Positions 1 to 64,000 of a DNA stretch of 64,000 nucleotides are shown here, piece after piece. The DNA is from Candidatus Omnitrophota bacterium. GTDB taxonomy: Bacteria; Omnitrophota; Gorgyraeia; Zapsychrales; Fredricksoniimonadaceae. The position numbers and the translations under genes are program-made. The notes under the pieces were generated by a model. The model had not been told where the DNA came from and ran no database searches. It worked only from the letters and a program-made list of their open reading frames with translations. The stretch is from the NCBI GenBank assembly GCA_015233675.1, contig JADFXH010000002.1, positions 206,794 to 270,793 on the forward strand. The letters run 5' to 3'. Each line of letters opens with the position of its first letter. Within the stretch, counting starts at the first letter, position 1.

Positions 1-1036
1 CATCGGGGGACAAGAGCCTGACCATTGAGCGGCGTATGACCATGCTGATGGCGTCAAATACGCCGCTTAGGGCCAAAGCTGCCAGTGAGAGCAGGAAATT
101 CTTAGAGAAACCAAATATCAGGATGCTCAGGCCAAAACCAGCAACGGTAAGAAGTAAATTCCGTCCGGCATGGGCCAAGGGGGGGTGCTTGGTGGCATAA
201 AGTGTCATGCATAAAGCTCCAACTGAGCTGGCAGCATTAAGTAGGCCCAAACCTTTTGCTCCGACGTGTAGAATGTCATTCGCATAAATAGGCAAAAGGG
301 CAATTACCCCTCCAAATAGCACAGCAATCAGATCCAGGGTCATGGCGCCCCAAAGAGGCTGATGGCTCAACACAAAACGCCACCCCATGGAAATACTTTT
401 TAATAAGGGTTCTTTGTATTCAGGCATGACTTGGGGCTTGGGGCCAATGGCACGTGTGGAAAACCAGGAAAGCATAAAAAATCCTGTAATCAAAAGATAG
501 CAGGCACAGGCGCCCCGGGCATCAAAAACAAAACCGATGATGGCGGGGCCGATAACGGAACATCCAATCCAGGTGCTGGCAATCCACGATGTGGCATTGA
601 CCGTTATTGTTTTAGGCACTACTTGGGCTTCAAAGGCGGTATTGGCAGGGTCCGCAAAGCCGCGGGCAATGCCGGCCGCGAAAATGACGGAATATAGGCC
701 GGTTAAAGAGTGCGTGTAGCTGTGCATGGATAAGGCGGCCAGGGTCAAAGTGCAGGCGCAAGACGAGGCCCTGGTTATCAAGAGAATTTTACGCCGGCTG
801 AAATGATCCGCCACATAGCCGCCTATTAAGACCAGAGAAAGGGCCGGAATGGCTTCTACAAGGCCAAGCCATCCCAGGGCCATGGCGCTATGCGTGATTT
901 TATAAATTTGAAAGCCTATAACTACGGCCAAAGCCCGGCTGCCTAAAGTGAAGAATCCGACGGAACCGATAAAGAAACGGATATCAGGATTTTTGAGAGC
1001 AGCGCTGAAGTGATGAGTTGAAATTTTACTTGGCAT
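1..1036 (-). CDS. MFS transporter (N-terminus complete; C-terminal end runs off the window)
   Basis: Absent from the ORF track, probably because it has no stop in the window. Hand translation of the minus strand from ATG (complement of 1034-1036) stays open to position 1: MPSKISTHHFSAALKNPDIRFFIGSVGFFTLGSRALAVVIGFQIYKITHSAMALGWLGLVEAIPALSLVLIGGYVADHFSRRKILL... It has multiple hydrophobic spans and is paralogous to the divergent gene at 1067. Confidence 0.75.
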   Translation of the reverse strand, partial: MPSKISTHHFSAALKNPDIRFFIGSVGFFTLGSRALAVVIGFQIYKITHSAMALGWLGLVEAIPALSLVLIGGYVADHFSRRKILLITRASSCACTLTLAALSMHSYTHSLTGLYSVIFAAGIARGFADPANTAFEAQVVPKTITVNATSWIASTWIGCSVIGPAIIGFVFDARGACACYLLITGFFMLSWFSTRAIGPKPQVMPEYKEPLLKSISMGWRFVLSHQPLWGAMTLDLIAVLFGGVIALLPIYANDILHVGAKGLGLLNAASSVGALCMTLYATKHPPLAHAGRNLLLTVAGFGLSILIFGFSKNFLLSLAALALSGVFDAISMVIRRSMVRLLSPD

Positions 1037-1066
1037 AATTGGATGATATGCTATTGTGTTTTGATT

Positions 1067-2332
1067 ATGAACATTAAAACAGTTTTTCGCGCCTTGCGCC
1101 ATAAAAATTACCGCCTTTTTTTTGCCGGGCAGAGTATTTCTCTTATCGGTACATGGATGCAGCAGATTGCGGTGGGCTGGCTGGTTTATCGTATGACTAA
1201 TTCCGCGTTTTTATTGGGGGTTGTCGGTTTTTCCAGTCAGATCGCCACCTTCCTTTTGGCCCCTTTGGCCGGTGTAATTGCTGACCGCCATCACCGTCAC
1301 CGCCTTTTACTTGTTACTCAGTCTTTGGCCATGCTTCAGGCAATGGTGCTTTATGTGCTTTATGCGGCACACTTGATCACGGTCTGGCATATTGTCCTTT
1401 TGAGTTTTTCTTTGGGGGCCGTGAATGCTTTTGATATTCCGGTACGCCAATCTTTTACCGTGGACATGATCAATGACAGGGATGACTTGAGCAATGCCAT
1501 TGCTCTGAATTCTTCCATGGTCAATGCCGCCAGGCTCATAGGCCCATCCATCGGGGGAGTTTTGATCGCCCTTTTTGGGGAGGGCACATGTTTTTTGATC
1601 AATGCGTTAAGTTATATAGCGGTGCTGTTTTCTCTTGCAATGATGAAATTGCCGCTTTGGGAGGGGATGAGCCGTCATAAGGAATCAGTCATGCTCCAGC
1701 TAAAAGAAGGGCTATCTTACGCGTTAAATTTTATGCCTATCCGTACCATATTAATGCTTCTGTCGGTAATCAGCTTGGTTTCCGGCGGCATCCAGGCCTT
1801 GATGCCGGTTTTTGCCAGAGATATTTTTCACGGCGGATCAAAGACACTGGGATTATTGATGGCCGCTTCCGGGTTGGGGGCATTGATAGGCGCCATTTAT
1901 TTAGCCGGGCGCCGCAATGTTTTGGGGTTAAGCAAGATCATTGCCGCTACAGCCGCGTTGTTTGGCGCAGGGGTCATTATTTTTTCCCGCACATCCCTTT
2001 TGATGATCGGCATGCCTGTCCTTTTATTTTCCGGATTTGGAATGATGGTGCAAATGGCTTCCAGCAATATCATCTTACAGACCATCGTTGATGAGGACAA
2101 GCGCGGCAGGGTGATGAGTTTTTATACCATGGCTTTTATGGGGCTTTCACCCTTTGGTAGTTTATTGTCAGGGAGCCTGGCCGAAAGAATCGGTGCGGGG
2201 CACGCCTTGTTATGGGGAGGATTTCTTTGCATTATAGCAGCGATATTTTTTGCTTTGCAATTGCCTCGGCTTAGAATATTTGTTAGAGCCGTGTATGTCC
2301 AAAAGGGTATTATTGTTGAGCCGGTGCATTAA
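1067..2332 (+). CDS. MFS transporter (EntS/DUF894-like)
   Basis: ORF 1043..2332. MNIKTVFRALRHKNYRLFFAGQSISLIGTWMQQIAVGWLVY..., about 12 hydrophobic spans, GVIADRHHRHRLLL loop typical of MFS. ATG at 1067 preferred over 1043. Confidence 0.8.
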   Translation: MNIKTVFRALRHKNYRLFFAGQSISLIGTWMQQIAVGWLVYRMTNSAFLLGVVGFSSQIATFLLAPLAGVIADRHHRHRLLLVTQSLAMLQAMVLYVLYAAHLITVWHIVLLSFSLGAVNAFDIPVRQSFTVDMINDRDDLSNAIALNSSMVNAARLIGPSIGGVLIALFGEGTCFLINALSYIAVLFSLAMMKLPLWEGMSRHKESVMLQLKEGLSYALNFMPIRTILMLLSVISLVSGGIQALMPVFARDIFHGGSKTLGLLMAASGLGALIGAIYLAGRRNVLGLSKIIAATAALFGAGVIIFSRTSLLMIGMPVLLFSGFGMMVQMASSNIILQTIVDEDKRGRVMSFYTMAFMGLSPFGSLLSGSLAERIGAGHALLWGGFLCIIAAIFFALQLPRLRIFVRAVYVQKGIIVEPVH

Positions 2333-2452
2333 TCATGCAGGCGGATGTATACTGAAACTCGTCGGAAAACGTTTTCCCAAATAGACATTCCCCCCTTGTT
2401 TTTCTATATTAAATATGTCATACTTTTTTAAGAAGGTGGAAATGAGGAGAAC

Positions 2453-5400
2453 ATGAGCCCCTGTGCCCCGAATATCAATAAAATTCTAATCAAACAATTA
2501 CGGCAAGCTGTTTCTATATTCATTTTGACAGCTTTTATTGCCACTTCGGTCAAAAGTCCAGCCTTTGCCCAATCGGCTGGAGGGGACATGATGCCGCGTC
2601 TGCCGGTGCCTGGGGTTATGGTGCATTTAAGCCCTGAATTTACCCCTGCTTATTTGCAAGGCATAACCATTCATCCGGACAATGCCCTGCAGTTTGATTT
2701 TCTGATCCATAAAGGCGACCAAAATTTAGAAGGTGATCAAAAACAAGAAGAATATAAGAAATTGGTTAAATATTTCCTGGCCTCTTTGACTATTCCCGAT
2801 GAGGACCAGTGGGTCAACCTGTCTCCCTATGAAAAAGATCGTATTATTAAAGATAGTTTCGGAAAAACTGAAATGGGCCGTGACCTTTTGGCTGAAGATT
2901 ATCTGCTCAAACAGATCACCTCAAGCCTGATTTATCCTGAAGATGGCCTGGGGAAGAAATTTTGGGGCAAGATCTATGAGCGCGCCTGGAAAGAATATCA
3001 TACGACGCAGATTCCGGTAAATACTTTTAATAAAGTATGGATTGTGCCCAATCAGGCTTTTGTTTATGAAAGCGGCAACACCGCCTATATTTTTAAAAGC
3101 CATTTAAAAGTGATGTTAGAAGAAGATTATCTGTCATTGTTTAAACACCAAGGTCAATCGGGGCCCACGCCAACCAGGGGACATGTCCCCCAAGGGGACG
3201 TGTCCCCAAGCAGGCTGCCAACCAATAAAAGGCTGCAACTGAAAGCACCCCAGGAGCAACCCGTACACGCCTTAGCCAGTCAGATCATCAAAGAAATCAT
3301 TCTTCCCGAATTAGAAAAGGAAGTCAATGAGGGCAAGAATTTCGCGAACTTGCGGCAAATTTACAGCGGCATGATACTTGCGACCTGGTATAAAAAAGCT
3401 TTAAAGGAATCCTTATTAGGAAAGGTTTATGCAGATAAAGCGAGGCTCAAAGGAGTTGACCAGGACCCTAAAACCAATGAAGAGATTTATCAGCGATATT
3501 TGAAGGCATTTCAAAAGGGGGTGTTTAATTACATTAAGGAAGATGTGGACAAATACACTAATGAAGCTATCCCCAGAAAATACTTTTCTGGTGGTTTCAG
3601 CCGAATCGACAGGGCTATGGTAGGAAGAAGCGACGGCGATGTTGCGATTATCCGCCCGGGCGGTCCCTTCCCCGTAGGGGTAGATATCTCGGGCCTTGCT
3701 TCTGATAAAACTATAGAGGAAGCTACAGTTGCATTTAATCCAGAGGGGGAGGAGGTTAAGTATAATCCTGCTTCGGGGGGAGGCATGGCCATGGCGACAA
3801 AGCAACCATGGACCGTTGATAATTTAACAGAGTTTTTTAATGGAAAAAGAATTTTGATTATATCTGATAATAAATTTTTAGTTAGATTGGTCCAAGTGAA
3901 TAAAATATTGAAAGGAGTTGATGATATCCAAATAGCCGAAGAATTCTTAAAGGAAGGGGATATGAAATTTGACGCGGTTATTTATGATATTAACATGTTT
4001 ACGAATCCAAAGAATTTAGCCGGTTTAATAAATACTCGTTTAGATTTATCTAAAATGCCGATGGTGTTTTTGATGGGCAATTCTGAACAGTATGATAAAT
4101 TTTTAGCTGTGTTTAAAAATGAAGCTTTCTTGGGGCTCTTAATGAAGCCTTTTGACCCGCTTACTATGTTTTCTACGTTAGCTGATAAATTGGAGGCGCA
4201 GCAAATCTCATCAAATAAGGCAATGGCGGATTCTGACCAAGCCATGCGGTCTGGCAGGGAAGAAAGAATGGCACGACGGATCATGCGGGAGCAAATAACC
4301 GAAGGCATGGAAATTCTTCAAAAGCCATTCTTAACAAAAAGGGACTTTAAGAATTTATGGGATATATTAAATTACATAATGCCTTATCATCCGGACCGTA
4401 TAATGAGAGTTCCTTTTCGAGAGTTTAGGGATGCTTATTTATGGGGATTGTCCAGATACGCAAAGGACGCTATGAGCGCGGGTAATGATGAGCCGGCGAA
4501 AGATGCAATTATTGAAATGATAAAGTATCCATATGGCAAAACAAGTGAAACAAAGAAAATTTTGGGATCTCTAATAAATTCTTTTTTAAGACTAAAATCT
4601 GTCGCTGTTGGGGATGCCATCGAGAATGCGGGTGAGCTAAAGGATTTTGGGCCGGTAAGGGATGAATTAAATAGGATTCACAATGATCTTAATGGCCTTA
4701 CAAAACACAGGATTTTTGTAAATATCCAAAATGCGTATTTAAGAAGATTAGATGATATTGCAGTTGAAGCCATGAAAAATCGTGATTTTGAGAAAGCAGA
4801 AAAGGTGTTAAATGAAATGCTTTCTTATCCAAAAGGCAAGATAAGAAATAGCGTTTTTTCAGAACTAAGAAATTCCTATATAGACGGATTATTACAGGAA
4901 GCGGAGGAGATCCTCATTAAAGTTGAAAAGATCATCAGGAATAATGGGGCGATCCAAAAAGGGGATCTTGATCTGATCGTTGCGATAATAGAGTCGATTA
5001 ACCAGACGTATAAATATGGCAATGCTAAAAGAACGAGGGAAGCTGTGACGTATCTCAATGATTATTATTTTGATTTAACAGGGTCATATGCCGTTGGCCA
5101 AAAGAGGGGACAATATAGGGGAAAGATACCCCTGACGATTGCTCAGTTAAGAGAATTTTATGAAGCGATGAGAAAATATGTTCTTGATGCCGTAGATCAG
5201 TTTTTAGGGCCCGAGTATGATGAGGAGGACGGGGTCTATGATGAAGTTTATGAAAGGGATAGCAGGGCCAGATATCAAGACGAGCGATTAACAGAAAACA
5301 GGGTTAGAGAATTTTCTCAAGCCATTGCAAAAGAGGATATTTCAGAGAAAGATTTTATTAATACCGGATTGATGGCAGATGACTTAGAGGACAAAATTAA

Positions 5401-6754
5401 AAATGAAAATTCTGACGCTTTGTTTTATAGTTCGATTATTCTAGGGGTAAATATTGATGCGGCTAAAGAAGCTAGAAAAAGTGCTAGGACAGAAGCCTTT
5501 AGACGCTTATCTAGAAAATGGCATCCTGATGTAAATCGATCTTCTGAAGACAGGGAGGCAGCTGCTCATAAAGTTTTCAAGATGATCAGTAATGCAAATG
5601 ATATTTTAGCATACGATAACGCCATGGTTGGGGTGGGTAAGGACGCGGCTATGTCGGCAACGCCGGAAGATTGGGACAGAAAATTATCTTGGGTGAGCCT
5701 GGAAGCGGGTTATCCTAACAATGAAGAAGCGCTTAAGAAATTGCAAGAGGCAGAAAGAGCCTATTCGAACAAAGAGTTAAGTTACGATGTTTATAGGAAC
5801 TTTAGAAAAGCTTATTGGAATGGGAGATTATCCAGGATGAGAGAAATTGCCGGAGAAGAGTCAAATGAAGAAGCGCTGAAAATATTAGCAGAGGCAAAAG
5901 TAAATTTAAAAAACAATAATGATCAACTTGATTTACAGGATAAACTGGATAATAAGTATTATACGAGTGAGATCCTTACTGCATATGGGCTAGGCAGATC
6001 ATTTAGGATGAGCATAATAGTAGAAGAAATAAAAGCAGGTAAGAACGTGGATAAGAACAAGAAAGAGATGAAGAAGATAAGGAGCGACGCAGAAATAAAT
6101 TTGAAGCAAACTGATTGGTATTCGATGATTGATGATTATTGTCAAATTGTTTTTGGAAAAAAGCCAAGTAAGGTTGAAGCGCTTAAGAATGACTGGAGGG
6201 ATGATTTTTATCCAGCAATGTGGGATGAAAAACGTAAGGTTTTAGATCAATTATTAGTTGTTTATCTTTATCCGGCAATGAGAGACGGAAATATCCCTGC
6301 AGTAAGACTAATATTGTTTTTTGCCCAACGGAAAAAGCTCCTAAAACGAGAGGAAATCGAAGATGTGATGAATAGAGCATATTATGCCTTGGATAGAGAA
6401 AATCTTCTGACCTTAAATCCGTCGGTAGCAGATAATATCAGGAAGAATATATCAACGGTATATATAGCATTGACGGGAAAAAGACCTGGTGACAAAGCTA
6501 TGGTAACTGCGGCATCGCCGATTGCGGACAAGGCTTCTTTAGCGGCAAAGGGCGGTATTGATTTAAACTCCGCTAATTTGCATTTGCAAATTAAACGCGA
6601 CGGACGCGGGGTACCCCTGCCTTTGGCCCAGCAGGACATGGGACGGCTGATGCAAATACAGGGTTTTGTGCCTGAAATTATCGAAATCAAACCAGCCGTT
6701 AACCTGCCGATTTTAAGCGAACTACAGCAGAAGCTGCAGTCTTCATCTGTATAA
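2453..6754 (+). CDS. Giant exported mosaic protein (N-terminal conserved domain, degenerate receiver-like domain, helical repeats, J-domain, conserved C-terminal block)
   Basis: 1433-aa uninterrupted ORF. Signal-like N-terminus ending AFA-QS. Receiver-like ILIISDN..FDAVIYDINMF..LLMKPFDP. J-domain FRRLSRKWHPDVN..KVFKMISNANDILAY. C-terminal KGGIDLNSANLHLQIKRDGRGVPLPL. Confidence 0.85.
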   Translation: MSPCAPNINKILIKQLRQAVSIFILTAFIATSVKSPAFAQSAGGDMMPRLPVPGVMVHLSPEFTPAYLQGITIHPDNALQFDFLIHKGDQNLEGDQKQEEYKKLVKYFLASLTIPDEDQWVNLSPYEKDRIIKDSFGKTEMGRDLLAEDYLLKQITSSLIYPEDGLGKKFWGKIYERAWKEYHTTQIPVNTFNKVWIVPNQAFVYESGNTAYIFKSHLKVMLEEDYLSLFKHQGQSGPTPTRGHVPQGDVSPSRLPTNKRLQLKAPQEQPVHALASQIIKEIILPELEKEVNEGKNFANLRQIYSGMILATWYKKALKESLLGKVYADKARLKGVDQDPKTNEEIYQRYLKAFQKGVFNYIKEDVDKYTNEAIPRKYFSGGFSRIDRAMVGRSDGDVAIIRPGGPFPVGVDISGLASDKTIEEATVAFNPEGEEVKYNPASGGGMAMATKQPWTVDNLTEFFNGKRILIISDNKFLVRLVQVNKILKGVDDIQIAEEFLKEGDMKFDAVIYDINMFTNPKNLAGLINTRLDLSKMPMVFLMGNSEQYDKFLAVFKNEAFLGLLMKPFDPLTMFSTLADKLEAQQISSNKAMADSDQAMRSGREERMARRIMREQITEGMEILQKPFLTKRDFKNLWDILNYIMPYHPDRIMRVPFREFRDAYLWGLSRYAKDAMSAGNDEPAKDAIIEMIKYPYGKTSETKKILGSLINSFLRLKSVAVGDAIENAGELKDFGPVRDELNRIHNDLNGLTKHRIFVNIQNAYLRRLDDIAVEAMKNRDFEKAEKVLNEMLSYPKGKIRNSVFSELRNSYIDGLLQEAEEILIKVEKIIRNNGAIQKGDLDLIVAIIESINQTYKYGNAKRTREAVTYLNDYYFDLTGSYAVGQKRGQYRGKIPLTIAQLREFYEAMRKYVLDAVDQFLGPEYDEEDGVYDEVYERDSRARYQDERLTENRVREFSQAIAKEDISEKDFINTGLMADDLEDKIKNENSDALFYSSIILGVNIDAAKEARKSARTEAFRRLSRKWHPDVNRSSEDREAAAHKVFKMISNANDILAYDNAMVGVGKDAAMSATPEDWDRKLSWVSLEAGYPNNEEALKKLQEAERAYSNKELSYDVYRNFRKAYWNGRLSRMREIAGEESNEEALKILAEAKVNLKNNNDQLDLQDKLDNKYYTSEILTAYGLGRSFRMSIIVEEIKAGKNVDKNKKEMKKIRSDAEINLKQTDWYSMIDDYCQIVFGKKPSKVEALKNDWRDDFYPAMWDEKRKVLDQLLVVYLYPAMRDGNIPAVRLILFFAQRKKLLKREEIEDVMNRAYYALDRENLLTLNPSVADNIRKNISTVYIALTGKRPGDKAMVTAASPIADKASLAAKGGIDLNSANLHLQIKRDGRGVPLPLAQQDMGRLMQIQGFVPEIIEIKPAVNLPILSELQQKLQSSSV

Positions 6755-6842
6755 ATTTATTCACACCCCCACTTCACCGTTATATTAAAAATTATAAGCA
6801 AACATTGTTTGGGCACAGGGGTGTTTGTGATAAAATATTTTT

Positions 6843-8231
6843 ATGAAACTTAAATTTGTCCTTATTATGGGTTTGATAGTTATGCCCTGCATCGCATTAG
6901 CTCAGGAGCGGGCTAATTATGAAGCTCCCTCTCTTATAGGGCACTCCCTGCGCATGATGAAAACTGCTGGTTATTGGATTGGCCGCCATCCGTCACCGGA
7001 CGCTGTTATCATGAGCCCCGAGCAGATTGACCAATTTAATGCACGGCTTCGCAGTGGCACAAATCTTATGGCAAACGAAGCAAATGGGCCTATTGAGAAA
7101 AAATTAACTAAGGATATTTTTACTCTCATTCAAGATTTAAAGACGGAGTCACTTTTGGAAGATATTGAGAAAACTTTGTCTGGAATTATGTCAAAAGGTT
7201 ATTACACCGCCGCCGGTGTCAGGGATGATGTGGATTTTATGGATAATATTAAACGCAATATGAATTTAAGCGGTGTGGTCATCGGGGTGGCTCCCCGCTA
7301 TGGCTTGGTTGTGCATTATGCCTCCCAGCGCTTTTTACCGACTAAGCAAGGGTTGTATGAAGAAAAAGATGAATTTGATTTTGACCAGCTGCAAAACAGC
7401 GCGCTTGATGTGGGAACCCCCGTGGCTGTTGTTCATAGCTCCGCTGACGGGCTTTGGTATTATGTGCTGACGTCAATCAGCGACGGTTGGGTTGAGGCCC
7501 GTGATATAGCTTTGGGAGATGTCAACCAAGTCAGGGAATTTGCCGGAGACAAAGATTTTGCGGTTATTATCAAGCCAAAGGCAGATATTTTCCTTAATGA
7601 ATCCATGACGAATTATTATGATTATGTGCGTATGGGTGTGCATTTACCCTTGTCGAGCGTTGACTCGGGCCGTGTGACGGTCAATGTCCCGGTGATGGCC
7701 GCTGACGGAACCTTGTTGGTCAAAGAAGCGTATATGAACGCGGAAGATGTAAATCCCGGTTTTCTGCCTATGACCGCGCGGAATATCTATAAACAGGCCT
7801 TGATGATGCTCAATCAGCCTTACGGTTGGGGAGATATGTACGGTGAACAGGATTGCTCCAGATTTTTGCAGATGGTTTTTGCCACAATGGGTATTGCCTT
7901 ACCGCGTGACTCTAAGGACCAGATGCAAGTCAGTAGTCGTGTCGTCGATTTTGATGAAAAAAGCAATGATCGTAAGAAAATTACGGCTATTACCAAAGCT
8001 CCTGCCGGCAACACCCTTCTGGCCATGAAGGGGCATATCATGCTTTATTTAGGTACGGTTGATGGAAAGCCCTACGTCATTCACGACACTACCGGATATA
8101 AACAAGCCGTGGATCAAAAGGAAGTAAATTTCGTCATTGACAGGGTGATCATTTCAGATCTGTCCTTAGGACAGGGGACCCAAAAAGGGTCTTTGTTAAG
8201 ACGCCTCTTAAGGACAGTGACTATTGAATAG
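6843..8231 (+). CDS. NlpC/P60 (C40) cell-wall peptidase with N-terminal SH3b-like region, YkfC-like
   Basis: Signal peptide (LIVMPCIALAQE). Catalytic Cys context NQPYGWGDMYGEQDCSRFLQMVFATMGIALPRDSKDQ and downstream GHIMLYLG histidine. Confidence 0.8.
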   Translation: MKLKFVLIMGLIVMPCIALAQERANYEAPSLIGHSLRMMKTAGYWIGRHPSPDAVIMSPEQIDQFNARLRSGTNLMANEANGPIEKKLTKDIFTLIQDLKTESLLEDIEKTLSGIMSKGYYTAAGVRDDVDFMDNIKRNMNLSGVVIGVAPRYGLVVHYASQRFLPTKQGLYEEKDEFDFDQLQNSALDVGTPVAVVHSSADGLWYYVLTSISDGWVEARDIALGDVNQVREFAGDKDFAVIIKPKADIFLNESMTNYYDYVRMGVHLPLSSVDSGRVTVNVPVMAADGTLLVKEAYMNAEDVNPGFLPMTARNIYKQALMMLNQPYGWGDMYGEQDCSRFLQMVFATMGIALPRDSKDQMQVSSRVVDFDEKSNDRKKITAITKAPAGNTLLAMKGHIMLYLGTVDGKPYVIHDTTGYKQAVDQKEVNFVIDRVIISDLSLGQGTQKGSLLRRLLRTVTIE

Positions 8232-9312
8232 ACAATCGCTCATCGTTAAAACTTCCGTAAAGTTTTTTCAGGCCCCTTTGTTCCAGCCTTTTCGTGTCGC
8301 TTGCGGGCAGCACGATCGTTTGGAAAACATTTTGTTTGCTATAGAGTTGCAAGACGGCACCAAAGGCTATGGCGAGGCAGCGGTAGCCACTCATATTACC
8401 GCAGAAACCCTTGAGCAGACCTTAAAGAATCTGAAAAGTACGGCTCTTTGGCTAAAGGGAAGATCTATCGGGGATTATTTAAATATTTCGGCCCATCTGC
8501 ATGAGCGGCTGGTGGCTAATCAAAGTGCTTTGGCTGCAGTAGAGATGGCTGTTTTTGATGCGCTGACGCGGCATTTGGGCGTCCCTTTATGGCGCCTGTG
8601 GGCATCTAAGCCTAAACGTTTGCGTACGGATGTCACTATCGTCATCGCTGATATACGGGAGACTACAGCTAATGCTAAGGCATTTTATCAAGATGGTTTT
8701 CGCGCTTTTAAAATCAAGATAGGCCGCGACATGGACATGGATTTTAAGCGGGTCACAACGGTTTGCCGCCTAGCTCCTCGTTCGCAAATAATTCTTGATG
8801 CTAATCAAGGATATTCGGCCCGTCAAACCCTGCAATTTTTAAAATCGTTACGCAATGTCGGGATTGTTCCGGATTTAATCGAACAGCCCGTGCCTAAGGC
8901 GGATTGGGAAGCCTTAAAACAAGTGACGCGTGAGTCCAAGGTTTGCGTATGCGCGGATGAAAGCGCTTCGTCGTTAAAAGACGCTCTTCGTATCATCAAA
9001 GAAAAAGCAGCGGGTGCTATTAATGTTAAAATTATGAAAACCGGATTAGTGCATGCGTTTGAAATCAGCCGTCTGGCTCATGCCGCAGGCATTAAACTGA
9101 TGATCGGCGGGATGATGGAATCCAATTTAGCCATGACTGCCTCAGCACATTTAGCCGCAGGTTTGGGCTATTTTGATTTTATCGATCTCGATACGCCGTT
9201 TTTTATCAAGGGCGAGAGCGCTCGCAACCCGTTTTTGTCATCTGATGGGGTCTATGATTTAAGCAAGGTTAAGAGCGGTATCGGAATAATCCCATCTCGC
9301 GTATTTGAATAA
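8224..9312 (+). CDS. Dipeptide (L-Ala-D/L-Glu) epimerase, enolase superfamily (YkfB/YcjG-like)
   Basis: MR/MLE-type motifs FKIKIG, ILDANQGY, LIEQP, CADES, NVKIMKTG. TTG start overlaps the upstream peptidase stop by 8 nt. Confidence 0.8.
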   Translation: MNRQSLIVKTSVKFFQAPLFQPFRVACGQHDRLENILFAIELQDGTKGYGEAAVATHITAETLEQTLKNLKSTALWLKGRSIGDYLNISAHLHERLVANQSALAAVEMAVFDALTRHLGVPLWRLWASKPKRLRTDVTIVIADIRETTANAKAFYQDGFRAFKIKIGRDMDMDFKRVTTVCRLAPRSQIILDANQGYSARQTLQFLKSLRNVGIVPDLIEQPVPKADWEALKQVTRESKVCVCADESASSLKDALRIIKEKAAGAINVKIMKTGLVHAFEISRLAHAAGIKLMIGGMMESNLAMTASAHLAAGLGYFDFIDLDTPFFIKGESARNPFLSSDGVYDLSKVKSGIGIIPSRVFE

Positions 9313-9318
9313 GCGCAA

Positions 9319-9495
9319 GGTCATGAACATAGCATTATTACCTTCCACACGGAATATTTTCGCCGTCTGCTTCGGTTTACAACAAAAATGTTCTAAAGGT
9401 TCTCTTCATTTGGAACATTTTTGTTGTAAAGCCTTGCAGACATTTGGCGAAAAATTCCTGAATGTGTGGAAGGTAATAATGCTATGCTCATGACC
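9319..9495. repeat. Long near-perfect hairpin element, copy 1 (32-bp outer stem, 5-nt bulge TGAAT, conserved ~110-nt inner hairpin)
   Basis: Left arm GGTCATGAACATAGCATTATTACCTTCCACAC (9319-9350) pairs with 9464-9495 with one mismatch. The inner core 9351-9458 is itself a hairpin and is ~90% identical to the reverse complement of 24741-24848. Confidence 0.85.
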
Positions 9496-9652
9496 AAGCA
9501 ATTCTATAGATTACCTAAAAATCTATGATGATTGCCTGCGTCGGTAATGGATAAATTCGTTGCTTCGAAGCGACTTGTCATTTTTAGTCAAAAGTTCATT
9601 GTTGTTTCGGGAATCCCGAGCCGCAGGGCGAGGGATGGCTGAACTTGTTTGA

Positions 9653-9680
9653 GCCAACAGCTTCGAGAGAAGCTGTTGGC
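9653..9680. other. Perfect 12-bp stem / GAGA-loop hairpin in a repeat-rich intergenic region
   Basis: GCCAACAGCTTC-GAGA-GAAGCTGTTGGC read directly. Flanked by partly complementary TGAACTTGTTTGA / GAGTTGTTCA. Confidence 0.6.
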
Positions 9681-9819
9681 GAGTTGTTCAGCCACCGATA
9701 CAACAGAAGAATTTTTGACGTTAAAAAAATGACTTTCAGGAGCGAAAATCCTAAATTCATCCCTTATAATGTCTTCATCATCGTTTGAGTAGAAATCAAC
9801 AGCATTACAGGGACAGACA

Positions 9820-10989
9820 ATGATCCATAACCCTTTCCAACTTATCCTTGTCCTTTTGGCGGTAGAATTCAGCATTTTGTTTTTAGCCGGTAATCCCCGT
9901 TCCAAAGGTTTGTTCAAATTTCTGCCTTCAATGTTCTGGATTTATTTTCTTCCCATGGTTTTATCCACGTGCGGCATTATTGACGCTAAAAGTCCGTTAT
10001 ATCAGGGTATTACAAGATGTCTTTTGCCTCCGGCGCTTTTTTTGCTGTTGTTAAATGTGGACATTAAAGCCATTTCACGCCTGGGACCTTCTGCGCTCGT
10101 GATGTTTTTTGCCGGTTCATTGGGTATTATGTTAGGCATGGTCATCAGTTTTGTCATTTTTAAACCTTTGATTGGCCCGCAATTCTGGGCAGGCTTCGGC
10201 GCTTTGTCCGCTTCGTGGACCGGAGGCAGTGCCAACATGGTCGCGGTCAAAGAAGCCTTGAATACGCCTGACTCTGTTTTCTTACCCATGGTCATTGTGG
10301 ACACCATCGTGCCCTATGTGTGGATGGGTATCTTAGTAACATTGGCCGCGCGGCAAAAAGATTTTGACTGCTGGAACCTATCTGACCGGCGGATTTTAGA
10401 TGATTTAGCCCAATCGTCCAAAAGTTTCTCCCAACAAAAGAAACTGCCCATACATCCGGCCATGACGATTTTGATCATAGGACTGGCCTTGGGCGTAGGC
10501 CGGGCATGCCAGGCCGCATCTGCTTATTTGCCAACGGGAAAAGACGCTCTTTCACCTTACGCCTGGACCATTATTCTGGTTTCTGCCAGTGCCATAATCC
10601 TGTCCACGACACCGATAAGCCGGCTCCCTGACACAGGTGCCGAGAAGTTCGGCAAATGGATTTTATATTTTGTGCTGACGTCTATCGGTGCCCGTGCCAG
10701 TTTGAACAATGCTTCTCAGGTAGGTGTTTTAATCGCGGCAGGTGTCGTGGTGATTTTTGTTCATGCGGTAATATTGATTGTGACCGCCCGTCTGATTCGG
10801 GCACCGTTATTTTTAGTCGCCACTGCTTCTTTAGCCAATATCGCGGGATTAGTTTCCGCGCCTGTGGTTGCGGAGCTTTACCAGCCGGGACTTGCATCCG
10901 TAGGATTGCTTTTGGCCATTTTGGGACATAGCATCGGTGCCTATAATGGGATTATTACAGGCCAAATTTGCCGTTTGTTTATTCATTAG
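9820..10989 (+). CDS. Polytopic membrane protein, DUF819-like
   Basis: 389 aa, about 10-12 hydrophobic spans. The SWTGGSANMVAV motif is remembered from DUF819 proteins. Confidence 0.55.
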   Translation: MIHNPFQLILVLLAVEFSILFLAGNPRSKGLFKFLPSMFWIYFLPMVLSTCGIIDAKSPLYQGITRCLLPPALFLLLLNVDIKAISRLGPSALVMFFAGSLGIMLGMVISFVIFKPLIGPQFWAGFGALSASWTGGSANMVAVKEALNTPDSVFLPMVIVDTIVPYVWMGILVTLAARQKDFDCWNLSDRRILDDLAQSSKSFSQQKKLPIHPAMTILIIGLALGVGRACQAASAYLPTGKDALSPYAWTIILVSASAIILSTTPISRLPDTGAEKFGKWILYFVLTSIGARASLNNASQVGVLIAAGVVVIFVHAVILIVTARLIRAPLFLVATASLANIAGLVSAPVVAELYQPGLASVGLLLAILGHSIGAYNGIITGQICRLFIH

Positions 10990-11126
10990 GCACAAGCCTT
11001 TATGGAAGCGATTGAAGCGATAATATTTGATATATATTCACAATAAATATATAATAAATACACAATTTCCCAAAGAACCGGTATTGGGATTTTTTATTGT
11101 CAAGATGTTTAAGAAAGGATCTTGTT

Positions 11127-11447
11127 ATGGGTGCGTTACATTTGAATGAAAAGAATTTTGAGGATGAGGTGCTGAAATCACCACTTCCAGTTTTAGTAGA
11201 TTTTTGGGCTGAATGGTGCGGCCCCTGTAAAATGATAGGGCCTATTATTGACCAATTATCGGATGAATTGCAGGGCAAAATAAAAATAGCTAAGGTCAAT
11301 GTGGACGAGTCTGCTCAACTGGCCGGCCAATTTAATGTGATGTCTATACCGACGCTGTTGATCTTTAAAGGCGGGCAACCTGTGGAACAGATCGTGGGAG
11401 CCATGCCTAAAGACAGGTTATTGGCTAAAATTAACCCTCATTTATAA
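11127..11447 (+). CDS. trxA: Thioredoxin
   Basis: WAEWCGPCK active site, ~106 aa. ATG at 11127 preceded by AAAGGA. Confidence 0.93.
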   Translation: MGALHLNEKNFEDEVLKSPLPVLVDFWAEWCGPCKMIGPIIDQLSDELQGKIKIAKVNVDESAQLAGQFNVMSIPTLLIFKGGQPVEQIVGAMPKDRLLAKINPHL

Positions 11448-11504
11448 AAAATTGCTTTGCCCTACAAAGTAGGGCCCGCAATGAGGTTGAATACGGGAGC
11501 TGAT

Positions 11505-11858
11505 ATGCTTATTGAAGTGTTGAAATCTAAAATAGGGCATGCCACCATCACTCAGGCTGAGTTGAAGTATGAGGGCAGTATTACTATTGATACTGACATC
11601 CTTAAGGCAGTTGGTATTATTCCCGGGGAAAAAGTGCATGTATTAAACGAGAATACCGGCAGCCGTCTGGAGACTTATGTGATTGCGGGTAATCCTGGCT
11701 CATGCGTTATTTGTCTTAACGGGCCATCGGCGCGTCTTGGTTTTGTTGGGGATAGGTTGATTATTTTAAGTTATGCCTTCATGGAGGTCGCGGATGCCCG
11801 TCGCTTGCAACCTAAAATCGCTTATCTTGATTCCGGGAACAAAATAAAGAAGTCTTAA
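11505..11858 (+). CDS. panD: Aspartate 1-decarboxylase
   Basis: MLIEVLKSKIGHATITQAELKYEGSITIDTDILKAVGIIPGEKVHVLNENTGSRLETYVI. Carries the G-S self-cleavage site context (YEGSITID). Confidence 0.92.
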   Translation: MLIEVLKSKIGHATITQAELKYEGSITIDTDILKAVGIIPGEKVHVLNENTGSRLETYVIAGNPGSCVICLNGPSARLGFVGDRLIILSYAFMEVADARRLQPKIAYLDSGNKIKKS

Positions 11859-11921
11859 TAAATAAACTCCTGCTTTTGCGGGAATGACAATTTATTTTAT
11901 GAATTGAAACATGGGGTATAT

Positions 11922-12458
11922 ATGGAATTTGGCCCTTTAAAAATCAGGACTTATGGTGACCCTTGCCTGGAAGTAAAATCCAAGACAATCAAGGAGGTCG
12001 GCCCGGTTGAACGTATGTTGATCGCGGCTATGTTCGAAACGATGGCCGCCTGCAAAGGAGTTGGTTTAGCCGCTAACCAAGTGGGCATCAATGAGCAGAT
12101 CTTTGTAGTGGACACGGGAAAAGAAGCTTTCGTAGCCATCAATCCTAAAATTTTGAGGACCTCTGGCAGTGATGTCATGGAAGAAGGGTGCTTGAGCGTT
12201 CCCCGAGTACTGGTGGATGTCAAACGCCCTAAGACCATTTGGGTGGAATTTACCGATCAGGAAAATCGTAGGATACGAGCCGAATTAACTGGGCTTGTGG
12301 CCAGGGTATATCAACATGAATATGATCATTTGCAGGGGAAATTGATTCTGGATTATCTGGCTCCTAAAGACCGGTCAAAAATTTTGACAATGATGAAAAA
12401 AGGTTGTTACACCGGTAATGTTTTAGAAGACGGCGATGATAATAAAAAAAGAATTTGA
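11922..12458 (+). CDS. def: Peptide deformylase
   Basis: The three deformylase motifs are present: GVGLAANQVG, EGCLSVP, QHEYDHLQG. Confidence 0.93.
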   Translation: MEFGPLKIRTYGDPCLEVKSKTIKEVGPVERMLIAAMFETMAACKGVGLAANQVGINEQIFVVDTGKEAFVAINPKILRTSGSDVMEEGCLSVPRVLVDVKRPKTIWVEFTDQENRRIRAELTGLVARVYQHEYDHLQGKLILDYLAPKDRSKILTMMKKGCYTGNVLEDGDDNKKRI

Positions 12459-13374
12459 TTCAGGTTTGGCAAAGTTGCCAAGCTGGTTTAAGCAGGAAAT
12501 TCCGGACATGAATAAGGTCCGGATTATGAAAGTTTTTTTTAGAGAAAAACGTCTACACACGGTTTGTGAAAGCGCTAATTGCCCTAATATGGGCGCCTGT
12601 TGGAAAGAGGGGGTTGCGACTTTCATGATTTTAGGAGGGACGTGTACGCGGGCATGCCGTTTTTGTGCGGTGCCTGCCGGACGCCCGGATTTGATTGACA
12701 ATCAAGAGCCTCAAAAGGTGGCCTTAGCTGTCAAACAATTAGGCCTGCGTTATGTGGTGGTGACTTCGGTTGCGCGTGATGATATTCAAAATCAAGGGGC
12801 CCTTGAGTTTGCCAATACGATCAGGGCCATTCGACATCTCACCCCGCAGGTTAAAATTGAAGTTTTGATACCGGATTTTTCTGCTAAAGAAGAGTCCTTG
12901 AATATATTAAGCGAAGCTGCGCCAGATGTGATCAGTCACAATATCGAAACTGTCAGGCGTCTGGCTCCCTATATTCGTCCGCAGGCCTTGCATGATCGTT
13001 CTTTAGAGGTATTACGCCGTTTTCGTGAGCTCAATGCAAATGTTTTTATTAAATCATCGTTGATGGTCGGCATCGGAGAGTCTGATAAGGAAATTATTGA
13101 AGTCATGGGAGAACTGCGAGAAACCGGCTGTCAGATATTAACTATCGGGCAATACCTGGCGCCTACCAGGGGCAAACGCCACCTGCCTGTTGAACGTTTT
13201 TTAAGCCCTGAAGAATTTGAATATTATCGTCAAAAGGGTTTGGAGATGGGTTTTGTTTATGTTGAAAGCGGGCCTTTGGTGCGCAGTTCTTATATTGCCG
13301 AACAGGGTTACCAGGCGGCCTTTAAAAACGTTGAAACAATCCACCGCAAGAGTGCGATGAGACAGGGAGTTTGA
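12436..13374 (+). CDS. lipA: Lipoyl synthase
   Basis: Both cluster motifs are present: CESANCPNMGAC and the radical-SAM CTRACRFC. Confidence 0.93.
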   Translation: MIIKKEFDSGLAKLPSWFKQEIPDMNKVRIMKVFFREKRLHTVCESANCPNMGACWKEGVATFMILGGTCTRACRFCAVPAGRPDLIDNQEPQKVALAVKQLGLRYVVVTSVARDDIQNQGALEFANTIRAIRHLTPQVKIEVLIPDFSAKEESLNILSEAAPDVISHNIETVRRLAPYIRPQALHDRSLEVLRRFRELNANVFIKSSLMVGIGESDKEIIEVMGELRETGCQILTIGQYLAPTRGKRHLPVERFLSPEEFEYYRQKGLEMGFVYVESGPLVRSSYIAEQGYQAAFKNVETIHRKSAMRQGV

Positions 13375-13378
13375 TTTG

Positions 13379-14371
13379 ATGACACCAAGATTGAAGAATA
13401 TTTTTTCTACTTTGCTTCCTTGTTTTTTAAGTTTTGCTTTATTGGCATGGATTTTTATTACTATTGATTATAAGCATATATGGCAAGCTGTTAAAGGGTC
13501 AGATATGCGCTATATGAGTGCCGCAGGTTTTATTTTTTTTATGATTAATTTTTTGTTAATTTGGCGATGGCGGATTCTGATGAAAGCCGTTGGGTTGAAG
13601 GCCGGAAGTCTTTCCAGCATGCGTTGGTTTTTTATAGGACTTTTTTGCAACCTTGCGCCGATTTCATCTGTCGGAAGTGATGTGATCAGGGGGCTTGGGT
13701 TGGCTCAAGAAGTCGGACATAAACCCAAAATATTCGCTTCTATTGTTCTGGATCGCTTAAGCGGATTTGCAGGAATAGTTATCCTGGCGGCAGCAGCTTT
13801 TTTTTTAGGTCACGGTATCATCCAGAATAAATTAGTCATTTTAGCGATCGCGTCTTTAAGCATTGTTTCAGGGATGTTTGTGGTAGTGCTTTTTAGCCAT
13901 CGGATTTTTTCTTTTACCTGTAAGGCCTTTGAGGCATGGCCGAAGTTTAAAGAAAATCTGATGAGATTGCATTATGATATTGTCCTCTTGAAAGGCAAGC
14001 AAAAAAAGGGATGGGAGGCCATTATTATTTCTATTTTTGCACAGGTTGTTTTGGCTCTAGAGTTTTACCTGTCGGCCCAAGGCATGCATCAAAATATTCC
14101 TTTGGTTTATTTTATTATTTTTTCGCCCATTGTCTGTGTCGTGACAGCCTTGCCTTCCATCGGAGGGCTGGGGTTTAGGGAAATCGGCTGGGTTTATTTA
14201 CTTCCTTTGGTGGGAGTGCCTAAAGAGATGGCAGGGGGTTTAAGTCTTATTAATTCTGCTTTTACGATCATAGCCGGACTATTAGGCGGATTATTTTATG
14301 TCACTACATTATCTTCTGGACGGATACAATGTCCTCAAACAGATTCCGGCCTTCAGAGATCTTCCGCTTGA
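13379..14371 (+). CDS. Flippase-like / UPF0104 (lysyl-PG synthase TM-region family) membrane protein
   Basis: 331 aa, about 8 hydrophobic spans. N-terminal pattern (KHIWQAVKGSDMRYM..FLLIWRWRILM) is typical of this family. Confidence 0.5.
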   Translation: MTPRLKNIFSTLLPCFLSFALLAWIFITIDYKHIWQAVKGSDMRYMSAAGFIFFMINFLLIWRWRILMKAVGLKAGSLSSMRWFFIGLFCNLAPISSVGSDVIRGLGLAQEVGHKPKIFASIVLDRLSGFAGIVILAAAAFFLGHGIIQNKLVILAIASLSIVSGMFVVVLFSHRIFSFTCKAFEAWPKFKENLMRLHYDIVLLKGKQKKGWEAIIISIFAQVVLALEFYLSAQGMHQNIPLVYFIIFSPIVCVVTALPSIGGLGFREIGWVYLLPLVGVPKEMAGGLSLINSAFTIIAGLLGGLFYVTTLSSGRIQCPQTDSGLQRSSA

Positions 14372-14777
14372 AGAAGGCCGCAGGGGGCTTTTGAGGTGGA
14401 TTGATATTACACGTCCCCAGGGAAGCGTAAATAATCAGGTGACCGTGGTCTTTGACGGGCATCCGGATTATTTCAGCGCTTCCCCTCATGGAGAGATCCG
14501 GGTGATTTTTTCGGATGGATGTTCAGCAGATGATACGATCAAGCTCATGGTGGAAGAGGATGCGTATAAAAAAAGTTGTGTGGTTGTTTCTGATGACAAA
14601 GACATTTTCTTATACGCGCGTTCGCTGGGAGCTAAGGTCATGAGTGTCGCCGCGTTTACATCTAAAACCGAAACTTTCTCTGCGCGCCAGGATGCCGGCG
14701 GCAAATATATTTCTTTAAGCAGCCAAGAGAAGATTAACAAAGAGCTTAGGTCTTTTTGGCTGAAAGAAGAGCAATGA
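14298..14777 (+). CDS. NYN-domain ribonuclease-like protein (YacP/Rae1-like)
   Basis: N-terminus MSLHYLLDGYNVLKQIP.., later VVFDG and SADDTIK motifs. 159 aa. Confidence 0.65.
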   Translation: MSLHYLLDGYNVLKQIPAFRDLPLEEGRRGLLRWIDITRPQGSVNNQVTVVFDGHPDYFSASPHGEIRVIFSDGCSADDTIKLMVEEDAYKKSCVVVSDDKDIFLYARSLGAKVMSVAAFTSKTETFSARQDAGGKYISLSSQEKINKELRSFWLKEEQ

Positions 14778-15547
14778 TTCCCCGTTTGTTGAAGAATACT
14801 TTAGGACATCTGCGCAGTATCGGTGAGGCTATTTTCTTTTTAGGGGATATCATATCCTTGATTTTCCGCGGCCGGATCCGGTGGGATGATGTCTTAAACC
14901 AAATGTACGAGCAGGGCGTTCAGTCGATTGTGGTTGTGATGTTGACATCATTTGCGACAGGCACGGTGTTGGGTTTGCAGGGATTTATCACCTTGCAGCG
15001 TTTTGGTGCCAAGGAATTTGTTGCCCGTCTTGTGGTGCTTTCTTTGCTGCGGGAGATGAGCCCCGTGTTTACTGCGTTGATTTTTTCCGGTAAGGCAGGA
15101 GCGGGGATAACTGCGGAATTAGGTACGATGAATACGCAGGACCAGATTCAGGCCACAAGGGCTATGGGAGTTGATCCCGTAGTATTTTTGGTAGTGCCGC
15201 GTTTTTTGGCATGCGTACTGGTATTGCCGGCGCTGGTGATCATTTCTGAAATTCTTGGGATGTTAGGCGGATATATGATTGCAATCAGCCAGGCGCATTT
15301 GCCGGGGGCTTTTTATATTCATGAGACAATGCAAGCGGTGGGGTACGTAGATTTTTTCAGCGGGTTTATTAAGGTTGTTTTCTTTGCTATTATCGTAGGT
15401 TGGATTTGTTGTTACCAGGGGTTTTTTACCCAGGGTGGGGCTACAGGTGTCGGGCGGTTTACCACGAAGGCGGTGGCATATTCTTATATTGCGGTGATTT
15501 TATCCAATGCGGTTTTGACCAAAATTATTTTAACATTCTGGGGGTAA
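14774..15547 (+). CDS. mlaE: MlaE-family ABC transporter permease
   Basis: Conserved MlaE segments GVQSIVVVMLTSFATGTVLGLQG, REMSPVFTALIFSGKAGAGITAELGTM. ATG 14774 overlaps the upstream stop (ATGA). Confidence 0.85.
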   Translation: MIPRLLKNTLGHLRSIGEAIFFLGDIISLIFRGRIRWDDVLNQMYEQGVQSIVVVMLTSFATGTVLGLQGFITLQRFGAKEFVARLVVLSLLREMSPVFTALIFSGKAGAGITAELGTMNTQDQIQATRAMGVDPVVFLVVPRFLACVLVLPALVIISEILGMLGGYMIAISQAHLPGAFYIHETMQAVGYVDFFSGFIKVVFFAIIVGWICCYQGFFTQGGATGVGRFTTKAVAYSYIAVILSNAVLTKIILTFWG

Positions 15548-15550
15548 TTT

Positions 15551-15901
15551 ATGAAAACTAAGCGCGGGACATTGGTCTATGGCCTGTGGTTGGTGCTTAC
15601 ATTTTTCTGGGGCGGATGCGCGTCTATAAGTCCTGGAAATGACGGGCAAGTACAAAGTTATCCCTCTCCGGTCATTGAGGCTGGATGGATACGCGATGGC
15701 AAGCCGATCGAATACAACGGTTCTAAATGGTATCCGGTCAATGATTATGAGATCTTGCAAGATTCGGAAGTTTATCAGATCACGGAATATAAGGGCATAC
15801 AGATTTTTGTGGAGAAAATAGCCACCAAACCGTATGAACGCCTTTATACGAAATTTGAAAAAAATAAATTCCGTTATTTTGAGCGTCGGGCTGATGATTA
15901 A
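15551..15901 (+). CDS. Small lipoprotein, unknown function, embedded in the Mla operon
   Basis: Lipobox-like TFFWGGCAS. 116 aa. Packed tightly between mlaE and mlaF. Confidence 0.5.
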   Translation: MKTKRGTLVYGLWLVLTFFWGGCASISPGNDGQVQSYPSPVIEAGWIRDGKPIEYNGSKWYPVNDYEILQDSEVYQITEYKGIQIFVEKIATKPYERLYTKFEKNKFRYFERRADD

Positions 15902-16622
15902 AGTCGAAGGTTTATATAAGGAATTAGGAGGGCAGCCTGTACTAGAAGATATTTCCTTCGATATAGGCACAGGAGAGATTATCGCTGTGCTGGGTTTAAG
16001 CGGGGCCGGTAAAACGGTTCTGTTAAAGCATTTGATCGGGTTGTTCCGTCCTGATAAAGGACGGGTTGTCATAGACGGGGTAGACATTGACTCTTTAAGT
16101 GAAGATCAATTATTGAAAGTGCGATGCAATATGGGCTATTTGTTTCAGGAAGGGGCGTTATACGATTTTATGGATGTTTTCGACAATGTGGCCTTTCCTT
16201 TACGTGAACATACCAAGCTAACGGGTGCCGAAGTAGCTTCGCGAGTGCGTGAGGTTCTAAAATTGGTAGATCTGGATGGAATTGAATCAAAATTTCCCGG
16301 TGAACTAAGCGGCGGTATGAAAAAACGGGTGGGGTTGGCGCGGGCCATTGTGCTTGGGGCCAAGGTCCTGTTATGCGATGAGCCCACATCAGGGCTGGAC
16401 CCTATTCGCAGCCATGATATATCTGATTTGATCCGGCATGTCTCTCAACAGATAGGATCAACCACGGTGATGACTTCACATGATGTAAACAACTCTTTTC
16501 GTATTGCTACGAGGATCATCATTATCAATGAATGCCGGATCGCTGCCATTGGAACAGCCGAGCAATTAAAAGGTTCGCAGGTGCCTTTTGTTAGGGAATT
16601 TCTGCAGGCGACAACTGCTTAA
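15894..16622 (+). CDS. mlaF: MlaF-like ABC transporter ATP-binding protein
   Basis: Walker A GLSGAGKT, signature LSGGMKKRVGLA, Walker B LLCDEPTSGLD. ATG 15894 gives MIKVEGLYKE. Confidence 0.88.
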   Translation: MIKVEGLYKELGGQPVLEDISFDIGTGEIIAVLGLSGAGKTVLLKHLIGLFRPDKGRVVIDGVDIDSLSEDQLLKVRCNMGYLFQEGALYDFMDVFDNVAFPLREHTKLTGAEVASRVREVLKLVDLDGIESKFPGELSGGMKKRVGLARAIVLGAKVLLCDEPTSGLDPIRSHDISDLIRHVSQQIGSTTVMTSHDVNNSFRIATRIIIINECRIAAIGTAEQLKGSQVPFVREFLQATTA

Positions 16623-16663
16623 GTGGCAAGCCCCGCATTAAAGCATGGGGACCAGGGAGGTTT

Positions 16664-17260
16664 ATGGAGAACAACGGCGGAAATTTTAAACGGATAGCGG
16701 CAGGGTTATTTTTTATTGCATGTTTGGCCATGATTGTAGTCAGCATATTTATTATCGGAATTGATCGCGGATTGACAGAGCCTAAATTTCAAGTCATTGT
16801 CCTTTTTAATCAGGTGGGGGGGCTGGTTGAAGGAGCTCCTATTCGTATTTCCGGGGTTGATGTGGGTGTTGTCGGCGCTGTTGATTTCCTGACCCAGCCC
16901 ATAGAGGGACGCAGCCTTAAGGTGCGTCTGGATATTTTTAAGAAATATGAATTTGAATTTCGTAAATGCTCTAAAATAAGCATCAGGACCGAGGGAGTTT
17001 TAGGGCAGAGGCTTATTGAGATCAGCGAGGACCATTCTTTGAAGGTGTTTGATCCAACTGCTGTGATCATTGGCGCGGACCCTCTCGATGTGGAGGACAT
17101 GACTGCGGTCATTACAAGCACAGCGGTTTCCCTGCAAGCGGCCAGTCAGGGGGTCCAGGATGTGCTTCACGAGTGGAAATACATTTCTATTAAAACTAAA
17201 AAGCTTCTTAACCGGGTTGATGAAAAATTGTTGGAAGGTAATTTATTCAAAGTTTTCTAG
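16664..17260 (+). CDS. mlaD: MlaD-like MCE-domain protein
   Basis: N-terminal TM followed by the MCE core VGGLVEGAPIRISGVDVGVVGAVDF. Confidence 0.8.
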   Translation: MENNGGNFKRIAAGLFFIACLAMIVVSIFIIGIDRGLTEPKFQVIVLFNQVGGLVEGAPIRISGVDVGVVGAVDFLTQPIEGRSLKVRLDIFKKYEFEFRKCSKISIRTEGVLGQRLIEISEDHSLKVFDPTAVIIGADPLDVEDMTAVITSTAVSLQAASQGVQDVLHEWKYISIKTKKLLNRVDEKLLEGNLFKVF

Positions 17261-17281
17261 ATTCTAAAGGAGAGAGATTTT

Positions 17282-17575
17282 ATGTTTGTTTTAGGAAATT
17301 TCGTAGATGCGTTGGCTTCTTTAGTCAGTATTCTTTTGACTATTATGTACTGGCTGATCTTGATCCGTGCTCTGTTAAGCTGGGTCAATCCTGATCCGTT
17401 TAATCCTTTGGTCCAATTCTTGATGCGCACGACTGAGCCGGTTTTGGAGCCGGTGCGTCGTCTGCTGCCGCCTTTACCGCTTGATATTTCGCCTATTATT
17501 GTTTTTTTTATTATTATTTTTTTGCAGAAATTCTTGGTGAACAGTTTGTATGATTTGGCAATGAGATTACACTAA
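17282..17575 (+). CDS. yggT: YggT family membrane protein
   Basis: 97 aa. LIRALLSWVNPDPFNPLVQFLMRTTEPVLEPVRRLLP is typical of YggT. Confidence 0.8.
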   Translation: MFVLGNFVDALASLVSILLTIMYWLILIRALLSWVNPDPFNPLVQFLMRTTEPVLEPVRRLLPPLPLDISPIIVFFIIIFLQKFLVNSLYDLAMRLH

Positions 17576-17678
17576 GCGCGGCACGCGCAGCGAATCTTTC
17601 TTGCCAAAAGTCAAAAGTTAAGGTATAAAGTACTTTCTTTAATCTTTATATTATCTATTATTTTTTTTAGGAGAGTTC

Positions 17679-17975
17679 ATGTTAGATCAAGTCAAAAAGT
17701 TGATGGAAATGAAAAAGCAGGCTGACATTCTTAAAAAAGAGCTGGAGGCCACTATCATCGAGGTCCAGGAGACCCGTGGCATCAAAGTGGTGGTTAACGG
17801 AGCACAGATATTTCAGTCCATTGATATCGAAGAGGGGCTCTTGACTGCCGGCAATAAGAATCGTATTCAAATGGACCTTTTAAGGAGCATGAATACTGCC
17901 GTTAAACGTTCTCAACAGGCGGCGGCCAATAAAATGAAGAATATGCCCGGATTTAATTTGCCGGGCCTGTCGTGA
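17679..17975 (+). CDS. ybaB: YbaB/EbfC nucleoid-associated protein
   Basis: 98 aa. KKLMEMKKQADILKKELEATIIEV..GIKVVVNGAQIFQSIDIEEGLL pattern. Confidence 0.8.
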   Translation: MLDQVKKLMEMKKQADILKKELEATIIEVQETRGIKVVVNGAQIFQSIDIEEGLLTAGNKNRIQMDLLRSMNTAVKRSQQAAANKMKNMPGFNLPGLS

Positions 17976-18001
17976 TTTTAACTTAAAGAAAGGACAAGCA
18001 T

Positions 18002-18232
18002 ATGCCTTACGATCAAACATTAGATGTGTCTTCATTCAAAGAGGTAATCGATTTTCAGAATACCCGTATCAGCGTTGGGGTTTATTCTTATAACGGGGCC
18101 CCTAAGAAATTACAGGTCACCCGTGAGAACCAGATCGACGGGCAGTGGAGTTTTACCAAATTAGGCCGTATGAGCAAAGAAGAAGCACAAGGGGTGGTCC
18201 CTATCATGATCAAGGCCATCGAGGCGATGTAA
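18002..18232 (+). CDS. Small PC4/YdbC-like ssDNA-binding-fold protein (tentative)
   Basis: 76 aa. VYSYNGAPKKLQVTR...WSFTKLGRMSKEEA resembles the YdbC pattern (sWN..pKyDiR.W...gKGitLs.eE). Confidence 0.4.
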   Translation: MPYDQTLDVSSFKEVIDFQNTRISVGVYSYNGAPKKLQVTRENQIDGQWSFTKLGRMSKEEAQGVVPIMIKAIEAM

Positions 18233-18233
18233 T

Positions 18234-18710
18234 ATGGCCAATGAAGTTTATTTAACCAGAGCGGGTTTCCATAAACTCCAGACCCAGCTGGAAACTCTTA
18301 AAACTACGGAGCGTCAAAAAATCGCCAAGGCCATTGGTGAGGCTCGTGCCCAGGGCGATATTTCCGAGAACGCGGAATATGACGCGGCTAAAGAGGCCCA
18401 AGCGCATAATGAATCGCGCATTGCCGAGCTGGAAGGGAAGCTGGCTCTGGTACGCATTATTGAGAATGAGAACATCCCTTCGGATAAGATTTTTATCGGC
18501 GCTATTGTCACCATGCAGGATTTGGACAATGATGAAGAGCTGACATATATGTTAGTTTCGCCGGAAGAAGCCAGTTATGAGGAGAATAAGATCTCCATTT
18601 ATTCGCCTATCGGTAAGGGATTAATGGGGCATAAGGCGGGTGAGTCTTTGGAGATAAAGGTGCCGGCCGGAATTTTAAAATACAAGATCAAAAATATCAA
18701 GCGCCCATAG
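18234..18710 (+). CDS. greA: Transcription elongation factor GreA
   Basis: YLTRAGFHKLQTQLETLK...AIGEARAQGDISENAEYDAAKEAQ, 158 aa. Confidence 0.93.
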   Translation: MANEVYLTRAGFHKLQTQLETLKTTERQKIAKAIGEARAQGDISENAEYDAAKEAQAHNESRIAELEGKLALVRIIENENIPSDKIFIGAIVTMQDLDNDEELTYMLVSPEEASYEENKISIYSPIGKGLMGHKAGESLEIKVPAGILKYKIKNIKRP

Positions 18711-18727
18711 GGCTAATGAAAATTTAT

Positions 18728-20143
18728 TTATTGTTTTTTGGCCGGAGCAGGAGTAAGTAAGGCCACGCCGATCCATAAGACGATCGTCGGCACCAGCGTG
18801 AACAGGATGCGCGAGAGAGTAGTCGAAAGCCACCAGTTGATTTCGAAGAAAGTATTAACAGCGTAATAAGCCATCACTACTGCTAGATAAAGGATCAGGC
18901 TTGCCCCCATCAGGCCCAGGGTTGATTGCCACAATCTTCTTCCAGCTAATAAAACGCCCCCTAGAGTCAACAGCCAAAAGCCGTTCCATTTGCCAGAAAT
19001 AAATTCAAAGCAGGGATAGATTAAAATGACGATCAGGCGCCCCCAACTGGCTGGCTTTTCCATCGATGTCAGCCCGTTGATGAATGCTTCATTTTTGGGA
19101 GCCATGAAAAGTGTAAAAATAATGGTGGGCAAAATCGCGATAAAAAACGAGAAAAGAAGAGGCTTTAATTCTTTTTTGTGAGAGCGTTCATGCCAAAATA
19201 TACCTAAGGCCATGATACAAGCGGCTATTAACCCTTCGTTTTTGGTAAAGCTCATCAGTCCCAGGAATGCCATGCTTAATATTTTTAATTTTGGCAGTTT
19301 ATATTTTTCTGCCAACAGTAAAGATATAAAGGCTGACAACAGAAATAGACCAAGCAAGGCATCGCTGTATTGGCTTGTGTATAACGTTACGCCGAGAGGT
19401 AAAGCTGTTACAACGACAGCAGCCAGTATTGAAGGCAGAATCATGCCGGTTAATTCAAAAATCCCAAAAAGTAAAATCCCGGCGGTCAGTAGTGCAAAAA
19501 CGATGCTGTTAAACATAGGGACTGCCTGATTAAACCGCCCGCTTAAATCCCAAAACCACACATTGATCAGAGGCCAAAGGATCGGATAATGCGTATTACT
19601 GCGCCATAATCCCGGGGAAAGCATATCCTTCCAGTTTTCTTTTCCTAAAAAGATAAATTTTGCTTTCAGGTTCCAGCAGGACCATGCATCCCATCCGCCT
19701 AGAGGATAATAATGGGCGCTGATCACTAAAGGAATAGCTAGAACGCACAAGGCCAGCAGTCCTAAGGCATATTTTTTTATTCTACCATTGTGACGAGTAT
19801 TTTTTAGCAAAGTGTCATTGCGAGGAACGTTTTTCAGCGACGAAGCAATCTCTTTGAAAAGATTGTTTCGCTTAGCTCGCAATGACACTAGTTGAAGCTG
19901 TTCACGGGACTGAATTATATATAAAATTAAAATAACTAGAGTCACGATTCCTACGGGAAGAAAGCGGTTGAACTGATTAAACAGTATATGCGTGTAAAAA
20001 ACTGTATAGCCATCTATACCTAAGCCAAATACCAAGCCTAATAAAATGTGCGGGATCAGATTAAGGCGACCGGCTATCAAGAGGCGTATTGAAAAGAAAC
20101 CCACAGCTAAACTAATAAGGATGCCCAAAAAATAAATCATCAA
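18728..20143 (-). CDS. Polytopic membrane protein, GT-C-fold (ArnT/PMT-like) glycosyltransferase candidate, carrying an in-frame palindromic-element insertion
   Basis: 471 aa with more than 10 hydrophobic spans. Loop after the third span is encoded by the repeat at 19813-19888. Confidence 0.5.
   Translation of the reverse strand: MMIYFLGILISLAVGFFSIRLLIAGRLNLIPHILLGLVFGLGIDGYTVFYTHILFNQFNRFLPVGIVTLVILILYIIQSREQLQLVSLRAKRNNLFKEIASSLKNVPRNDTLLKNTRHNGRIKKYALGLLALCVLAIPLVISAHYYPLGGWDAWSCWNLKAKFIFLGKENWKDMLSPGLWRSNTHYPILWPLINVWFWDLSGRFNQAVPMFNSIVFALLTAGILLFGIFELTGMILPSILAAVVVTALPLGVTLYTSQYSDALLGLFLLSAFISLLLAEKYKLPKLKILSMAFLGLMSFTKNEGLIAACIMALGIFWHERSHKKELKPLLFSFFIAILPTIIFTLFMAPKNEAFINGLTSMEKPASWGRLIVILIYPCFEFISGKWNGFWLLTLGGVLLAGRRLWQSTLGLMGASLILYLAVVMAYYAVNTFFEINWWLSTTLSRILFTLVPTIVLWIGVALLTPAPAKKQ
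19813..19888. repeat. GTCATT...AATGAC palindromic element (full copy) inside a CDS
   Basis: GTGTCATTGCGAG..CGACGAAGCAATCTC-TTTGAAAA-GATTGTTTCGCTTAGCTCGCAATGACAC. Terminal and internal inverted repeats read directly. Translated in-frame as VSLRAKRNNLFKEIASSLKNVPRNDT. Confidence 0.8.
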
Positions 20144-20551
20144 CTAAATACCATTGGGGTTAAATGCTAAAATAATACCATGATTGATTTTTAACGGCCT
20201 AAATCCTAAACGTTGGATAACCTGCATGGCCGCCTGAGGGCTCGTGCAATCAAAAATATCCCAGCGGTACTGGGTATGGTTAAGGTCCAACACAGTTGGT
20301 GTCAGCATGAATTGAGCTTGTTCGAATTGGGCTACGGCCAATGGGTTGGTAAGGTCCTTATCCGTATAATATCCGACGGTACGTGTCCCCTTAAAAATAT
20401 TTTCTAACCCCATGAACTGAAGTCCCAGGCTGTGCAGGGGAATGGTTGTACGATCCTGGAGTTGGGCAATTGCGTTAGCATATGCCTGAAAAAGATCAAA
20501 CACAGATGCTAAAATCAAGCATGTTAAGAAAATAATTTTTAAATTCCGCAT
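20144..20551 (-). CDS. Secreted hypothetical protein
   Basis: 135 aa with an N-terminal signal-like segment. Its stop abuts the start of the downstream membrane protein with zero gap, suggesting an operon. Confidence 0.5.
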   Translation of the reverse strand: MRNLKIIFLTCLILASVFDLFQAYANAIAQLQDRTTIPLHSLGLQFMGLENIFKGTRTVGYYTDKDLTNPLAVAQFEQAQFMLTPTVLDLNHTQYRWDIFDCTSPQAAMQVIQRLGFRPLKINHGIILAFNPNGI

Positions 20552-20825
20552 AGGAAAGCTATTCTAATGCAAAGGTGAAGCAATTGACAATCAATAAATT
20601 CCGCGCCTCAGATTACCTTAAATTATGCCTATTTCAAATATATTCAAAAAAATTTGGTGTTTGTGAAAATGATTCTAATTATTATCTAAAAAGATTTGCC
20701 CAAAGAAAGACTTTGGGTTTTAGGAGAGATTCAGTATAATGTGATAAAATTTATAATTCGATCCCCTCATGCTTGTGATGACTTATGGAAGTCCTTAGTA
20801 TGAGAAAGGGGAAGGGGGCAAAAAG

Positions 20826-21839
20826 ATGATTTCAGTTGGTGTTATAGGTTGCGGGCATTGGGGGCCTAATCATGTCCGTATATTTTCCCAGTTGGTTAAT
20901 TCCCGAGTTTTGATGTGCGCGGATTTGGATGAAAAACGAATGGCCGCCATACAAGCTCTTTTCCCTGAAATTCTTACAACCAGGGACTACAAAGATATTT
21001 TGAATAACTCTGCCATTGACGCAGTAGTGGTGGCGGTTCCGACCAATTACCATTTTAAAATTACTGAAGCAGCGTTGAGGGCAGGCAAACATGTACTGTG
21101 CGAAAAACCTTTAGCTATGAGTGCACAAGAATGTTTGCAGTTAGGCGATTTGGCCCAATCTGTCGGTAAAATATTGATGACGGGACACATTTTTGTTTTT
21201 AATCAAGGCATAGTTAAATTACGTGAGTACATATCTTTAGGGGAAATGGGCAAGGTGCATTATGCGCATTCCGAGCGTACCAATCTGGGGCCTTTTCGTT
21301 ATGACGTCAATGCTCTTTGGGATTTAGCCCCCCATGATATTTCAATCTTTAATTTTCTTTTCAATAGCGCCCCTATATCGGTCTCAGCACGTGGTCATAA
21401 ATGCCTGGGAGGTAATTTGGAAGATTTGGGATTTGCCACTATTGACTATCCTGATGGTGTCATGGTTAATGTTCACGTCAGCTGGTTGGACCCTAAAAAG
21501 GTACGTCAGATTACCGTCGTAGGAAGCCAGAAAATGGTGGTGTGGGATGATTTGGATACCGAGGGACCTATTAAACTTTACGACAAGCACGTTGAAAAGA
21601 CATCTGTTTATTATGAAACCTATGGAGAGTTTCAATTGCTTTCCCGTGAGGGCAGTATTACGATCCCTAAGATCGGTTTTAATGAGCCTTTAAAAACGCA
21701 AGCGCAGTATTTTATCCAGTGTGTTGAAAAGAACCAGCCGCCGTTGTTAGCTGATGCCGGCAAGGCAGCGGATGTGGTGCGTACTCTTGCTGCTATCGGG
21801 GAATCCATTAATCGTAAAGGCGAGATAGTTAAGATTTAG
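20826..21839 (+). CDS. Gfo/Idh/MocA-family sugar-nucleotide oxidoreductase (WbpB-like)
   Basis: Rossmann N-terminus VGVIGCGHWGPNH and the family motif HVLCEKPLA. Confidence 0.8.
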   Translation: MISVGVIGCGHWGPNHVRIFSQLVNSRVLMCADLDEKRMAAIQALFPEILTTRDYKDILNNSAIDAVVVAVPTNYHFKITEAALRAGKHVLCEKPLAMSAQECLQLGDLAQSVGKILMTGHIFVFNQGIVKLREYISLGEMGKVHYAHSERTNLGPFRYDVNALWDLAPHDISIFNFLFNSAPISVSARGHKCLGGNLEDLGFATIDYPDGVMVNVHVSWLDPKKVRQITVVGSQKMVVWDDLDTEGPIKLYDKHVEKTSVYYETYGEFQLLSREGSITIPKIGFNEPLKTQAQYFIQCVEKNQPPLLADAGKAADVVRTLAAIGESINRKGEIVKI

Positions 21840-21873
21840 TAAGGATATATAAATACGGGTAAGGGGGAATTGT

Positions 21874-22428
21874 ATGATTTTTTTCAAACATGAACGTGCA
21901 CTGGTTCATCCTAACGCACAAATTGGCGAGGGCACCCGTATATGGGCCAATGCCAATATTCTGGAAGGTGCCATCATAGGAGAGCATTGTAATATTTGTG
22001 ACGGCTGTTATGTTGAAAAAGGGGCTCTCGTTGGCAATCATGTGACCTTGAAAAATGGCGTGGCTCTTTTCGACGGGGTGATTTTGCTGGATGATGTATT
22101 TGTCGGTGCCGGAGTAGCTTTTATTAATGACCGCAACCCGCGCAGTCATCGCAGTGATCCGTGGGCCTTAGAAAAGACCCTGGTTCGCAAGGGGGCTACA
22201 ATCGGGGCCAATGCCACGGTGATGTGCGGCGTAACTATAGGGTCTTATGCTGTCGTCGGTGCGGGCTGTGTGGTCACCAAGGATGTTCCTGACTATACCA
22301 TTGTCATCGGTAACCCTGGGAAGCCTGCGGGACATGCCTGCCGTTGCGGCCGTACTTTAAAAGATAAATTTAAATGCGCCTGCGGCGCTTCCTACCAAAT
22401 CAGTAACAATAAAGTTATTCCTTTATGA
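21874..22428 (+). CDS. Left-handed beta-helix (hexapeptide) N-acetyltransferase (WbpD/WxcM-like)
   Basis: Repeated hexapeptide pattern (IGEGTRIWANANI, IGEHCNICDGCYV, IGANATVMCGVTIG, VVGAGCVV). C-terminal CxC..CxC tail. Confidence 0.8.
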   Translation: MIFFKHERALVHPNAQIGEGTRIWANANILEGAIIGEHCNICDGCYVEKGALVGNHVTLKNGVALFDGVILLDDVFVGAGVAFINDRNPRSHRSDPWALEKTLVRKGATIGANATVMCGVTIGSYAVVGAGCVVTKDVPDYTIVIGNPGKPAGHACRCGRTLKDKFKCACGASYQISNNKVIPL

Positions 22429-23162
22429 GCCCTAAAGTTTTAGTCGTTCCGGTAGCCTATAATGAGAAAATTAAGTTACGTAATGTTATTGAAAGGTTTC
22501 TTACTAGCCAGATGCCTTCACTGGCGGATTATTTGATTGTGGATGATGGTTCGGATGACGGCACGACGGAAATGATCGCTTCATACAGGGATCGCGGGGT
22601 CATGAGTATCAAGCATCAGCAACGCCGCGGAGTAGGAGCGGCTATACGAACGGGCATTGAATATGCCAGAGCTCAGGGGTATGACATTATTGTTATCATG
22701 GCCGGTAATGACAAAGATAATCCTCAAGAGATCCCTCAACTTTTGGGACCTATTATCAGCGAAGATTATGATTTGGTGCAAGGGTCCCGGTATTTGGGTA
22801 AAGTGGGCTCCGGTGGGCAAATGCCTTTTTACCGAAAGTTTGCCACTCGCCTTCACCCCTGGGTCTTTTCGCTTTTTAGCGGCCGTCATCTTACGGATAC
22901 CACCAATGGTTTCAGGTCCATAAGGCTTGGTATTTTTGACGACGAACGCATTAATCTTAAGCAGGAATGGCTGGATACCTATGAATTAGAGCCTTATATT
23001 TTATGGAAGGTGATCACCTTAGGGTATAAATATACTGAAGCGTTCGTGACCAAGATCTATCCGCCTAAAAAATTGGGCGGCTATACAAAGATGGTCCCTT
23101 TTGTCAGCTGGTGGAGCATCCTAAAACCGCTCTTTTACTTGCGTTTGGGCATTAAGAAGTGA
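22425..23162 (+). CDS. Family 2 glycosyltransferase
   Basis: VLVVPVAYNEK...YLIVDDGSDDGT... DxD-type GT2 N-terminal domain. ATGA overlap with the upstream gene. Confidence 0.8.
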   Translation: MSPKVLVVPVAYNEKIKLRNVIERFLTSQMPSLADYLIVDDGSDDGTTEMIASYRDRGVMSIKHQQRRGVGAAIRTGIEYARAQGYDIIVIMAGNDKDNPQEIPQLLGPIISEDYDLVQGSRYLGKVGSGGQMPFYRKFATRLHPWVFSLFSGRHLTDTTNGFRSIRLGIFDDERINLKQEWLDTYELEPYILWKVITLGYKYTEAFVTKIYPPKKLGGYTKMVPFVSWWSILKPLFYLRLGIKK

Positions 23163-23183
23163 ATGTTAGTGCCATTGAAGCCA

Positions 23184-23220
23184 GTGTCGTTGCGAGAAGT
23201 GAAGCGACGAAGCATCAATC
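23184..23220. repeat. Half copy (left arm) of the GTCATT palindromic element family
   Basis: GTGTCGTTGCGAGAAGTGAAGCGACGAAGCATCAATC aligns to the left arm of the element at 19813. Confidence 0.6.
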
Positions 23221-23355
23221 TTTTGCTATGAAGGGAATTTATTCTTTTTGTTCCTGGTGCAATTGTAGCGTGATGGATGGACAGGTATTCAAGGCGTTAT
23301 TTATAAACAGATTATCTGTTTTGGATAGGCGCTGCAGATTGCTAAGGAAGGGGAA

Positions 23356-23733
23356 ATGGAAACAAGGGCCACATGTTTGAACTGTATGGATGGTCGTGTA
23401 CAGTTGCCGGTCTTAATGTGGATTAAAGCTAGTTATCCTGTCGATTTTGTTGATGTGATTACTGAAGCGGGGATGGACCGTGTTTTAGCTAAACAGGAGG
23501 ATATCTCCGAAATTTTACGTAGTATTGAAGTTTCAGTCAAACTTAATAAGTCTACTCGTCTTTTTATTGTTGGTCATTATGATTGTCGGGGCAATCCTAT
23601 TGATGAAAGCGACCATCATAGGGAGATTATTAAAGCTGTCAAACGATTGAGGCAGATTTGTCCATCTCAAGAAGTGGTTGGACTTTGGGTTAATAATAAG
23701 TGGCAGATTGAACTAGTGAGTGAGACGTGGTAG
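23356..23733 (+). CDS. Small protein with beta-carbonic-anhydrase-like zinc motifs
   Basis: 125 aa. CMDGR (C-x-D-x-R) near the N-terminus and GHYDCRG (H-x-x-C) match the beta-CA ligand pattern. Strong RBS AGGAAGGGG. Confidence 0.4.
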   Translation: METRATCLNCMDGRVQLPVLMWIKASYPVDFVDVITEAGMDRVLAKQEDISEILRSIEVSVKLNKSTRLFIVGHYDCRGNPIDESDHHREIIKAVKRLRQICPSQEVVGLWVNNKWQIELVSETW

Positions 23734-23734
23734 T

Positions 23735-23790
23735 AATAATTAGTGTCAATAATTAGTGTCTGACACTATTTATCATGACACTATTTATCA
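23735..23790. repeat. Composite repeat module 1: 2x AATAATTAGTGTC followed by 2x TGACACTATTTATCA
   Basis: Read directly. The central dyad GTGTC-T-GACAC is formed where the oppositely oriented units meet. Confidence 0.85.
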
Positions 23791-23804
23791 CGGAACGAGT
23801 GCAA

Positions 23805-24026
23805 ATGGAAAATAAAGAGCTACAACATTGTTGGGAGTTTCGGAACTGCCAAGAAGAAATAAGGAGGCAGTGCCCTGGCTTTATTTATCCAGATGAAAAG
23901 TGCTGGATGATTGCATCCCATATTAGTGGAAAATGGTGCCCAAAGGCAAAAGGCAAAGGGATTATGTATTGTGTAGAGGAATGTGGGTGGTATAAGAAAT
24001 TGAATCCGAAGGCCAACCCATCTTAA
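23805..24026 (+). CDS. Two-CW-domain-like small Cys-rich protein
   Basis: MENKELQHCWEFRNCQEEIRRQCPGFIYPDEKCWMIASHISGKWC...CVEECGWY matches the remembered NCWE(F/Y)xxC...CP...CW pattern. The ORF track start at 23775 lies inside the repeat module. Confidence 0.5.
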   Translation: MENKELQHCWEFRNCQEEIRRQCPGFIYPDEKCWMIASHISGKWCPKAKGKGIMYCVEECGWYKKLNPKANPS

Positions 24027-24054
24027 TTAACTGTCCACAGTTTAGGGGAAGAGC

Positions 24055-24092
24055 AATTAGTGTCTGACACTATTTATGTGACACTATTTATG
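24055..24092. repeat. Composite repeat module 2: AATTAGTGTC followed by 2x TGACACTATTTATG
   Basis: Read directly. Same architecture as modules 1 and 3. Confidence 0.85.
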
Positions 24093-24136
24093 AAAAAAAT
24101 GGTCTTAAGCGGTCCTAAGAGGACATTGAAGGAAAG

Positions 24137-24619
24137 TTGAAAATGGAAGCTGTTTTAAATTATTATCACTTCATTTTGGCACGGATGGATCCCGTTAATT
24201 TAATAATAGGTTTTATAGTTGTTTTTTTTGTGGTATTTCTTATTTTTAGAATTATCAAAGAAAAAGAATTAGGAAAATATTTATTACAATATGGAGAAGA
24301 GTTAGAGGCAGAAGTGAAATTAATAGATTGCGGCTACCGCAGATTATATTATCGTGTAGAAGTTAGTTTTCAGATAAACGGTCAAACTATAGTAAAAAGA
24401 ATGTCTGTTTATAGTTTTCTTAATTGGTTTCAAGGACAAGCAATAGGAGCATCCAGGAAATTTCCTGTGCTAGTAGATCCTACTAATCCAAATAGGTTTC
24501 TATTTAACATACATAAGTTTGAATTAAAAGAAACATCTGACGATTCCATCCAAAACTTTTTAGAAAGAGAGAAGGCGGAAAATCCAGATATTGAAGATGA
24601 CAAGGATTTAAATAAATAG
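24137..24619 (+). CDS. Membrane-anchored DUF3592-like protein
   Basis: One N-terminal TM (LIIGFIVVFFVVFLIF), then a beta-rich domain ending PVLVDPTNPNRFLF, typical of DUF3592. Start is TTG 24137 or ATG 24143. Confidence 0.5.
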   Translation: MKMEAVLNYYHFILARMDPVNLIIGFIVVFFVVFLIFRIIKEKELGKYLLQYGEELEAEVKLIDCGYRRLYYRVEVSFQINGQTIVKRMSVYSFLNWFQGQAIGASRKFPVLVDPTNPNRFLFNIHKFELKETSDDSIQNFLEREKAENPDIEDDKDLNK

Positions 24620-24638
24620 TGGCGTATATCTATTCTTT

Positions 24639-24693
24639 AATAATTAGTGTCTGACACTACTTATGTGACACTACTTATGTGACACTATTTATG
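24639..24693. repeat. Composite repeat module 3: AATAATTAGTGTC followed by 3x TGACACTAYTTATG
   Basis: Read directly. Ends 12 nt before the hairpin element at 24706. Confidence 0.85.
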
Positions 24694-24705
24694 TGGAATG
24701 TTTGC

Positions 24706-24878
24706 ATGGATGAATAGGTATTATATATTCGGCACATTCAGGAATTTTTTGCCAAATGTCTGCGAAGATTTACAACAATTTTGTTCCAAATGAAGAGAAT
24801 CTTTAGAACAAAATTGTCGTAAACTGAAGCAGACGGCAAAAATATTCCGTGCCGAATATATAACACCTATTCATCCAT
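24706..24878. repeat. Long near-perfect hairpin element, copy 2 (inverted relative to copy 1)
   Basis: Outer arms ATGGATGAATAGGTATTATATATTCGGCAC (24706-24735) and 24849-24878 pair with one mismatch. Bulge ATTCA. The core is the reverse complement of the copy 1 core. Confidence 0.85.
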
Positions 24879-24938
24879 CACGCACGCTTGGATGCCTGAT
24901 AGAAGCATTTGGGAATGAAAATTTAGAAACGGAGAAAA

Positions 24939-25655
24939 ATGAAACTTTACGGTAAGAATCCAGTTATTGAACGTTTGAAGTCTAATCCTAAGTCAATAAG
25001 CCGTGTCATGATCGATGAGAACCATGTGGATTTGGCATATATCCGCAAAAAATGCCATCAATGGGGTATTAGTGTAACAACGGTGCCGCATTCTAAAATC
25101 CAGAGAATGGCCCAGAATTTGAATACTCAGGGCATTCTGGCGGATATTGAAGATTTCGCTTATGTGCCGCTTGATGATCTGCTGGATCATGCCATAGAAA
25201 AAAAGCGCACGCCTGTTTTTCTGGATAACCTGAATGATCCTCAGAATTTGGGGGGGATTATCCGCAGTTGTGGCGCTTTGGGCGTATTTGATATAGTTCT
25301 TCCGACAACAGAATCAGTCAGCGTGACCGAATCTGTTTTAAGGGTAGCCTGCGGCGGTGAGAATTATTTGAGTGTTGCCCGGGTAAACAATTTAGGCAAT
25401 GCTATTGAGAAAGCGAAAAAAATGGGGTTTTGGATCATCGGTACCGTTGTGGAAGAAGCCCGCAGCCTTACGGAAGTCACATTACAATTTCCCTTAGGGC
25501 TTGTGATGGGATCTGAGGAAAAAGGGGTCAGGGACATTATCCGTAAGAAACTGGATTTGGAAGCGATGATCCCTATGAAGAATCAGCGAATGTCGCTTAA
25601 TGTCGCCCATGCGACGTCTATGGTGTGCTATGAAATCATCCGTCAGAAAAAATAA
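24939..25655 (+). CDS. rlmB: TrmH/SpoU-family 23S rRNA 2'-O-methyltransferase (RlmB-like)
   Basis: LYGKNPVIERLKSNP N-terminal L30e-like part. SpoU motifs LDNLNDPQNLGGIIRS, LVMGSEEKGV, IPM..SLNVAHA. Confidence 0.85.
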   Translation: MKLYGKNPVIERLKSNPKSISRVMIDENHVDLAYIRKKCHQWGISVTTVPHSKIQRMAQNLNTQGILADIEDFAYVPLDDLLDHAIEKKRTPVFLDNLNDPQNLGGIIRSCGALGVFDIVLPTTESVSVTESVLRVACGGENYLSVARVNNLGNAIEKAKKMGFWIIGTVVEEARSLTEVTLQFPLGLVMGSEEKGVRDIIRKKLDLEAMIPMKNQRMSLNVAHATSMVCYEIIRQKK

Positions 25656-26238
25656 ACCAGCCGCCTCTGAAGTTGCCGCTCTTAATTTTTTTGCCGAAGC
25701 AGGGCTTTTAAAACGGGTTAAACGCAGCGGCTGGTGGGTAGCCGGCATTGAAAATCCCGAAACCGTCGCGGAACACTGTTTTCGCTGTGCGGTCATTGGT
25801 TATTACATCGCCTATTGTGAAGGAGTTGATCCATTTCGAGTCGTGACCATGACACTATTTAATGATATTCATGAGGCCCGCATCAATGATCTGCATAAAA
25901 TGGGGCATCATTATATTGATTTTCGCCCCGCAGAACAAAAAGTTTTTGCTGACCAGACTGCCTATTTAGAAAAAAAGGTCAAAGTAGCTTTACAGACAAT
26001 GCGCGAGGATTATGATCGTCAACTTTCCCGTGAGAGCATTGTAGCCCGTGATGCTGACATCTTAGAATGCCTGATTCAAGCCAAAGAATATGTGGATAAC
26101 GGTTATCCGGTAGCGCGGACTTTTTTTAAACGGGCCCCAGACCACTTAAAGACTTTAACCGCCCGTCAATTATGGAAGCAGGCACTTTCCTGGGATAGCC
26201 ATGAGTGGTGGCAGAACGTGGTTAAATTCGAACGATAG
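25630..26238 (+). CDS. HD-domain (YfbR/HDDC2-like) phosphohydrolase homologue with N-D in place of H-D
   Basis: LKRVKRSGW...ENPETVAEHCFRCAVIG...TLFNDIHEARINDL...ARDADILECLIQA aligns with the YfbR motif order. Confidence 0.7.
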   Translation: MKSSVRKNKPAASEVAALNFFAEAGLLKRVKRSGWWVAGIENPETVAEHCFRCAVIGYYIAYCEGVDPFRVVTMTLFNDIHEARINDLHKMGHHYIDFRPAEQKVFADQTAYLEKKVKVALQTMREDYDRQLSRESIVARDADILECLIQAKEYVDNGYPVARTFFKRAPDHLKTLTARQLWKQALSWDSHEWWQNVVKFER

Positions 26239-26288
26239 AATTTCATTCTGTATTTTGTGCCTTAAACTTTCAGTGGTAACATATTGTT

Positions 26289-26588
26289 ATGCTACGTATA
26301 GGTATTGCTGCCAGTAAAATGTCCAAGCGGGGACTATTAAGCTACAATTTTTATGTTATTTTGATTGCTTGCATGGTTTCTTTTTTTATTTTTCTTATTT
26401 GTGGATTTGCTATCCTTCCGATTATTTTTTTGATTTCTTTGATCTTACATGCCTTGAAATTTACGGATAATCATGCTGGTTGGGTGCACATGTTTAAAAT
26501 TTGTTTGATTGTTTTATCTTTGGTGGTGGGTATTTTTAATATCATTGCGATCTTGAAAAATGTTCAATTTGCCAAGAATAAAATATGA
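26289..26588 (+). CDS. Small membrane protein (3 predicted TM)
   Basis: 99 aa, strongly hydrophobic. ATGA overlap with the downstream kinase gene. Confidence 0.45.
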   Translation: MLRIGIAASKMSKRGLLSYNFYVILIACMVSFFIFLICGFAILPIIFLISLILHALKFTDNHAGWVHMFKICLIVLSLVVGIFNIIAILKNVQFAKNKI

Positions 26589-28570
26589 AAAGAGCAAAAA
26601 CAATTAAAATTGAAGAACAGCTGGAGAAGGATCTTATTGAGTCCAAACGGCTTTTTAAGGTCGTTTTTGAACACTCTCCGGCTGCAATCACGATAACGGA
26701 CAGTCAGGGCCGTATCATCGCCTGCAATCCCACGGCCGAAAAGATGTTATGTACGACCAAGAGGGATTTATTCAACAAACCCATCAGCTTTTTGTTTCCA
26801 GCAGAAGAGTGGAAGATCCTGCGTTCATTGAGCAAGCGCTGTCGAGGAAAACTTTCAAACGTCATGACCAAGGTTCTTTGTAAAGACGGATCTTTGTTGG
26901 ATGTCAGTGCATCTACATCTGTTTTGAAAGACAGTCAAGGCAAGGACAGCGGGTCAATTGGTGTTTTTTATGATATTACCCGTGAGAAATTAGCTCAGCA
27001 TCAGATGCATGAGTCGGAAAATAAATTACGGATTATTTTAGATAATTCCGCTGCCGCCATCACTATGACAGATGAGAAAGAGCGAATTATTTCTTGGAAC
27101 AGTTTTACCGAAAAACTTTTTGGCATGAATGCCAAAGACCTTTATATGAGGCCGGTGCATAGCTTGTATCCACCGGAGGAATGGAAAATCATCCGTTCTT
27201 TAAACATCCGCCAAAGCGGGTTTATGCATCATGTGGAATCCAAGGCCATTCGCAAAGACGGTACGGTGATGGATGTGGATTTGTCGGTAAATATTCTTAA
27301 GGACGAGCAAGGAAAAATAATTGGTTCGGTGGGGATGCTTCAGGATATTACTGAAAGTAAGCGGGCCCATGAAATGATCTTGCAGGCTAAACTGGCCGCA
27401 GAAGAGGCTAATAACGCTAAAAGTGTTTTTTTGGCTAAAATGTCGCACGAGGTACGTACTCCGATGAACGCCATCATCGGTATGATTGATTTGACATTGG
27501 ATACCCCGTTGAATGAAGAGCAAAAAGATAATTTAAAAACAGCAAAAGACGCGGCAGATAATCTGTTAAGTCTGATTAATGATATTTTGGACCTCTCCCG
27601 TGCTCAGTCAGGTAAAGTAGTGATCGAAGAGATTGAAATCAATGTGCCGGACATCATTAAGAATGTGTGCAAAGGTTTGATGATTTTAGCGCGCAATAAA
27701 GGGGTTGATGTGGTCTGGTCTATTGATCCGGTAATCCCCCGGCTTTTGATAGGAGATCCGGTCAGGCTTCGTCAGGTCATCGTTAATCTGGTCAATAACG
27801 CTATCAAGTTTACTCATAAAGGCAAGGTGACGGTTAATGCGAAGATGAAATCAATCACGGAAAAAGACTGTGAAGTGGTCTTTGAAGTGATCGATAGCGG
27901 TATCGGGATACCTCCTCAAAATTTGCCATATATTTTTGATGTGTTTACCGATGCGCATAATGTTACTTCCCGGCGATATGGAGGCACCGGTTTGGGGCTG
28001 GCTATTTGTAAGAAAATCGTAGAGATGATGCGCGGGTCTATTGAAGTCGAGAGCCAAGAGGGTCAAGGCAGTGTATTTCGTTTTATTATTATTTTTGGCT
28101 TTAGACCGGATTTGATTGCAAATCCTGAAGTTGAACAGAAGCCTTCGTCAGAGGTCGAAGTCTCTTCGATGCCAGAAGAGTTGCGGCATTTGCGTATTTT
28201 GCTGGCGGAAGATAATATAGTCAATCAACGCATTGTTGTAAAAGTTTTGGAAAAATTGGGTTGGAAAGTAACGGCGGTTAATAATGGACAGGAAGCTCTA
28301 AACATATTAAACAATCAGACTTTTGATGTGATTCTGATGGATGACAGCATGCCTTTGCTCAGTGGTGTAGAGGCCACCCAGATCATCCGCAGGGAAGAAA
28401 AACAAACAGGCCAGCATGTGCCTATTATTGCTATGACGGCCAATGCCATGGTCGGGGACAGGGAAAAATATCTGGCATCAGGGATGGACGGGTATGTGTC
28501 CAAGCCTATTGACCGCAATTTGCTTTTTCAGGAAATTGTTGATCTTGTTAGCCAGCGGCTTAAAAATTAA
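26585..28570 (+). CDS. Hybrid sensor histidine kinase (2x PAS, HisKA, HATPase_c, receiver)
   Basis: Two PAS-like repeats (FEHSPAAITITD.., ILDNSAAAITMTD..). H-box MSHEVRTPMNAIIGM. N/G boxes NLVNNAIKFT, DSGIGI, GGTGLGLAI. Receiver ILLAEDN..DVILMDDSMP..KP. Confidence 0.9.
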   Translation: MKRAKTIKIEEQLEKDLIESKRLFKVVFEHSPAAITITDSQGRIIACNPTAEKMLCTTKRDLFNKPISFLFPAEEWKILRSLSKRCRGKLSNVMTKVLCKDGSLLDVSASTSVLKDSQGKDSGSIGVFYDITREKLAQHQMHESENKLRIILDNSAAAITMTDEKERIISWNSFTEKLFGMNAKDLYMRPVHSLYPPEEWKIIRSLNIRQSGFMHHVESKAIRKDGTVMDVDLSVNILKDEQGKIIGSVGMLQDITESKRAHEMILQAKLAAEEANNAKSVFLAKMSHEVRTPMNAIIGMIDLTLDTPLNEEQKDNLKTAKDAADNLLSLINDILDLSRAQSGKVVIEEIEINVPDIIKNVCKGLMILARNKGVDVVWSIDPVIPRLLIGDPVRLRQVIVNLVNNAIKFTHKGKVTVNAKMKSITEKDCEVVFEVIDSGIGIPPQNLPYIFDVFTDAHNVTSRRYGGTGLGLAICKKIVEMMRGSIEVESQEGQGSVFRFIIIFGFRPDLIANPEVEQKPSSEVEVSSMPEELRHLRILLAEDNIVNQRIVVKVLEKLGWKVTAVNNGQEALNILNNQTFDVILMDDSMPLLSGVEATQIIRREEKQTGQHVPIIAMTANAMVGDREKYLASGMDGYVSKPIDRNLLFQEIVDLVSQRLKN

Positions 28571-28596
28571 AAGTTGTAATTTAAAGAAAGGTGTTT

Positions 28597-28950
28597 ATGA
28601 GTGAAGAAATTATTGATTTAAAAGATGTTTTGGAACGAGTGCAAGATGACAAGGAATTACTTGCCGAACTTTTTGATATTTATCAGGAAGATTTCGTGAT
28701 TAAACGAAAAGCATTGGGGGAGGCTATTGCGGCTAATGATATTGCCAAAATCAAGGAAGTCGCCCATTCGATGAAAGGGTCTTCCGGGAATATTTCTGCC
28801 AAGCCCTTGCACGCGGCGTGCCTCAAATTGGAGATGTTGGCCAAAGAAGGAAAAACTGACGGGATGCTGGAGGTTGTTGTCGATATTGACGGGTATTTTG
28901 AAAGAATTAAAGTCTTTGCCGCTCGTTTTAAAAAGGAGTTGGCTGCCTGA
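28597..28950 (+). CDS. Hpt phosphotransfer protein
   Basis: HSMKGSSGNISA phospho-histidine motif. About 117 aa, predicted all-helical. Confidence 0.85.
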   Translation: MSEEIIDLKDVLERVQDDKELLAELFDIYQEDFVIKRKALGEAIAANDIAKIKEVAHSMKGSSGNISAKPLHAACLKLEMLAKEGKTDGMLEVVVDIDGYFERIKVFAARFKKELAA

Positions 28951-30515
28951 TGCCGGGCCAGAGCTTTTTTGCGCTGATCTTCTTTGGGCTGCTTGCTTTT
29001 TTTAATTCTATCCGGCATCCCTTTGTGCATGATGATGTCGTTTTTATCCTCAAGAATCCGCATATCACCAGGCTTGAGCTTTGGTTTGAGGCTTTTAAAG
29101 TGCCGGCGGTATCTGGCGGCATTAATACTTATTACCGTCCCGTTTTAGAAATTCTTTATCGTTTAGAATATCATTTTTTTGGCCCCCATCCTTTGGGGTT
29201 TCATTTATTTAATTGTTTAGTACACGTTATTAACGGGCTGTTGATTTTTTCTTTACTGCAAAAATTGAGTTTGCCCAAGACTACAGCCTGGGTGATAGCC
29301 TTATTATTTTTAATTCACCCGGTGCAAACGGAAGCGGTCAGCTGCATTTCCGGTATTTCGAATCTTTGGATGGCTTTCGGAGTCCTGTTAGCTTTAAATG
29401 CTTATTTAAACAAATGGTATGCGGCCAGTCTCTTTTGTTTTGTGATGGCTTTTTTAAGTAAAGAGCAAGCTGTGATGTTTGTCCCTCTAGTGATGGTCAT
29501 TGATTGCAACCGGGGAGTTAAGAATTACCGTTCGTGGGTCTCTTGGGGCTTCGTTCTTTGTGTCTTATTGGGACTACGCCAGAGCGTTACAGGCGTATCA
29601 TTGCTCAAAAATATAATGGCTTCTCCCGGGGAATTCTATTTACGCTTGGCCGCTATCCCCAGAGTCATAGGGACGGATTTGCGTTTGATATTTTGTCCGT
29701 ATGATCTTCATTATTATCGCAGTACGGATATTTTGCAGCCAAATTTTGTTTCATGGATACTGGCTTTAATATCCTTGTTGGGTATTTTTTATGTCCTTAG
29801 GCGTTGGCCTCAGAGACGATCGACGTTGTTTCTTGGCCTTGGATGGTTCCTTGCGGCACTTTCCCCGGTGTTAAATATCGCTCCGTTGGTCAATGAGTAT
29901 TCATTTATTTTGACCCCGGAGCATTTTTTATATTTACCTATAATAGGTGTTTGGATTGTAGTTGTCATTGCTGCTGATTCTTTTATAAAACATTTTAAAA
30001 AGCCTCTGTTAGGCGGTATTGTCAGTTTGTGCCTTTTATTAACATGGCATCAAAATACCTTTTGGGGAAGCGAGATATCTTTATTCGAACGCATGCTGCG
30101 TTATGAACCCAATTTTGGCCGGGGGCATTTACTTTTGGCCAAGGCTTATTATTTTAACGGCCGTCCGGAGCGCGCAGACGGACATTTTGAGAAATCTTTT
30201 ACGATCCTCTCTGGCTATGAGAAAAAGGTGACCAATATAATGGCAGAAAAGTATTATTTAGGAATTATGAAAGAAATATTATTCGACTGGGCCCAAAATG
30301 ATTGCTTGATGGGGCGTTGGGAGAGAGGGTTGGGTAAGTACAAGCGGGCGGCGATCATAGATGGGAAAGACGCGTCGTTGTATAACAATATGGCTTTTGT
30401 CTATCTTCACATGGGGGACAAAAAAGATGCCTATTTGAGCCTTGAGCAAGCATTACGCGTTGACCCTTCATTTGCCCAAGCCAGGATTAATTTACAACAA
30501 TTAGGTCATCCATAG
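28950..30515 (+). CDS. Polytopic membrane protein with C-terminal TPR repeats (TMTC/PMT-like GT-C candidate)
   Basis: N-terminal motif HPFVHDDVVFI..N, YYRP segment, about 10 TM, then TPR-like AKAYYFNGRPERADGHFEKS.. and NMAFVYLHMGDKKDAYLSLEQALRVDPSFAQA. Confidence 0.6.
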   Translation: MPGQSFFALIFFGLLAFFNSIRHPFVHDDVVFILKNPHITRLELWFEAFKVPAVSGGINTYYRPVLEILYRLEYHFFGPHPLGFHLFNCLVHVINGLLIFSLLQKLSLPKTTAWVIALLFLIHPVQTEAVSCISGISNLWMAFGVLLALNAYLNKWYAASLFCFVMAFLSKEQAVMFVPLVMVIDCNRGVKNYRSWVSWGFVLCVLLGLRQSVTGVSLLKNIMASPGEFYLRLAAIPRVIGTDLRLIFCPYDLHYYRSTDILQPNFVSWILALISLLGIFYVLRRWPQRRSTLFLGLGWFLAALSPVLNIAPLVNEYSFILTPEHFLYLPIIGVWIVVVIAADSFIKHFKKPLLGGIVSLCLLLTWHQNTFWGSEISLFERMLRYEPNFGRGHLLLAKAYYFNGRPERADGHFEKSFTILSGYEKKVTNIMAEKYYLGIMKEILFDWAQNDCLMGRWERGLGKYKRAAIIDGKDASLYNNMAFVYLHMGDKKDAYLSLEQALRVDPSFAQARINLQQLGHP

Positions 30516-30643
30516 AGCTATCCTCATAAGTACCTTTAATCGCCTTTGCCTTTCGTTGTATTCTATGGTACTTTTATATGTCGTGTGTCGTGATAAATAT
30601 ATACGTTCATTTAAAGATAAGAACAAATATGTAAGGATGCGAT

Positions 30644-31336
30644 ATGTTTTGGATCATTGTTTTTAGTTTTGCTGTCTTAATGGCTTTGGCCATTGTTATA
30701 TACATGTTGCCTTCGGATCCGGTAGTTAAAGCCAAAAAGAAAAAAGAAAAAAGGGCGCTCTTGGCGACAGACGCTTTGGCCGTTGACACAAGTAAAGACT
30801 GGAAGTCCATTGCCGAGCGCTGGGAGAAGCATAATCAATCCTTGCTGGGTGAAATTGAAAAAATGAAAGCGGACCAAAAGAAATTCCAGCAAATAATAGA
30901 CGAGCGCAAGCTTGAGGAAAAGGATCTGGTTGAAAAATTGGCACTTGAAAAAAGCTGGCGTGAGAAAGAACAGGGGACCCTTGAGAAATTCAAGCATCAT
31001 GAAAAAGATTTAAAAGACCAGATTTATCGCACGGAAGGCGATTTAGAAAAAGAACACTCCAATCGTCTGCGTTTGGAAAGGGAATTACAGGAAATTAAGA
31101 TCAAGCATGAACAAATTATCGAAGAAAAACGGCAGTTGTCCGTCAAGTCCGGCAGCCAGCAAGCCACCCTTGAATCCAATGCCAAGGAAATTCGGGAATT
31201 AAAGTCGGAGAATGCCCGGCTTAAAGAAAAACGTGAAGATGTTCAATGGGTGACTAAAGGCGAATTTGATGAGTTAAAGAAAGCTTTTGCGGCCAAAGAG
31301 CAGGAGCTTACCCGTCTTAAACAAAACCATGGATAA
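30644..31336 (+). CDS. Membrane-anchored coiled-coil protein
   Basis: One N-terminal TM, then K/E-rich heptad-like sequence throughout. 230 aa. Confidence 0.5.
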   Translation: MFWIIVFSFAVLMALAIVIYMLPSDPVVKAKKKKEKRALLATDALAVDTSKDWKSIAERWEKHNQSLLGEIEKMKADQKKFQQIIDERKLEEKDLVEKLALEKSWREKEQGTLEKFKHHEKDLKDQIYRTEGDLEKEHSNRLRLERELQEIKIKHEQIIEEKRQLSVKSGSQQATLESNAKEIRELKSENARLKEKREDVQWVTKGEFDELKKAFAAKEQELTRLKQNHG

Positions 31337-32498
31337 ATTTCGTTTTGCTTACCGGACTAATTGGCGCCAGGAGACTAACGCCTTAAATAAGGCTCTTGAA
31401 GAGCTTGAAAGCCGGCATATCCCCGTAATGGATTTAACAGCTTCTAATCCGACTGTTTGCGGGTTTGTGTTCTCTGATGAAATGCTTTCCGCTTTAAATG
31501 TGCCCGAAAACCTCCGCTACCAGCCAGATGCATGCGGCATGAGAAAAGCTCGCCAGGCGGTAGCTGATCATTATGCCCGTCAAAAGGTGTTTTTGTCTCC
31601 GGGCGACATTATTTTAACCGCCAGCACCTCTGAAGCTTATTCGTTTTTAATGAGGCTTTTGGTCAATCCAGGTGAAAAGATTTTAATACCACGCCCCAGC
31701 TACCCTTTATTTCAATTTTTACTAGAGATCAATGATGTCAATTTCGATTATTATCCGCTTCATTACGACGGGCATTGGCGTATAGATTATCAGGCCTTGG
31801 AACGCTGTGTGGACTCTAAAACCAAGGCCATTATTTTGGTTAATCCCAATAATCCAACGGGTTCTTTTGTCAGCACATCGGAATTAAATGCTTTAAATGA
31901 AATTTGCCGCAATCATCAAATGGCCATAATTTCTGATGAAGTTTTCTTTGAATATTCCTTAAGCCCTGCTGATGCTGTCAGTTGTGCCGGCAATCAGGCA
32001 GTATTGACTTTTGCATTAGGGGGATTGTCAAAAACACTGGCTCTCCCGCAGATGAAGTGTGCCTGGATTTTAGCTTCCGGCCCTCAATTAGTTTTACAGG
32101 AATCATTAGACCGTTTAGAGATCATTTCAGACACTTATTTGTCTATCAATACGCCGGTGCAGAATGCGTTGAGCTTATGGCTTGACCATGCTCCAGAAAT
32201 TCAGGAGCAGATCATCTTCAGGGTCAAAGAAAATTGGCAATGGCTCAAAGCTCATTTGAGTGAGCACACTGAATTGTTATCTCTTCAGGGGGGCTGGTAT
32301 GTGACTTTGCGCATTCCAGCAGTTAAATCAGAAGAAGAATGGGTGTTGGAGTTTTTAAAGGAAGATCATGTATTGGTATATCCCGGTTATTTCTTTGATT
32401 TTGAGCGGGAGGCTTATATTGTTTTGAGTTTATTGCCTCCGGCGCCTATTTTTCAAGAGGCCGCCGGGCGTATCTTAAGCAGGCTGGCTAGAATATAA
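31329..32498 (+). CDS. Class I/II PLP-dependent aminotransferase
   Basis: ILVNPNNPTG, ISDEVF, and PLP-lysine context GGLSKTLALPQMKCAW. Confidence 0.8.
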   Translation: MDKFRFAYRTNWRQETNALNKALEELESRHIPVMDLTASNPTVCGFVFSDEMLSALNVPENLRYQPDACGMRKARQAVADHYARQKVFLSPGDIILTASTSEAYSFLMRLLVNPGEKILIPRPSYPLFQFLLEINDVNFDYYPLHYDGHWRIDYQALERCVDSKTKAIILVNPNNPTGSFVSTSELNALNEICRNHQMAIISDEVFFEYSLSPADAVSCAGNQAVLTFALGGLSKTLALPQMKCAWILASGPQLVLQESLDRLEIISDTYLSINTPVQNALSLWLDHAPEIQEQIIFRVKENWQWLKAHLSEHTELLSLQGGWYVTLRIPAVKSEEEWVLEFLKEDHVLVYPGYFFDFEREAYIVLSLLPPAPIFQEAAGRILSRLARI

Positions 32499-32560
32499 AA
32501 TTAAGTCGAAAAATTTCACAATGCAGAAAGAATTTGTTACTATAACAGAGAGGATAATTT

Positions 32561-33034
32561 ATGGCTAAAAGACCTAATTGGGACGAATATTTTTTGAAAC
32601 TGGCGATGCTGGCTTCTGAACGATCCACCTGTCCGCGTATGCATTGCGGCACGGTGTTAGTTAAGAATAAAAATGTCATCGCCACGGGATACAACGGATC
32701 TATACCAGGTGATGAGCATTGCGAGGATGTGGGATGTTTGGTGGTAGAGAATCACTGTGTGCGTACGGTACACGCTGAGATGAATGCTATAGTCCAGGCG
32801 GCCAGAAGGGGCCATGCCGTTGATGACGCGACTGCCTATGTGACTAATATGCCCTGCACCACTTGCGCCAAAGCCCTGATTGCGGCTGGAGTTAAAAGGG
32901 TGGTGGTATTTTCTGATTATCACGACACCATGGCCACTGATTTCTTCGCCAAGGCCGAGGTTATCATTGATCGCATTGAAATGCCTGATAAATTGATTCA
33001 TTATGATCTTAAGAATTATTCTTCAGCCCGATGA
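32561..33034 (+). CDS. dCMP/cytidylate deaminase (ComEB-like)
   Basis: Zinc motifs VHAEMNAI and PCTTCAKAL. 157 aa. Confidence 0.88.
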   Translation: MAKRPNWDEYFLKLAMLASERSTCPRMHCGTVLVKNKNVIATGYNGSIPGDEHCEDVGCLVVENHCVRTVHAEMNAIVQAARRGHAVDDATAYVTNMPCTTCAKALIAAGVKRVVVFSDYHDTMATDFFAKAEVIIDRIEMPDKLIHYDLKNYSSAR

Positions 33035-33429
33035 GCTCACATCCGATCAGAATATTGGTAGCTGATGATGAAGACATGGTCCTTGAGATCATGGCCAAAA
33101 AAATCGCTTCCCAGGATTATGAGGTCGTTACAGCGAGAGACGGACAGGAGGCGTGGACTAAGATCGTCTCAGACCTGCCCGACATCATTATTTTAGACCT
33201 GAATATGCCTAAAATGGATGGATGGGCTCTGCTAAGCCGTTTACGGCATAATCCTCCGACTAAAAGATGGCAGCCAGTCATTATCGTCTCAGCTCAGAAC
33301 GAATTAGAGAATTTCAAAAAAGGTATAATTTTGGAAGCTGATCATTATTTGACTAAACCTTGTCCGATTGAAGATATCTTAAAAGCCATACGTGTGATGC
33401 TCTCCTTGATCCCTCAGCATAATATATAA
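33031..33429 (+). CDS. Single-domain response regulator (CheY-like)
   Basis: ILVADDEDMV..., DIIILDLNMPKMDG, VSAQ, LTKP. Confidence 0.88.
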   Translation: MSSHPIRILVADDEDMVLEIMAKKIASQDYEVVTARDGQEAWTKIVSDLPDIIILDLNMPKMDGWALLSRLRHNPPTKRWQPVIIVSAQNELENFKKGIILEADHYLTKPCPIEDILKAIRVMLSLIPQHNI

Positions 33430-33434
33430 AGGCC

Positions 33435-34253
33435 ATGCCTAAAATATTGATCTCTATTTTAATGATTTTTGCGGCTATATCGGCGGGGATATTTGTTTTA
33501 GTCCGTTATTTAGAAGCTATTGGCATATTCTTTCCAAGCCGTGACATGGCTGTTAATCCACCAGTGATGGGATTGCCTTGGGAGGATGTTTATTTTAAAT
33601 CCAAGGATAATGTTACGGTTAACGGCTGGTTTTTTAAGAATCCTCATGCGAAGTCCACTCTTTTATTCGCCCATGGCAATGCCGGTAATATGAGCGACAG
33701 ATTGTTTAAGATTAAATTCTTTTATGATCTGGGATTAAACATATTTATTTTTGACTACAGGGGCTATGGTAAAAGTGAAGGAAAACCGTCGGAGGCAGGC
33801 ATTTATTTGGATGCGCAGGGCGCCTATGATTATCTTCGATCGCGAGGGGATGTGAATATGAGCAATATTATCCTCTATGGCGCTTCATTAGGCGGTGCGG
33901 TGGTTATAGACTTGGCCACCCAAAGGAATGCGGCTTTTTTAGTAGTAGAGTCGTCCATTACAAATGCTCAAGACATGGCTAAGATTTTGTATCCCTTTCT
34001 CCCTTCTTTTTTCCTTAGCCTCAAATTTAATTCAATTGACAAGGTAAGGCAGATGAGTGTCCCTAAATTGTTTATACATAGCCTCGAGGATCAAGTTGTC
34101 CCGTATTGGGTCGGCGAAAAACTTTATTTAGCCGCAGGTGAGCCAAAAGAATTCTTAAAAATACATGGCGGGCATAATGATGGGTCCATTTCTAATGATC
34201 CGTCAGCCGCGGCAGAATTTATACGGTTATTAAAAAGGAAGGATTTGTTATGA
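33435..34253 (+). CDS. Alpha/beta hydrolase with N-terminal membrane anchor
   Basis: HGNAGN oxyanion region, nucleophile elbow YGASLGG, C-terminal HGGHND. Confidence 0.8.
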   Translation: MPKILISILMIFAAISAGIFVLVRYLEAIGIFFPSRDMAVNPPVMGLPWEDVYFKSKDNVTVNGWFFKNPHAKSTLLFAHGNAGNMSDRLFKIKFFYDLGLNIFIFDYRGYGKSEGKPSEAGIYLDAQGAYDYLRSRGDVNMSNIILYGASLGGAVVIDLATQRNAAFLVVESSITNAQDMAKILYPFLPSFFLSLKFNSIDKVRQMSVPKLFIHSLEDQVVPYWVGEKLYLAAGEPKEFLKIHGGHNDGSISNDPSAAAEFIRLLKRKDLL

Positions 34254-35425
34254 ACAAGGCGTTTTTAAAAAGGCATAAAACATCTATTTTGGACGGGCAG
34301 GGCAAGCCGGTGCATCTTAAAGGGGTTAATTTCGGCGGTTGGCTGATGATGGAAGCCTATTTTGTATACGCGCCAAATTTGGCCCAGCAGGTATTTGAAA
34401 AAGAATTCTCCAAACAATGCACAGACAAAGCTTTGAGCGAACTTAAGGGAAAGTTCAGGGACAATTTTATAACAGAAACTGATTTCAGCCAGGTGGCCGG
34501 CTGGGGGATGAATTGTATTCGCCTCCCGTTTCATTATAAGGTTGGGGCTGATGACAGTGCTGTTTCGTATTTGGATCAGGCTATTGTTTGGGCGCGGAAA
34601 TATAAAGTCTATTTAATATTGGATTTGCACGCGGCATACGGCGCGCAAAACCCTGATTGGCATTCTGACAGTTTGAATGGAAAGACAGAGTTGTGGACAA
34701 AACGATCTAATCGTCAAAAAACTTATGCGTTATGGGAAAAGTTAGCCGACCGCTACAAAGATGAGGAAATTGTTGCGGGCTACGATGTCCTTAACGAGGC
34801 GGTATTGCCGGATGCCGGTTTATTAAATGAATTTTACCGTGAATCCATCAAAGCCATACGCCGTTTTGACAAAAATCATATCTTGTTTATTGAAGGCAAA
34901 CATTGGGCCCAGCAGATCGATGTTTTAGATGATTTCGCTGATGACAATTGGGTGTATAGCATCCATTTTTATGAACCAGCTGAGTTTGTTTTTAATCTGG
35001 TGCCGTTTACGCGTTATCCTATGGCTATCTGTGACAAAGACTCCCTGCGCCGCCGCATGGAAGGCTATTTTCTTTTTGCCCAAAAAAAACAGCGTCCGGT
35101 TCATGTGGGAGAATTCGGCGTTAATTACCGTCAGGGCCTTTATAACGAGCATTTATATCTTCAAGATGAGCTTAAATGCTTTAATGATTTTGGTTTCCAT
35201 TGGAATTATTGGACATATAAAGCCGTCAAAAATCATATGTTCCCTGATGGTATTTATAGCTATTACCCCAATAGCGCCTGGGTGAATCGCCAGGGACCCA
35301 AATCCGGCTGGCACACTTGGGGGCAATTATGGGCCGGGCATAAAAAAGAGATGGCCGCTTCCTGGCGCACTAAAGCCTTTAGCCTTAATACCCATGTGAT
35401 TGAACAACTTAAAAAAGCTGTTTGA
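34250..35425 (+). CDS. Glycoside hydrolase family 5 (cellulase-like)
   Basis: KGVNFGGWL, acid/base YDVLNEA, nucleophile context HVGEFG, trailing WNYWTYK. Confidence 0.8.
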   Translation: MNKAFLKRHKTSILDGQGKPVHLKGVNFGGWLMMEAYFVYAPNLAQQVFEKEFSKQCTDKALSELKGKFRDNFITETDFSQVAGWGMNCIRLPFHYKVGADDSAVSYLDQAIVWARKYKVYLILDLHAAYGAQNPDWHSDSLNGKTELWTKRSNRQKTYALWEKLADRYKDEEIVAGYDVLNEAVLPDAGLLNEFYRESIKAIRRFDKNHILFIEGKHWAQQIDVLDDFADDNWVYSIHFYEPAEFVFNLVPFTRYPMAICDKDSLRRRMEGYFLFAQKKQRPVHVGEFGVNYRQGLYNEHLYLQDELKCFNDFGFHWNYWTYKAVKNHMFPDGIYSYYPNSAWVNRQGPKSGWHTWGQLWAGHKKEMAASWRTKAFSLNTHVIEQLKKAV

Positions 35426-35441
35426 TCTAACTATAGTGGTT

Positions 35442-37274
35442 ATGAAATTTTCATATTTAAGAACAAATAAATTTCAAAAATTCATCCTTTTATGCGCGGG
35501 ATTATTTATTTTTTTGTTTTTCTTTAATCCTATCGAGACCGGAGATGTTTGGTGGCATTTAAGTACGGGTAAATGGATTGTGGATCATTGGCAAGTCCCC
35601 CATGAAGATGTTTTTCCGTTCGCCCATGAAAAAACGCCTTGGTTATGTAATAATGAATGGCTTGGGAGCCTGCTCTTGTACTTGATTGTTAAAACAGGAG
35701 GGCTCCTTGGTTTAAAGGTCTTTCGGTCATTATTTTTTGTTTTTATTATCGGTATTTTATTTTTTTATTCCTGCAGGCGCCTGCCTTTTTCACTCTTAAT
35801 AATCCTTATTTTGCTGGAAACTTTCGGGATCGCTAACCGCGGATTTCTCAGGCCTGATATTTTCAATATCCTTTTTATCCAAATTCTTTTTATATCTCTT
35901 TTTGATTATGAGGATAGCGGAAATTGCAAAAAACTTTGGGCTTTACCCGTTTTAAGTCTTATTTGGTTTAATATTCATTTAGGAGGTTTTATATATAGCC
36001 TGTTATTGCTATTTATTTTTTTCCTGTCGGCGTGTATTCGGTATTTTAATTTGAATTCAGGGCATTGTAATGCTGGTGAAAGATTAAATGCAAAGATACA
36101 AATAAAAAGTTTGGCATTAACGGCTTTTGGCTGTCTGGCCGGTTTTATTTTTAATCCTTATGGAATAGAAGGTTTTTTATATCCTTTTAAGGTTTTTTTA
36201 CAGCCCAATTTTATCGGTTATTATAAATTGACTACTTTAGTTTCAGAAATGCAGCCTCCGGGGTATCTTTTTACTTCCTTTCATTTCTTTTATTATTTTA
36301 TATTGTTGGCGGCTGGGGTTCTGGTTATTTTCTTTAATAAGAAGAATAATTTTACTTTTATCATTCTACTATTATTTTCACTAGGAGCCTTTTTTTACAT
36401 GCAAAGAAACTCATATTTCTTCTCTTTGGTTTGCGCTTATGTGATCGCAGCCGGGGCTAAACGGATAAATTTTAATGATGTTTGGCGGTCTTTGCGTTGC
36501 GTTAAGCTCATTGAAGGGGTTCTATTTACGGGCATTGTCCTTTTTTTATTAATTCAGATTATCAGTCTTTGGTTTCAAAAAAGTTATTATAACGGACAGT
36601 TAGTAAATACTCGTTCTCTCATAGTTTCTCCTGTCAGTGAGGCCCCTATTAAATTATTGATAAAACATAAAATAACAGGCCCTGTTTTTGATTCAGATAT
36701 ACTTGGCGGGCAAATAATTTGGTTAGGATATCCTGATTTAAGGCCTTTTGTTGACGGGCGTAATAGTTCCAAAGAAAGATTGAATAATGCCATGGCTATT
36801 TTGTATCACCCCAAAGAAGTTTGGCCGACGGCTCAAAGAGATTACAATTTTAAAATTGTTATTTTGAACTCATTTAGCGATTCAGAATTGTCATTACTTA
36901 AATATCTCGGCACTCAGGCCACATGGCAATTAATCTCTGTTAATGGCCTTTATGTGACTTATGTAAAAAGGGGAGAGTTTAAATTGTCTAAAGAATTAGA
37001 TAATTTTGAAGAATTTTTAAAAACACATGATGTTTCCGGAAATGACCTGCGAAGTCTTAAGAGTTTAGCAGGGGGAACAAATCCTTCGGTGTTAAAAGAA
37101 ATCTTTCTTCCCTCTGCTGATAATAATGGCTTATATTTAAATTTTGTCTCATTATACCGTCTTGGGTTTACGGGAGCTGCGGTTGAAAATCTGGTTAAAG
37201 CATCGAAGGCAGGTGATCGGGCCCAGGTACGAAATACAGCTGTTTTTGTTTTGAAACAATTAAATATGAAATAG
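35442..37274 (+). CDS. Large polytopic membrane protein (GT-C-like, unknown specificity)
   Basis: More than 12 hydrophobic spans followed by a soluble C-terminal domain. ATG 35442 preferred over TTG 35400. Confidence 0.5.
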   Translation: MKFSYLRTNKFQKFILLCAGLFIFLFFFNPIETGDVWWHLSTGKWIVDHWQVPHEDVFPFAHEKTPWLCNNEWLGSLLLYLIVKTGGLLGLKVFRSLFFVFIIGILFFYSCRRLPFSLLIILILLETFGIANRGFLRPDIFNILFIQILFISLFDYEDSGNCKKLWALPVLSLIWFNIHLGGFIYSLLLLFIFFLSACIRYFNLNSGHCNAGERLNAKIQIKSLALTAFGCLAGFIFNPYGIEGFLYPFKVFLQPNFIGYYKLTTLVSEMQPPGYLFTSFHFFYYFILLAAGVLVIFFNKKNNFTFIILLLFSLGAFFYMQRNSYFFSLVCAYVIAAGAKRINFNDVWRSLRCVKLIEGVLFTGIVLFLLIQIISLWFQKSYYNGQLVNTRSLIVSPVSEAPIKLLIKHKITGPVFDSDILGGQIIWLGYPDLRPFVDGRNSSKERLNNAMAILYHPKEVWPTAQRDYNFKIVILNSFSDSELSLLKYLGTQATWQLISVNGLYVTYVKRGEFKLSKELDNFEEFLKTHDVSGNDLRSLKSLAGGTNPSVLKEIFLPSADNNGLYLNFVSLYRLGFTGAAVENLVKASKAGDRAQVRNTAVFVLKQLNMK

Positions 37275-37292
37275 TATAAACGGACTTTTAGT

Positions 37293-38234
37293 ATGAAAAT
37301 CTTTAATAAATTTATATATTTCATATTTTTTTCAGCATTGATCCATTCTGTATGGGCAAACCAAAATATTCCGGATAAGGAGATGTCCCGTCCTTCAATG
37401 GCGGTTATTAAGAAAGCCGTGGATTTGGTTGCGGGCGAATATCAGAAAAGTGTTTTATCGGCACTTAGAAAATCCGGCAGAAATGCCCGGGAACTTATTT
37501 ATGCTCTTGAAAATGTGAGTCTGCGTCAGAGGGAAGGGATGGCATTCTTGATTGCCAATATGCCTGGACGTGATTTGGTGGCTTTAAAGGGCAATTTTTT
37601 AGTTGAGAATGAAATTCTGGCTTATCAAGCAATGAGTGAGGTCCCATGGGGGAAGGACATTCCCCCGGCAATATTTTTTAATGATGTTTTGCCTTATGCT
37701 TCTTTTAATGAGTACAGGGATAATTGGCGAGCGGATTTTTACAAACGTTTTATCAAAATTGCCAAGAACAGTAAAACCATAGATCAGGCAGTGATAGCCT
37801 TAAATAAATATGCTTTTGATGCCCTGCATGTTTCCTATGACGCGGTTAAGCGACCCAAACCCGATCAAAGCCCTAATGAGTCCATCCGGGCCCGTTATGC
37901 TTCCTGCACCGGGCTTTCGATCCTTTTGACAGACGTTTTGCGTTCCGTTGGTATTCCGGCTCGAATAGCGGCCATTGCCATGTGGCCTGATGGAAGCGGT
38001 AACCATACCTGGGTGGAGATTTGGGACGGGCATTGGCGTTATATAGAAGCCGACCAACCATCCCCACTTGACCATACATGGTTTACCATGAAGGCCTCAC
38101 GTACAGATTCCGGGCATCCTATTTATGCGACAAGTTTTAAAAGAACCCGGTTAAAATTTCCTATGCGTTGGGCGCTAAACCTTAAATTTGTTTCTGCCAT
38201 TGATGTGACTGAGAATTATAGGAATCTAAAATAA
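37293..38234 (+). CDS. Secreted transglutaminase-like (papain-fold) protein
   Basis: Signal peptide. Catalytic Cys context RYASCTGLSILLTDVLRSVGIPARI, His context GNHTWVEIW, downstream D. Confidence 0.75.
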   Translation: MKIFNKFIYFIFFSALIHSVWANQNIPDKEMSRPSMAVIKKAVDLVAGEYQKSVLSALRKSGRNARELIYALENVSLRQREGMAFLIANMPGRDLVALKGNFLVENEILAYQAMSEVPWGKDIPPAIFFNDVLPYASFNEYRDNWRADFYKRFIKIAKNSKTIDQAVIALNKYAFDALHVSYDAVKRPKPDQSPNESIRARYASCTGLSILLTDVLRSVGIPARIAAIAMWPDGSGNHTWVEIWDGHWRYIEADQPSPLDHTWFTMKASRTDSGHPIYATSFKRTRLKFPMRWALNLKFVSAIDVTENYRNLK

Positions 38235-38301
38235 ATAGAAACGTCTACAGATTGTTTATTACTCCATGTCATCCCCGAATGCTATAATTGCGGATCGATG
38301 T

Positions 38302-38371
38302 TTCTGGATTCCCGCTTTCGCGGGAATGACAAAATCTATTATGTCATCCCCGCGAAAGCGGGGATCCAGAA
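38302..38371. repeat. 29-bp inverted repeat built from two arms of the GTCATTCCCGCGAAAGCGGGAATCC-type palindromic element
   Basis: TTCTGGATTCCCGCTTTCGCGGGAATGAC (38302-38330), a 12-nt spacer, then GTCATCCCCGCGAAAGCGGGGATCCAGAA (38343-38371). A further GTCATCCCCG terminus lies at 38268. Confidence 0.8.
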
Positions 38372-38516
38372 TTACAATAATTTGTGAGCATGTGACTTAG
38401 TCTGTTCGGGTGAATGAATAGAGCAAATCACACACTTTATGGGCCTAGTGCCTTGGAAGACGGATAACATGGTTTTTTGTGCCTATGGTGATATACTAAA
38501 TAAGGGGATATATTAT

Positions 38517-39107
38517 ATGGACAGCCGAAAAGGGTTTACTTTAATAGAAATACTAGTGGTGATGATAATTATAGGGATTACGACTTCTTTTGCTTTGTAT
38601 AGTTGTAACTATCAGATAAACAAGGCAATAGCTAATGCTACCGGAAAGAATTTGTCAATGCTGGCACAGGCCCAGCAGATTTTTTATTTGAATCATGGGT
38701 ACTTTTGTAAAACGCAGGAAGGGGATGCCCATACGTTCCAAAATTCCACCCCTGCATTACCTAACTGCCAGTTGCTATATCCTGCCAGTACCTGTGGGGA
38801 TAATCTATTGACGCTCAATTGTAATCTGGGTTTGAATATTGTTGACACAAATTATACTTATAGGTGTTCATCAGATTATAGTAACTGCAAAGATCCACTA
38901 GTACAACACTTCGAGTGTGCGGCCATGAGTAATAATCAAAAAGAAGAGCTATACATTAAAAATTTTCCTGAAGCTTATCTTAATAATATTCCTAACCAAA
39001 TATTTTGCGACTACAGATCTAGCTGCAACAATGGAGCTCCCTGCGTAACTAGTGCCCAGTATTGCCCGGATACAAATGTATACCCATTGGGTACCGTGAT
39101 TCCTTAG
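38517..39107 (+). CDS. Type IV pilin-like protein, Cys-rich
   Basis: Prepilin leader and methylation motif MDSRKG-FTLIEILVVMIIIGI. 12 Cys in the globular part. RBS AAGGGGA upstream of ATG 38517. Confidence 0.85.
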   Translation: MDSRKGFTLIEILVVMIIIGITTSFALYSCNYQINKAIANATGKNLSMLAQAQQIFYLNHGYFCKTQEGDAHTFQNSTPALPNCQLLYPASTCGDNLLTLNCNLGLNIVDTNYTYRCSSDYSNCKDPLVQHFECAAMSNNQKEELYIKNFPEAYLNNIPNQIFCDYRSSCNNGAPCVTSAQYCPDTNVYPLGTVIP

Positions 39108-39297
39108 TTCCTCCCTTCAAGGCTTTATTATCAATTATCGACGGAAATCAAATATTATTCTATTTTTTTTGTCCTCCCGCCCTAACCGAGCTTATACTAT
39201 TGCAAATTTGATGCCTGACTGCCGCAGAGGGCGGCAGGCCGCCCCGCCAGGGGGCGGGAAAAAAGTACTTGTTTGGTGTTCTGAGAGAATCAACGAT

Positions 39298-39372
39298 GTC
39301 ATTCTGAGACCTCAGGGCGAAGGATCTTAAGACGCCTTAAGATTCCTCGTCGCTATCGCTCCTCAGAATGAC
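39298..39372. repeat. GTCATT...AATGAC palindromic element (full copy, GTCATTCTGAG subtype)
   Basis: GTCATTCTGAG...GGATCTTAAG-ACGC-CTTAAGATTCC...CTCAGAATGAC. Same length class (75 bp) and architecture as 19813-19888. Confidence 0.8.
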
Positions 39373-39423
39373 AAAGTTCTTTCAACTCGTTAAAGATTTA
39401 CGTTTTACTTTGTGATATTAAAT

Positions 39424-39452
39424 TTGACAAATAATCAATAATATGTTATGAT
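39424..39452 (+). promoter_or_regulatory. Sigma70-type promoter candidate for the T4SS operon
   Basis: TTGACA, a 17-nt spacer, then TATGAT. Bracketed by ATTTGAC (39422-39428) and GTCAAAT (39455-39461). Confidence 0.55.
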
Positions 39453-39480
39453 TCGTCAAATCTTCAATGATGTATCAAAA

Positions 39481-39630
39481 AGGGCGTTGGCCCGACCTAA
39501 TCAATGGAAAGGCTCATGGAATTTCAAGGAAGGGCGTTGGCCCGACCTAATCAATGGAAAGGCTCATGGAATTTCAAGGAAGGGCGTTGGCCCGACTTAA
39601 TCAATGGGAAAACTTAGTGGAATTATAGGG
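39481..39630. repeat. 3 x 50-bp head-to-tail tandem repeat in the T4SS operon leader
   Basis: AGGGCGTTGGCCCGACCTAATCAATGGAAAGGCTCATGGAATTTCAAGGA is identical at 39481-39530 and 39531-39580. The third copy (39581-39630) diverges after about 26 nt. Confidence 0.95.
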
Positions 39631-39644
39631 AAGGGGATGATGTT

Positions 39645-39959
39645 ATGAGAAATATGAAAATTTTTTTAGTTTTATCAGGGTTTATGATTTTTTTTGTTAG
39701 CAATGCATCCGCGACGACAAGTTCGCAAATTCTGGTGATGTCAAACCAATTATATCAAATCGCAAAAGATTTGACCACAGGGCTTTTCCCTACATCAGTC
39801 TTGCTCATTGCCATCGGCATGTGGGGATTTATTAACGCTTTCGGTAAAAGCATTGGCGATGGTATCCACCAACTAACAAATATCATTGCCGTAGGCGGAA
39901 TTGTATTTTTTGCTTCATCGTTGCTTGTCAACGCGGCTTTATTTTCAGCGCAAATGTAA
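39645..39959 (+). CDS. trbC: T4SS pilin, TrbC/VirB2-like
   Basis: 104 aa. Signal peptide (..FFVSNASA), then two hydrophobic helices. Sits immediately upstream of the VirB3/VirB4 homologues. Confidence 0.6.
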   Translation: MRNMKIFLVLSGFMIFFVSNASATTSSQILVMSNQLYQIAKDLTTGLFPTSVLLIAIGMWGFINAFGKSIGDGIHQLTNIIAVGGIVFFASSLLVNAALFSAQM

Positions 39960-39962
39960 AAT

Positions 39963-40280
39963 ATGATCAATCGTAAAAGAACCACACCTTTATTGCAAAG
40001 TTTGACCAAACCAATCCTGCTCTTAGGGGCAGAAAGAGAGAATATTATTCTTTTGGCCTGTCTTTCTTTAAGCCTTTGCACGGTTGGCAGGGATGTTTTG
40101 TCTCTAGTTTTGGCGTTATTAATATGGAGTATCGGGATAATCGCCAGCAGATTGACAGCCAAAGTTGACCCATGGGCCACAAAGGTATTCTTAAGGTCCC
40201 TTTTATACCGGAATTTTTATAGTGCTCGGGAAAGAATAAATACCCCCCAGTGTGTTTTAAGACGCAGCAGGAAAATTTAA
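39963..40280 (+). CDS. trbD: T4SS inner-membrane protein, TrbD/VirB3-like
   Basis: 105 aa. LLQSLTKPILLLGAERE followed by two TM. Position between the pilin and VirB4. Confidence 0.6.
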   Translation: MINRKRTTPLLQSLTKPILLLGAERENIILLACLSLSLCTVGRDVLSLVLALLIWSIGIIASRLTAKVDPWATKVFLRSLLYRNFYSARERINTPQCVLRRSRKI

Positions 40281-40281
40281 T

Positions 40282-42732
40282 ATGTTGCCTGTAAAGGAAT
40301 TCACAGAAGGTCCCGCGGGGTTTCCTTCATTGATCAATTATTTTGAATTTGTTGATGAAGGAGTCTTGTTTAACCGTGATGGAAGCCTCTTGGGCTGTTT
40401 TTATTTTTGCGGACCTGACATGGATTCTTCTTTAGGAGAAGAAGAGGATCAGATATCTTCTCAAATCCAGTCAATTTTTCAGAATTTTGGTAATGGCTGG
40501 TCCCTGCATGTGGATTTAATCAGGGTGCCCGCGATTGCGTATCCCCAAACGCATCATTTTAATAACCCGACCTCCATATTAATTGAAAAGCACCGGCGCG
40601 AGCGCTATGAAAAAGAAGGTGATCATTTTGAGAATATCTATGCTATCAGTCTTTGCTATCTTCCATCGGTTGTTGAAAATAAACTTATGAATAGTTTCTT
40701 CATCCAGAATGCCCAAAAAGATGAAGCTCCAAGCCTTGAGTTTATTATCGATGTTTTTAATCAAAAATTGAGCGAATTCCAGGGGAATATTTCAAATAAA
40801 ATACACATTATACGCATGAGCTCTGCTGAGATGATGACTTTTCTTAATCGATGTATCGCGGGTGTAAAGTCTGAAACTCCGCTCCCAAAGCCGCCTTGTT
40901 ACCTGAACCATTATTTGGGGGCGCATGAGTTTACCGGTGGGCATGAACCCATGGTTGATGATTATCATATCGGGGTCATCACACTGACTCAATTTCCCTT
41001 TGAAAGCTACTTCGGAATTCTAGATATTCTCTCAACACTTCAATTTGAATATAGATTCTCTTCAAGATTTCTTTTTTATGATCCCATTGATGCCCTTGGG
41101 GTCGTTGATGAATACCAGGGCAAATACTTAGGGATGAAATATTCCATAGGGCAAATGGTGATGGGCGCTTTTGGCAAAGATCCCCGCTTAAACCCTGATG
41201 CTGCAAATCGTTCGGTGTTAACGAAAATCGAGGAAACTAAAACAGCCCAGGAAGCTATTGAAATGGCCCAAGTGAATTATGGTTATGCGACCTTTGTGGT
41301 GGTGGTTCTTGACAGCAATAAAGCTGAATGTAAAAGGAAAATGGAATACATCAGGGACTTGTTAAATAACAACTGGTTCCCCTCTATTATAGAGAAGATG
41401 AATTCGATAGAGGCCTATCTTGGGAGTTTGCCGGGTGATACTTTGAAAAATATCCGGAAACCCTTCATTAATACCCGGAATCTGGCTGATATGCTTCCTT
41501 TGAGGGATGTTTGGGCAGGCGCGTTGCATAATCCCTGCCCCTATTATCTTAAGAATTCACCGCCTCTTTTTTATGCCGCAACAGATGGGACAACTCCTTT
41601 TAGATTTAATGTCCATGTGGGAGATGTCGGGCATAGCTTGATACTTGGGCCCACCGGAGCGGGTAAATCAGTCTTATTGTCCCACATTGCCAATTCCGCC
41701 TTGCGTTATGAAGGGGCACAAGTGTACATTTTCGACAAGGGCTATAGCCAATATGTCTTAACTCATGCGCTCAAAGGAGAGTTTTACGATATTTTGGGGG
41801 ATGATGACAATCTGGCGTTTTGCCCTTTAAGTAATTTGGATGATCTTGCCCAGCAAAAATGGGCTTGCGGCTGGGTTGAAAGGATTGTTTCTCTGCAAGG
41901 GGTTGTCATAAATCCGGCCATTCGTGCCGCTATTGAAGGGGCCATTCGTGATACCAGTAAATCCCTGTCAAAAACCATGTCGGATTTTTATTTAAACCTT
42001 CAACATGATGAAATCAAAGAAGCTCTAAAACCTTTTGTTCAGATCAAAGAGGGGTATATGTCTTCCCTATTAGATGCCAGGGAAGACGGGTTTAAAAAAG
42101 GCAGATTTCAAACTTTTGAAATTTCAAATTTGATGGGGCTGGACAACAGATTAAGCACTCCTGTTTTGCTTTATTTATTTCATAAGATCCAATGCTCCTT
42201 AGATGGGAGCCCGACCTTTATAATCATCGATGAAGGTTGGTTGATCATGCTGCACGAAACATTTATGACCTATTGGATAGAATTCTTGAGGACAATCAGA
42301 AAGAATAATGCCTGTGTGCTTTTAGCTACCCAGAGCCTTTCGGATATCGTCAATTCACCGTATGTTAATTTTATCAATGAAAGTTGTTTTACTAAAGTCT
42401 TTTTGCCTAACCCTGCGGCAAGAGAAGCGGATAATAAAATGTTTTACGAGGCTTTTGGGCTTAATGAACGGCAAATTGAGATCATCAGTGAAGCGATACG
42501 TAAAAAACACTATTACGTGACTGCCCGTGATGTGGGCAATCGTTTAATTGATTTGGGATTAAAAAATTTAGAACTTGTCTTTTATGGGGCTGGAACAACA
42601 CTACAGGAGAGACAAAAGGTTAAAGAATTCAGGAAAAATTATGGGGACGATTGGGTGGCCAAGTGGCTGGAAGATAAGGGACTGGCCAGCCATGCTCAAG
42701 AATGGATGGCGATCAAAGGAAGCCGGCCATGA
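40282..42732 (+). CDS. trbE: T4SS ATPase TrbE/VirB4
   Basis: 816 aa. Walker A ILGPTGAGKS, Walker B FIIIDEGW, LATQSLSD motif. Confidence 0.9.
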   Translation: MLPVKEFTEGPAGFPSLINYFEFVDEGVLFNRDGSLLGCFYFCGPDMDSSLGEEEDQISSQIQSIFQNFGNGWSLHVDLIRVPAIAYPQTHHFNNPTSILIEKHRRERYEKEGDHFENIYAISLCYLPSVVENKLMNSFFIQNAQKDEAPSLEFIIDVFNQKLSEFQGNISNKIHIIRMSSAEMMTFLNRCIAGVKSETPLPKPPCYLNHYLGAHEFTGGHEPMVDDYHIGVITLTQFPFESYFGILDILSTLQFEYRFSSRFLFYDPIDALGVVDEYQGKYLGMKYSIGQMVMGAFGKDPRLNPDAANRSVLTKIEETKTAQEAIEMAQVNYGYATFVVVVLDSNKAECKRKMEYIRDLLNNNWFPSIIEKMNSIEAYLGSLPGDTLKNIRKPFINTRNLADMLPLRDVWAGALHNPCPYYLKNSPPLFYAATDGTTPFRFNVHVGDVGHSLILGPTGAGKSVLLSHIANSALRYEGAQVYIFDKGYSQYVLTHALKGEFYDILGDDDNLAFCPLSNLDDLAQQKWACGWVERIVSLQGVVINPAIRAAIEGAIRDTSKSLSKTMSDFYLNLQHDEIKEALKPFVQIKEGYMSSLLDAREDGFKKGRFQTFEISNLMGLDNRLSTPVLLYLFHKIQCSLDGSPTFIIIDEGWLIMLHETFMTYWIEFLRTIRKNNACVLLATQSLSDIVNSPYVNFINESCFTKVFLPNPAAREADNKMFYEAFGLNERQIEIISEAIRKKHYYVTARDVGNRLIDLGLKNLELVFYGAGTTLQERQKVKEFRKNYGDDWVAKWLEDKGLASHAQEWMAIKGSRP

Positions 42733-43427
42733 GACTCCTTTTATGGATATTATTAATCATTGGAATTTTTACCCCCACCTCCCAAGCTCTAGACGTAGCA
42801 ACAGAACATACCCAGATTTTAAATAATATTGAACTTATCACAGAGAACTTACGCCAACTGCAAAGCTTATATAACCAGATAGAGATGATAAAAAATCAGG
42901 TGGAAGGCCTTAAGTCTGTTGCAACATATCACAACGGCTTTAGTGACACGGATTCGTTGAGAGACACATTAACTGATCTCATCAACGAGGGGATGTCTCT
43001 TTCTGATCAAACCCAAAGTGTATTAAACACTATGCAGCAGGAGTCAAAAAATTTGACGACTAACGGGACAATGGTTGATCAGGAAAATTCATTAGTCACA
43101 GGCACAATGAATATTGTTGAGAATGCCTTAAATAGAGCCAAAGAGCAAAGGCAATCATATCAGCAGGAAATGAATTCCGTCAACGTGTTAATGGCCAAAA
43201 ATAATCAATCTGCAGGGCAGACGCAGGCATTGCAAACTTTAAATGAGCTTACGGCGTTAACCATTCCGCAAATGCAATTAACGCGTGAATTATTAAGTGA
43301 ACAGATTGCGATACAAGCCGCGATGATTAACAAAGAAAATCAGGAAAAGCAGGACCTGACCAACAAGATGGATCAGATAATCCATCCTATTGATAATAAC
43401 AGCAGTAGTTTTGATTTAGGGAGTTAA
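42729..43427 (+). CDS. trbJ: T4SS TrbJ/VirB5-like secreted coiled-coil protein
   Basis: Signal peptide ending SQA-LDV. N-terminal VATEHTQILNNIELITENLRQLQSLYNQIEMIKNQ is typical of TrbJ. ATGA overlap with trbE. Confidence 0.55.
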   Translation: MRLLLWILLIIGIFTPTSQALDVATEHTQILNNIELITENLRQLQSLYNQIEMIKNQVEGLKSVATYHNGFSDTDSLRDTLTDLINEGMSLSDQTQSVLNTMQQESKNLTTNGTMVDQENSLVTGTMNIVENALNRAKEQRQSYQQEMNSVNVLMAKNNQSAGQTQALQTLNELTALTIPQMQLTRELLSEQIAIQAAMINKENQEKQDLTNKMDQIIHPIDNNSSSFDLGS

Positions 43428-44629
43428 TGGTGGATCCGGTTGCTGTTTCTATATTTAACCAACTGTTAGGCCAATATAATGGCAGTATTTCTGCTATACA
43501 ATCGGGAAGTATTGATATTGCCAAAGAATTGTTTAATGCTATTGCGCTAGTTTCAGTCGCTGTATTAGGCATCAATCGGTTATTGAGCAGGAATGTTGAC
43601 ATGGTTGAGTCAAACATAGAGTTAATAAGATTATTGATCTATCTTAACGTCTTCTATCTTTTTATAAGCAGGTATGACCAATTTTTGCCCTTGATCTTTA
43701 ATTCGTTTAAAGCGGCCGGTATTTATATGGGCGGCAAGGCTGGCGGCTATAGTTTGTCAACTAATCCCGGTAGTATTATAAACATCGGTGTAAGCATAGC
43801 TTCAAAGATACTCAATGCGGCTAAAAACCAGACTTCACTAGCCAATATTGGTTTAAGCCTGATTGCCGTAGTTGCCGCGTTGGTTGTTTTGTATTGTTTT
43901 GGAATAATAGCCATTGAACTTATTTTAATTGATATAGGCAGCCGGATTATTTTAGCAGGAGGGATTTTTCTATTAGCTTTCGCGGGTTCATCATGGACCA
44001 GGGAATACGCGGAACACTATGTGCATACCTTTTTTCACCTTGGCGTCAAAATGCTTTTTGTATATATTCTGGTTGGAATAGGAGCAGGGGTCAGCAGTCA
44101 TTGGACAAAAATCCTGGATAATATCCCTATAGGCCAAATCATAGAATACTATATCGCGGTCATCATGGCATCGCTTGTGTATTACAAAATTTGCCAAAAG
44201 CTGCCGGACCAAGCAGTGGTTTATTTTACCGGTAGGTTATCGATGAATTATGAAACGGCCTCTACTATAAATGCCGTTGTCAAAGATGTTGCCAAAATAG
44301 CTAAATCAGCAGTCGGCGGGGTGCCTGCAATAGTAGGCATGACTAAAGCTGTGGGCGCGGCAAGACAGGCAGTTAAAACATCACTGGAAAGTCAGGGGGA
44401 AAAAGATAATCCGTTAAATACAGGATTTGAAATCATCAAGACGCTTGGAGCGGCTAAGCAAGAAGTAAAACAAGAGGCATGGGACAGGAAAGTCAGCGAC
44501 ACCATGGGAGGGAAAATGGCAAAAGATATTTTGGACGGGATTCCAAAGCCTAAAAGAGAAACAAGAAAAAGTACTAAAAAAAACCCTGGCGGTAATTCTA
44601 ATAATGCCTCGACGGATTATGCGATATGA
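43427..44629 (+). CDS. trbL: T4SS TrbL/VirB6-like polytopic membrane protein
   Basis: About 6-7 TM with a hydrophilic K-rich C-terminal tail. Position after TrbJ, as in trb operons. Confidence 0.6.
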   Translation: MVDPVAVSIFNQLLGQYNGSISAIQSGSIDIAKELFNAIALVSVAVLGINRLLSRNVDMVESNIELIRLLIYLNVFYLFISRYDQFLPLIFNSFKAAGIYMGGKAGGYSLSTNPGSIINIGVSIASKILNAAKNQTSLANIGLSLIAVVAALVVLYCFGIIAIELILIDIGSRIILAGGIFLLAFAGSSWTREYAEHYVHTFFHLGVKMLFVYILVGIGAGVSSHWTKILDNIPIGQIIEYYIAVIMASLVYYKICQKLPDQAVVYFTGRLSMNYETASTINAVVKDVAKIAKSAVGGVPAIVGMTKAVGAARQAVKTSLESQGEKDNPLNTGFEIIKTLGAAKQEVKQEAWDRKVSDTMGGKMAKDILDGIPKPKRETRKSTKKNPGGNSNNASTDYAI

Positions 44630-45291
44630 ATTCAAAAAGCCCGGATCCTTACATTAAAGCCAGAAAAGAATATGATGAGATTACGCATAATATTAACGCA
44701 TCAAAACAAAATTGGCAGCGCCTTAGTTTTGTATTAGGGCTCGCCTTGATCATCAGCATCGCCAGTAATATTTTTACGATTAATAAAGCGCATGTTATTC
44801 CTTATATTGTTCAGGTTGACAATTTGGGAAGGGCACAGGCAACCATTGAAGCTAAAGAAATGCCGTTAAGTGATGAGAGGATAATTAAAGCTTTTGTGTA
44901 CCAATACATTGATATGGCCCGCTCTGTTTTATCGGACCCGGAAAGCTTGAGAAAAGATTTGGCCCAGGTTTATCAGGAGTCTATTAAATCCGTGCAAAGC
45001 AATTTTCTGGATGTTTATTACAAGGATAACAACCCCTTTGATTATGCGCAAAATAAGGGTACCCGTCATATCGAATTATTGGTTTTTTTAAAAGAAGCGG
45101 AAAATACTTATTCTGTGGAATGGCGCGAAATAGAGAGAAACTATGATAATCAGGTTTTGGGTGAGGCTCATTATAAAGCGTTGATTTCTGTCATTCAAAT
45201 TCCACATTCCAATGAGGACCAATTCAGAGAAAATCCGTTAAATCCATTTGGTTTGTATGTGACTTCATTATCATGGTCAAAATTAGCGTAA
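44626..45291 (+). CDS. trbF: T4SS TrbF/VirB8-like protein
   Basis: DPYIKARKEYDE..NWQRLSF + TM + VIPYIVQVDNLG ... ENPLNPFGLYVTSLSWS matches the remembered TrbF pattern. Confidence 0.75.
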   Translation: MNSKSPDPYIKARKEYDEITHNINASKQNWQRLSFVLGLALIISIASNIFTINKAHVIPYIVQVDNLGRAQATIEAKEMPLSDERIIKAFVYQYIDMARSVLSDPESLRKDLAQVYQESIKSVQSNFLDVYYKDNNPFDYAQNKGTRHIELLVFLKEAENTYSVEWREIERNYDNQVLGEAHYKALISVIQIPHSNEDQFRENPLNPFGLYVTSLSWSKLA

Positions 45292-45303
45292 TAGGAGACT
45301 AAC

Positions 45304-46299
45304 ATGAACAATAGAATTAATTTTTTTAAAGCGGAGTCATTGCGCGGAGTGCAGTTTTTAATAGTTCTCACAAGCATGGCATTAAGCGGTTGTGCCAGTG
45401 ATTCCGGTAAAATGGATATAAGAAGTGAGCAGCCTTTAATTCAAATACCGGTCAATGAGCCAGCGCCTCAAATAAAATCGGCGAGCAGCGATGACATAGG
45501 TTTTGAAGATATCAGCCTGTCTGCCAAGAAAAGATTGCAGGTGTTGACAAACAAGATGGAAATTGACAAAGAAACGGACAATTATGTTAACAACGGCCAG
45601 GCGGCCGTGATTACGAGGCCTGACGGGACGATATTGTTCCCTTATGGGCTGGCGCAGATTCATTTAACTGCCAAAAGAATGATGTATAGTAAAATAATTC
45701 TGCAAGAAGGCGAGAAAATAATGAGTGCCGCAGCCGGAGATACGACTCGGTGGAACATTTTGCCAAATTATATCGGGAACAGCGCAACATATACGCCAAT
45801 TATTTTAGTCAAGCCGTTTATGGGGGGCTTACAAACCAGTTTATCCATTATTACAGATAAGCGTGATTATGATATTACCGTCCAATCGGTGGATTCCGGC
45901 GATTATATGCCTCGAGCCGGTTTTTATTACCCTCAGGATAAAGCCGATGCCGTCAATGTCGGATTGCCGCCTGACAAAATTGAAAACAATGAAAGTAAAC
46001 AGCCAAAAATTAACATTGAAAACATTAAATACAATTACCGGATCAAAGGGGATCCATCGCTCAGCTGGTTTCCAACGAGGATTTTTGAAGATGGTAATAA
46101 AGTATTTATCAGGATGTCAGATCATGTGGACCGGTCTCAATTGCCGATTTTTATGATGATTGACCATAGTGGCCAGCCCGAAGTAGTTAATTACCGCTAT
46201 TTTAAACCGTATTTTGTCGTTGATACAATTTTCGACCGGGGAGTACTTATTTTAGGAACGGATAAATACAAACAGGTTGTTAAATTAATTCGAGTTTAA
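45304..46299 (+). CDS. trbG: T4SS TrbG/VirB9-like outer-membrane lipoprotein
   Basis: Lipobox MALSGCAS. C-terminal NYRIKGDPSLSWFPTRIFEDGNKVFIRM is typical of VirB9. Confidence 0.75.
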   Translation: MNNRINFFKAESLRGVQFLIVLTSMALSGCASDSGKMDIRSEQPLIQIPVNEPAPQIKSASSDDIGFEDISLSAKKRLQVLTNKMEIDKETDNYVNNGQAAVITRPDGTILFPYGLAQIHLTAKRMMYSKIILQEGEKIMSAAAGDTTRWNILPNYIGNSATYTPIILVKPFMGGLQTSLSIITDKRDYDITVQSVDSGDYMPRAGFYYPQDKADAVNVGLPPDKIENNESKQPKINIENIKYNYRIKGDPSLSWFPTRIFEDGNKVFIRMSDHVDRSQLPIFMMIDHSGQPEVVNYRYFKPYFVVDTIFDRGVLILGTDKYKQVVKLIRV

Positions 46300-46313
46300 A
46301 TAGTTTATTTATT

Positions 46314-47582
46314 ATGTTTAATCTAGAACCCCAGAAAATTGTACAAACTAATCGTCTGCCATTTTTAATAGGGCTCGCTGTCCTTGTGGCGGTGATGGGC
46401 GTGTTTATGTATAGGATTCAGATGAACCAGAAAGTGGCGATAGTGCAAAATAAACCCCGGCAGTCCATTGATATTTCTTCAAAGGCCCAGGAAGCAAGTT
46501 GGTTCAATGATGAAAAATTCAGAAACATAAAGATTATTCTTAAGGAGTCTTCCCTGCATAAGCCAACAGCACAGGAGATTGAGGCAAAGATTATTTCAAG
46601 CAGGGAGGTTGATTTAAAAAAACAGGAGATTGCAGATGAGTATGCGGCCAAACTGGAAATAAAAAAGATGGAGGATAAAAACAAAATTGAAGAAAAAAAG
46701 CTTGAGTTAGAAGCCATGAAGTCACCTTTGAGCATAGACATCCCATCCTTGCCGGGAACTAAAACAGTGGCTCAGGAGAAACAATCCGGCAAAGATAATT
46801 TAACAGGTAGTCTAAGTGAATTAATGAATATGGTTAAATCAGTTACAGGCGCCAAGATTCCTGCTCTCCCGGCGTTGGCAGGGGGCTTGGTTACAGGCAT
46901 AAACGATCAAGACGGGAAGCTGGCGTTCTTGAAAAAGGGTGAAGTGGATGATGATTATTTGGAACGTTCTAAAAAGAAACCCCGTTGCCCTTACGAAGTT
47001 AAGGCGGGCAGCTATATTCCCGCGGCCTTGATAACAGGGATCAATTCAGATTTGCCGGGGAGTGTGAATGCTCAAGTCACGGAGAATGTATATGATACAA
47101 CGACGGGCAATTATCTTTTAATCCCTCAGGGGGCCAAACTGGTCGGAGAATATAACAGTAATTTAACTTTTGGACAGAAGCGCGTACAGGTGGTATGGAA
47201 CAGAATCATATTTCCGGACGGCAAGAGTATTGATCTTGAAAAGATGCAAGGAGCGGACACAGCAGGCTATACGGGATTTCACGATAAGGTGGATAATCAC
47301 TATTTGAGGATTTATGGCAATGCGGCTTTGCTAAGCTTGATGGGGGCGGGATATGACATTTTAAATCGAAAGGCCGAGCAATCAACCGATCCCAGGGAGA
47401 CTGTCGCGGCAAGCGTCGGGCAAAAGTTATCGGATGTCAGCGGTCAGGCGCTCGAAAAGAATATGGATGTTCAGCCGACGCTAATCATTGATTCGGGGTA
47501 TAAATTCAAAATTATCGTTATGAAAGATATGGTTTTGGAAAATATTGAAGATGCTCAGGGAACACTCTCGTACACAAAATAA
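46314..47582 (+). CDS. trbI: T4SS TrbI/VirB10-like protein
   Basis: N-terminal TM. C-terminal GSYIPAALITGINSDLPGSVNAQV..LIPQGAKLVGEYNS..FGQKRVQVVWNRIIFPDG is the TrbI domain. Confidence 0.8.
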   Translation: MFNLEPQKIVQTNRLPFLIGLAVLVAVMGVFMYRIQMNQKVAIVQNKPRQSIDISSKAQEASWFNDEKFRNIKIILKESSLHKPTAQEIEAKIISSREVDLKKQEIADEYAAKLEIKKMEDKNKIEEKKLELEAMKSPLSIDIPSLPGTKTVAQEKQSGKDNLTGSLSELMNMVKSVTGAKIPALPALAGGLVTGINDQDGKLAFLKKGEVDDDYLERSKKKPRCPYEVKAGSYIPAALITGINSDLPGSVNAQVTENVYDTTTGNYLLIPQGAKLVGEYNSNLTFGQKRVQVVWNRIIFPDGKSIDLEKMQGADTAGYTGFHDKVDNHYLRIYGNAALLSLMGAGYDILNRKAEQSTDPRETVAASVGQKLSDVSGQALEKNMDVQPTLIIDSGYKFKIIVMKDMVLENIEDAQGTLSYTK

Positions 47583-48531
47583 ACTGAAACAAGATTTAGG
47601 AGAGCTTGTTTTATCAGCTCTTTTGGATGAAGAAATTTATGAGGTTTTACTTAATCCCGACGGTATTTTGTGGGTTGATGGTTATCGAGGCAAACGTGAA
47701 TATGGAGCGATGACTGCGTCGGCAGCCAAAAATCTGATCAATACGGTGGCCAGCGTTTCAGATGAAACAGTCACAAATAAGAATCCAAGTTTTGCGGGTG
47801 AGTTATGGGTTGAGATCAAAGAGGAACTTAGATTATTCCGGTTTCAGGCTTTTATCCCTCCGGTGGTGACGTATCCGGCTTTTGCTATCAGAAAACGTGC
47901 CATCCAAGTGATCCCTCTGCAAGATTACGTTAAAGATGAAATCATCACCCGAGATCAGGAAAGGATAATCGAAAAGTCAATTGAGCAAAGAATGTCCATT
48001 TTGGTTGTGGGGGGGACACAATCAGGTAAAACAACATTCTGTAACGCGATTTTAAATTGTATAGCCAAAACTCATCCGAATGACAGGGTGATCATTATTG
48101 AAGACACCCAGGAGCTTAAATGCGATGTTAAAGACTCGGTGATGATGCGCGCCTCGCCTTTCAGGAGCATCAATGATTTGATCTTTGATGCGATGCGCAT
48201 GAGGCCCGACAGGATCATTATCGGGGAGGTTCGCGGCAAAGAAGCCCATTCCATGATCAAGGCCTTCAATACCGGCCATCCCGGCGGGCTAAGCACCGTC
48301 CATGCAAACTCTGCCGCAAGCGGGCTTTTAAGACTGGAGCAATTGATTATGGAAGCAGGAGTGCCTCCCGTGCCTGAAGCCATTGCCGAAGCGGTCAACG
48401 TCCTTGTTTATATCCAAAAGACCAATAAGGGCAAAAAAGGCAGACAGGTGACTTCGATTGTAAAGCTGAATGGGTATGATAAAATAAAAGGATATCTGAC
48501 AGAAGAGTGGGGTAGATTGGTCATAAGATAA
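47551..48531 (+). CDS. trbB: T4SS ATPase TrbB/VirB11
   Basis: Walker A VGGTQSGKTT, RIIIGEVRG, HPGGLSTVHANSA. Overlaps the trbI end by about 32 nt. Confidence 0.85.
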   Translation: MLREHSRTQNKLKQDLGELVLSALLDEEIYEVLLNPDGILWVDGYRGKREYGAMTASAAKNLINTVASVSDETVTNKNPSFAGELWVEIKEELRLFRFQAFIPPVVTYPAFAIRKRAIQVIPLQDYVKDEIITRDQERIIEKSIEQRMSILVVGGTQSGKTTFCNAILNCIAKTHPNDRVIIIEDTQELKCDVKDSVMMRASPFRSINDLIFDAMRMRPDRIIIGEVRGKEAHSMIKAFNTGHPGGLSTVHANSAASGLLRLEQLIMEAGVPPVPEAIAEAVNVLVYIQKTNKGKKGRQVTSIVKLNGYDKIKGYLTEEWGRLVIR

Positions 48532-48579
48532 AAGGGTTTATGTATGGGCCGGTTTCCCTGAAGGCCAAATATTTCCTAG

Positions 48580-49620
48580 TCAACAGGTTTCTTCAAATCT
48601 ACCCTTCCCTTGACAGGTCGCTTTGCCCTTGTCATCTCTTGAGAGGGTTATTTTATCGAGAAACGTGCCATTTTTGAGATGAGCGCTTATTGAAAAACTC
48701 CTGCTTTTATCCGCTGGTTTCGTATTGAACTGATAATCAAAAGATTTTGTAGAAGATAAATCCATACGGCCGCAAGAAGACTCTTGCCCAGGATGTCTGT
48801 AGAAGCACGTTTCTATATTACTCTTGAACACGCCTAACTGACTGAGCGCTTCCATCGATTCTGAATGTAACGAAAGTTTTGGTGGATTTATAAGCAAGTA
48901 GATGCCTGAGCCTAATAACAGCACGGTATAGGAAATAATGTTCATTATTAAAGCTGCCCTGCCGATTTTTTGTCCTTTATCCGGATACATACGGGCTATA
49001 ACATTTCCTTCCACTATGACAGAAGCTATAAAGACAAAGCATACCAAAAGGATAGCAAACGGAATACTTGCGGGGAAAAAATCATTATTTCCTGAACATA
49101 TCGGAATGACACTTGCTAGCCCGCCGACAACAACACCTATGGCGATAAATGTGCTTTGACATAAACCTTTTCGTTGCGCAAAGTTTTCCAGAAAACCGGT
49201 TCTGCTGGCAAAAACTTTAAATGACTTGTGTAACAAAATAATGGCTATTGACCAGCAGGGGATAAAAAGTAGTATTGTCAATGGAGTCAGAAAGAAAACT
49301 AGCCAACAACCAAGAAGAGTTGAAAATGCGTTTGCCAGAAATGATGCCCAGAAGGCCTGAATATAACCTAAATTCAGGGCCCTTCTTAAGACCAATCCTT
49401 CAATTACAGTGACGGTGATTAAACTTAATCCGCACGTCATCACTGCAAATGCGATAGGGAATAGCATCACCACCAAGACAGGGATGCCAAAATTAGCCTC
49501 GGCTACTTGACTAAAGAAAAGCAAGAAGAATAGCGCCAACGGGATTAAAAATATTTGCTGAAAGTCATCATTGCTGCGCCTCGGTTCTTTGCCGGAGGTT
49601 TCGGGATGGGTTCTAGTCAT
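48580..49620 (-). CDS. Polytopic membrane protein with Cys-containing soluble C-terminal domain
   Basis: 346 aa. About 8 TM, then a ~100-aa hydrophilic domain with 4 Cys. Overlaps the upstream gene by 4 nt. Confidence 0.55.
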   Translation of the reverse strand: MTRTHPETSGKEPRRSNDDFQQIFLIPLALFFLLFFSQVAEANFGIPVLVVMLFPIAFAVMTCGLSLITVTVIEGLVLRRALNLGYIQAFWASFLANAFSTLLGCWLVFFLTPLTILLFIPCWSIAIILLHKSFKVFASRTGFLENFAQRKGLCQSTFIAIGVVVGGLASVIPICSGNNDFFPASIPFAILLVCFVFIASVIVEGNVIARMYPDKGQKIGRAALIMNIISYTVLLLGSGIYLLINPPKLSLHSESMEALSQLGVFKSNIETCFYRHPGQESSCGRMDLSSTKSFDYQFNTKPADKSRSFSISAHLKNGTFLDKITLSRDDKGKATCQGKGRFEETC

Positions 49621-51176
49621 TGTCCTGTTTTCCTTTCGTGGGCGTTAGGTGGTGTTGTGACGGGAAGCTTTCTCGTAAGGAGAATAAGCAAAACAACCGC
49701 GGGAAGCAATCGACAGGTAAAAATCCCTCCCCCCGTTAACAAGATTTCTCTATTAATGAGATGATGAGCCATTAGCGCCCGAAGGATCAGTCCAAAAACA
49801 ATGAGTGCTCCTGACAGCCGAAAGATCTGTGGATAAAATTTTTTTTGATCATGTCTTGTCCCTAACCTCGCATGATTGATGTGTGCATGTGTCAGGTTGA
49901 CTAATAATTGAACCCATAGGCCGGGCGAGCATAATTCAACAATAAAAATTACAATGAGGCCCCAGGAGGGGACAAGGGCCGTTGAGTATTGAATAAACAG
50001 GTGCGGGCGAAGGAAGATAAAAAGGCAAGGCAGGTAATTGAACCAGGTTTGAATAATATATGCAGGGATGCCCAATACATAATCCGGCCGGGAGATATAT
50101 TCTCCTATGGCGTTACCAACATTAACGATATCAAGGATCGCAATAAAACCAAAGCTTAAATAAAAGGACCTCATCAGTGAGGGATGCCGCTCTTTTGTCC
50201 AGTAGTTGGCAATTAACATGACACAGATAATGAATATGATGATCGTTGAACAGACGAAAGGCGCTAATACATGGCATAGATTTAACATAAAAAAGACAAC
50301 AGCGCTCACAAAAAATATCAGGGACAGAGACCGTTTATTCGGGTAAGGGCATAAAAGCAGGTTCAATACAAGAAAAAGTCCCAGCCCGGCAAAAATTTTC
50401 CCGTAATGGAATTTTAATGCTGTTAACTTTACTGGTTGTCCAGGAATTCCCTCTGTTTGCCGACACCAGTGGATTGTTTCTGCTAAAGTGTTATAGTCAA
50501 ACACCTCAATTTGGTGGTTGGCAGTCGGTGAGAGGAAAAGACGGCTAGCCTGTTGGTCAAAAGAACTATGGATTGGGGGCATCATCTGCCTCATTTCTGA
50601 TGGCGGATGCAGTTGGTCATAAAGGCCGGCACTGAATAAGAAACGGTTTTGCCAAGCAATCGTCCTATCGGTGTTCATGCCAAGGCAGATGACAGGGTGA
50701 ATATTCGGATCGTTAAGTCCAGCCAAAATGACCGCAGATCCCCCCATCGAATGTCCGACTATTCCAATGGCAGCATCTGCGGGATTGGGCCATTGTTTGC
50801 GTAAGAAAGACACGGCTGCCAGCACATCTTTCGCATTGCCCCCTTGCGATGCCGCTCGGTGGTATGATTCCGCATATCCCCCTATATCAAACGTGAGCAC
50901 CATAAGGCCGTTATCGGCCAATGTTTGTGCCATGAGGTCCATGTATTCTTTGTTCCAAATAACGCCATGGACCAGGACGATGCCTAAATTAGATTTATTC
51001 TTTGGGAGGTAAAGTTTGCCTTGGAGAGTCGCCCCGGGTGATGGAGCTGAGAATTTAACATATGTCTTTGAAACTTCGCTGGGGGAAGAAAGTATAAGAA
51101 ATAAGCCGGTGATCAAAGTTAAAAAAGAAAAAAAGTATGCATATTGTTTCCTCATGGGGAATGCGCTTTTAAACAA
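49617..51176 (-). CDS. Fusion of exported alpha/beta hydrolase domain and polytopic membrane domain
   Basis: N-terminal anchor. Hydrolase motifs LVHGV.., nucleophile elbow VGHSMGGS. Then about 8 TM. The start may be ATG 51155 rather than TTG 51176. Confidence 0.65.
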   Translation of the reverse strand: MFKSAFPMRKQYAYFFSFLTLITGLFLILSSPSEVSKTYVKFSAPSPGATLQGKLYLPKNKSNLGIVLVHGVIWNKEYMDLMAQTLADNGLMVLTFDIGGYAESYHRAASQGGNAKDVLAAVSFLRKQWPNPADAAIGIVGHSMGGSAVILAGLNDPNIHPVICLGMNTDRTIAWQNRFLFSAGLYDQLHPPSEMRQMMPPIHSSFDQQASRLFLSPTANHQIEVFDYNTLAETIHWCRQTEGIPGQPVKLTALKFHYGKIFAGLGLFLVLNLLLCPYPNKRSLSLIFFVSAVVFFMLNLCHVLAPFVCSTIIIFIICVMLIANYWTKERHPSLMRSFYLSFGFIAILDIVNVGNAIGEYISRPDYVLGIPAYIIQTWFNYLPCLFIFLRPHLFIQYSTALVPSWGLIVIFIVELCSPGLWVQLLVNLTHAHINHARLGTRHDQKKFYPQIFRLSGALIVFGLILRALMAHHLINREILLTGGGIFTCRLLPAVVLLILLTRKLPVTTPPNAHERKTGQ

Positions 51177-51400
51177 TGGTTGATGTTCGTCAATAATCTT
51201 AATTTAATGTAGCTTCGGCCGCAATATTTTTTGCATTAAATTGTAAGGAAGAGGACAGTGGAAGGGGCCATGCTCCTCAAATCAGGATCCGATGATCTAA
51301 GAAACGCGGATTTCCAAGAGATTACCTGATATGCATCATCCTTCCAATAAAATTTCTTGATAATTCTTAAACATTTCTCTGAATCTGGTAGAATAAAATA

Positions 51401-52447
51401 ATGGACTACAAAAAGCTATTTGATCAGTACTTATTACTGGTCAACCGTTTTGTCCCCAAACCCCAAGCTGGGCCGGTTATCGGCATTGATATCGGAACCT
51501 CATCAATTAAGGCCGTGGAATTAGGGCAAGTCGCCGGAGGGCTTGAAATCCGTCATTGGGCCATTGAACCTTTGGTTGGAACTGACACCAAAAGCGCCCT
51601 AAAAAAAATCAGCGATCGCCTGCATTTAAATAGTCAGCTTTTGGTTTCCTCAGTTTTTGGCAAGGGGACATTGATCCGTTATGTGGATTTGCCCCGTATG
51701 TCTTTGGAAGATTTGCGCAAAGCATATATTTTTGATTTGGATAAATATTTTCCTTTTGATCCCAAAAGTATTTACACGGATTGTGCTATTTTAGATCCCG
51801 AAGGTAAAGATAAAAAGATGTCAGTGTTGCTGGCGGCTGTCAAAAGAGAAATAGTTGATGAACGCTTGAAATTGTTTAGAGAAGCGGGGCTTGATCTAAG
51901 CCGTGTGATGATCAATTCAATCGCGACCGCCAATGCTTTTAGCAGCCTGGGCCCCAAGGTCAATGCGTCAGGGAAAGCAAAGGCTGTGTTGGATATCGGC
52001 GGATCGACGTCTTGTATCATGATCTTTAAAGATTTTTCTCCGCGCTTCACGAGAGACATATTTGTCGGAAGTCAGGAGTTGACCAGGAAAATTGCTAATG
52101 CTTTGGCGGTCGATGCGCTTCAGGCTGAGAGCATCAAGCGTCAACCTGGTGAGAAATTAGCCCAAGTTATCGAAGCTTGTGAGATGCCGATTAATAATTT
52201 GATTACCGAGATCCGCTTATCGATGGATTATTTTATGACAGAAAAAAATATCCAGGTTGATGAGCTTTTTTTAGGAGGGGGCGGTTCATTGTTAAAAGGC
52301 ATTGAAGGCGTGTTTGAAAAAAATTTAGGGATGCCGGTTAAAATTTGGAATCCTTTGGTGAATGCGCGCCTGAAGTCTCCGGCAGCATCCGGGGAAATTC
52401 AAACTTATGCCGCACAATTCGGGGTGGCCTTAGGGTTAGGATTATAG
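51401..52447 (+). CDS. pilM: Type IV pilus assembly ATPase-fold protein PilM
   Basis: Actin-like IGIDIGTSSIKAVEL, LDIGGSTS, GGGS motifs. 348 aa. Confidence 0.88.
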   Translation: MDYKKLFDQYLLLVNRFVPKPQAGPVIGIDIGTSSIKAVELGQVAGGLEIRHWAIEPLVGTDTKSALKKISDRLHLNSQLLVSSVFGKGTLIRYVDLPRMSLEDLRKAYIFDLDKYFPFDPKSIYTDCAILDPEGKDKKMSVLLAAVKREIVDERLKLFREAGLDLSRVMINSIATANAFSSLGPKVNASGKAKAVLDIGGSTSCIMIFKDFSPRFTRDIFVGSQELTRKIANALAVDALQAESIKRQPGEKLAQVIEACEMPINNLITEIRLSMDYFMTEKNIQVDELFLGGGGSLLKGIEGVFEKNLGMPVKIWNPLVNARLKSPAASGEIQTYAAQFGVALGLGL

Positions 52448-53035
52448 ATGATGATTGACATTAATTTAATTCCAGCGGCTTTAAGAAAAAATGGCAAAGG
52501 AAATGTAAATTCTTTGACAATCAATATCCCCCATGAAATTTTTTTAGGAGTGGGGTCAGCTCTGGTTTTACTGATGCTGACGGCACATCTTTCTTTAGGC
52601 GCTATATGGTTGGCAGGGATAAGTCGTCTATCAGGTTATAGGGCAAATTGGCAGAAGGTGTTGCCTGATAAGACCGAATTGGATTCCATGAATAAGGAGT
52701 CCGTGGATTTGAAAAAGAAGATCAGGATGATTTCTGATATGACAACTAAAAAATCAGTGTTATGGGCCCCCAAATTCAATGCTATCAGTGACGATTTGCC
52801 CAAAGGGCTTTGGATTAGAAAAATGGTCCTGGATAAATCTGCTCTGACGATAGAAGGCAGTGTGGTTTCCAAGAATCAGAATGAAATTAATAATGTGGGG
52901 CTTTTTTTATCAACTTTAAAACAGAATGACAGTTTTATGAAAGATTTTTCTTCGCTGGAGGTCAATTCCATCCAGAGGGGGAATAATAATGCTGTTGATG
53001 TCACTGATTTTAGAGTCATGGCAAAGTTAAAATGA
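52448..53035 (+). CDS. pilN: Type IV pilus assembly protein PilN
   Basis: IDINLIP N-terminus followed by a single TM. Position after pilM. Confidence 0.8.
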   Translation: MMIDINLIPAALRKNGKGNVNSLTINIPHEIFLGVGSALVLLMLTAHLSLGAIWLAGISRLSGYRANWQKVLPDKTELDSMNKESVDLKKKIRMISDMTTKKSVLWAPKFNAISDDLPKGLWIRKMVLDKSALTIEGSVVSKNQNEINNVGLFLSTLKQNDSFMKDFSSLEVNSIQRGNNNAVDVTDFRVMAKLK

Positions 53036-53649
53036 AACCGGATTTAAGCAAAATTCTTGAATACTTCAATAATTTAAACGAACAGGCGCGTTATTGCGTA
53101 TTGGCAGGCGTGGTCTTTTTGATTATTTTGCTGGATGTGTTTTTTCTGGTCTTGCCTCAAATGGGGGGCATTGCCGATATTAATGGCCAGATAAGAAAAT
53201 TGTCTGAAGATACCCAGCAGGTTCTGGCTGACAAACAGCGCCTTGACCTGCTTAGAAAGAATCTCCAGAAGGAGAGGATGCAACTAAGGTCCCTTAGCGG
53301 CAAGGTGCGCCTCTTTCAGGAGGTCCCGGCTATTCTTTCTACCATTTCCAGTACTGCTAAGGAATACGGTGTTAAAATCGACGAGTTGGTGCCGGACTAT
53401 ACTAAAAAGGAAGTTTTAACAACGGCCCCGGATGGCAAATATTATGCGCTTCCTGTTATGCTCAAGGCCCGTTGCGGATATCATATGTTTGGGCGTTTTT
53501 TTAATAAATTGGAAAATGAAGATTTATATTTTATTTTAAAGGATTTCATTATTCAAAATGATGAGAAAGCCTCCAATAAACATTTATTTTATTTGACCGT
53601 TAAAATTGTTTTGGTGGACCGGTCATTGGCTCAATTTAAAAATTTATGA
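53032..53649 (+). CDS. pilO: Type IV pilus assembly protein PilO
   Basis: Single TM, coiled coil, then a ferredoxin-like C-terminal domain. ATGA overlap with pilN. Confidence 0.7.
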   Translation: MKPDLSKILEYFNNLNEQARYCVLAGVVFLIILLDVFFLVLPQMGGIADINGQIRKLSEDTQQVLADKQRLDLLRKNLQKERMQLRSLSGKVRLFQEVPAILSTISSTAKEYGVKIDELVPDYTKKEVLTTAPDGKYYALPVMLKARCGYHMFGRFFNKLENEDLYFILKDFIIQNDEKASNKHLFYLTVKIVLVDRSLAQFKNL

Positions 53650-53990
53650 GAACTCTTGTTTTTGTGTTAACATTATTTTTTGTAAATTCAGTTTATGCCC
53701 AGCAAAGTTTTGTGTATGATGATCATGGGAAACGTGATCCTTTTGTGCCTTTAGTATCTTCAGCAGGGATGGTGGTTACTTATGATGAAGACCTATCGGT
53801 CAATGACTTGGTCCTGGAAGGGATTGTGGCGGACGCATCAGGGAATAATATTGCCATTGTCAACGGCAAGATTGTCAAGGCCCGGGATCAGGTTGGTTCC
53901 TATGTTGTAGATGTCATTGCAGTGGATCATGTGGAATTTTTAAAGGGGACCGAAAGATTTATATTGAAACTTAAAAAATCGGCTTTCTGA
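53646..53990 (+). CDS. pilP: PilP-like pilus assembly protein
   Basis: Signal peptide, KRDPFVPL motif, LVLEGIV...AIVNGKIVKARDQVG beta domain. Confidence 0.65.
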   Translation: MRTLVFVLTLFFVNSVYAQQSFVYDDHGKRDPFVPLVSSAGMVVTYDEDLSVNDLVLEGIVADASGNNIAIVNGKIVKARDQVGSYVVDVIAVDHVEFLKGTERFILKLKKSAF

Positions 53991-54060
53991 TACAGTTGTG
54001 AAGCAACCGGTACATCTCTGGAATATTTTAAAAGCATGTCTAAAGAAGGGGAGGTTTGTA

Positions 54061-55473
54061 ATGTTTAAGCGCGCAACCAGCTTAGTCATTTTGATGATGG
54101 TCGCAGCTTTTGTGCCGGCTCTCCGGGCTGCTATGCCGACGGAACCCGGCAGTTCAACGGCGCAGCCGGCTCAATCTAATTTGTCCCCGCAAGCAGGGCT
54201 TGTTAGTTTGGATTTTCAGGATGCAGATATCAGGAATGTGTTAAAAGTACTTGCCTTTAAAAGCGGTGTGAATATTGTGGCAGCGCCCGATGTGACCGGT
54301 GTGGTTAATATTGAATTAAAAGACGTGCCCTGGCAGAAGGCGTTGGATGTGATCCTGTCTACTTATGGGTATGGTTTTGACCGCAAGGATAACATCATTA
54401 CGGTGATGACTGTTGAAAATTTGAAAAAGTATCGTGAGAATTCTTTGAGCCTGCAGAGTCAGGAGCCGCTGATTTCCAGAACGTTCCCTCTTAATTTTGC
54501 CAAGGCCGAAGAGGTGATGAAGATCATAGATAAATTGATAAATAAACGGGGATTTATTAATTTTGACGCGCGGACTAATTCGATTATCGTTCGGGATTTA
54601 GAAAGCAATCTGGATCTGATAGCCGGTGTCATCAAGTCTATTGATACTGTTACCCCTCAGGTGATGATTGAAACCAAGATCGTGGAAACGGATTTAAACA
54701 ATACTGAAAATTTGGGCGTTGATTGGGTATTGCAGGCAAGCATTTCAGGTTCTCAGAAACCAACAATTTTTCCTTTTTCGGGAATAACTGGAGGACTGTT
54801 GGGCTCCTCAACATTTTATCCAACCTCCAATGCCACTTTATCAGCAGCTAGTGCTCCGGCCTTAACTTCATCATCAAATCCCAATGGTTTTACTTATGGG
54901 ACAATCAATGCTACACAGCTTCAGGCAACCTTGCAAATTTTGAGCACTCGTTCTACGACAAAAATACTTTCGAACCCGCGTATCGTGACATTGGACAATC
55001 AAAAGGCCAAGATCAACATCGGTCTGGAATATCCGGAGGCGACATATTCTTTTAACTCGAGTACGGGACAGCAACAAGTTACCGGTTTTACTCAATTACC
55101 TATTGGTGTTAATTTTGAGGTTACACCACATGTGAACAATGCAGGATTGATAACATTGGATTTGCATCCGCAGATTTCGGCGCTTAAGGGAACGATTTCG
55201 GTTGATAACAATCAATTGCCCGAAACGACCAATCAAGAGGCTGAAACCAATGTGATGGTGGAAGACGGCAAAACTTTAGTCATCGGTGGTTTGATCACGG
55301 ATCAGACGAATGTCACCAAGACAAAGGTCCCTGTGCTGGGAGACATTCCCTGGCTGGGGGATCTTCTATTTAAGAGCACCAATACCGTGAAGACCCGGTC
55401 AGAAGTGCTCATCTTTATGACGCCGCACATCATTACGGTTGGTAAAAATTCTGCTTCAAAAACAGTCCAATAG
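54061..55473 (+). CDS. pilQ: Type IV pilus secretin PilQ
   Basis: ATG 54061 follows the strong RBS GGGGAGG. Signal peptide. Secretin C-terminus VPVLGDIPWLGDLLFKS...VLIFMTPHII. Confidence 0.88.
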   Translation: MFKRATSLVILMMVAAFVPALRAAMPTEPGSSTAQPAQSNLSPQAGLVSLDFQDADIRNVLKVLAFKSGVNIVAAPDVTGVVNIELKDVPWQKALDVILSTYGYGFDRKDNIITVMTVENLKKYRENSLSLQSQEPLISRTFPLNFAKAEEVMKIIDKLINKRGFINFDARTNSIIVRDLESNLDLIAGVIKSIDTVTPQVMIETKIVETDLNNTENLGVDWVLQASISGSQKPTIFPFSGITGGLLGSSTFYPTSNATLSAASAPALTSSSNPNGFTYGTINATQLQATLQILSTRSTTKILSNPRIVTLDNQKAKINIGLEYPEATYSFNSSTGQQQVTGFTQLPIGVNFEVTPHVNNAGLITLDLHPQISALKGTISVDNNQLPETTNQEAETNVMVEDGKTLVIGGLITDQTNVTKTKVPVLGDIPWLGDLLFKSTNTVKTRSEVLIFMTPHIITVGKNSASKTVQ

Positions 55474-55593
55474 TTTTCATCCTGCGTGTAAAGGGATCAT
55501 TATCTAAACACGTTAAACTCCTGCTTTGCTATTAGCGTTAAAACAGTGCCGTATTTTGCTAAGGCAGGTGGGGGCACAAAAGGAGAAAAAACT

Positions 55594-56943
55594 GTGTCTA
55601 AAGAAATTCTTATTCAAGTCGCCCAGGACGAACGGCGTGTGGCAGTTTTGGTGGATGGCAAGCTGGATGATTTTTATATCGAGCTTGACCGGCATCAATC
55701 CATGCTTGGCAACATCTACAAAGGCAAGGTCGAGTCTATTTTACCATCGATTAACGGAGCTTTTGTCAACATCGGTCAGGAAAAGAACGGTTTTTTATAT
55801 TTGACTGATGCTGATAATCCTTTTCTTAATGATATTGAGAAAATTGAAGAGGAGCCAAGCGCCCCTCAAAAAATTCTTAATATGATTTTTCCAAAGCCAG
55901 CAGCCAAGGCTGAGCAGCCTGCTGGTCCTGTTGTCAGCCGTATTCCCCCGAAGGATAAAAATGAATTGCCCTTAAAGAAGGATCAGGAAATTCTGGTGCA
56001 GGTTGTCAAAGACCCTTTCGGTACGAAGGGCGCCAGATTAACAACCCATGTCAGTCTGGCCGGACGTTTTGTGGTGTATATGCCGGTGGACAAACATAGC
56101 GGTATTTCTAAAAAAATTGATAAGCCTGAAGAGCGCCAGCGCCTGAGGGATATTTTAAAGACATTCACTTTTGTTAAAAGCGGAGGATTCATTATCCGCA
56201 CAGCTTCCATGGAACAGGGTGAAAAAGAAATTTTTCGGGATTCTAAATTTTTGGTTAATAAATGGCAGGAGATCCGTGAATTGTCCAAGAAAAAACAGCC
56301 GCCGGCTCTTATTTATGAAGAAGGATCTTTGATCTGGAAGGTCATCCGGGATTTGCTTAAAGATGATGTTCAGCAGGTAATCATCGATTCCAAGGATGAG
56401 TTTATTAAAATGCGCAAGTTTACGCAGAATTTGATCGGCAGTGAGGTTATAGAAAAAATCCAGTATCATCCGGGGCCCCAGACCTTGTTTGATGCCAAAA
56501 ATGTGGCGAGAGAGCTGGATAAGATTTACGAGCCTAAAGTGTATCTGAAGTCCGGTGCTTATGTGGTGATTGAACCGACGGAAGGAGTGACGGTCGTGGA
56601 TGTCAACAGCGGACGCTTTAAGAGCAAGGGCACGCCGGAGGACGCGGCTTTTGCGGTTAATATGGAGGCTGCTCCCGAGATTGCCCGTCAATTGCGCTTA
56701 AGGGATTTAGGAGGCATCATTGTTATTGATTTTATCGATATGAACCGCGAAGAACACAAGCGTAAGGTGCTCAATGCCCTGCGTGATGGATTGGCCAAGG
56801 ATCATGCCAAGACTGAGGTTAACCGTATTTCACAGTTAGGGCTCGTGGAAATGACCCGGGCGCGTACGGGCAAAACCATTGAATCTTTGGAGTTCCATAG
56901 CTGTCCTTATTGTGAAGGTAGGGGCAAGGTGAAAATTAATTAA
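55594..56943 (+). CDS. rng: Ribonuclease G/E family endoribonuclease
   Basis: S1 domain GNIYKGKVESILPSINGAFVNIG. Catalytic region VVDVNSG, IIVIDFIDM. C-terminal CPYCEGRG. GTG 55594 follows AAAGGAG. Confidence 0.88.
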   Translation: MSKEILIQVAQDERRVAVLVDGKLDDFYIELDRHQSMLGNIYKGKVESILPSINGAFVNIGQEKNGFLYLTDADNPFLNDIEKIEEEPSAPQKILNMIFPKPAAKAEQPAGPVVSRIPPKDKNELPLKKDQEILVQVVKDPFGTKGARLTTHVSLAGRFVVYMPVDKHSGISKKIDKPEERQRLRDILKTFTFVKSGGFIIRTASMEQGEKEIFRDSKFLVNKWQEIRELSKKKQPPALIYEEGSLIWKVIRDLLKDDVQQVIIDSKDEFIKMRKFTQNLIGSEVIEKIQYHPGPQTLFDAKNVARELDKIYEPKVYLKSGAYVVIEPTEGVTVVDVNSGRFKSKGTPEDAAFAVNMEAAPEIARQLRLRDLGGIIVIDFIDMNREEHKRKVLNALRDGLAKDHAKTEVNRISQLGLVEMTRARTGKTIESLEFHSCPYCEGRGKVKIN

Positions 56944-56967
56944 TTTTCAAGGGCATGTAGAAATATT

Positions 56968-56995
56968 TTGACTAAGTATTGATTCCTTGTATAAT
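56968..56995 (+). promoter_or_regulatory. Sigma70-type promoter candidate for rplU
   Basis: TTGACT (56968-56973), a 16-nt spacer, then TATAAT (56990-56995). Confidence 0.5.
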
Positions 56996-57028
56996 ACGGA
57001 CTTTCTATGAATGTTAAGGGAGGTTATT

Positions 57029-57340
57029 ATGTTTGCAGTGGTTCAGGTAGGGAACAGTCAGTTTAAAGTCAGCGAGGGAGATGTAATCAAAGCTAATCGT
57101 CTTGATTATGAAAATGGACAGAGCATTGTTCTGGATAAAGTTTTGCTCTATTGTGATGGTAAAAATATTAAATTAGGACAGCCGTATTTGAAGGATGTTG
57201 AAGTTAAGGCACAGGTCCTTAATCAAATGCGTGCTCCCAAAGTTATCGCGTATAAGTACCGCAAGCGCAAAGATTCAGCGCGTACCCATGGCCATCGCCA
57301 GGATTTGACAACTGTTAAAATTGCAAAAATTACTGTTTAA
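57029..57340 (+). CDS. rplU: 50S ribosomal protein L21
   Basis: MFAVVQVGNSQFKVSEGDVI...GHRQDLTTVKI. RBS AAGGGAGG. Confidence 0.93.
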   Translation: MFAVVQVGNSQFKVSEGDVIKANRLDYENGQSIVLDKVLLYCDGKNIKLGQPYLKDVEVKAQVLNQMRAPKVIAYKYRKRKDSARTHGHRQDLTTVKIAKITV

Positions 57341-57358
57341 TCATTTTTAAGATTTTAG

Positions 57359-57401
57359 AATCCCGGTCTCCCCGGCTTGGTTACGGGGTACCGGGATTTT
57401 T
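57359..57401 (+). terminator. Rho-independent terminator after rplU
   Basis: AATCCCGGT...ACCGGGATT stem (with inner CCCCG/CGGGG pairing) followed by a T-run. Confidence 0.7.
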
Positions 57402-57419
57402 AATTTGTGGAGTTATTTT

Positions 57420-58385
57420 ATGGCATTTGTTGATAAGGCTCGCATTCAGGTGCAGGCCGGAAACGGCGGCAAAGGCTGCGAAAGCCATTATAGCGATAAG
57501 TACACGCGTTACCCCATTCCCAACGGCGGTGACGGCGGACGCGGCGCTAATATTGTTTTTGTGGCGGACCGTAATTTGCACACCCTTTTGGATTACCGTT
57601 TCAAACAGCATTATGTGGCTCAAAGCGGCGGGCATGCAAGCAGTAATAATAAGACAGGCAAAAGGGGCGAAGATTGTATTTTACGTGTTCCCGTGGGAAC
57701 TATCCTGTGGGATTATGATACGAATTTATTGATCCGAGATTTAAATGTGCACGGGGACAGCGTGATTGTAGCTCGCGGCGGTGAGGGCGGACGCGGCAAT
57801 AACCATAACCGTACGGTACTACCTCCGCATGCAGGAGAAGTCCGAACCATACGCCTGGAATTAAAAATTATCGCTGATGTGGGGTTGGTGGGCTTTCCCA
57901 ATGCCGGCAAATCAACGCTTATTTGCGGGGTTTCCAAGGTTAAATCTAAGGTTGCCAGTTATCCTTTTACCACCAAGGCCCCGATTTTAGGCATTGTTAA
58001 AGATGAAGATGATGAGAAAAGGAATTTTGTGATGGCGGATTTGCCGGGTTTGATTGAAGGAGCCCATGAAGGAAAGGGGCTCGGGGACCAGTTTCTTAAA
58101 CATGCTGAGCGTACGAAGATCTTGGTACATCTGATCGATATGTCCGGCAGCGAAGGCCGCGATCCTGTTGATGATTATTATAAAATTTGCGAAGAATTGG
58201 ACTTGTACAGTGAAGATCTTTTGCAGAAGCACCGGATACTCGTGGCCAATAAAATGGATTTGCCGGATGCCAAAAAGAACCTGATGCGCTTCAAGCGCAA
58301 AGTCACTAAAGACATTATTGCCATCTCTGCCAAAGAACAGCAAGGATTAGATAAACTATTGGAAGCTATCAGATTATTGCTATAA
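57420..58385 (+). CDS. obg: GTPase Obg/CgtA
   Basis: MAFVDKARIQVQAGNGGKGC, glycine-rich Obg fold. G1 GFPNAGKST, G3 DLPGLIEGA, G4 NKMD. Confidence 0.93.
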   Translation: MAFVDKARIQVQAGNGGKGCESHYSDKYTRYPIPNGGDGGRGANIVFVADRNLHTLLDYRFKQHYVAQSGGHASSNNKTGKRGEDCILRVPVGTILWDYDTNLLIRDLNVHGDSVIVARGGEGGRGNNHNRTVLPPHAGEVRTIRLELKIIADVGLVGFPNAGKSTLICGVSKVKSKVASYPFTTKAPILGIVKDEDDEKRNFVMADLPGLIEGAHEGKGLGDQFLKHAERTKILVHLIDMSGSEGRDPVDDYYKICEELDLYSEDLLQKHRILVANKMDLPDAKKNLMRFKRKVTKDIIAISAKEQQGLDKLLEAIRLLL

Positions 58386-58444
58386 TAAAAATTTTACAAG
58401 GCCGAAACAGGCCCCGTAGGGAAGACAAAGGGATTTAATTGAAC

Positions 58445-59293
58445 ATGATACGTACATTTCAAAGGCCTATTAAACGGATTGTCGTCAAGCTTGGATCCAG
58501 CCAGATCGCCGATGCCCAAATGAGGCCGAAGACGGAACAGCTTTATTCGCTGGCTGAACAAATCAGTCAATTGCGTAAAACTGGCATTGAGGTTGTGTTG
58601 GTTTCTTCCGGGGCTATTGCTTTGGGTATGGGGGAGTTAGGCGAGACCAAACGCTCGATGGAATTGGCCCAACTGCAGGCGCGCGCGGCCATTGGTCAGG
58701 CGGCTTTGATGCGTCTTTATAGTGAATTGTTTCGAAAAGTAGAGCTTAAATGCGGCCAGGTGCTTTTAACTTGGGATGATTTTGATAACAGGGGACGTTT
58801 TCTAAACGCTCGGCATACCTTGGAAGCTATTTTGGTAAAAGGGGTTGTCCCGGTTATTAATGAAAATGACACAACTTCAACCGAAGAAATTAAATTCGGG
58901 GACAATGATAAATTATCTGCATTAGTGGCGAGTTTCCTGCACGCGGATTTGCTGGTCATCCTTTCGGATGTGGATGGCTTGTACGATAATGATAAGAAAG
59001 TATATGATGAGATCAAAGATATCACTCCGGAAATCGAAGGCATGGCCGGTGGGACTAAAAATATTCATATGGCCCGCGGGGGCATGAAAGCTAAAATTGA
59101 TGCGGTCAAGATTGCCACCCACGCACGCACATCTTGCGTGATTACGGGTGGCCACATTAAAGATGTTCTGGTGCGCGTGGTCAAGGGTGAGCGTATCGGT
59201 ACTTATTTTATAGAAAAGAAAGAGAAAATTTTAGATGGGGATTCAGAACATGAATTTATCCGCTCACATTTTAAAAATAGCAAAGGCGGCTAA
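58445..59293 (+). CDS. proB: Glutamate 5-kinase (short form, no PUA domain)
   Basis: RIVVKLGSSQI, VLVSSGAIALG, INENDT, FGDNDKLSA. Confidence 0.9.
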   Translation: MIRTFQRPIKRIVVKLGSSQIADAQMRPKTEQLYSLAEQISQLRKTGIEVVLVSSGAIALGMGELGETKRSMELAQLQARAAIGQAALMRLYSELFRKVELKCGQVLLTWDDFDNRGRFLNARHTLEAILVKGVVPVINENDTTSTEEIKFGDNDKLSALVASFLHADLLVILSDVDGLYDNDKKVYDEIKDITPEIEGMAGGTKNIHMARGGMKAKIDAVKIATHARTSCVITGGHIKDVLVRVVKGERIGTYFIEKKEKILDGDSEHEFIRSHFKNSKGG

Positions 59294-60509
59294 AAAAGCT
59301 TCCTATCAGATGTCTGTAATCGGCACGGAAGAAAAGAATCGCGCGCTGAGACAAATGGCCAAAGCTTTAGAAGTTCGACAAGCTTATCTGATTAAGGAAA
59401 ACGCCAAAGATCTGTCTGTCGCACTTAAAGCTAAATACGCTTCAGCTCTCACCGACCGCTTGACTCTTAATTCCAAACGCATCAAGGCTATGGCAGACGG
59501 CCTGCGAGAGACGGCCAAACTCAAAGACCCGGTCGGCCAATTACTGGAAACGATACACCGTCCCAATGGCCTTTTGATCAAGAAAATCCGTGTGCCTTTA
59601 GGTGTCGTTGGTATTATTTATGAATCGCGTCCGAATGTTACCGCTGACTGTGCTGCTTTGTGCCTGAAATCCGGTAATGCGGCCATACTCAAAGGCGGCA
59701 GGGAGTCGATTCATTCCAATAAAGCAATTTTTAAAGTACTTAAAGACGCATTGAAAAAAACAAAAATTTCTTTGGATGCTCTGCAGCTGATTGAATCAAC
59801 TGACCGTCAGGCTGTTCATGAGCTTTTGAAACTCGATGAGTATTTAGACGTGATTGTCCCGCGCGGAGGAGAAGGATTGATCCGTTTCGTAACAGAGAAT
59901 TCGCGCGTTCCTGTCATTAAGCATTATAAGGGTGTTTGTCATGTTTATGTGCATCAACAAGCGGATTTGAAAATGGCGCATAAGATTACGATGAACGCCA
60001 AGATCCAAAAGCCCGGGGTGTGTAATGCCATGGAAACCTTGTTAGTTGACAAAGCCGTGGCCAAAGAATTTTTACCATCGATAGTAGCTGATTTACAAAA
60101 AGCCGGATGTGAAATCCGCGCAGATCAAAAGACAAGGGGAATTGTCAAGAGCGGTGTCAAAAAAGCAACGCAAGAGGACTGGCGCACGGAATATTTGGAC
60201 CTGATTCTTTCGATCAGGGTGGTTGACAATTTATCCCAGGCTATTGAACATATCAATACCTACGGATCTCGTCATTCCGACACCATTGTTACCAAAGATA
60301 AGAAACAAGCCCAGGCTTTTTTGGATGCCGTAGATTCAGCGTGTGTCTATGTCAATGCCTCAACCCGCTTTACTGATGGATTTGAGTTTGGCTTTGGGGC
60401 AGAAGTAGGTATAAGCACCGATAAATTACATGTGCGCGGGCCCATGGCTTTGGAAGGCTTGACTAGTTATAAATATGAAATTTATGGCACGGGACAGGTG
60501 CGTGTTTGA
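59250..60509 (+). CDS. proA: Gamma-glutamyl phosphate reductase
   Basis: AKAAKKAS..EEKNRAL, IYESRPNVT, LKGGRES, catalytic VCNAMETLLV. Overlaps the proB end. Confidence 0.9.
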   Translation: MNLSAHILKIAKAAKKASYQMSVIGTEEKNRALRQMAKALEVRQAYLIKENAKDLSVALKAKYASALTDRLTLNSKRIKAMADGLRETAKLKDPVGQLLETIHRPNGLLIKKIRVPLGVVGIIYESRPNVTADCAALCLKSGNAAILKGGRESIHSNKAIFKVLKDALKKTKISLDALQLIESTDRQAVHELLKLDEYLDVIVPRGGEGLIRFVTENSRVPVIKHYKGVCHVYVHQQADLKMAHKITMNAKIQKPGVCNAMETLLVDKAVAKEFLPSIVADLQKAGCEIRADQKTRGIVKSGVKKATQEDWRTEYLDLILSIRVVDNLSQAIEHINTYGSRHSDTIVTKDKKQAQAFLDAVDSACVYVNASTRFTDGFEFGFGAEVGISTDKLHVRGPMALEGLTSYKYEIYGTGQVRV

Positions 60510-60539
60510 CCGGGACCGCAAACTAATTGAGAGGGCCTT

Positions 60540-61115
60540 TTGAGACGTATTGGAATTTTAGGCGGTAGTTTTGATCCTATTCACTTTGGCCATTTGCTGA
60601 TGGCCCAAAGTGCTGTGGAGGCCTTGAAGCTTGAGGAGGTTTTTTTTGTGCCAACTAACTCTTCACCTTTTAAGGTCAAGCGATGCCTGCCTTTGGCTTC
60701 TCAACGCTTAACGATGGTCAAAGAGGCTATCAAAGGCAACAGTGCTTTTAAATTGTATGACGGCGAATTGCGTCGGGGCAAGGTTTCTTATACTGTTGAC
60801 ACATTAAGAGAGCTGAAAGTCAAGTTCCCTAAATCTAAATTTTATTTATTGATGGGGGCTGATAATTTAAGGACCTTTCACCGCTGGAAGGATCCGCAGG
60901 GTATTTTAAGTTTGGCCAGTCTGGTTATATTAAACCGTCCGGGTTTTGATAATAATTATCCTAAGCGTTGGCCTTATTTGAAAATAAATATGCCGGCTGT
61001 TGATATTTCTTCCAGTGATATCCGTCTTCGTTTAAAACATAAGAAATCAATCTGGTATTTGACTCCCAAGGCCGTTATACGTTATATTACTCGTCATCGG
61101 TTATATGTTTATTAA
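60540..61115 (+). CDS. nadD: Nicotinate-nucleotide adenylyltransferase
   Basis: IGILGGSFDPIHFGHL, ISSSDIR. TTG start. Confidence 0.9.
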   Translation: MRRIGILGGSFDPIHFGHLLMAQSAVEALKLEEVFFVPTNSSPFKVKRCLPLASQRLTMVKEAIKGNSAFKLYDGELRRGKVSYTVDTLRELKVKFPKSKFYLLMGADNLRTFHRWKDPQGILSLASLVILNRPGFDNNYPKRWPYLKINMPAVDISSSDIRLRLKHKKSIWYLTPKAVIRYITRHRLYVY

Positions 61116-61139
61116 GAATTTTTTTATAGAAAGGATTAT

Positions 61140-62558
61140 ATGAACGATATCCGTACTCAAATCAAATTCGGCACCGACGGCTGGCGCGCGGTCATTTCCG
61201 ATACCTTTACCTTTCAGAATGTGCGCATTGTGGCACAGGCAGCGGCTGATTGGGTTAATAAAAATAACTCTCAATTTTTACACAAATCAGCGTCTGTCGG
61301 TTACGACAACCGTTTTCTTTCCGCCGAATATGCGCAAGAATTTGCTGAAGTCTTTGCGGCCAATGGCATCAAAACTTATCTTTCGGATACTTCCTTGCCT
61401 ACCCCAACGTTAAGTTTTGGGGTTGTGGGGTTTAAGAATGTTTGCGGGATCATGATTACTGCTTCACACAATCCTGCCAAATTTAACGGGATAAAGATTA
61501 AAACTGCCCAGGGGGGTGCCGCTTCCAAAGACATTACAAATACCGTTGAGGGTTACTTGGGGCAAAGTGAAGTGAAACGTCTGCCTTATTCTGAAGCTGT
61601 GAATCAGGGCTTGATTGTGGTGCATGATTTTAAGAAAGAGTACGTTAAATTCCTACGCGGGTATATAAATTTAAAGAAGATGAAGACGGCTAAATTTAAA
61701 GTATTAACTGATGTCATGCATGGTAGCGGCCGTGATTTGATGCTCCAGATACTCAAAGGCACTAATATTAAGCTTACCCTTATGCGTGAGGACGTTAATC
61801 CTTCCTTTGACGGCAGCAAGCCGGAACCTATTCCGGAATGTTTGGGATTAATGATGTCCCGTATGAAAAAAGAAAAATTTGATTTCGGACATGTCCTTGA
61901 TGGGGATGCCGACCGCATCGCCGCGGTGATGCCCGGCGGTGAATTTGTTTCCCCCCAGAAAATTCTAGGACTTTTGGTTTTACACCTGGTGCGTAACCGT
62001 AAGGTAGAAGGCGGCATTGTCAAAACACTTTGCGGGACAACCATGATGGATAATATTGCTAAAAAACTTGGCCGTAAACTTTACGAGACACCGGTTGGCT
62101 TTAAATACATCTCGGATTTGATGCTTACCCAAAAGATTGTGGCGGGCGGCGAAGAAGCTGGAGGAATGGGCTTGCCTAATTTTATCCCTGAGCGCGACGG
62201 TTCTTTGGCCGGACTTTTGCTGTTGGAGATGATGGTTTATAACAAAAGAAATTTCAGGCAATTAGTCGAAGACATGGAACGTGAATTCGGGCGTTATTAT
62301 TATGAGCGGCTGGATTATAAGATGGATGCCCAAAAGGTCGATTTAAATAAATTAAAAAAAATTACTTGTGTACTAGGCAGGAAGGTCATTGAGGTTAAGG
62401 ATTATGACGGGGTCAAGCTTGTCTGTGACAATGAAGACTGGCTGATGTTTCGTCCCTCGGGCACTGAACCGCTGGTGCGTATTTATTCCGAAGCCAAAAG
62501 CCTCAAGAGGGCCAAGGCAATATTGGAATTCGGCCGCCAGCAGATAGATCCTCAATAA
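61140..62558 (+). CDS. Alpha-D-phosphohexomutase (phosphoglucomutase/phosphomannomutase)
   Basis: FGTDGWRA, phosphoserine loop TASHNPAKFNG, Mg site LDGDADR, GEEAGG, RPSGTEP. Confidence 0.9.
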   Translation: MNDIRTQIKFGTDGWRAVISDTFTFQNVRIVAQAAADWVNKNNSQFLHKSASVGYDNRFLSAEYAQEFAEVFAANGIKTYLSDTSLPTPTLSFGVVGFKNVCGIMITASHNPAKFNGIKIKTAQGGAASKDITNTVEGYLGQSEVKRLPYSEAVNQGLIVVHDFKKEYVKFLRGYINLKKMKTAKFKVLTDVMHGSGRDLMLQILKGTNIKLTLMREDVNPSFDGSKPEPIPECLGLMMSRMKKEKFDFGHVLDGDADRIAAVMPGGEFVSPQKILGLLVLHLVRNRKVEGGIVKTLCGTTMMDNIAKKLGRKLYETPVGFKYISDLMLTQKIVAGGEEAGGMGLPNFIPERDGSLAGLLLLEMMVYNKRNFRQLVEDMEREFGRYYYERLDYKMDAQKVDLNKLKKITCVLGRKVIEVKDYDGVKLVCDNEDWLMFRPSGTEPLVRIYSEAKSLKRAKAILEFGRQQIDPQ

Positions 62559-62562
62559 ATGT

Positions 62563-63159
62563 ATGATTTATTACATCGTTTATTTTGGGACCAAAGTCTT
62601 GAGTTGGCTTTGTTTCCCTTTCACAGCTTATCAGACCCGCAACATCCCGCGCCAAGGTGCTTTTATTTTAGCCAGCAATCACATCAGTAATCTGGATCCG
62701 GTGCTCTTAGGTATTTGTTCCGTGCGCCGGATTAATTTTATAGCCAAGATAGAATTATTTAAGGGCGCTTTGGGATATATATTGACCCGCTTGGGGGCTT
62801 TCCCTGTTAAAAGGGGGGCGGCGGATTTGGGAGCCATGAAAGAATCCCTTAAGCGTTTGAAGAATGGCAGGGTAATTTTGATTTTTGTAGAAGGAACGCG
62901 GCGCATCGGTAATCAGTCTTCTAAGGCACAACCCGGGGCAGGATTTTTGGCCATGAAATCCGGTGTGCCGGTGGTCCCCGTTTATGTGCAAGGGACTAAT
63001 CAAGTTATGGCGCCCGGCACTAAATTTTTTAAAAGAGGCCCGGTTTTTGCCACCTTTGGAGAACCTTTTTACGTTACTGACGCGTCCAGCTATGAACAAG
63101 CCTCCCAGCGCATTTTAGATAAAATTTACGCCTTGGCCCCATCGCCAAAAAATTTTTAA
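62563..63159 (+). CDS. plsC: 1-acyl-sn-glycerol-3-phosphate acyltransferase
   Basis: NHISNLDP (HX4D block) and FVEGTR block. Confidence 0.88.
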   Translation: MIYYIVYFGTKVLSWLCFPFTAYQTRNIPRQGAFILASNHISNLDPVLLGICSVRRINFIAKIELFKGALGYILTRLGAFPVKRGAADLGAMKESLKRLKNGRVILIFVEGTRRIGNQSSKAQPGAGFLAMKSGVPVVPVYVQGTNQVMAPGTKFFKRGPVFATFGEPFYVTDASSYEQASQRILDKIYALAPSPKNF

Positions 63160-63202
63160 AAAAATATCTTTTATATATTCTATTTACCCTATAATTATTC
63201 TT

Positions 63203-63772
63203 ATGTTAAAAAGACAATCAGCTTTTACTTTAATAGAAATCCTAATGGTTTTAATTATTTTAGGAATTTTAACGGCCATTGCGGTCCCTAATCTTTATTC
63301 GTGGATTGATAAATCCCATGCGGCAGAAGCGGCGGTAACTTTGAAAAGTATGGCCGATGCTTATTCAGCTTGTATGGCAAAAGACCCTATAGATGGGAAT
63401 CTGCTTGATAATTGCGTGACAACAATATCACAAAGTCAGGGCTCACCTGCAGCTCAAGAAGGCGTGGGTTCTCCTAATTTTATATATCTACAACCAACGG
63501 CTAACGATACGTTTATGACGGGGGGGGTTTCTTATGCCCATTCGCCGAATGGACCGTTTCATTTGGTATTATTGGCCTATAGAAAAGATCCAAATTTTGA
63601 TAATGAACACCCTACTCGGGTGGATTTTGATCATTGTACAGCCCTTAGCGCTCAAGGCATTGAAAGCGTGGAGGGTTTTCCGGATGGCATATATTTATGT
63701 ATTGAGGGCATAGGTACTGCTAACGAAACGCGCACTACCGGCTCTTGGGGTGAATTTGCGGGGATTTTTTAA
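63203..63772 (+). CDS. Type IV pilin-like protein
   Basis: MLKRQSA-FTLIEILMVLIILGILTAIAVPN prepilin motif. 189 aa. Confidence 0.85.
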   Translation: MLKRQSAFTLIEILMVLIILGILTAIAVPNLYSWIDKSHAAEAAVTLKSMADAYSACMAKDPIDGNLLDNCVTTISQSQGSPAAQEGVGSPNFIYLQPTANDTFMTGGVSYAHSPNGPFHLVLLAYRKDPNFDNEHPTRVDFDHCTALSAQGIESVEGFPDGIYLCIEGIGTANETRTTGSWGEFAGIF

Positions 63773-63776
63773 GTAC

Positions 63777-63809
63777 GGATAATCAGGATAATCTTATCCA
63801 GGGTTTTTT
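63777..63809 (+). terminator. Possible intrinsic terminator after the pilin gene
   Basis: GGATAA...TTATCC stem with an 11-nt loop, followed 4 nt later by TTTTTT. Confidence 0.35.
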
Positions 63810-63881
63810 CATTTTTCTGCAATAAAGCGCTCGCAATATCTGACCAGATTCGCCTCTAAAGTCTACACAATAAAATTTCAT

Positions 63882-63910
63882 TTGACATTTGGGGGGTTTT
63901 TGGCATAATT
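63882..63910 (+). promoter_or_regulatory. Sigma70-type promoter candidate for the gene starting near 63971
   Basis: TTGACA, a 17-nt spacer, then ATAATT. An ATG at 63971 (MSEDRTVMEE...) follows AGAGAGAAGG and runs off the window. Confidence 0.35.
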
Positions 63911-64000
63911 ACCAGACTTTGTGAGAAATACGCGCAAAGAATTCCTATAAAGAGAGAAGGTTTTAAATCCATGAGTGAAGATAGAACAGTAATGGAAGAG

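Follow-up and report, generated by a model that had tools for sequence, protein, structure and literature searches.

In the genome of a Candidatus Omnitrophota bacterium, a hairpin of about 175 nt with two almost perfectly pairing arms stands behind a dipeptide-epimerase gene. A second hairpin of the same design, with a different outer stem that is again complementary to itself, lies elsewhere in the 64,000-nt stretch of DNA that we analysed (contig JADFXH010000002.1, positions 206,794 to 270,793; the window). This raises the question of what keeps the arms of such a hairpin complementary while their sequence changes. An earlier reading of the letters alone (the sequence-only reading) had offered two answers, selection for secondary structure, as RNA or as folded DNA, and arm-to-arm gene conversion. 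Our best reading is a non-autonomous element, similar to REPINs or MITEs, whose copying depends on its folding.

We folded both copies. Copy 1 has an RNA minimum free energy of -104.7 kcal/mol, compared with -34.4 ± 3.5 kcal/mol for shuffled sequences (z = -20.4), and none of 200 shuffles was as stable. With DNA parameters the value was -68 kcal/mol (z = -18). Copy 2, read on the minus strand, gave -98.3 kcal/mol as RNA (z = -21.0). At z about -20, folding confirmed the coordinates and the hairpin architecture given for both copies in the sequence-only reading, and refined the anatomy of copy 1 by one further bulge, a single A on its 5' side (GGAATA/TTTT). From the outside inward, copy 1 consists of the outer stem, the TGAAT bulge, the stem GGAAT(A)TTTTCGCC / GGCGAAAAATTCC, the ATTT bulge, the stem GTCTGC / GCAGAC, the internal loop TTCGG / GCCTT, an 18-bp inner stem and the loop TAAAGGTTCTCTTCATTT (Table 1).

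The outer arms, 32 nt long in copy 1 and 30 nt in copy 2, are 97% complementary within each copy and only roughly half identical between the two. The inner part of about 119 nt differs at 14 positions (88% identity). A three-base AAA/TTT in one copy is TTT/AAA in the other, so the exchange is mirrored on the opposite arm and compensated, and the compensatory nature of the differences noted earlier was thereby confirmed. The start of copy 1, 7 nt past the last base of the stop codon of the enolase-superfamily dipeptide-epimerase gene, also proved correct. Copy 2 lies 60 nt upstream of a SpoU/RlmB-type methylase gene. A search of the 64-kb window with a family profile (nhmmer) returned only these two copies. 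The window belongs to a 274-kb contig of a 'Candidatus Omnitrophica' MAG.

Table 1. Positions of the two hairpins, their parts and the neighbouring repeat in the window
Feature	Position	Strand	Remarks
Hairpin copy 1, whole	9319..9495	+	outer-stem subfamily GGTCATGAGCAAAG...CCACAC; nhmmer E = 1.6e-47; folds
Copy 1, variable outer stem, 5' arm	9319..9350	+	pairs with 9464-9495, one A/C mismatch
Copy 1, conserved mid-stem, 5' half	9351..9383	+	GGAATATTTTCGCC-GTCTGC-TTCGG-TTTAC...; (near-)invariant columns in 106 copies
Copy 1, internal loop	9371-9375 / 9431-9435 (GCCTT)	+	from the fold
Copy 1, apical module, type A	9384..9422	+	fast-evolving compensated inner stem and 18-nt terminal loop
Copy 1, terminal loop TAAAGGTTCTCTTCATTT	9394-9411	+	18 nt, from the fold
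Copy 1, conserved mid-stem, 3' half	9423..9463	+	holds unpaired features
Copy 1, 4-nt bulge ATTT	9442-9445	+	from the fold
Copy 1, 5-nt 3'-side bulge TGAAT	9459-9463	+	from the fold
Copy 1, variable outer stem, 3' arm	9464..9495	+	from the fold and arm complementarity
Second foldback repeat in the window spacer	about 9538-9778
Hairpin copy 2, whole	24706..24878	-	antisense to flanking genes; subfamily ATGGATGAATAGG...CGGCAC; nhmmer E = 7.7e-52
Copy 2, bulges (as plus-strand letters)	ATTCA 24736-24740; AAAT 24754-24757	- (copy)	from the fold

A scan for the exact loop sequence, covering one genome per prokaryotic species, found 26 loci in 10 MAGs, all labelled Candidatus Omnitrophota or coming from the same bins. 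The highest number in a single MAG was 7 loop-exact copies, at unrelated loci. Since a scan by the loop makes loop conservation circular, a second scan used a left mid-stem pattern against metagenomes, and at least 120 stretches matched. Both scans together gave at least 121 distinct full copies. Among the matches listed, 108 of these 121 fold as one hairpin of 60 bp or more (medians 181 nt and 74 bp). The elements are about 170-185 bp long, AT-rich and non-coding.

All recovered copies come from Candidatus Omnitrophota MAGs and from peat or freshwater metagenomes, and as far as the searches show the family is confined to Candidatus Omnitrophota. There was no match in viral contigs (two pattern scans) or in plasmids (distant blastn), and an origin from either was rejected on these grounds. 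A limited literature search found no earlier description. The family is apparently undescribed, but it is a clean case of a familiar general kind of element, and its biology is not of a new kind.

The hairpin is built from three nested modules, a variable outer stem, an almost invariant mid-stem and a swappable apical module. The mid-stem is the most conserved and the outer stem the least, with the apex in between, since the copies recovered through their loop all contain the mid-stem while only 51 of 121 full copies, among the matches listed, keep the exact loop. We recognised at least three outer-stem subfamilies that are mutually about half identical, GGTCATGAGCAAAGAAATATTACCTTCCACAC (the type of copy 1), GATGAACAGCTATTATGTATTCGGCAC (the type of copy 2) and ATGGTTAAACGGTGTTGTTCCCGAAAC, and several of them occur side by side within one genome. 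The apical module measures 47-51 nt and comes in at least five types. Outer-stem and apex types were found in many combinations, which indicates that the modules are reshuffled.

The unpaired features of the mid-stem behave differently from the stems. The 4-nt bulge is present in all 102 parsed copies and reads ATTT or TTTT in 96 of them (consensus WTTT). The 5-nt bulge, likewise present in 102 of 102, is T[GT]A[AT]T in nearly all (consensus TKAWT). The internal loop is kept in 101 of 102, the exception being L118, where it is replaced by perfect pairing. The bulges persist although the surrounding stems have turned over; they are under purifying selection.

To follow the stems we aligned 106 copies with MAFFT and used the RNAalifold consensus structure. 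It has 52 pairs, 31 of them with double changes, and 96.6% of the 5512 stem cells are paired. Double changes were counted in 841 cells, compared with 268 ± 19 when the 3' letters were shuffled, and none of 500 shuffles reached the observed number. The shuffle control ignores relatedness between copies, and we judge that the effect size, together with the drop to about 45% paired cells when the registers were slid by 1-3 columns, settles the covariation. Many exchanges are transversions (AU/UA, GC/CG), with pairs that are, for example, AU in 51 copies and UA in 49, or UA in 47, CG in 30 and GC in 26, and almost no one-sided intermediates of these transversions were seen. The two arms co-evolve. 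More than 100 further copies thus strongly support the constraint on complementarity proposed from the two window copies, and the contrary outcome named at the outset, further copies with uncompensated substitutions, did not materialise.

The divergence between copies gives an order to these changes. Among copy pairs with 95% identity or more we counted 23 single stem changes and 3 double ones, while in pairs that are 80-90% identical compensated doubles make up 60-65% of the stem differences. This suggests that mismatches arise singly in resident copies and that the lineages which persist and spread have their pairing restored.

Next to this turnover we looked at how the copies come and go. 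The gene order NlpC/P60, dipeptide epimerase, DUF819, thioredoxin, PanD and Def around copy 1 is conserved in relatives, whose epimerases are about 81-84% identical to that of the window. At L147 and L149/L150 the epimerase stop overlaps the DUF819 start (ATGA). L148 has a 57-nt spacer with a 34-nt mini-palindrome that consists of the two ends of a second foldback repeat family, and the 231-nt spacer of L151 is a full copy of that repeat. The 507-nt spacer in the window contains hairpin copy 1, 40-odd nt and again the second repeat. As even the nearest relatives share only about 83% protein identity with the window genome, the insertion boundaries are approximate at the nucleotide level. The window epimerase ORF is 5 codons longer than those of the relatives and extends into the inserted DNA. 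Insertions of this family can separate genes that otherwise overlap and are presumably coupled in translation, and they can give ORFs new 3' ends.

The same was seen at other sites. When the flanks of the copies were searched against one another, orthologous sites emerged at which one genome has a copy and another has none or a different filling; one such site is filled at L146 and empty at L138 and L088. The closest pair of copies, L007 and L019 in the MAG with 7 loop-exact copies, is 98.8% identical over 171 nt, has unrelated flanks and shares no junction sequence. Orthologous sites often hold different subfamilies, which could reflect repeated insertion at hot spots or replacement by recombination without transposition. 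Many copies occupy contig ends, as expected of repeats that break assemblies. Damaged copies are also present. A decayed copy (L011:4496) has an internal deletion, L128 and L065 are left halves truncated by the second repeat family, and each left arm without a right arm is a truncation or an interruption by an unrelated element. Copies are acquired by insertion into the short spacers between the genes of operon-like arrays, and the family is very probably a mobile, non-autonomous family of hairpin repeats.

Could the hairpin instead be a structured RNA, selected locus by locus as a cis-acting mRNA element (an RNase III site, a 3'-end stabiliser or a cistron spacer) or as a small RNA gene? The very strong covariation and the conserved unpaired features would suit such a role, and so would the positions of the copies. 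Co-directional genes flank 73 of the 77 copies that could be classified, and half of these 73 start no more than 15 nt past the upstream stop codon, a position that would suit a selected function in the 3' UTR as well. The orientation is biased about 2:1, with 48 sense and 25 antisense copies (binomial p about 0.01, orthologous copies counted as independent). The bias relative to GC skew is 53 vs 24. Since genes and GC skew give the same bias, transcription and replication are not separable as its cause.

The antisense third of the copies speaks against this role, since there the transcribed strand carries the complementary bulges and loop. An RNA selected on one strand would be expected to tolerate G·U pairs there, with A·C as their counterpart on the opposite strand. 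When both strands of each copy were folded, G·T pairs were equally frequent on the top (272) and the bottom (259), which argues against selection of a one-strand RNA. An excess of A·C over G·U in the MAFFT/RNAalifold table had pointed to bottom-strand selection; it vanished on this copy-by-copy folding. The compensated transversions, moreover, lack G·U intermediates. That wobble pairs are balanced between the strands and that copies occur in both orientations speaks for DNA rather than for one particular RNA strand; selection is on foldability and on the bulges.

A scan with Rfam 15, one of the checks proposed in the sequence-only reading, gave no match at the gathering threshold in the window or in seven loci that sample the apical types. 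Below the threshold it returned microRNA-precursor models only, which reflect the generic shape of a hairpin, and a known RNA family was rejected. Neither window copy has a promoter- or terminator-like site or the short GC-rich stem with a T-run of an intrinsic terminator, and the only terminator-like site lies inside the neighbouring second repeat. The element is absent at the orthologous junctions with overlapping genes and hence dispensable there, and decayed and interrupted copies exist. The evidence therefore leans against the structured-RNA option of the sequence-only reading, and we regard it as unlikely.

A second alternative needs neither selection on folding nor a dedicated enzyme. 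Arm conversion, hairpin mismatch repair or quasipalindrome template switching would keep the palindrome neat, and ordinary recombination or duplication would spread it. Template-switch correction of quasipalindromes is an established mutational process, and traces of correction can be seen here: the internal loop has become a perfect duplex in L118 and also in the truncated copy L004, and the rearranged copy L027 has a right arm that is the bulge-free mirror image of its left arm. Compensated transversions without intermediates would be explained as well. However, such correction should have removed the bulges and the internal loop, which survive in about 99% of copies, and because it would erase the bulges it is not the main force. 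The 23 single against 3 double changes between close copies show that correction is slow, and insertion at new, unrelated loci without flanking homology is left unexplained. Arm-to-arm gene conversion, as the sequence-only reading had suggested, thus acts occasionally (L118, L027) and is not the whole cause; as a full account it seems quite improbable.

We then considered a classical MITE, that is, a deletion derivative of an IS with a DDE transposase, moved by cut-and-paste through its terminal inverted repeats. The elements resemble MITEs in being small, AT-rich, ORF-less, multi-copy and intergenic with long inverted repeats, and in clustering with other foldback repeats, as MITEs often do. 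What they lack is a target-site duplication and conserved termini shared with an IS. The best direct repeat flanking the copies (±4 nt) has a mean length of 3.2 nt, compared with 3.0 nt in chimeric-flank controls, and no duplication was seen at the inspected junctions of near-identical copies. No conserved flanking motif was seen at the ends of the copies. The terminal 25-30 bp, the would-be transposase site, are the least conserved part and differ within one genome. In about 1 Mb of flanking sequence we saw no longer, gene-carrying version that combines these ends with a transposase. In addition, a DDE mechanism does not need arms that are complementary over their full length.

The family is not a classical cut-and-paste element, and we consider a MITE origin very improbable. 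The statement of the sequence-only reading that it is not a simple MITE holds: there is no duplication, the termini vary most, and no cognate transposase was seen in about 1 Mb of flanking sequence. As a dispersed, multi-copy repeat gained by insertion, which that reading had not recognised, the family is nevertheless nearest in behaviour to MITE- and REPIN-type elements. We also considered that the outermost helix is an inverted target duplication, as GCACGC...GCGTGC beside the second repeat seemed to indicate. This idea was dropped, as uninterrupted ends of the second repeat show the same hexamer variants.

A folded or cruciform DNA site domesticated for a host protein (nucleoid, replication or segregation, or attC- or dif-type recombination) would fit the bulged mid-stem, invariant across many species, the orientation bias relative to GC skew and the precedent of IntI, which reads extrahelical bases on attC, but the copies are scattered among housekeeping genes and not arrayed by an integrase, they lack the attC boxes 5' RYYYAAC ... 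GTTRRRY 3', and their number and position vary freely between related genomes, so that it is extremely unlikely.

The reading we prefer is that of a non-autonomous element that has to fold for its copying. Copying would go by way of a folded single strand, most likely a hairpin of ssDNA that becomes exposed during replication, and a structure-specific enzyme provided in trans would recognise the bulged mid-stem, in the manner of REPINs and RAYT, of IS200/IS605 ends or of attC and IntI. Only foldable copies would propagate, and single substitutions would pile up in resident, dead-end copies. Spreading lineages would then differ by compensated double changes, and occasional hairpin-templated repair or template switching may also restore pairing. 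Once inserted, the element is probably co-transcribed, so that the mRNA would contain a hairpin of about 80 bp, which may plausibly alter mRNA processing or stability as a side effect.

A small non-autonomous mobile hairpin family that is copied via a folded single strand with the help of an enzyme in trans is, on the whole, the probable explanation. The specific route, an ssDNA hairpin with a structure-specific enzyme, is drawn from the analogous systems and we put it forward tentatively. Some observations count against it. Conservation in the centre with variable termini is the reverse of REPINs and MITEs, whose enzymes read the ends. A strong strand bias is reported for IS608-type ssDNA transposons, and the orientation bias of about 2:1 found here is weaker. 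A Y1-like transposase was not detected in about 1 Mb of flanking DNA by tblastn with an IS608 TnpA sequence as the query, which is a weak negative.

The closest behaviour is that of REPINs. For REPINs, compensatory changes in the hairpin have been described as 'common', and their copying has been proposed to pass through ssDNA (PMC3116915). Both families consist of non-coding intergenic repeats of about 100-200 nt that each form one long imperfect hairpin. Both have many copies per genome, cluster with other palindromic units and leave no target-site duplication. An ssDNA hairpin intermediate and an enzyme in trans are presumed for both, and both show compensatory changes that maintain the hairpin (here in 31 of 52 pairs). 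However, a REPIN has conserved terminal REP 16- to 25-mers with a free spacer, while here the centre is conserved and the ends vary. The arms of our elements are not GC-rich REP palindromes, no repeat-flanked RAYT was found in the loci examined with the IS608 TnpA query, and the host is an uncultured phylum and not Proteobacteria.

More loosely, the family behaves like ERIC/IRU and YPAL elements of Enterobacteria and Yersinia and the Correia elements (NEMIS/CREE) of Neisseria. These are imperfect palindromes of about 100-170 bp that lie in intergenic regions and 3' UTRs in both orientations. They are co-transcribed, and their RNA hairpins can alter mRNA processing. They duplicate TA on insertion and have conserved terminal inverted repeats. 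By these descriptions they are alike in kind only; the Omnitrophota family has neither the TA duplication nor conserved termini. It departs in defining features from REPINs and from each of these elements, having no conserved terminal REP units, no RAYT seen in the loci examined, no TA or other duplication and no conserved termini.

With attC sites the elements share the priority of structure over sequence and conserved extrahelical bases that mark one strand, attC being recognised as folded ssDNA. The attC boxes, however, occupy the stem base below a variable top, an arrangement inverse to that of the Omnitrophota element, and attC sites are arrayed with cassettes beside intI, while our copies stand alone between housekeeping genes. 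Heptamers resembling attC boxes were found in one subfamily only (GTTAAAC...GTTTAAC), in inverse order, and were rejected as such, the other subfamilies having no boxes. The ends of IS200/IS605 and the ORF-less PATEs are similar in leaving no target-site duplication, in the structure-specific recognition of imperfect hairpins with extrahelical bases and in mobilisation as ssDNA. They differ in having two short, different subterminal hairpins and a fixed tetra- or pentanucleotide target, where the element described here is one hairpin over its whole length. A conserved bulged core with free ends and a free apex is the inverse of the architecture of REPINs, MITEs and attC.

The fixed unpaired features point to a protein that reads the folded nucleic acid, and the mid-stem offers a handle for finding it. 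It seems rather unlikely, though worth stating, that the copies are long-lived, mostly vertically inherited replicators, or a domesticated site, kept by a dedicated structure-specific Omnitrophota protein that reads the bulged mid-stem. If true, this would be a partnership like that of REPIN and RAYT with a different enzyme and an inverted architecture of conserved core and free ends, and a long hairpin would be routinely inserted between translationally coupled genes. Should the partner enzyme be new, the REPIN/RAYT idea of persistent intragenomic replicators would extend beyond Proteobacteria.

The family would not greatly surprise a specialist in bacterial repeats. It does give a phylum known almost only from MAGs a well-defined repeat family, together with an alignment and a pattern by which further copies can be searched for; repeats of this sort fragment such assemblies and are usually ignored. 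It is also a clean natural experiment in the evolution of DNA palindromes, with more than 100 copies, compensated turnover of the stems and three fixed unpaired features.

No gene recurs beside the copies in about 1 Mb of flanking sequence, and the recurrent 'proteins' near them are translations of the repeat itself. A conserved small ORF was rejected: an ATG near the left end opens ORFs across the element, but their frames differ among copies, in line with the absence of a conserved ORF noted for the window copies. The second foldback family (ends GCATTGTAAGGGATAAATTTGTTCTTTTTGC) often lies 5-10 nt from the hairpin elements, and a REP-like unit, CATTCCCGCGAAAGCGGGAATCCAG, clusters with them as well. 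A decayed copy at L036 adjoins the 3' end of a group II intron (Rfam RF02005, RF00029). At L103 and L146, pairs of copies bracket a membrane protein gene and scpA/ruvB-like genes, as judged from translations read by eye.

Where different species have a copy of the hairpin element (a ~175-nt palindromic repeat) at one and the same intergenic site, the copies were often of different outer-stem or apex types. Examples of such orthologous filled sites among the fetched Omnitrophota loci (L-numbers) are L044/L049, L050/L080, L069/L078 and L040/L091/L115/L071. These type differences imply that hot spots received insertions more than once or that recombination replaced modules. In rare copies, an unpaired feature of the hairpin was turned into perfect complementarity (L027 3784-3991, L118 9674-9863 and a partial copy in L004). 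The internal loop reads TTCGG/CCGAA in L118 and L004. The entire right arm of the L027 copy is the mirror image of a left arm, without bulges, and its two outer arms differ. These three copies look like products of hairpin-templated correction or of recombination between elements.

Next to the window's hairpin copy 1, we compared the epimerase/DUF819 junction with that of relatives. The two genes overlap by ATGA in the relatives (L147:3030-3120 and L149:3024-3114, compared with window 9295-9312), while in the window they lie 507 nt apart, separated by inserted repeats. These repeats also add five codons (SRVFE) to the window epimerase. The L151 epimerase ORF terminates within a second foldback repeat.

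This second family, of ~230-240 bp, is unrelated to the hairpin element. Its ends are GCATTGTAAGGGATAAATTTGTTCTTTTTGC, and TTTCGGGAATCCCGAGG was found in its interior. The DNA fold of the window copy reached -52 kcal/mol (z = -7). In at least 12 loci besides the window, the second foldback repeat was positioned within 5-10 nt of a hairpin copy.

Positions of the repeats and of the group II intron in the window and in the fetched loci
Feature	Location	Strand	Remarks
Second foldback repeat	window ~9538-9778		remainder of the epimerase/DUF819 spacer
Second foldback repeat	L014 ~2128-2365
Second foldback repeat	L008 ~446-690
Second foldback repeat	L151 3093-3323
Second foldback repeat, 34-nt 'ends-only' mini-palindrome	L148 3086-3119
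Group II intron	L036 ~3440-5339	+	Rfam RF02005 at 3476-3707, RF00029 at 5272-5339
REP-like unit, inverted doublet	window 38302-38371
Tandem repeat, 14-nt unit TGACACTACTTATG	window 24652-24695		3.1 copies, 96% match

The group II intron in L036 ends exactly where a half copy of the hairpin element (5338-5400) is broken at its apex. Since some bacterial group II introns are known to integrate next to DNA stem-loops, this insertion may have been a targeted one.

A REP-like unit, (G)TCATTCCCGCGAAAGCGGGAATCCAG, with a GC-rich 9-bp stem and a GAAA loop, was often observed on the left side of a hairpin copy, 5-15 nt away (L104, L105, L111 and L051 are examples). Together with the hairpin element and the second foldback repeat, this brings the intergenic palindromic repeats of these genomes to three kinds or more, and the three cluster with one another. 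The 14-nt-unit tandem repeat directly adjoins hairpin copy 2 of the window, and similar motifs containing GTGACAC lie close to repeats in L088 and L029.

A very large window ORF (2453-6754, 1433 aa), unrelated to the hairpin element, gave a weak DnaJ domain as its only Pfam match, and the called lengths of its counterparts in relatives range from 1018 to 2781 residues. The fetched Omnitrophota locus L044 carries a c-di-GMP-I riboswitch (RF01051, 55 bits) at 4126-4202 on the minus strand.

Follow-up and report, generated by a model that had tools for sequence, protein, structure and literature searches.

What is an array of three 50-nt tandem repeats doing in the leader of a T4SS operon? The question is raised by a 64,000-nt stretch of DNA (the window) from contig JADFXH010000002.1 of a Candidatus Omnitrophota bacterium, in which such an array separates a consensus promoter from the first gene of a virB operon. 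The first-pass annotation had taken the array as the leader of this operon and had suggested roles for it in the control or maintenance of the T4SS. The window is chromosomal Omnitrophota DNA. Its VirB4 has homologues at 70–91% identity in metagenomes and MAGs that carry the label Omnitrophota or Omnitrophica. Upstream of the operon are genes for a transglutaminase-like and a prepilin-like protein, and the remainder of the window holds housekeeping genes. Pfam scans of the window found no transposase or recombinase and no relaxase, coupling-protein, partition or replication genes, and neither a Y1 nor a RAYT gene is present among the window ORFs. The first product of the operon is a TrbC/VirB2 pilin, the N-terminus of which (MRNMKIF) matches the MK.(I/L)KVF of its orthologues. 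The features of the locus are as follows.

39420–39462, + strand: promoter block, with the −35 TTGACA at 39424–39429, the extended −10 TG at 39444–39445 and the −10 TATGAT at 39447–39452
39422–39461, no strand: inverted repeat around the promoter, with arms at 39422–39435 and 39448–39461
39453–39483, + strand: native segment at the 5′ end of the leader, with the left half of the original SD (AAGG, 39480–39483) as its last bases, aligning with L014 and the other orthologues to ...AAAAAGG
39480–39529, + strand: unit 1, 50 nt, with the 5′ module AAGGGCGTTGGCCCGACCTAATCAAT, including the hairpin GGGC-GTTG-GCCC at 39482–39493, and then a variable 3′ part (nhmmer E = 1.9e-17)
39530–39579, + strand: unit 2, identical to unit 1
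39580–39630, + strand: unit 3, 51 nt, of another subtype, its 3′ part matching the units of L017 at 22/25 positions and units 1 and 2 at 17/25
39484–39634, + strand: inserted DNA, 151 nt if the left AAGG counts as target sequence; the terminal AAGG (39631–39634) restores the SD
39631–39647, + strand: rebuilt SD AAGGGG, 8-nt spacer and virB2 ATG (39645), as read from the sequence
39645–48531, + strand: operon virB2, B3, B4, B5-like, B6, B8, B9, B10, B11 (Pfam TrbC, VirB3, CagE_TrbE_VirB, TrbL, VirB8, CagX, TrbI, T2SSE)

The promoter was examined with a promoter scan and by comparison with 12 orthologous T4SS loci, 11 from species-representative (GTDB) genomes and one from the closest relative, L023, whose VirB4 is 91% identical and which has the same transglutaminase-like neighbour. 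The consensus promoter that had been claimed, TTGACA and TATGAT separated by a 17-nt spacer, is borne out. It is the best promoter-like site in 38200–40400 (39424–39452), matching 11 of 12 consensus positions and carrying the extended −10 TG, and transcription is predicted to start near 39459–39460. The block AAATTTGACAAATAATCAATATTATGTTATGATTCATCAAA is kept, spacer included, at all 12 orthologous loci, the closest relative among them, and the flanking intergenic DNA is unalignable. In an alignment of the window with 11 orthologous loci (A2), TTGACA does not vary and TGTTAT varies little if at all, again with the spacer. We take the Omnitrophota T4SS promoter to be an old, conserved promoter of the extended −10 sigma-70 type, and the conservation of its spacer and of the initial transcribed region hints at an operator.

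The inverted repeat reported around this promoter is present, with 14-nt arms, ATTTGACAAATAAT and ATGATTCGTCAAAT, that are 86% complementary; however, its right arm is degenerate in most orthologues. Only the window and L014, the sole orthologue to retain GTCAAA, have a strong repeat, and its 10/11 core was equalled or exceeded in 8 of 200 shuffles, so that it is not unusual for DNA this A+T-rich. As an operator overlapping the promoter it is a weak candidate.

The repeats begin downstream of the promoter block. TRF reported a period of 50 with 2.6 copies, 98% matches and a score of 249 at 39480–39607, a repeat search placed ungapped copies at 39480, 39530 and 39580, and a 27-nt core occurred three times in the window versus zero times in 100 shuffles. 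Both programs thus confirm the 50-bp tandem repeats of the first-pass annotation, and its identical first two copies; the third copy is 78% identical to them. This third copy had been described as a divergent one that runs into the RBS of the pilin gene. It does diverge from copies 1 and 2, but it is neither truncated nor RBS-bearing itself, being a complete 51-nt unit of the other subtype with one extra base (a 1-nt indel). The RBS belongs instead to the junction of unit and flank, where AAGG (39631–39634) is followed by GGATGATGTT and then by the ATG at 39645. Since unit 3 is nearest to the units of L017, the window array consists of two subtypes and one recent duplication, and the identity of units 1 and 2 reflects that duplication, as had been proposed. 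The count of three units is that of the assembly, and short-read assemblers can miscount tandem copies. The array was rightly said to be neither a coding repeat nor a CRISPR array. A 50-aa ORF at 39448–39600 simply crosses the units in shifting frames, no coding repeat was found in the units, and the units are contiguous with a period of 50 and have no CRISPR-like unique spacers.

Comparison of the T4SS loci gave a clear difference between the window and its relatives. The 50-nt unit is absent from 12 of 12 orthologous loci, L023 included. All 12 have a short leader, with about 40–47 nt between the −10 element and the ATG where this was measured, versus 192 nt in the window. Since the repeats are missing from all of these loci and the promoter is kept, the 151 nt are a lineage-specific insertion. 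The window leader aligns with the orthologues to ...AAAAAGG and resumes at GGATGATGTTATG. With slashes marking the borders of the insert, the filled site in the window is CAAAAAGG/GCG...GGGAAGG/GGATGATGTTATG, and, with carets marking the corresponding position, the empty sites are AAAAAGG^AGAAAGATTATG in L014 and AAATAAGG^AGATAAAATCTATG in L023. The insertion therefore falls exactly within the SD, as AAGG/insert...AAGG/GG-N8-ATG. Because the units sit between the conserved promoter and the virB2 start, they would make up most of a transcribed leader of ~185 nt, counted from the predicted start at 39459–39460.

The unit was also sought outside the T4SS loci. A 23-nt core, GGGCGTTGGCCCGACYTAATCAA, matched eight metagenome contigs from several samples and gave no match in 185,579 species genomes and none in viral contigs. 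Seven independent loci carry full units, immediately before the ATG of genes that are unrelated to one another and encode an aspartate aminotransferase-like enzyme, a CheY-like receiver, an SPFH protein, a small DUF1328-like membrane protein, a lipoprotein, a glyoxalase-like protein and VirB2. It is 49–51 nt long across loci and is co-oriented with the downstream gene at every one of them, all copies being direct and none inverted. Six loci have a co-oriented upstream ORF ending nearby; here the gap from stop codon to unit is −2 to 12 nt, and the spacer between the two cistrons consists entirely of the element. The expected variation in copy number was also found: there is one copy in five of the contigs, three in L017 (a noisy palindromic assembly) and L019, and six in L020, and one orthologous site has three copies in one lineage and one in another.

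The junctions are uniform. The unit starts AAGGGCG, and AAGG stands at both the left and the right junction in every locus. In all of the metagenome loci, the right-end AAGG is followed by AG and lies 6–9 nt before the ATG, whereas in the window it is followed by GG. A short divergent member, at 9042–9064 of L016, consists of the 5′ module alone, followed by GGAG and an ATG, and with this member included the sample comes to about eight independent loci. It was the only further member found when ~0.3 Mb of Omnitrophota DNA was searched with nhmmer and a fuzzy regex, which gave no further full copies; nor did ~0.3 Mb of sequence contain a longer, autonomous element with the 5′ module or the same ends. 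All full-unit members were found by exact match to the 23-mer, a bias that affects both the diversity recorded for the family and how conserved its 5′ module seems.

These results bear on two of the possible explanations. One is that the native virB2 leader was duplicated locally in tandem, or that the array is an assembly artefact. The identity of units 1 and 2, the miscounting to which short-read assemblers are prone and the poor quality of the L017 assembly would suit this idea, but the unit is unlike the native leaders of the orthologues, it recurs in eight independent contigs, and unit 3 is of the other subtype. As a full explanation it is refuted, and we attach next to no probability to it.

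The other is that the array serves the T4SS specifically, as a set of phased regulator sites, as a titration site, as a centromere- or oriT-like site or through phase-variable copy number. The units do separate the promoter of the operon from its first gene, and two identical units make slippage or unequal exchange possible, in keeping with the copy-number differences between loci. Nevertheless, we regard a T4SS-specific role as very improbable. The comparison with homologous leaders that had been proposed as a check found the repeats in none of the 12 orthologous loci, and unrelated chromosomal genes are preceded by the unit, in most cases by one copy. Phased sites, titration of a T4SS regulator and a centromere or oriT are not supported by this distribution, and iterons and contingency repeats were rejected on the same grounds; moreover, the window lacks the relaxase, coupling-protein, partition and replication genes sought. 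Phase variation is not supported either, as the number of units changes neither the −35/−10 spacing, nor the SD–ATG spacing, nor a reading frame.

A second pair of filled and empty sites was found between genes for a pyrophosphatase and a response regulator. The site is filled in L019 (three units) and L022 (one unit), and empty, with the two genes adjacent, in L025, L026, L027, L028 and L032, whose pyrophosphatases have 83–92% protein identity to that of L019. An example of the empty site is GATGATTAAAGG^AGACGAAAAATG in L025. Filled and empty lineages are about equidistant (80–83% nucleotide identity), which implies either repeated gain at one SD or clean loss. For a third comparison, the window was searched for orthologues of the carrier loci and contained none.

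The unit itself has two parts. The 5′ module, of 26 nt, comprises AAGG, the hairpin GGGC-GTTG-GCCC and GACCTAATCAAT, and is identical or one base off in most of 16 unit types; the exception is one L020 unit only, with a loop variant and a recurrent G-to-A change. Between loci, the 3′ 24 nt are 54–88% alike, with only TGGAATTNTA and the terminal RGAAGG kept. The ends of the unit, GCGTTGGCCC on the left and ...TANRGAAGG on the right, are joined by no inverted repeat. Units within an array are usually near-identical to each other.

Control at the RNA level, through folding of a repetitive 5′ UTR, had been one of the first suggestions for the array. The part that places the units in a ~185-nt leader stands, since they lie between the conserved promoter and the virB2 start, but the structural part is not supported. 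RNA and DNA folding of units, arrays and leader gave the 4-bp hairpin alone, with z near 0, and the leader as a whole folded no better than random (z = +0.27 versus shuffles). RNAalifold, applied to 14 units, returned four pairs with no double changes. Rfam had nothing on the + strand of 39480–39644 at E up to 10 and a chance-level match on the minus strand (E = 2), and an Rfam scan of 38200–40000 gave spurious miRNA-type matches on a neighbouring palindrome. A structured cis-regulatory RNA was rejected on the lack of a covariation-supported structure and of a + strand Rfam match. Candidate CsrA-type GGA sites were dropped because of variation in the first GGA (ATAG, ATGA and ATGT occur), and attC-like core sites fit neither in order nor in sequence. 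SD statistics for the window were set aside, as the starts of longest ORFs are not true starts.

One alternative is that the unit has been selected by the host as a cis-regulatory leader module. Its 5′ part, the hairpin and GACCUAAUCAAU, would then be bound in trans by a protein or a small RNA, or would serve to stabilise the 5′ end or as a site of processing; the carriers, the T4SS operon among them, would form a post-transcriptional regulon in which the number of tandem copies tunes the dose, and mobility would perhaps be secondary. Such a case has a precedent in Neisseria REP2, which precedes 14 co-regulated genes (PMC3184786). Several observations are consistent with this reading: the 5′ 26 nt are essentially invariant against a variable 3′ part, the element is always on the transcribed strand and right before the SD, and the short L016 member, which has only the 5′ module and an SD, carries a compensatory change (GGGC/GCCC to GGGT/ACCC) by which its hairpin stays paired. 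That the 5′ module is so strongly conserved would equally be expected if the host used it as a binding site. On the other hand, the conservation is inflated by the exact-match search, and presence or absence of the unit is polymorphic among close relatives at both sites, the 12 T4SS loci included. Furthermore, the downstream genes are functionally unrelated, the unit has no significant fold, no covariation beyond one pair and no Rfam family, and the rest of the window contains no sequence complementary to the 5′ module. We consider a host-selected module unlikely, and retain it as an alternative because the 5′ module is so conserved.

Alternatively, the unit might be a portable promoter cassette that supplies transcription as well as an SD. 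By inspection, TTGGCCCGACCTAATCA resembles the sigma-54 pattern TTGGCACG-N4-TTGCW, with 8 of 9 positions of the −24 half matched, and an internal promoter would make sense for the several carriers that follow unrelated genes with almost no spacer. In addition, the conserved ATTNTA reads TANAAT, a −10-like sequence, on the opposite strand, and the scan lists a site at 39651–39622 on the minus strand. However, the −12 element (AATCA) lacks the GC that is nearly invariant there, canonical sigma-54 sites in the window (8 found versus 9.2 expected) are no more than chance would give, and the antisense TANAAT has no conserved −35, the best candidate in arrays being a TTGATT 22 nt away. No sigma-70-like site was called on the + strand within the units, and the window already has a conserved sigma-70 promoter upstream. 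We think the chance that the cassette reading is correct is slight.

The reading that we favour, and judge to be probable, is that the repeats are copies of a ~50-nt non-coding, non-autonomous, dispersed, MIRU-like element of a narrow Omnitrophota clade, which targets and regenerates the SD and has no specific part in T4SS control. The element would integrate in one orientation into the SD core, as AAGG^AG, and the new AAGG at its 3′ end would leave the downstream gene with an SD at the usual distance from its start. Since the SD is kept at a normal distance, insertion would be nearly harmless, even in very short intercistronic spacers. Each insertion would also recreate the target at the border of the element. 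The two unit subtypes in the window point to head-to-tail growth by such re-insertion, and the identity of units 1 and 2 to growth by local duplication or unequal recombination. On this model, a three-unit array came to be inserted into the virB2 SD, downstream of the old sigma-70 promoter. The effect on T4SS expression would probably be small or modest, the additions to the leader amounting to three small 5′ hairpins and two decoy SDs.

The 4-nt AAGG repeated at the junctions may be a target-site duplication or a microhomology between target and element. The asymmetric ends and the hairpin module at the 5′ end point to a hairpin-specific or site-specific recombinase in preference to a DDE transposase. 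More tentatively, and with somewhat less conviction than doubt, we propose that this is a new kind of mini-element, which uses the SD core AAGG^AG as a strand-specific integration site and rebuilds it at its 3′ end, colonises even 15-nt spacers without silencing, re-inserts at its own border and is mobilised by an enzyme that recognises the invariant 26-nt hairpin module. In the favoured reading, too, transposition and its enzyme are inferred. The co-oriented, SD-adjacent pattern could also be explained by selection alone, if only insertions that keep the SD survive.

Among known elements, the mycobacterial MIRUs come closest, and in function the likeness is very close. As described in PMC3184786 and PMC12548453 (both citing Supply et al. 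1997), MIRUs are dispersed elements of 40–100 bp, transcribed within operons and inserted at gene starts, with tetranucleotide direct repeats, empty and filled sites and a minimal effect on expression. Going by these descriptions, the resemblance extends to a dispersed unit in this size range lying between co-oriented genes and oriented with transcription, to tandem copy numbers that vary between loci and between relatives or strains, to tetranucleotide junction repeats and empty versus filled sites, to a G+C-rich internal inverted repeat, and to insertion at a gene start that spares downstream expression. The same descriptions also supply a difference, as the stop codon of the ORF inside a MIRU overlaps the downstream start (−4 coupling), whereas here the SD is split and regenerated and there is no consistent chain of ORFs. 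The mini-ORFs of the unit (TTG GCC CGA CCT AAT CAA + stop; NTG GAA TTN TAR) do not chain to the ATG, except in L016, where a TGA/ATG overlap is found, and MIRU-style ORF coupling was rejected. The two also belong to different phyla, and the target here is AAGG^AG. Since the coupling by an internal ORF is missing and the likening is by described features, the element is filed as one that works like a MIRU and not as a member of that family.

The other comparisons are less close. Classical MITEs (Correia, RUP, Chunjie) are likewise small, non-coding, dispersed elements with short direct junction repeats that occur within operons, but our unit has no terminal inverted repeats or stable fold and differs in its strict orientation, strict SD target and head-to-tail arrays. 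A MITE in the sense of a DDE-transposon derivative was rejected, as no inverted repeat links the unit ends. Like REP/REPIN-RAYT elements and the palindrome-associated elements derived from IS200/IS605, the unit has a short G+C-rich hairpin preceded on its 5′ side by a fixed tetranucleotide, ends that are asymmetric, a placement specific to one strand and no terminal inverted repeats. In IS608-type elements, the target tetranucleotide adjoins the left end. In our unit AAGG always precedes the hairpin, and as the unit also finishes with these 4 nt, they may instead be a target-site duplication. However, REPs are mostly found downstream of genes and often as inverted pairs, whereas the unit lies 5′ of start codons in one orientation, and IS200/IS605 elements have hairpins at both ends, whereas the unit has a single 4-bp hairpin at its 5′ end and the window has no Y1 or RAYT gene. 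Paired hairpins of the REP/REPIN or IS200/IS605 type were therefore rejected, the unit having one 5′ hairpin and all copies being direct.

Neisseria REP2 and the similar Borrelia IR sequences, which also lie upstream of genes, resemble the unit in being dispersed, in having no terminal inverted repeats, in lying immediately upstream of ORFs and supplying their RBS, and in having internal stem-loops near the 5′ end (PMC3184786). REP2 differs in that it is longer, carries a promoter and the ATG, and defines a co-regulated gene set, and variable-number arrays within an SD are not reported for it in that paper. No promoter is detectable in the 50-nt unit, and a REP2-type promoter of its own was rejected: the unit supplies an RBS, as REP2 does, but has no + strand sigma-70-like site, and its sigma-54-like half-site lacks the −12 GC. 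Finally, the intergenic TAACTGA direct-repeat arrays of Beggiatoaceae lie in the 5′ leaders of many unrelated genes, and a post-transcriptional network has been proposed for them (PMC4679880). They are similar as tandem direct repeats in the leaders of unrelated genes, but their units are 7 nt long and numerous in each array, they do not regenerate an SD, and nothing indicates that they were inserted at a fixed site (PMC4679880). A literature search found no paper on the Omnitrophota element.

If the SD-targeting mini-element is the correct reading, the array tells us little about how the T4SS is regulated. The conserved promoter block of the virB operon in Omnitrophota is a usable landmark in its own right. 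The repeats would represent a family of small elements in an uncultured phylum with a new way into tightly packed operons, by splitting an RBS and restoring it. They would offer a natural example of RBS-targeted integration specificity, and could provide variable-number markers for Omnitrophota populations. Annotators would also be warned that a long repetitive leader in one of these genomes may have been inserted and need not be a regulatory region.

The T4SS promoter is adjoined on its upstream side (39215-39383) by two G+C-rich hairpins and then a long imperfect palindrome, as follows.

39215-39383, within: G+C-rich hairpin 1, CTGCCGC-AGAGG-GCGGCAG
39215-39383, within: G+C-rich hairpin 2, CCGCCCC-GCCA-GGGGGCGG, followed by A6
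39215-39383, within, after the hairpins: long imperfect palindrome, TGTCATTCTGAG...CTCAGAATGACA; its inner arms, CGAAGGATCTTAAG/CTTAAGATTCCTCG

The orthologous locus L014 has, also on the upstream side of its T4SS promoter (∼1480-1560), a palindrome resembling the last of these, GTCATCCTGAG...CTCAGAATGAC. The 39215-39383 structures are possibly another repeat family, or a terminator or insulator.

Two further sets of palindromes occur in the window. Between the transglutaminase-like and prepilin-like genes there is a near-perfect palindrome of 70 nt (38302-38371), which has arms of 34 nt, contains nested CCCGC...GCGGG hairpins and gives rise to a spurious ORF (38266-38400, ‘...IPAFAGMT...’) and to miRNA-type Rfam matches that are likewise spurious. 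Together with a related half-copy, TTTGCGGGAATGACA, at 11875-11889, it looks like a member of a REP-like family of dispersed palindromes. The second set comprises three clusters (23735-23790, 24055-24092 and 24641-24695), each consisting of a palindrome, TAGTGTC/TGACACTA, followed by two or three direct copies of TGACACTAYTTATG. These clusters, which flank two small ORFs, one of them (24137-24619) having no Pfam match, resemble operator or iteron-type sites, or else sequences that border a small cassette.

Short reading frames were seen in and near the ∼50-nt repeat units. The rebuilt SD is followed, before the virB2 start codon, by the mini-ORF ATG ATG TTA TGA (MML-stop; 39637-39648), and the overlap of its stop with the virB2 ATG (ATGA) is probably due to chance. 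In the window and in the unit-bearing metagenome contigs L016 and L018-L022, most units have a three-codon mini-ORF, NTG GAA TTN TAR, directly before the SD, and many contain TTG GCC CGA CCT AAT CAA followed by TAG, TGA or TGG-TAA. The conserved ATTNTA of the units reads in reverse complement as TANAAT, which is -10-like. Neither the unit mini-ORFs nor the TANAAT pattern could be linked to any function in these sequences. Unit sequences from another such contig, L017 (Ga0137420_1344497), need caution because the assembly is palindromic and noisy, one locus being present twice in inverted orientation (∼317-796 in reverse, and ∼4594-5073) and carrying scattered indels.

Several of the orthologous-locus records (L004, L005, L007, L008 and L011-L014) are titled ‘uncultured Planctomycetales’ or ‘Acidobacteriaceae’ despite an Omnitrophota-type T4SS and conserved promoter, probably as a result of mislabelling or of a problem in binning. 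Their VirB4 matches are mostly 71-88% identical, with a partial match of 55% in L014.

The VirB2-B11 set (39645-48531) is accompanied nowhere in the 64-kb window by genes for a coupling protein (VirD4), a relaxase or replication, and the locus is chromosomal and conserved in many Omnitrophota metagenome lineages (VirB4 identity 70-91%). Together, these features suggest that the role of the T4SS is non-conjugative, for example effector delivery or DNA uptake/release.

What the first reader, a model, noticed from the sequence alone, without database searches (positions are those of the whole stretch)
39645..48531. Compact Trb/VirB-type type IV secretion locus with no coupling protein, relaxase or integration/replication genes in reach
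Seen: nine co-directional, tightly packed genes with ATGA or 1-nt overlaps at 42729, 43427 and 44626. They encode:
- TrbC/VirB2-like pilin
- VirB3-like protein
- VirB4 (GPTGAGKS, IIDEGW)
- TrbJ/VirB5-like protein
- TrbL/VirB6-like protein
- TrbF/VirB8-like protein
- lipoprotein TrbG/VirB9
- TrbI/VirB10
- TrbB/VirB11 (GGTQSGKTT)

TrbB is placed last rather than first. No ORF in the 64 kb resembles a VirD4/TraG coupling ATPase, a MOB relaxase, a VirB1 transglycosylase, VirB7, an integrase, or Rep/Par proteins. The flanks are housekeeping and type IV pilus genes (pilin at 38517, PilMNOPQ at 51401-55473).

Established: VirB-type systems lacking a coupling protein are known as dedicated protein exporters or effector translocators (Bordetella Ptl, Brucella VirB) and as DNA-uptake machines (Helicobacter ComB).

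Inference: this is probably not a conjugation module. It is more likely a chromosomal contact-dependent export or DNA-exchange machine. Candidate cargo or partners in the same window include the exported J-domain giant protein (2453-6754) and the convergent membrane hydrolase pair (48580-51176).
Basis: partly seen in the sequence, partly recalled or inferred. Interest (0 to 1): 0.7.

Follow-up and report, generated by a model that had tools for sequence, protein, structure and literature searches.

The report
Domesticated coupling-protein-less Trb secretion machine
A complete nine-gene Trb/VirB-type type IV secretion operon sits in the chromosome of an uncultured Omnitrophota bacterium. It descends from plasmid-like conjugation systems of the same phylum but has lost its DNA-coupling ATPase, and at least 21 related genomes keep it under strong purifying selection, so it most likely serves cell-to-cell contact rather than self-transfer.

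Summary
Window 39645-48531 (+) holds nine packed genes, trbC-D-E-J-L-F-G-I-B, with intact ATPase motifs. Nothing in the 64 kb resembles a coupling protein (T4CP), relaxase, integrase, Rep/Par protein, tRNA or att repeat.

The host is a Candidatus Omnitrophota bacterium.

- **Loss of the T4CP.** All 21 distinct loci of the window's TrbE clade (76-89% identity) lack a T4CP. All 6 assessable loci of the two sister clades (70-75%) carry a 709-840 aa T4CP between trbF and trbG, plus a small extra ORF and plasmid-like neighbours. By parsimony the T4CP was lost once.
- **Stable chromosomal residence.** The T4CP-less operon keeps its own conserved promoter. It occupies the same chromosomal site in at least 8 genomes. 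dN/dS is 0.02-0.17 with dS saturated, and the operon retains a plasmid-like Arg-codon bias.
- **Variable cassette.** trbJ-trbL (VirB5/VirB6) form swappable cassettes. Two near-identical genomes share 90-96% in seven Trb proteins but only 60% and 51% in TrbJ and TrbL.

The best reading is a domesticated T4CP-independent contact machine, closest in logic to Bartonella Trw. I rate it a new member of a known kind, of moderate interest.

The parts
39424..39452 (+). Conserved sigma-70-type promoter of the trb operon (TTGACA-17-TATGAT with an extended -10).
   Evidence: It matches the consensus at 11 of 12 positions. The same ~40-nt block, AAATTTGACAAATAATCAATAnTATGTTATgATTC, precedes trbC in all T4CP-less relatives. 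A related block precedes trbC in the T4CP+ elements.
39480..39629 (+). A 50-bp unit repeated three times in tandem, inserted in the trbC 5' leader. It is specific to this window.
   Evidence: Detected. It is absent from all 172 fetched loci. It has no Rfam match and no unusual fold (z = -0.13). In relatives the promoter lies 35-45 nt from the ATG.
39645..39959 (+). trbC, the VirB2-type pilin. It has a signal peptide ending ASA followed by TTSS, and two hydrophobic segments.
   Evidence: Pfam TrbC E = 1.2e-4, below the gathering score. It is 74-87% identical across T4CP-less loci. dN/dS is 0.03-0.14.
39963..40280 (+). trbD (VirB3).
   Evidence: Pfam VirB3 27.5 bits. NCBIfam TrbD 8e-16.
40282..42732 (+). 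trbE, the VirB4 ATPase. Walker A is GPTGAGKS and Walker B is DEGW.
   Evidence: NCBIfam TrbE 5e-206. The motifs are present. Relatives are 76-89% identical in Omnitrophota. dN/dS is 0.04-0.07.
42729..43427 (+). trbJ (VirB5-like). The N-terminal ~60 residues are conserved and the rest is hypervariable. It is the first half of the swappable cassette.
   Evidence: NCBIfam TrbJ_Ti 2.3e-11, below the cut-off. It has no Pfam or PDB sequence match. The cassette types are discordant with the core genes.
43427..44629 (+). trbL (VirB6). Segments between ~aa 90 and 240 and the C-terminal tail from ~aa 270 are hypervariable. It is the second half of the cassette.
   Evidence: Pfam TrbL 2.3e-26. TIGR02783 is above its cut-off. 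Variability profile.
44626..45291 (+). trbF (VirB8).
   Evidence: Pfam VirB8 2e-33. dN/dS is 0.02-0.06. Only 12 nt separate it from trbG, which is the site where sister clades carry the T4CP.
45304..46299 (+). trbG (VirB9), predicted to be a lipoprotein (LSGC lipobox). It may compensate for the missing VirB7/TrbH.
   Evidence: Pfam CagX 6.8e-43. The lipobox is conserved in all relatives.
46314..47582 (+). trbI (VirB10).
   Evidence: Pfam TrbI 6.4e-65. NCBIfam IncP-type TrbI 8e-77.
47545..48531 (+). trbB, the VirB11 ATPase. Its start is probably the ATG at 47551. Walker A is GGTQSGKT, and the IIIGEVR and HPG motifs are present.
   Evidence: TIGR02782 TrbB_P 6e-98, above the cut-off. Motifs and start codon.

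Best explanation
The locus is a chromosomally fixed ('domesticated') derivative of a Trb/VirB-type mating-pair-formation system that circulates on plasmid-like or integrative elements of Omnitrophota.

In the ancestor of the window's clade, the T4CP gene between trbF and trbG was lost. So were a small ORF between trbE and trbJ and the replication/maintenance backbone. The nine structural and ATPase genes and their own promoter were kept. This part is shown by comparative evidence.

The rest is inference. The operon probably still builds the envelope-spanning channel: TrbD/E/L/F in the inner membrane, lipidated TrbG plus TrbI in the outer-membrane core, and the TrbB and TrbE motors. It probably also builds a TrbC pilus with TrbJ at the tip. 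Without a T4CP it cannot recruit a relaxase-DNA complex or cytoplasmic substrates by the canonical route.

Its most likely job is therefore contact with other cells, meaning adhesion or target recognition, possibly coupled to T4CP-independent transfer. The recombining trbJ-trbL cassette would set the contact specificity, or allow escape from pilus-specific phages. The closest functional analogue is the T4CP-less Trw system of Bartonella.
For: **Machine complete and intact.** All nine genes are present with intact motifs.

**T4CP distribution.**
- 21 distinct loci of the clade with at least 76% TrbE identity all lack a T4CP.
- 6 distinct loci of the two successive sister clades all carry one between trbF and trbG.
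- Those mobile-type loci also carry a Rep-initiator (RPA, RepA_C or HTH_36), UmuDC, SRAP, DUF932 and toxin-antitoxin genes.
- They also carry a 45-86 aa ORF that is absent from every T4CP-less locus.

**Vertical chromosomal residence.**
- The same flanks (aminotransferase, dCMP deaminase, response regulator, hydrolase, GH5, transglutaminase, then trbC) occur in the window, L019, L115, L134, L095, L135, L127 and L124. Flank identity is 68-94% at the amino-acid level.
- There is no integrase, tRNA or att repeat.

**Selection.** dN/dS is 0.02-0.17 for all nine genes, with dS of 0.9 to over 4. The promoter is conserved.

**Trace of mobile ancestry.**
- The RSCU correlation with flanking genes is 0.69, against 0.90-0.97 for control blocks.
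- The Arg AGR codon fraction is ~0.5-0.6 in both the T4CP-less and the T4CP+ operons, against ~0.2-0.4 in chromosomal flanks.

**Contact-specificity signal.**
- TrbJ and TrbL fall into discrete types that are discordant with the core genes.
- L007 and L121 share 90-96% in seven Trb proteins but 60% in TrbJ and 51% in TrbL.

**Precedents.** T4CP-less systems that act as adhesive-pilus, exporter or uptake machines are reviewed in PMC12857230, section 20.
Against: - No functional data of any kind are available, including expression, pili or partners.
- A T4CP or relaxase elsewhere in these genomes was not excluded. Only 10-kb flanks and an indirect contig-length check were possible.
- VirB5 and VirB6 are the fastest-evolving T4SS parts in ordinary conjugative plasmids too, so variability alone does not prove an adhesion role.
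- Unlike Trw, there is no tandem amplification of pilin or VirB5 genes.
- Average dN/dS of trbJ and trbL is still well below 1 (0.09-0.17).
- The retained plasmid-like codon usage could also mean continuing exchange with mobile relatives.
Confidence: 0.55

Rival explanations
1. The operon is still a conjugation apparatus, used in trans. The chromosomal operon supplies the mating-pair-formation machine. A T4CP plus relaxase encoded elsewhere, in the genome or on co-resident mobilizable elements, couples DNA to it. The split Tra1/Tra2 regions of IncP plasmids and T4CP-carrying mobilizable plasmids work this way.
For: - Trb-type systems often encode the T4CP and relaxase apart from trb. In Aminobacter pMET2, for example, the trb operon has no T4CP inside it.
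- T4CP-bearing relatives with 70-75% TrbE identity occur in the same metagenome projects. For example, L129 (T4CP+) comes from the Ga0302320 sample together with the T4CP-less L134, L137, L109 and L127.
- Omnitrophota T4CP homologues exist on other contigs.
- The retained plasmid-like codon usage fits this reading.
Against: - In the immediate sister clades the T4CP lies inside the operon. It was cleanly removed in all 21 loci of the window's clade, which argues for loss of that function rather than relocation.
- None of the 120 best T4CP homologues lies on the 1.29 Mb, 282 kb or 146 kb contigs that carry T4CP-less operons.
- No relaxase, T4CP or Rep gene was found in the 64-kb window or in the 10-kb flanks of the T4CP-less loci whose called-gene tables were read. 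Homology scans of all the T4CP-less loci found no T4CP.
Confidence: 0.2
2. The operon is a T4CP-independent protein exporter or translocator of the Bordetella Ptl or Brucella VirB type. Sec-exported periplasmic substrates would be pushed out or into a target cell in a two-step route. Candidates are members of the abundant Omnitrophota family with a signal peptide, a conserved N-domain, a variable enzymatic middle and a conserved C-terminal motif; the window's J-domain giant at 2453-6754 belongs to this family.
For: - Precedents exist for two-step export without a T4CP (PMC12857230).
- Family members lie within 2.4 kb of the Trb operon and in the same orientation in L002, L013, L015, L107, L133 and L024.
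- The family has an effector-like modular design, with middle domains including REC, HEAT, methyltransferase, HAD, LMW-PTP and DnaJ.
Against: - The adjacency is not significant: 4 hits in ~105 kb of near flank against 2 in ~154 kb of far flank, binomial P about 0.19, from the data.
- The family is very abundant (~1 per 40 kb; 1532 hits). It also occurs on a 1.34 Mb contig that does not appear among the contigs carrying TrbE.
- In the window the giant is 33 kb away.
- No toxin or effector genes are conserved next to the operon.
- Ptl lacks VirB5, whereas TrbJ is retained here.
Confidence: 0.15
3. The operon is a ComB-like DNA-uptake machine for natural transformation or nucleotide scavenging.
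For: It lacks a T4CP, as ComB does. Small-genome bacteria could benefit from DNA uptake.
Against: - ComB lacks VirB5 and VirB11 (PMC12857230). Both are present and conserved here.
- The window encodes a type IVa pilus assembly set, PilMNOPQ plus pilins. That is the usual uptake route.
- NCBIfam ComB10 is a much weaker match for TrbI than IncP-type TrbI (1.6e-32 against 8e-77).
Confidence: 0.05
4. The operon is a decaying remnant of an integrated conjugative element or plasmid, without function.
For: - The T4CP, the small ORF and the backbone have been lost.
- Codon usage is atypical.
- Toxin-antitoxin modules are inserted in the trbF-trbG or trbG-trbI spacers of several relatives.
- A window-specific repeat is inserted in the leader.
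Against: - All nine ORFs are intact in the window and in the other complete loci among the 21 distinct T4CP-less loci. Apart from the artefacts below, the one departure seen is a fused trbE-trbJ reading frame in L115, which was not followed up.
- dN/dS is 0.02-0.17 at saturated dS.
- Promoter, motifs and lipobox are conserved.
- The only 'frameshifted' copy, L006, is a long-read assembly artefact of the intact L007. L099 shows a rearranged or chimeric gene order.
Confidence: 0.03

Closest known systems
Bartonella Trw type IV secretion system (a T4CP-less derivative of the plasmid R388 Trw conjugation system)
   Same: - It derives from a conjugative mating-pair-formation module.
- It is chromosomal and lacks VirD4.
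- It retains VirB2-B6 and VirB8-B11 homologues, including VirB5 and VirB11.
- Its surface and pilus-associated components are the variable part.
- It is proposed to have kept pilus production while dropping translocation (PMC12857230).
   Different: - Trw diversifies by tandem amplification of trwL (VirB2) and trwJ-I-H within one genome. Here there is one copy per genome, and the variation is allelic cassette exchange of trbJ-trbL between genomes.
- Sequence affinity here is to Trb (P-type) profiles rather than R388 Trw.
- There is no VirB1 or VirB7 homologue. TrbG itself is lipidated.
- The host is an uncultured environmental nanobacterium, and its partner is unknown.
IncP / Ti-plasmid Trb mating-pair-formation operon (trbB-C-D-E-J-K-L-F-G-H-I)
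   Same: The best family matches for eight of the nine proteins are Trb models. The nearest cultured relatives are alphaproteobacterial repABC plasmids, at up to 41% TrbE identity.
   Different: - trbB is last, which is the VirB order.
- There is no trbK (entry exclusion) and no trbH (VirB7).
- There is no quorum-sensing traI.
- No T4CP or relaxase was found.
- The context is a chromosome.
T4CP-bearing Trb elements of Omnitrophota (loci L010/L129/L174, L014/L132, L091/L119, L093, L117, L128)
   Same: - The gene order and the promoter block are the same.
- TrbG is lipidated in both.
- The Arg-codon bias is shared.
- TrbE identity is 70-75%, and these are the sister clades in the TrbE tree.
   Different: - They carry a 709-840 aa T4CP between trbF and trbG.
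- They carry a 45-86 aa ORF between trbE and trbJ.
- They carry a backbone of Rep-initiator, UmuDC, SRAP, DUF932 and toxin-antitoxin genes.
- No Pfam relaxase was seen within 10 kb even there.
Bordetella Ptl, Brucella VirB and Helicobacter ComB (other systems lacking VirD4)
   Same: There is no coupling protein and the location is chromosomal.
   Different: - Ptl and ComB lack VirB5, and ComB also lacks VirB11. Both are present here.
- No toxin operon is adjacent, unlike Ptl.
- Brucella has VirB1, VirB7 and VirB12 (PMC12857230).
T4SS of epibiotic Patescibacteria (Southlakia epibionticum)
   Same: It is a conjugation-derived T4SS kept as a chromosomal system in an ultra-small, host-dependent bacterium. 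It has sequence-divergent pilus components (PMC12857230, section 22).
   Different: That system is of the monoderm type, retains a VirD4-like protein and has six VirB2-like pilins. Its essentiality has been shown experimentally, whereas nothing is shown here.

Membership tests
Trb/VirB-type (MPF-T, P-type) type IV secretion system | A VirB4-family ATPase with intact Walker A and Walker B motifs | tested here: met
   NCBIfam TrbE 5e-206. The motifs GPTGAGKS and DEGW are present.
Trb/VirB-type (MPF-T, P-type) type IV secretion system | The core set of VirB2, B3, B6, B8, B9, B10 and B11 homologues in one cluster | tested here: met
   Pfam and NCBIfam matches for each. TrbC is below the Pfam gathering score but is conserved and pilin-like.
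Trb/VirB-type (MPF-T, P-type) type IV secretion system | A VirB5/TrbJ pilus-tip protein | tested here: inconclusive
   The only support is NCBIfam TrbJ_Ti at 2.3e-11, below its cut-off, plus the gene's position in the operon. There is no Pfam or PDB sequence match.
Self-transmissible conjugative element (plasmid or ICE) | A type IV coupling protein (VirD4/TraG/TrwB) | tested here: not met
   None in the 64 kb. None in 21 distinct related loci. The whole genome could not be searched.
Self-transmissible conjugative element (plasmid or ICE) | A relaxase (MOB) and oriT | tested here: not met
   No relaxase domain in any ORF of the window. oriT cannot be tested without a relaxase.
Self-transmissible conjugative element (plasmid or ICE) | An integrase or replication/partition genes, att repeats or a tRNA target | tested here: not met
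   No such domains were found. There is no tRNA and no bracketing direct repeats. The flanks are syntenic housekeeping genes.
T4CP-less domesticated T4SS of the Bartonella Trw kind | Descent from a conjugative mating-pair-formation module, with loss of the T4CP | tested here: met
   The sister clades carry a T4CP inside the operon, and the clade-wide distribution fits a single loss.
T4CP-less domesticated T4SS of the Bartonella Trw kind | Tandem amplification of variable pilin and VirB5 genes | tested here: not met
   trbC and trbJ are single-copy in every locus. Variation is by allelic trbJ-trbL cassettes between genomes.
T4CP-less domesticated T4SS of the Bartonella Trw kind | An adhesion function towards a host cell | not testable with these tools
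   This needs imaging or genetics in enrichment cultures.
Helicobacter ComB DNA-uptake system | Composition VirB2-4 and VirB6-10, without VirB5, VirB11 and VirD4 | tested here: not met
   TrbJ and TrbB are present and under purifying selection. ComB composition is from PMC12857230.
Bordetella Ptl toxin exporter | No VirB5, and a cognate toxin operon adjacent | tested here: not met
   TrbJ is present. No conserved cargo genes lie next to the operon across syntenic loci.

The most novel reading that the evidence does not exclude
The T4CP-less Trb machine is the contact organelle through which this clade of ultra-small Omnitrophota recognises and exploits host or prey cells. Its swappable TrbJ-TrbL (VirB5/VirB6) cassettes would set partner specificity. 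It might deliver members of the large Omnitrophota family of Sec-exported modular proteins, which have a conserved N-domain, a variable enzymatic middle and a conserved GGIDLN...IKRDG...VPLP C-terminal motif. This would be an independent, diderm parallel to the essential T4SS of epibiotic Patescibacteria.
Probability: 0.15. Interest if true: 0.8.

Novelty: new member of a known kind. Interest (0 to 1): 0.55.

Why it matters
Omnitrophota are widespread, uncultured, mostly ultra-small bacteria suspected of host-dependent or predatory lifestyles. The published genomic evidence rests on Tad and type IVa pili, unusual ATPases and giant ORFs (PMC10066038). None of the Omnitrophota papers I opened mentions a T4SS of this kind.

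This locus shows a clean, datable case of a conjugation machine becoming a chromosomal organelle. Both the 'before' state (T4CP-bearing elements) and the 'after' state (at least 21 genomes) are available for comparison. A recombining VirB5/VirB6 cassette marks the part that meets the outside world.

It gives a concrete target for metatranscriptomics, cryo-ET and enrichment work on how these cells touch their partners. It also adds an environmental, non-pathogen example to the short list of T4CP-less T4SSs.

Tried and rejected
- **Exact-protein look-up of the window's TrbE.** It is not on record, so the source genome could not be retrieved.
- **Remnants of the T4CP.** I searched the trbF-trbG and trbG-trbI inserts of L104, L115, L137, L126, L134 and L017. 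There are none; the inserts are toxin-antitoxin pairs.
- **Att-type repeats or a tRNA at the borders.** None were found.
- **The J-domain giant as cargo.**
  - Its N-domain family is adjacent to Trb operons in several loci.
  - The family is very abundant, and the enrichment near the operon is not significant (P about 0.19).
  - An AlphaFold model of the N-domain (pLDDT 65.8) has no PDB fold match.
- **The hydrolase pair at 48580-51176 as partner.** It is not conserved in syntenic relatives, and the 346-aa protein has no Pfam match.
- **The leader tandem repeat as a regulatory RNA.** It has no Rfam match and no excess structure, and it is absent from relatives.
- **TrbJ against PDB sequences.** No match.
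- **A Pfam relaxase or integrase around the T4CP-bearing relatives.** None within 10 kb, so their relaxase remains unidentified.
- **Literature.** The search terms used turned up no description of an Omnitrophota Trb system.

Full report
**1. What is in the window**

The region 39645-48531 holds nine co-directional ORFs. Pfam and NCBIfam identify them as follows:

| Gene | Coordinates |
|---|---|
| TrbC/VirB2 | 39645-39959 |
| TrbD/VirB3 | 39963-40280 |
| TrbE/VirB4 | 40282-42732 |
| TrbJ/VirB5-like | 42729-43427 |
| TrbL/VirB6 | 43427-44629 |
| TrbF/VirB8 | 44626-45291 |
| TrbG/VirB9 | 45304-46299 |
| TrbI/VirB10 | 46314-47582 |
| TrbB/VirB11 | 47545 or 47551-48531 |

TrbC is below the Pfam gathering score. 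TrbJ is supported only by NCBIfam TrbJ_Ti (2.3e-11, below its cut-off) and by its position. The others are solid matches.

The ATPase motifs are intact. TrbG carries a lipobox, LSGC.

I scanned essentially every ORF of at least 100 aa in the 64 kb against Pfam. The content is housekeeping:
- Mla transport, GreA, thioredoxin, PanD, Def, LipA;
- two-component proteins;
- GH5, transglutaminase-like and alpha/beta-hydrolase proteins;
- PilMNOPQ, RNase G, L21, Obg, ProBA, NadD, PGM and PlsC.

No T4CP, relaxase, integrase, Rep or Par domain appears anywhere. There is no tRNA, and no direct repeats bracket the operon.

One detail needs reframing. 'trbB last' is the ordinary VirB2-to-VirB11 order. Compared with a Ti/IncP-type trb operon (Aminobacter pMET2: trbB-C-D-E-J-K-L-F-G-H-I), this locus lacks trbK and trbH and has trbB at the end.

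**2. Whose genome**

The best TrbE homologues (76-89% identity) come from metagenomes and from MAGs named Candidatus Omnitrophota or Omnitrophica. The window's upstream genes are syntenic, at 75-91% amino-acid identity, with the Omnitrophota MAG contig JABDFL010000014 (L019). Cultured plasmids reach only about 41% TrbE identity.

**3. The decisive comparison**

I collected about 60 distinct related loci from assemblies, GTDB genomes and JGI metagenomes. I annotated them with the window's proteins and a T4CP as queries.

- **The window's clade.** Twenty-one distinct loci with at least 76% TrbE identity contain both trbF and trbG. All have exactly the nine-gene operon and no T4CP.
- **The sister clades.** Six distinct assessable loci at 70-75% identity all carry a 709-840 aa T4CP between trbF and trbG: L010/L129/L174, L014/L132, L091/L119, L093, L117 and L128. 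The T4CP matches Pfam T4SS-DNA_transf, TrwB_AAD_bind and TraG-D_C.
- **Phylogeny.** In an NJ tree of 74 TrbE sequences these T4CP-bearing loci form the two successive sister clades of the window's clade. Parsimony therefore places a single T4CP loss at the base of the window's clade. In the window only 12 nt separate trbF from trbG.
- **Other mobile-type features.** These loci carry a 45-86 aa ORF between trbE and trbJ that is absent from every T4CP-less locus. They also carry a recurrent backbone: an RPA, RepA_C or HTH_36 replication-initiator, UmuDC, SRAP, DUF932, toxin-antitoxin pairs and SpoVG.
- **A caveat on the relatives.** No Pfam relaxase or integrase was seen within 10 kb of the T4CP even in those elements. 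Their relaxase is therefore unidentified, and 'conjugative' is an inference from the T4CP plus the backbone.

**4. The T4CP-less operon is a stable, selected chromosomal resident**

- **Synteny.** The window, L019, L115, L134, L095, L135, L127 and L124 share the same upstream neighbourhood: aminotransferase, dCMP deaminase, response regulator, alpha/beta-hydrolase, GH5 and transglutaminase-like, then trbC. Flank proteins are 68-94% identical, comparable to the Trb proteins themselves. Other genomes form two or three further synteny groups.
- **Selection.** Against seven T4CP-less relatives, dS is saturated (0.9 to over 4) and dN/dS is 0.02-0.17 for all nine genes.
- **Apparent decay is artefact.** The only fragmented copy, L006, is a long-read contig whose short-read twin L007 is intact.
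- **Promoter.** A near-consensus promoter (39424-39452, 11 of 12 positions) sits in a ~40-nt block conserved in all T4CP-less loci. It is recognisable in the mobile relatives too. Conservation stops immediately upstream of it.
- **Composition.**
  - GC barely differs from the flanks: 0.412 against 0.427.
  - Codon usage does differ. The RSCU correlation with flank genes is 0.69, against 0.90-0.97 for every same-sized block of flank genes.
  - The difference is driven by AGA/AGG arginine codons.
  - The same AGR bias (about 0.5-0.6) is found in the trb genes of all T4CP-less loci and of the T4CP-bearing elements. Chromosomal flanks use about 0.2-0.4.
  - This is a lasting trace of mobile ancestry, or of continuing exchange with mobile relatives.

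**5. A swappable VirB5/VirB6 cassette**

Among the closest T4CP-less loci, TrbE, F, G, I and B are uniformly 71-89% identical. TrbJ and TrbL fall into discrete types that cut across the core phylogeny and the synteny groups.

The clearest case is L007 against L121. Their flanks are 91-95% identical. TrbC, D, E, F, G, I and B are 90-96% identical, but TrbJ is 60% and TrbL 51%.

The window's cassette matches L001 and L126, not its syntenic neighbours L019 and L095. Variability starts about 60 residues into TrbJ. In TrbL it covers segments between about residues 90 and 240 and the tail from about residue 270. The first 60-90 residues and a central block (about residues 150-200) stay more conserved.

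This indicates recombinational replacement of the parts expected to face the pilus tip or channel exterior. Average dN/dS in the cassette remains below 0.2, so I claim allelic exchange, not proven positive selection.

**6. Mechanism**

*Shown.* The machine is complete and intact. The T4CP has been lost clade-wide. Residence is chromosomal and vertical. Selection is purifying. Cassette exchange occurs.

*Inferred.* The operon still assembles a Trb channel and a TrbC pilus tipped by TrbJ, powered by TrbE and TrbB. Without a T4CP it cannot process relaxosome-DNA by the canonical route. I therefore favour a contact function, meaning adhesion or recognition of partner cells, possibly with T4CP-independent transfer. 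This is on the model of Bartonella Trw, where a conjugation-derived T4CP-less system is thought to have kept pilus production and diversified its VirB2 and VirB5 components (PMC12857230, section 20).

*Rivals.*
- **Mating-pair-formation helper for conjugation in trans (0.2).** This could not be excluded, because only 10-kb flanks can be read. The one indirect test is that none of the 120 best T4CP homologues lies on the 1.29 Mb, 282 kb or 146 kb contigs that hold T4CP-less operons.
- **Two-step exporter of the Ptl or Brucella type (0.15).**
- **ComB-like DNA uptake (0.05).** ComB lacks VirB5 and VirB11, and both are conserved here.
- **Decay (0.03).** Contradicted.

**7.

*The hydrolase pair.* The pair at 48580-51176 is not conserved beside the operon. 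Syntenic relatives have MscS and PilT-like genes there.

*The J-domain giant at 2453-6754.* This is more interesting, but the link is unproven.
- Its N-terminal ~400 aa define a very large Omnitrophota family (1532 hits).
- Members have a signal peptide and a variable middle: REC, HEAT, methyltransferase, HAD, LMW-PTP, sigma54-AAA or DnaJ.
- About half of the full-length members also have a conserved ~65-aa C-terminal motif, GGIDLNxANLNLQIKRDGxGVPLP...IxGFxPxI.
- Members lie within 2.4 kb of Trb operons in six loci.
- However, the family density is about one per 40 kb. The enrichment near the operon is not significant: 4 in ~105 kb near flank against 2 in ~154 kb far flank, P about 0.19.
- Members also occur on a 1.34 Mb contig that does not appear among the contigs carrying TrbE.
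- The N-domain model (pLDDT 65.8) has no PDB fold match.

**8. Known or new**

T4CP-less T4SSs are an established category: Ptl, Brucella VirB, ComB and Trw (PMC12857230). Conjugation-derived T4SSs in ultra-small epibionts are known from Patescibacteria.

The Omnitrophota papers I opened do not discuss a Trb/VirB T4SS in this phylum, including the main comparative study, which used TXSScan. I therefore file the locus as a new member of a known kind. Three features are useful:
- both the mobile 'before' state and the domesticated 'after' state are sampled;
- the VirB5/VirB6 cassette is exchanged between genomes rather than amplified within one;
- VirB9 is lipidated and there is no VirB7 homologue.

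Interest is moderate (0.55). It would be high only if the machine proves to be the host-contact device of these nanobacteria.

Noticed in passing
window 39480-39629: A 50-bp unit (AAGGGCGTTGGCCCGACCTAATCAATGGAAAGGCTCATGGAATTTCAAGG) is repeated three times in tandem, between the conserved trb promoter and the trbC start codon. It lengthens the leader from ~40 nt in all relatives to ~190 nt. It is unique to this window, has no Rfam match and has no excess structure.
   Followed up: yes
window 2453-6754; also L002 11638-13920, L013 11271-13415, L015 3-2033, L024 19976-22334, L107 1255-4209, L121 2-3532, L133 10350-13510: The J-domain 'giant' belongs to a very large Omnitrophota-specific family (1532 hits). 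Members have a signal peptide, a conserved ~400-aa N-domain with no Pfam or PDB match, and a variable middle (REC, HEAT, methyltransferase, HAD, LMW-PTP, sigma54-AAA or DnaJ). About half of the full-length members also carry a conserved ~65-aa C-terminal motif, GGIDLNxANLNLQIKRDGxGVPLP...IxGFxPxI. The design resembles a polymorphic exported-effector family. Which secretion route it uses is unknown.
   Followed up: partly
L004 16162-16805; L019 12613-13111; L017 5213-5723; L104 12266-13538; L115 12819-13462; L134 15960-16690; L137 15059-15696: Toxin-antitoxin pairs have inserted repeatedly and independently into the trbF-trbG or trbG-trbI spacers of the T4CP-less operon in different genomes. 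The pairs are MazE/AbrB with PIN, RHH with ParE or RelE, and a nucleotidyltransferase type.
   Followed up: partly
window 39645-48531 against the rest; the same pattern in L001-L137: The trb genes use AGA/AGG for ~50-60% of arginine codons, whereas chromosomal flank genes use ~20-40%. The bias is shared by the T4CP-less operons and their T4CP-bearing mobile relatives, and it persists despite saturated synonymous divergence.
   Followed up: partly
window 35400-37274 and 38439-39107: A 624-aa ORF without any Pfam match and a 222-aa type IV pilin-like gene (N_methyl) are present in the window. They are absent from the syntenic position in L019 and L134, where GH5 and the transglutaminase-like gene directly precede trbC.
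   Followed up: no
window 38302-38371 and 39287-39383: Two REP/MITE-like palindromic elements lie in the intergenic regions upstream of the operon. One has 34-nt arms that are 91% complementary. The other is GTCATTCTGAG...CTCAGAATGAC. A related fragment lies upstream of trbC in L004.
   Followed up: no
L010 11307-11444, L014 12465-12668, L091 12465-12725, L094 9241-9396, L117 7624-7767, L021 5050-5202: A small conserved ORF (45-86 aa; motif Y[IL]xxLxxxxxxGYxxxLxxDNEKEFYxGMxxF) lies between trbE and trbJ. It occurs only in the mobile-type Trb loci and is lost together with the T4CP in the chromosomal clade. It has no lipobox and its function is unknown.
   Followed up: partly
L091 15602-20810 (= L119 6080-11288): One T4CP-bearing element carries two T4CP copies in tandem between trbF and trbG. 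The first is broken into four fragments and the second is intact (713 aa).
   Followed up: no
L008 661-9321 and L024 522-6233: In a distant Omnitrophota Trb clade (42-44% TrbE identity), a T2SS/type-IV-pilus-like cluster lies directly upstream of the T4CP-less Trb operon and in the same orientation. It contains a secretin, a GspE-like ATPase, GspF and a pilin. L008 also has an S26 (TraF/LepB-like) peptidase just downstream.
   Followed up: no
L006 against L007: The same locus appears with many frameshifts in a long-read contig (L006) and intact in a short-read contig (L007). Apparent pseudogenisation in such assemblies should not be read as decay. L093 shows the same kind of fragmentation.
   Followed up: yes
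L007 694-1821 (also L006 and L121); L010 2115-3170: Fic-domain proteins are encoded next to several Trb operons of this lineage. One is divergent from trbC in synteny group III, and another sits in the backbone of a T4CP-bearing element. Fic proteins are T4SS effectors in Bartonella, but they are also common toxin modules. None is present in the window.
   Followed up: no
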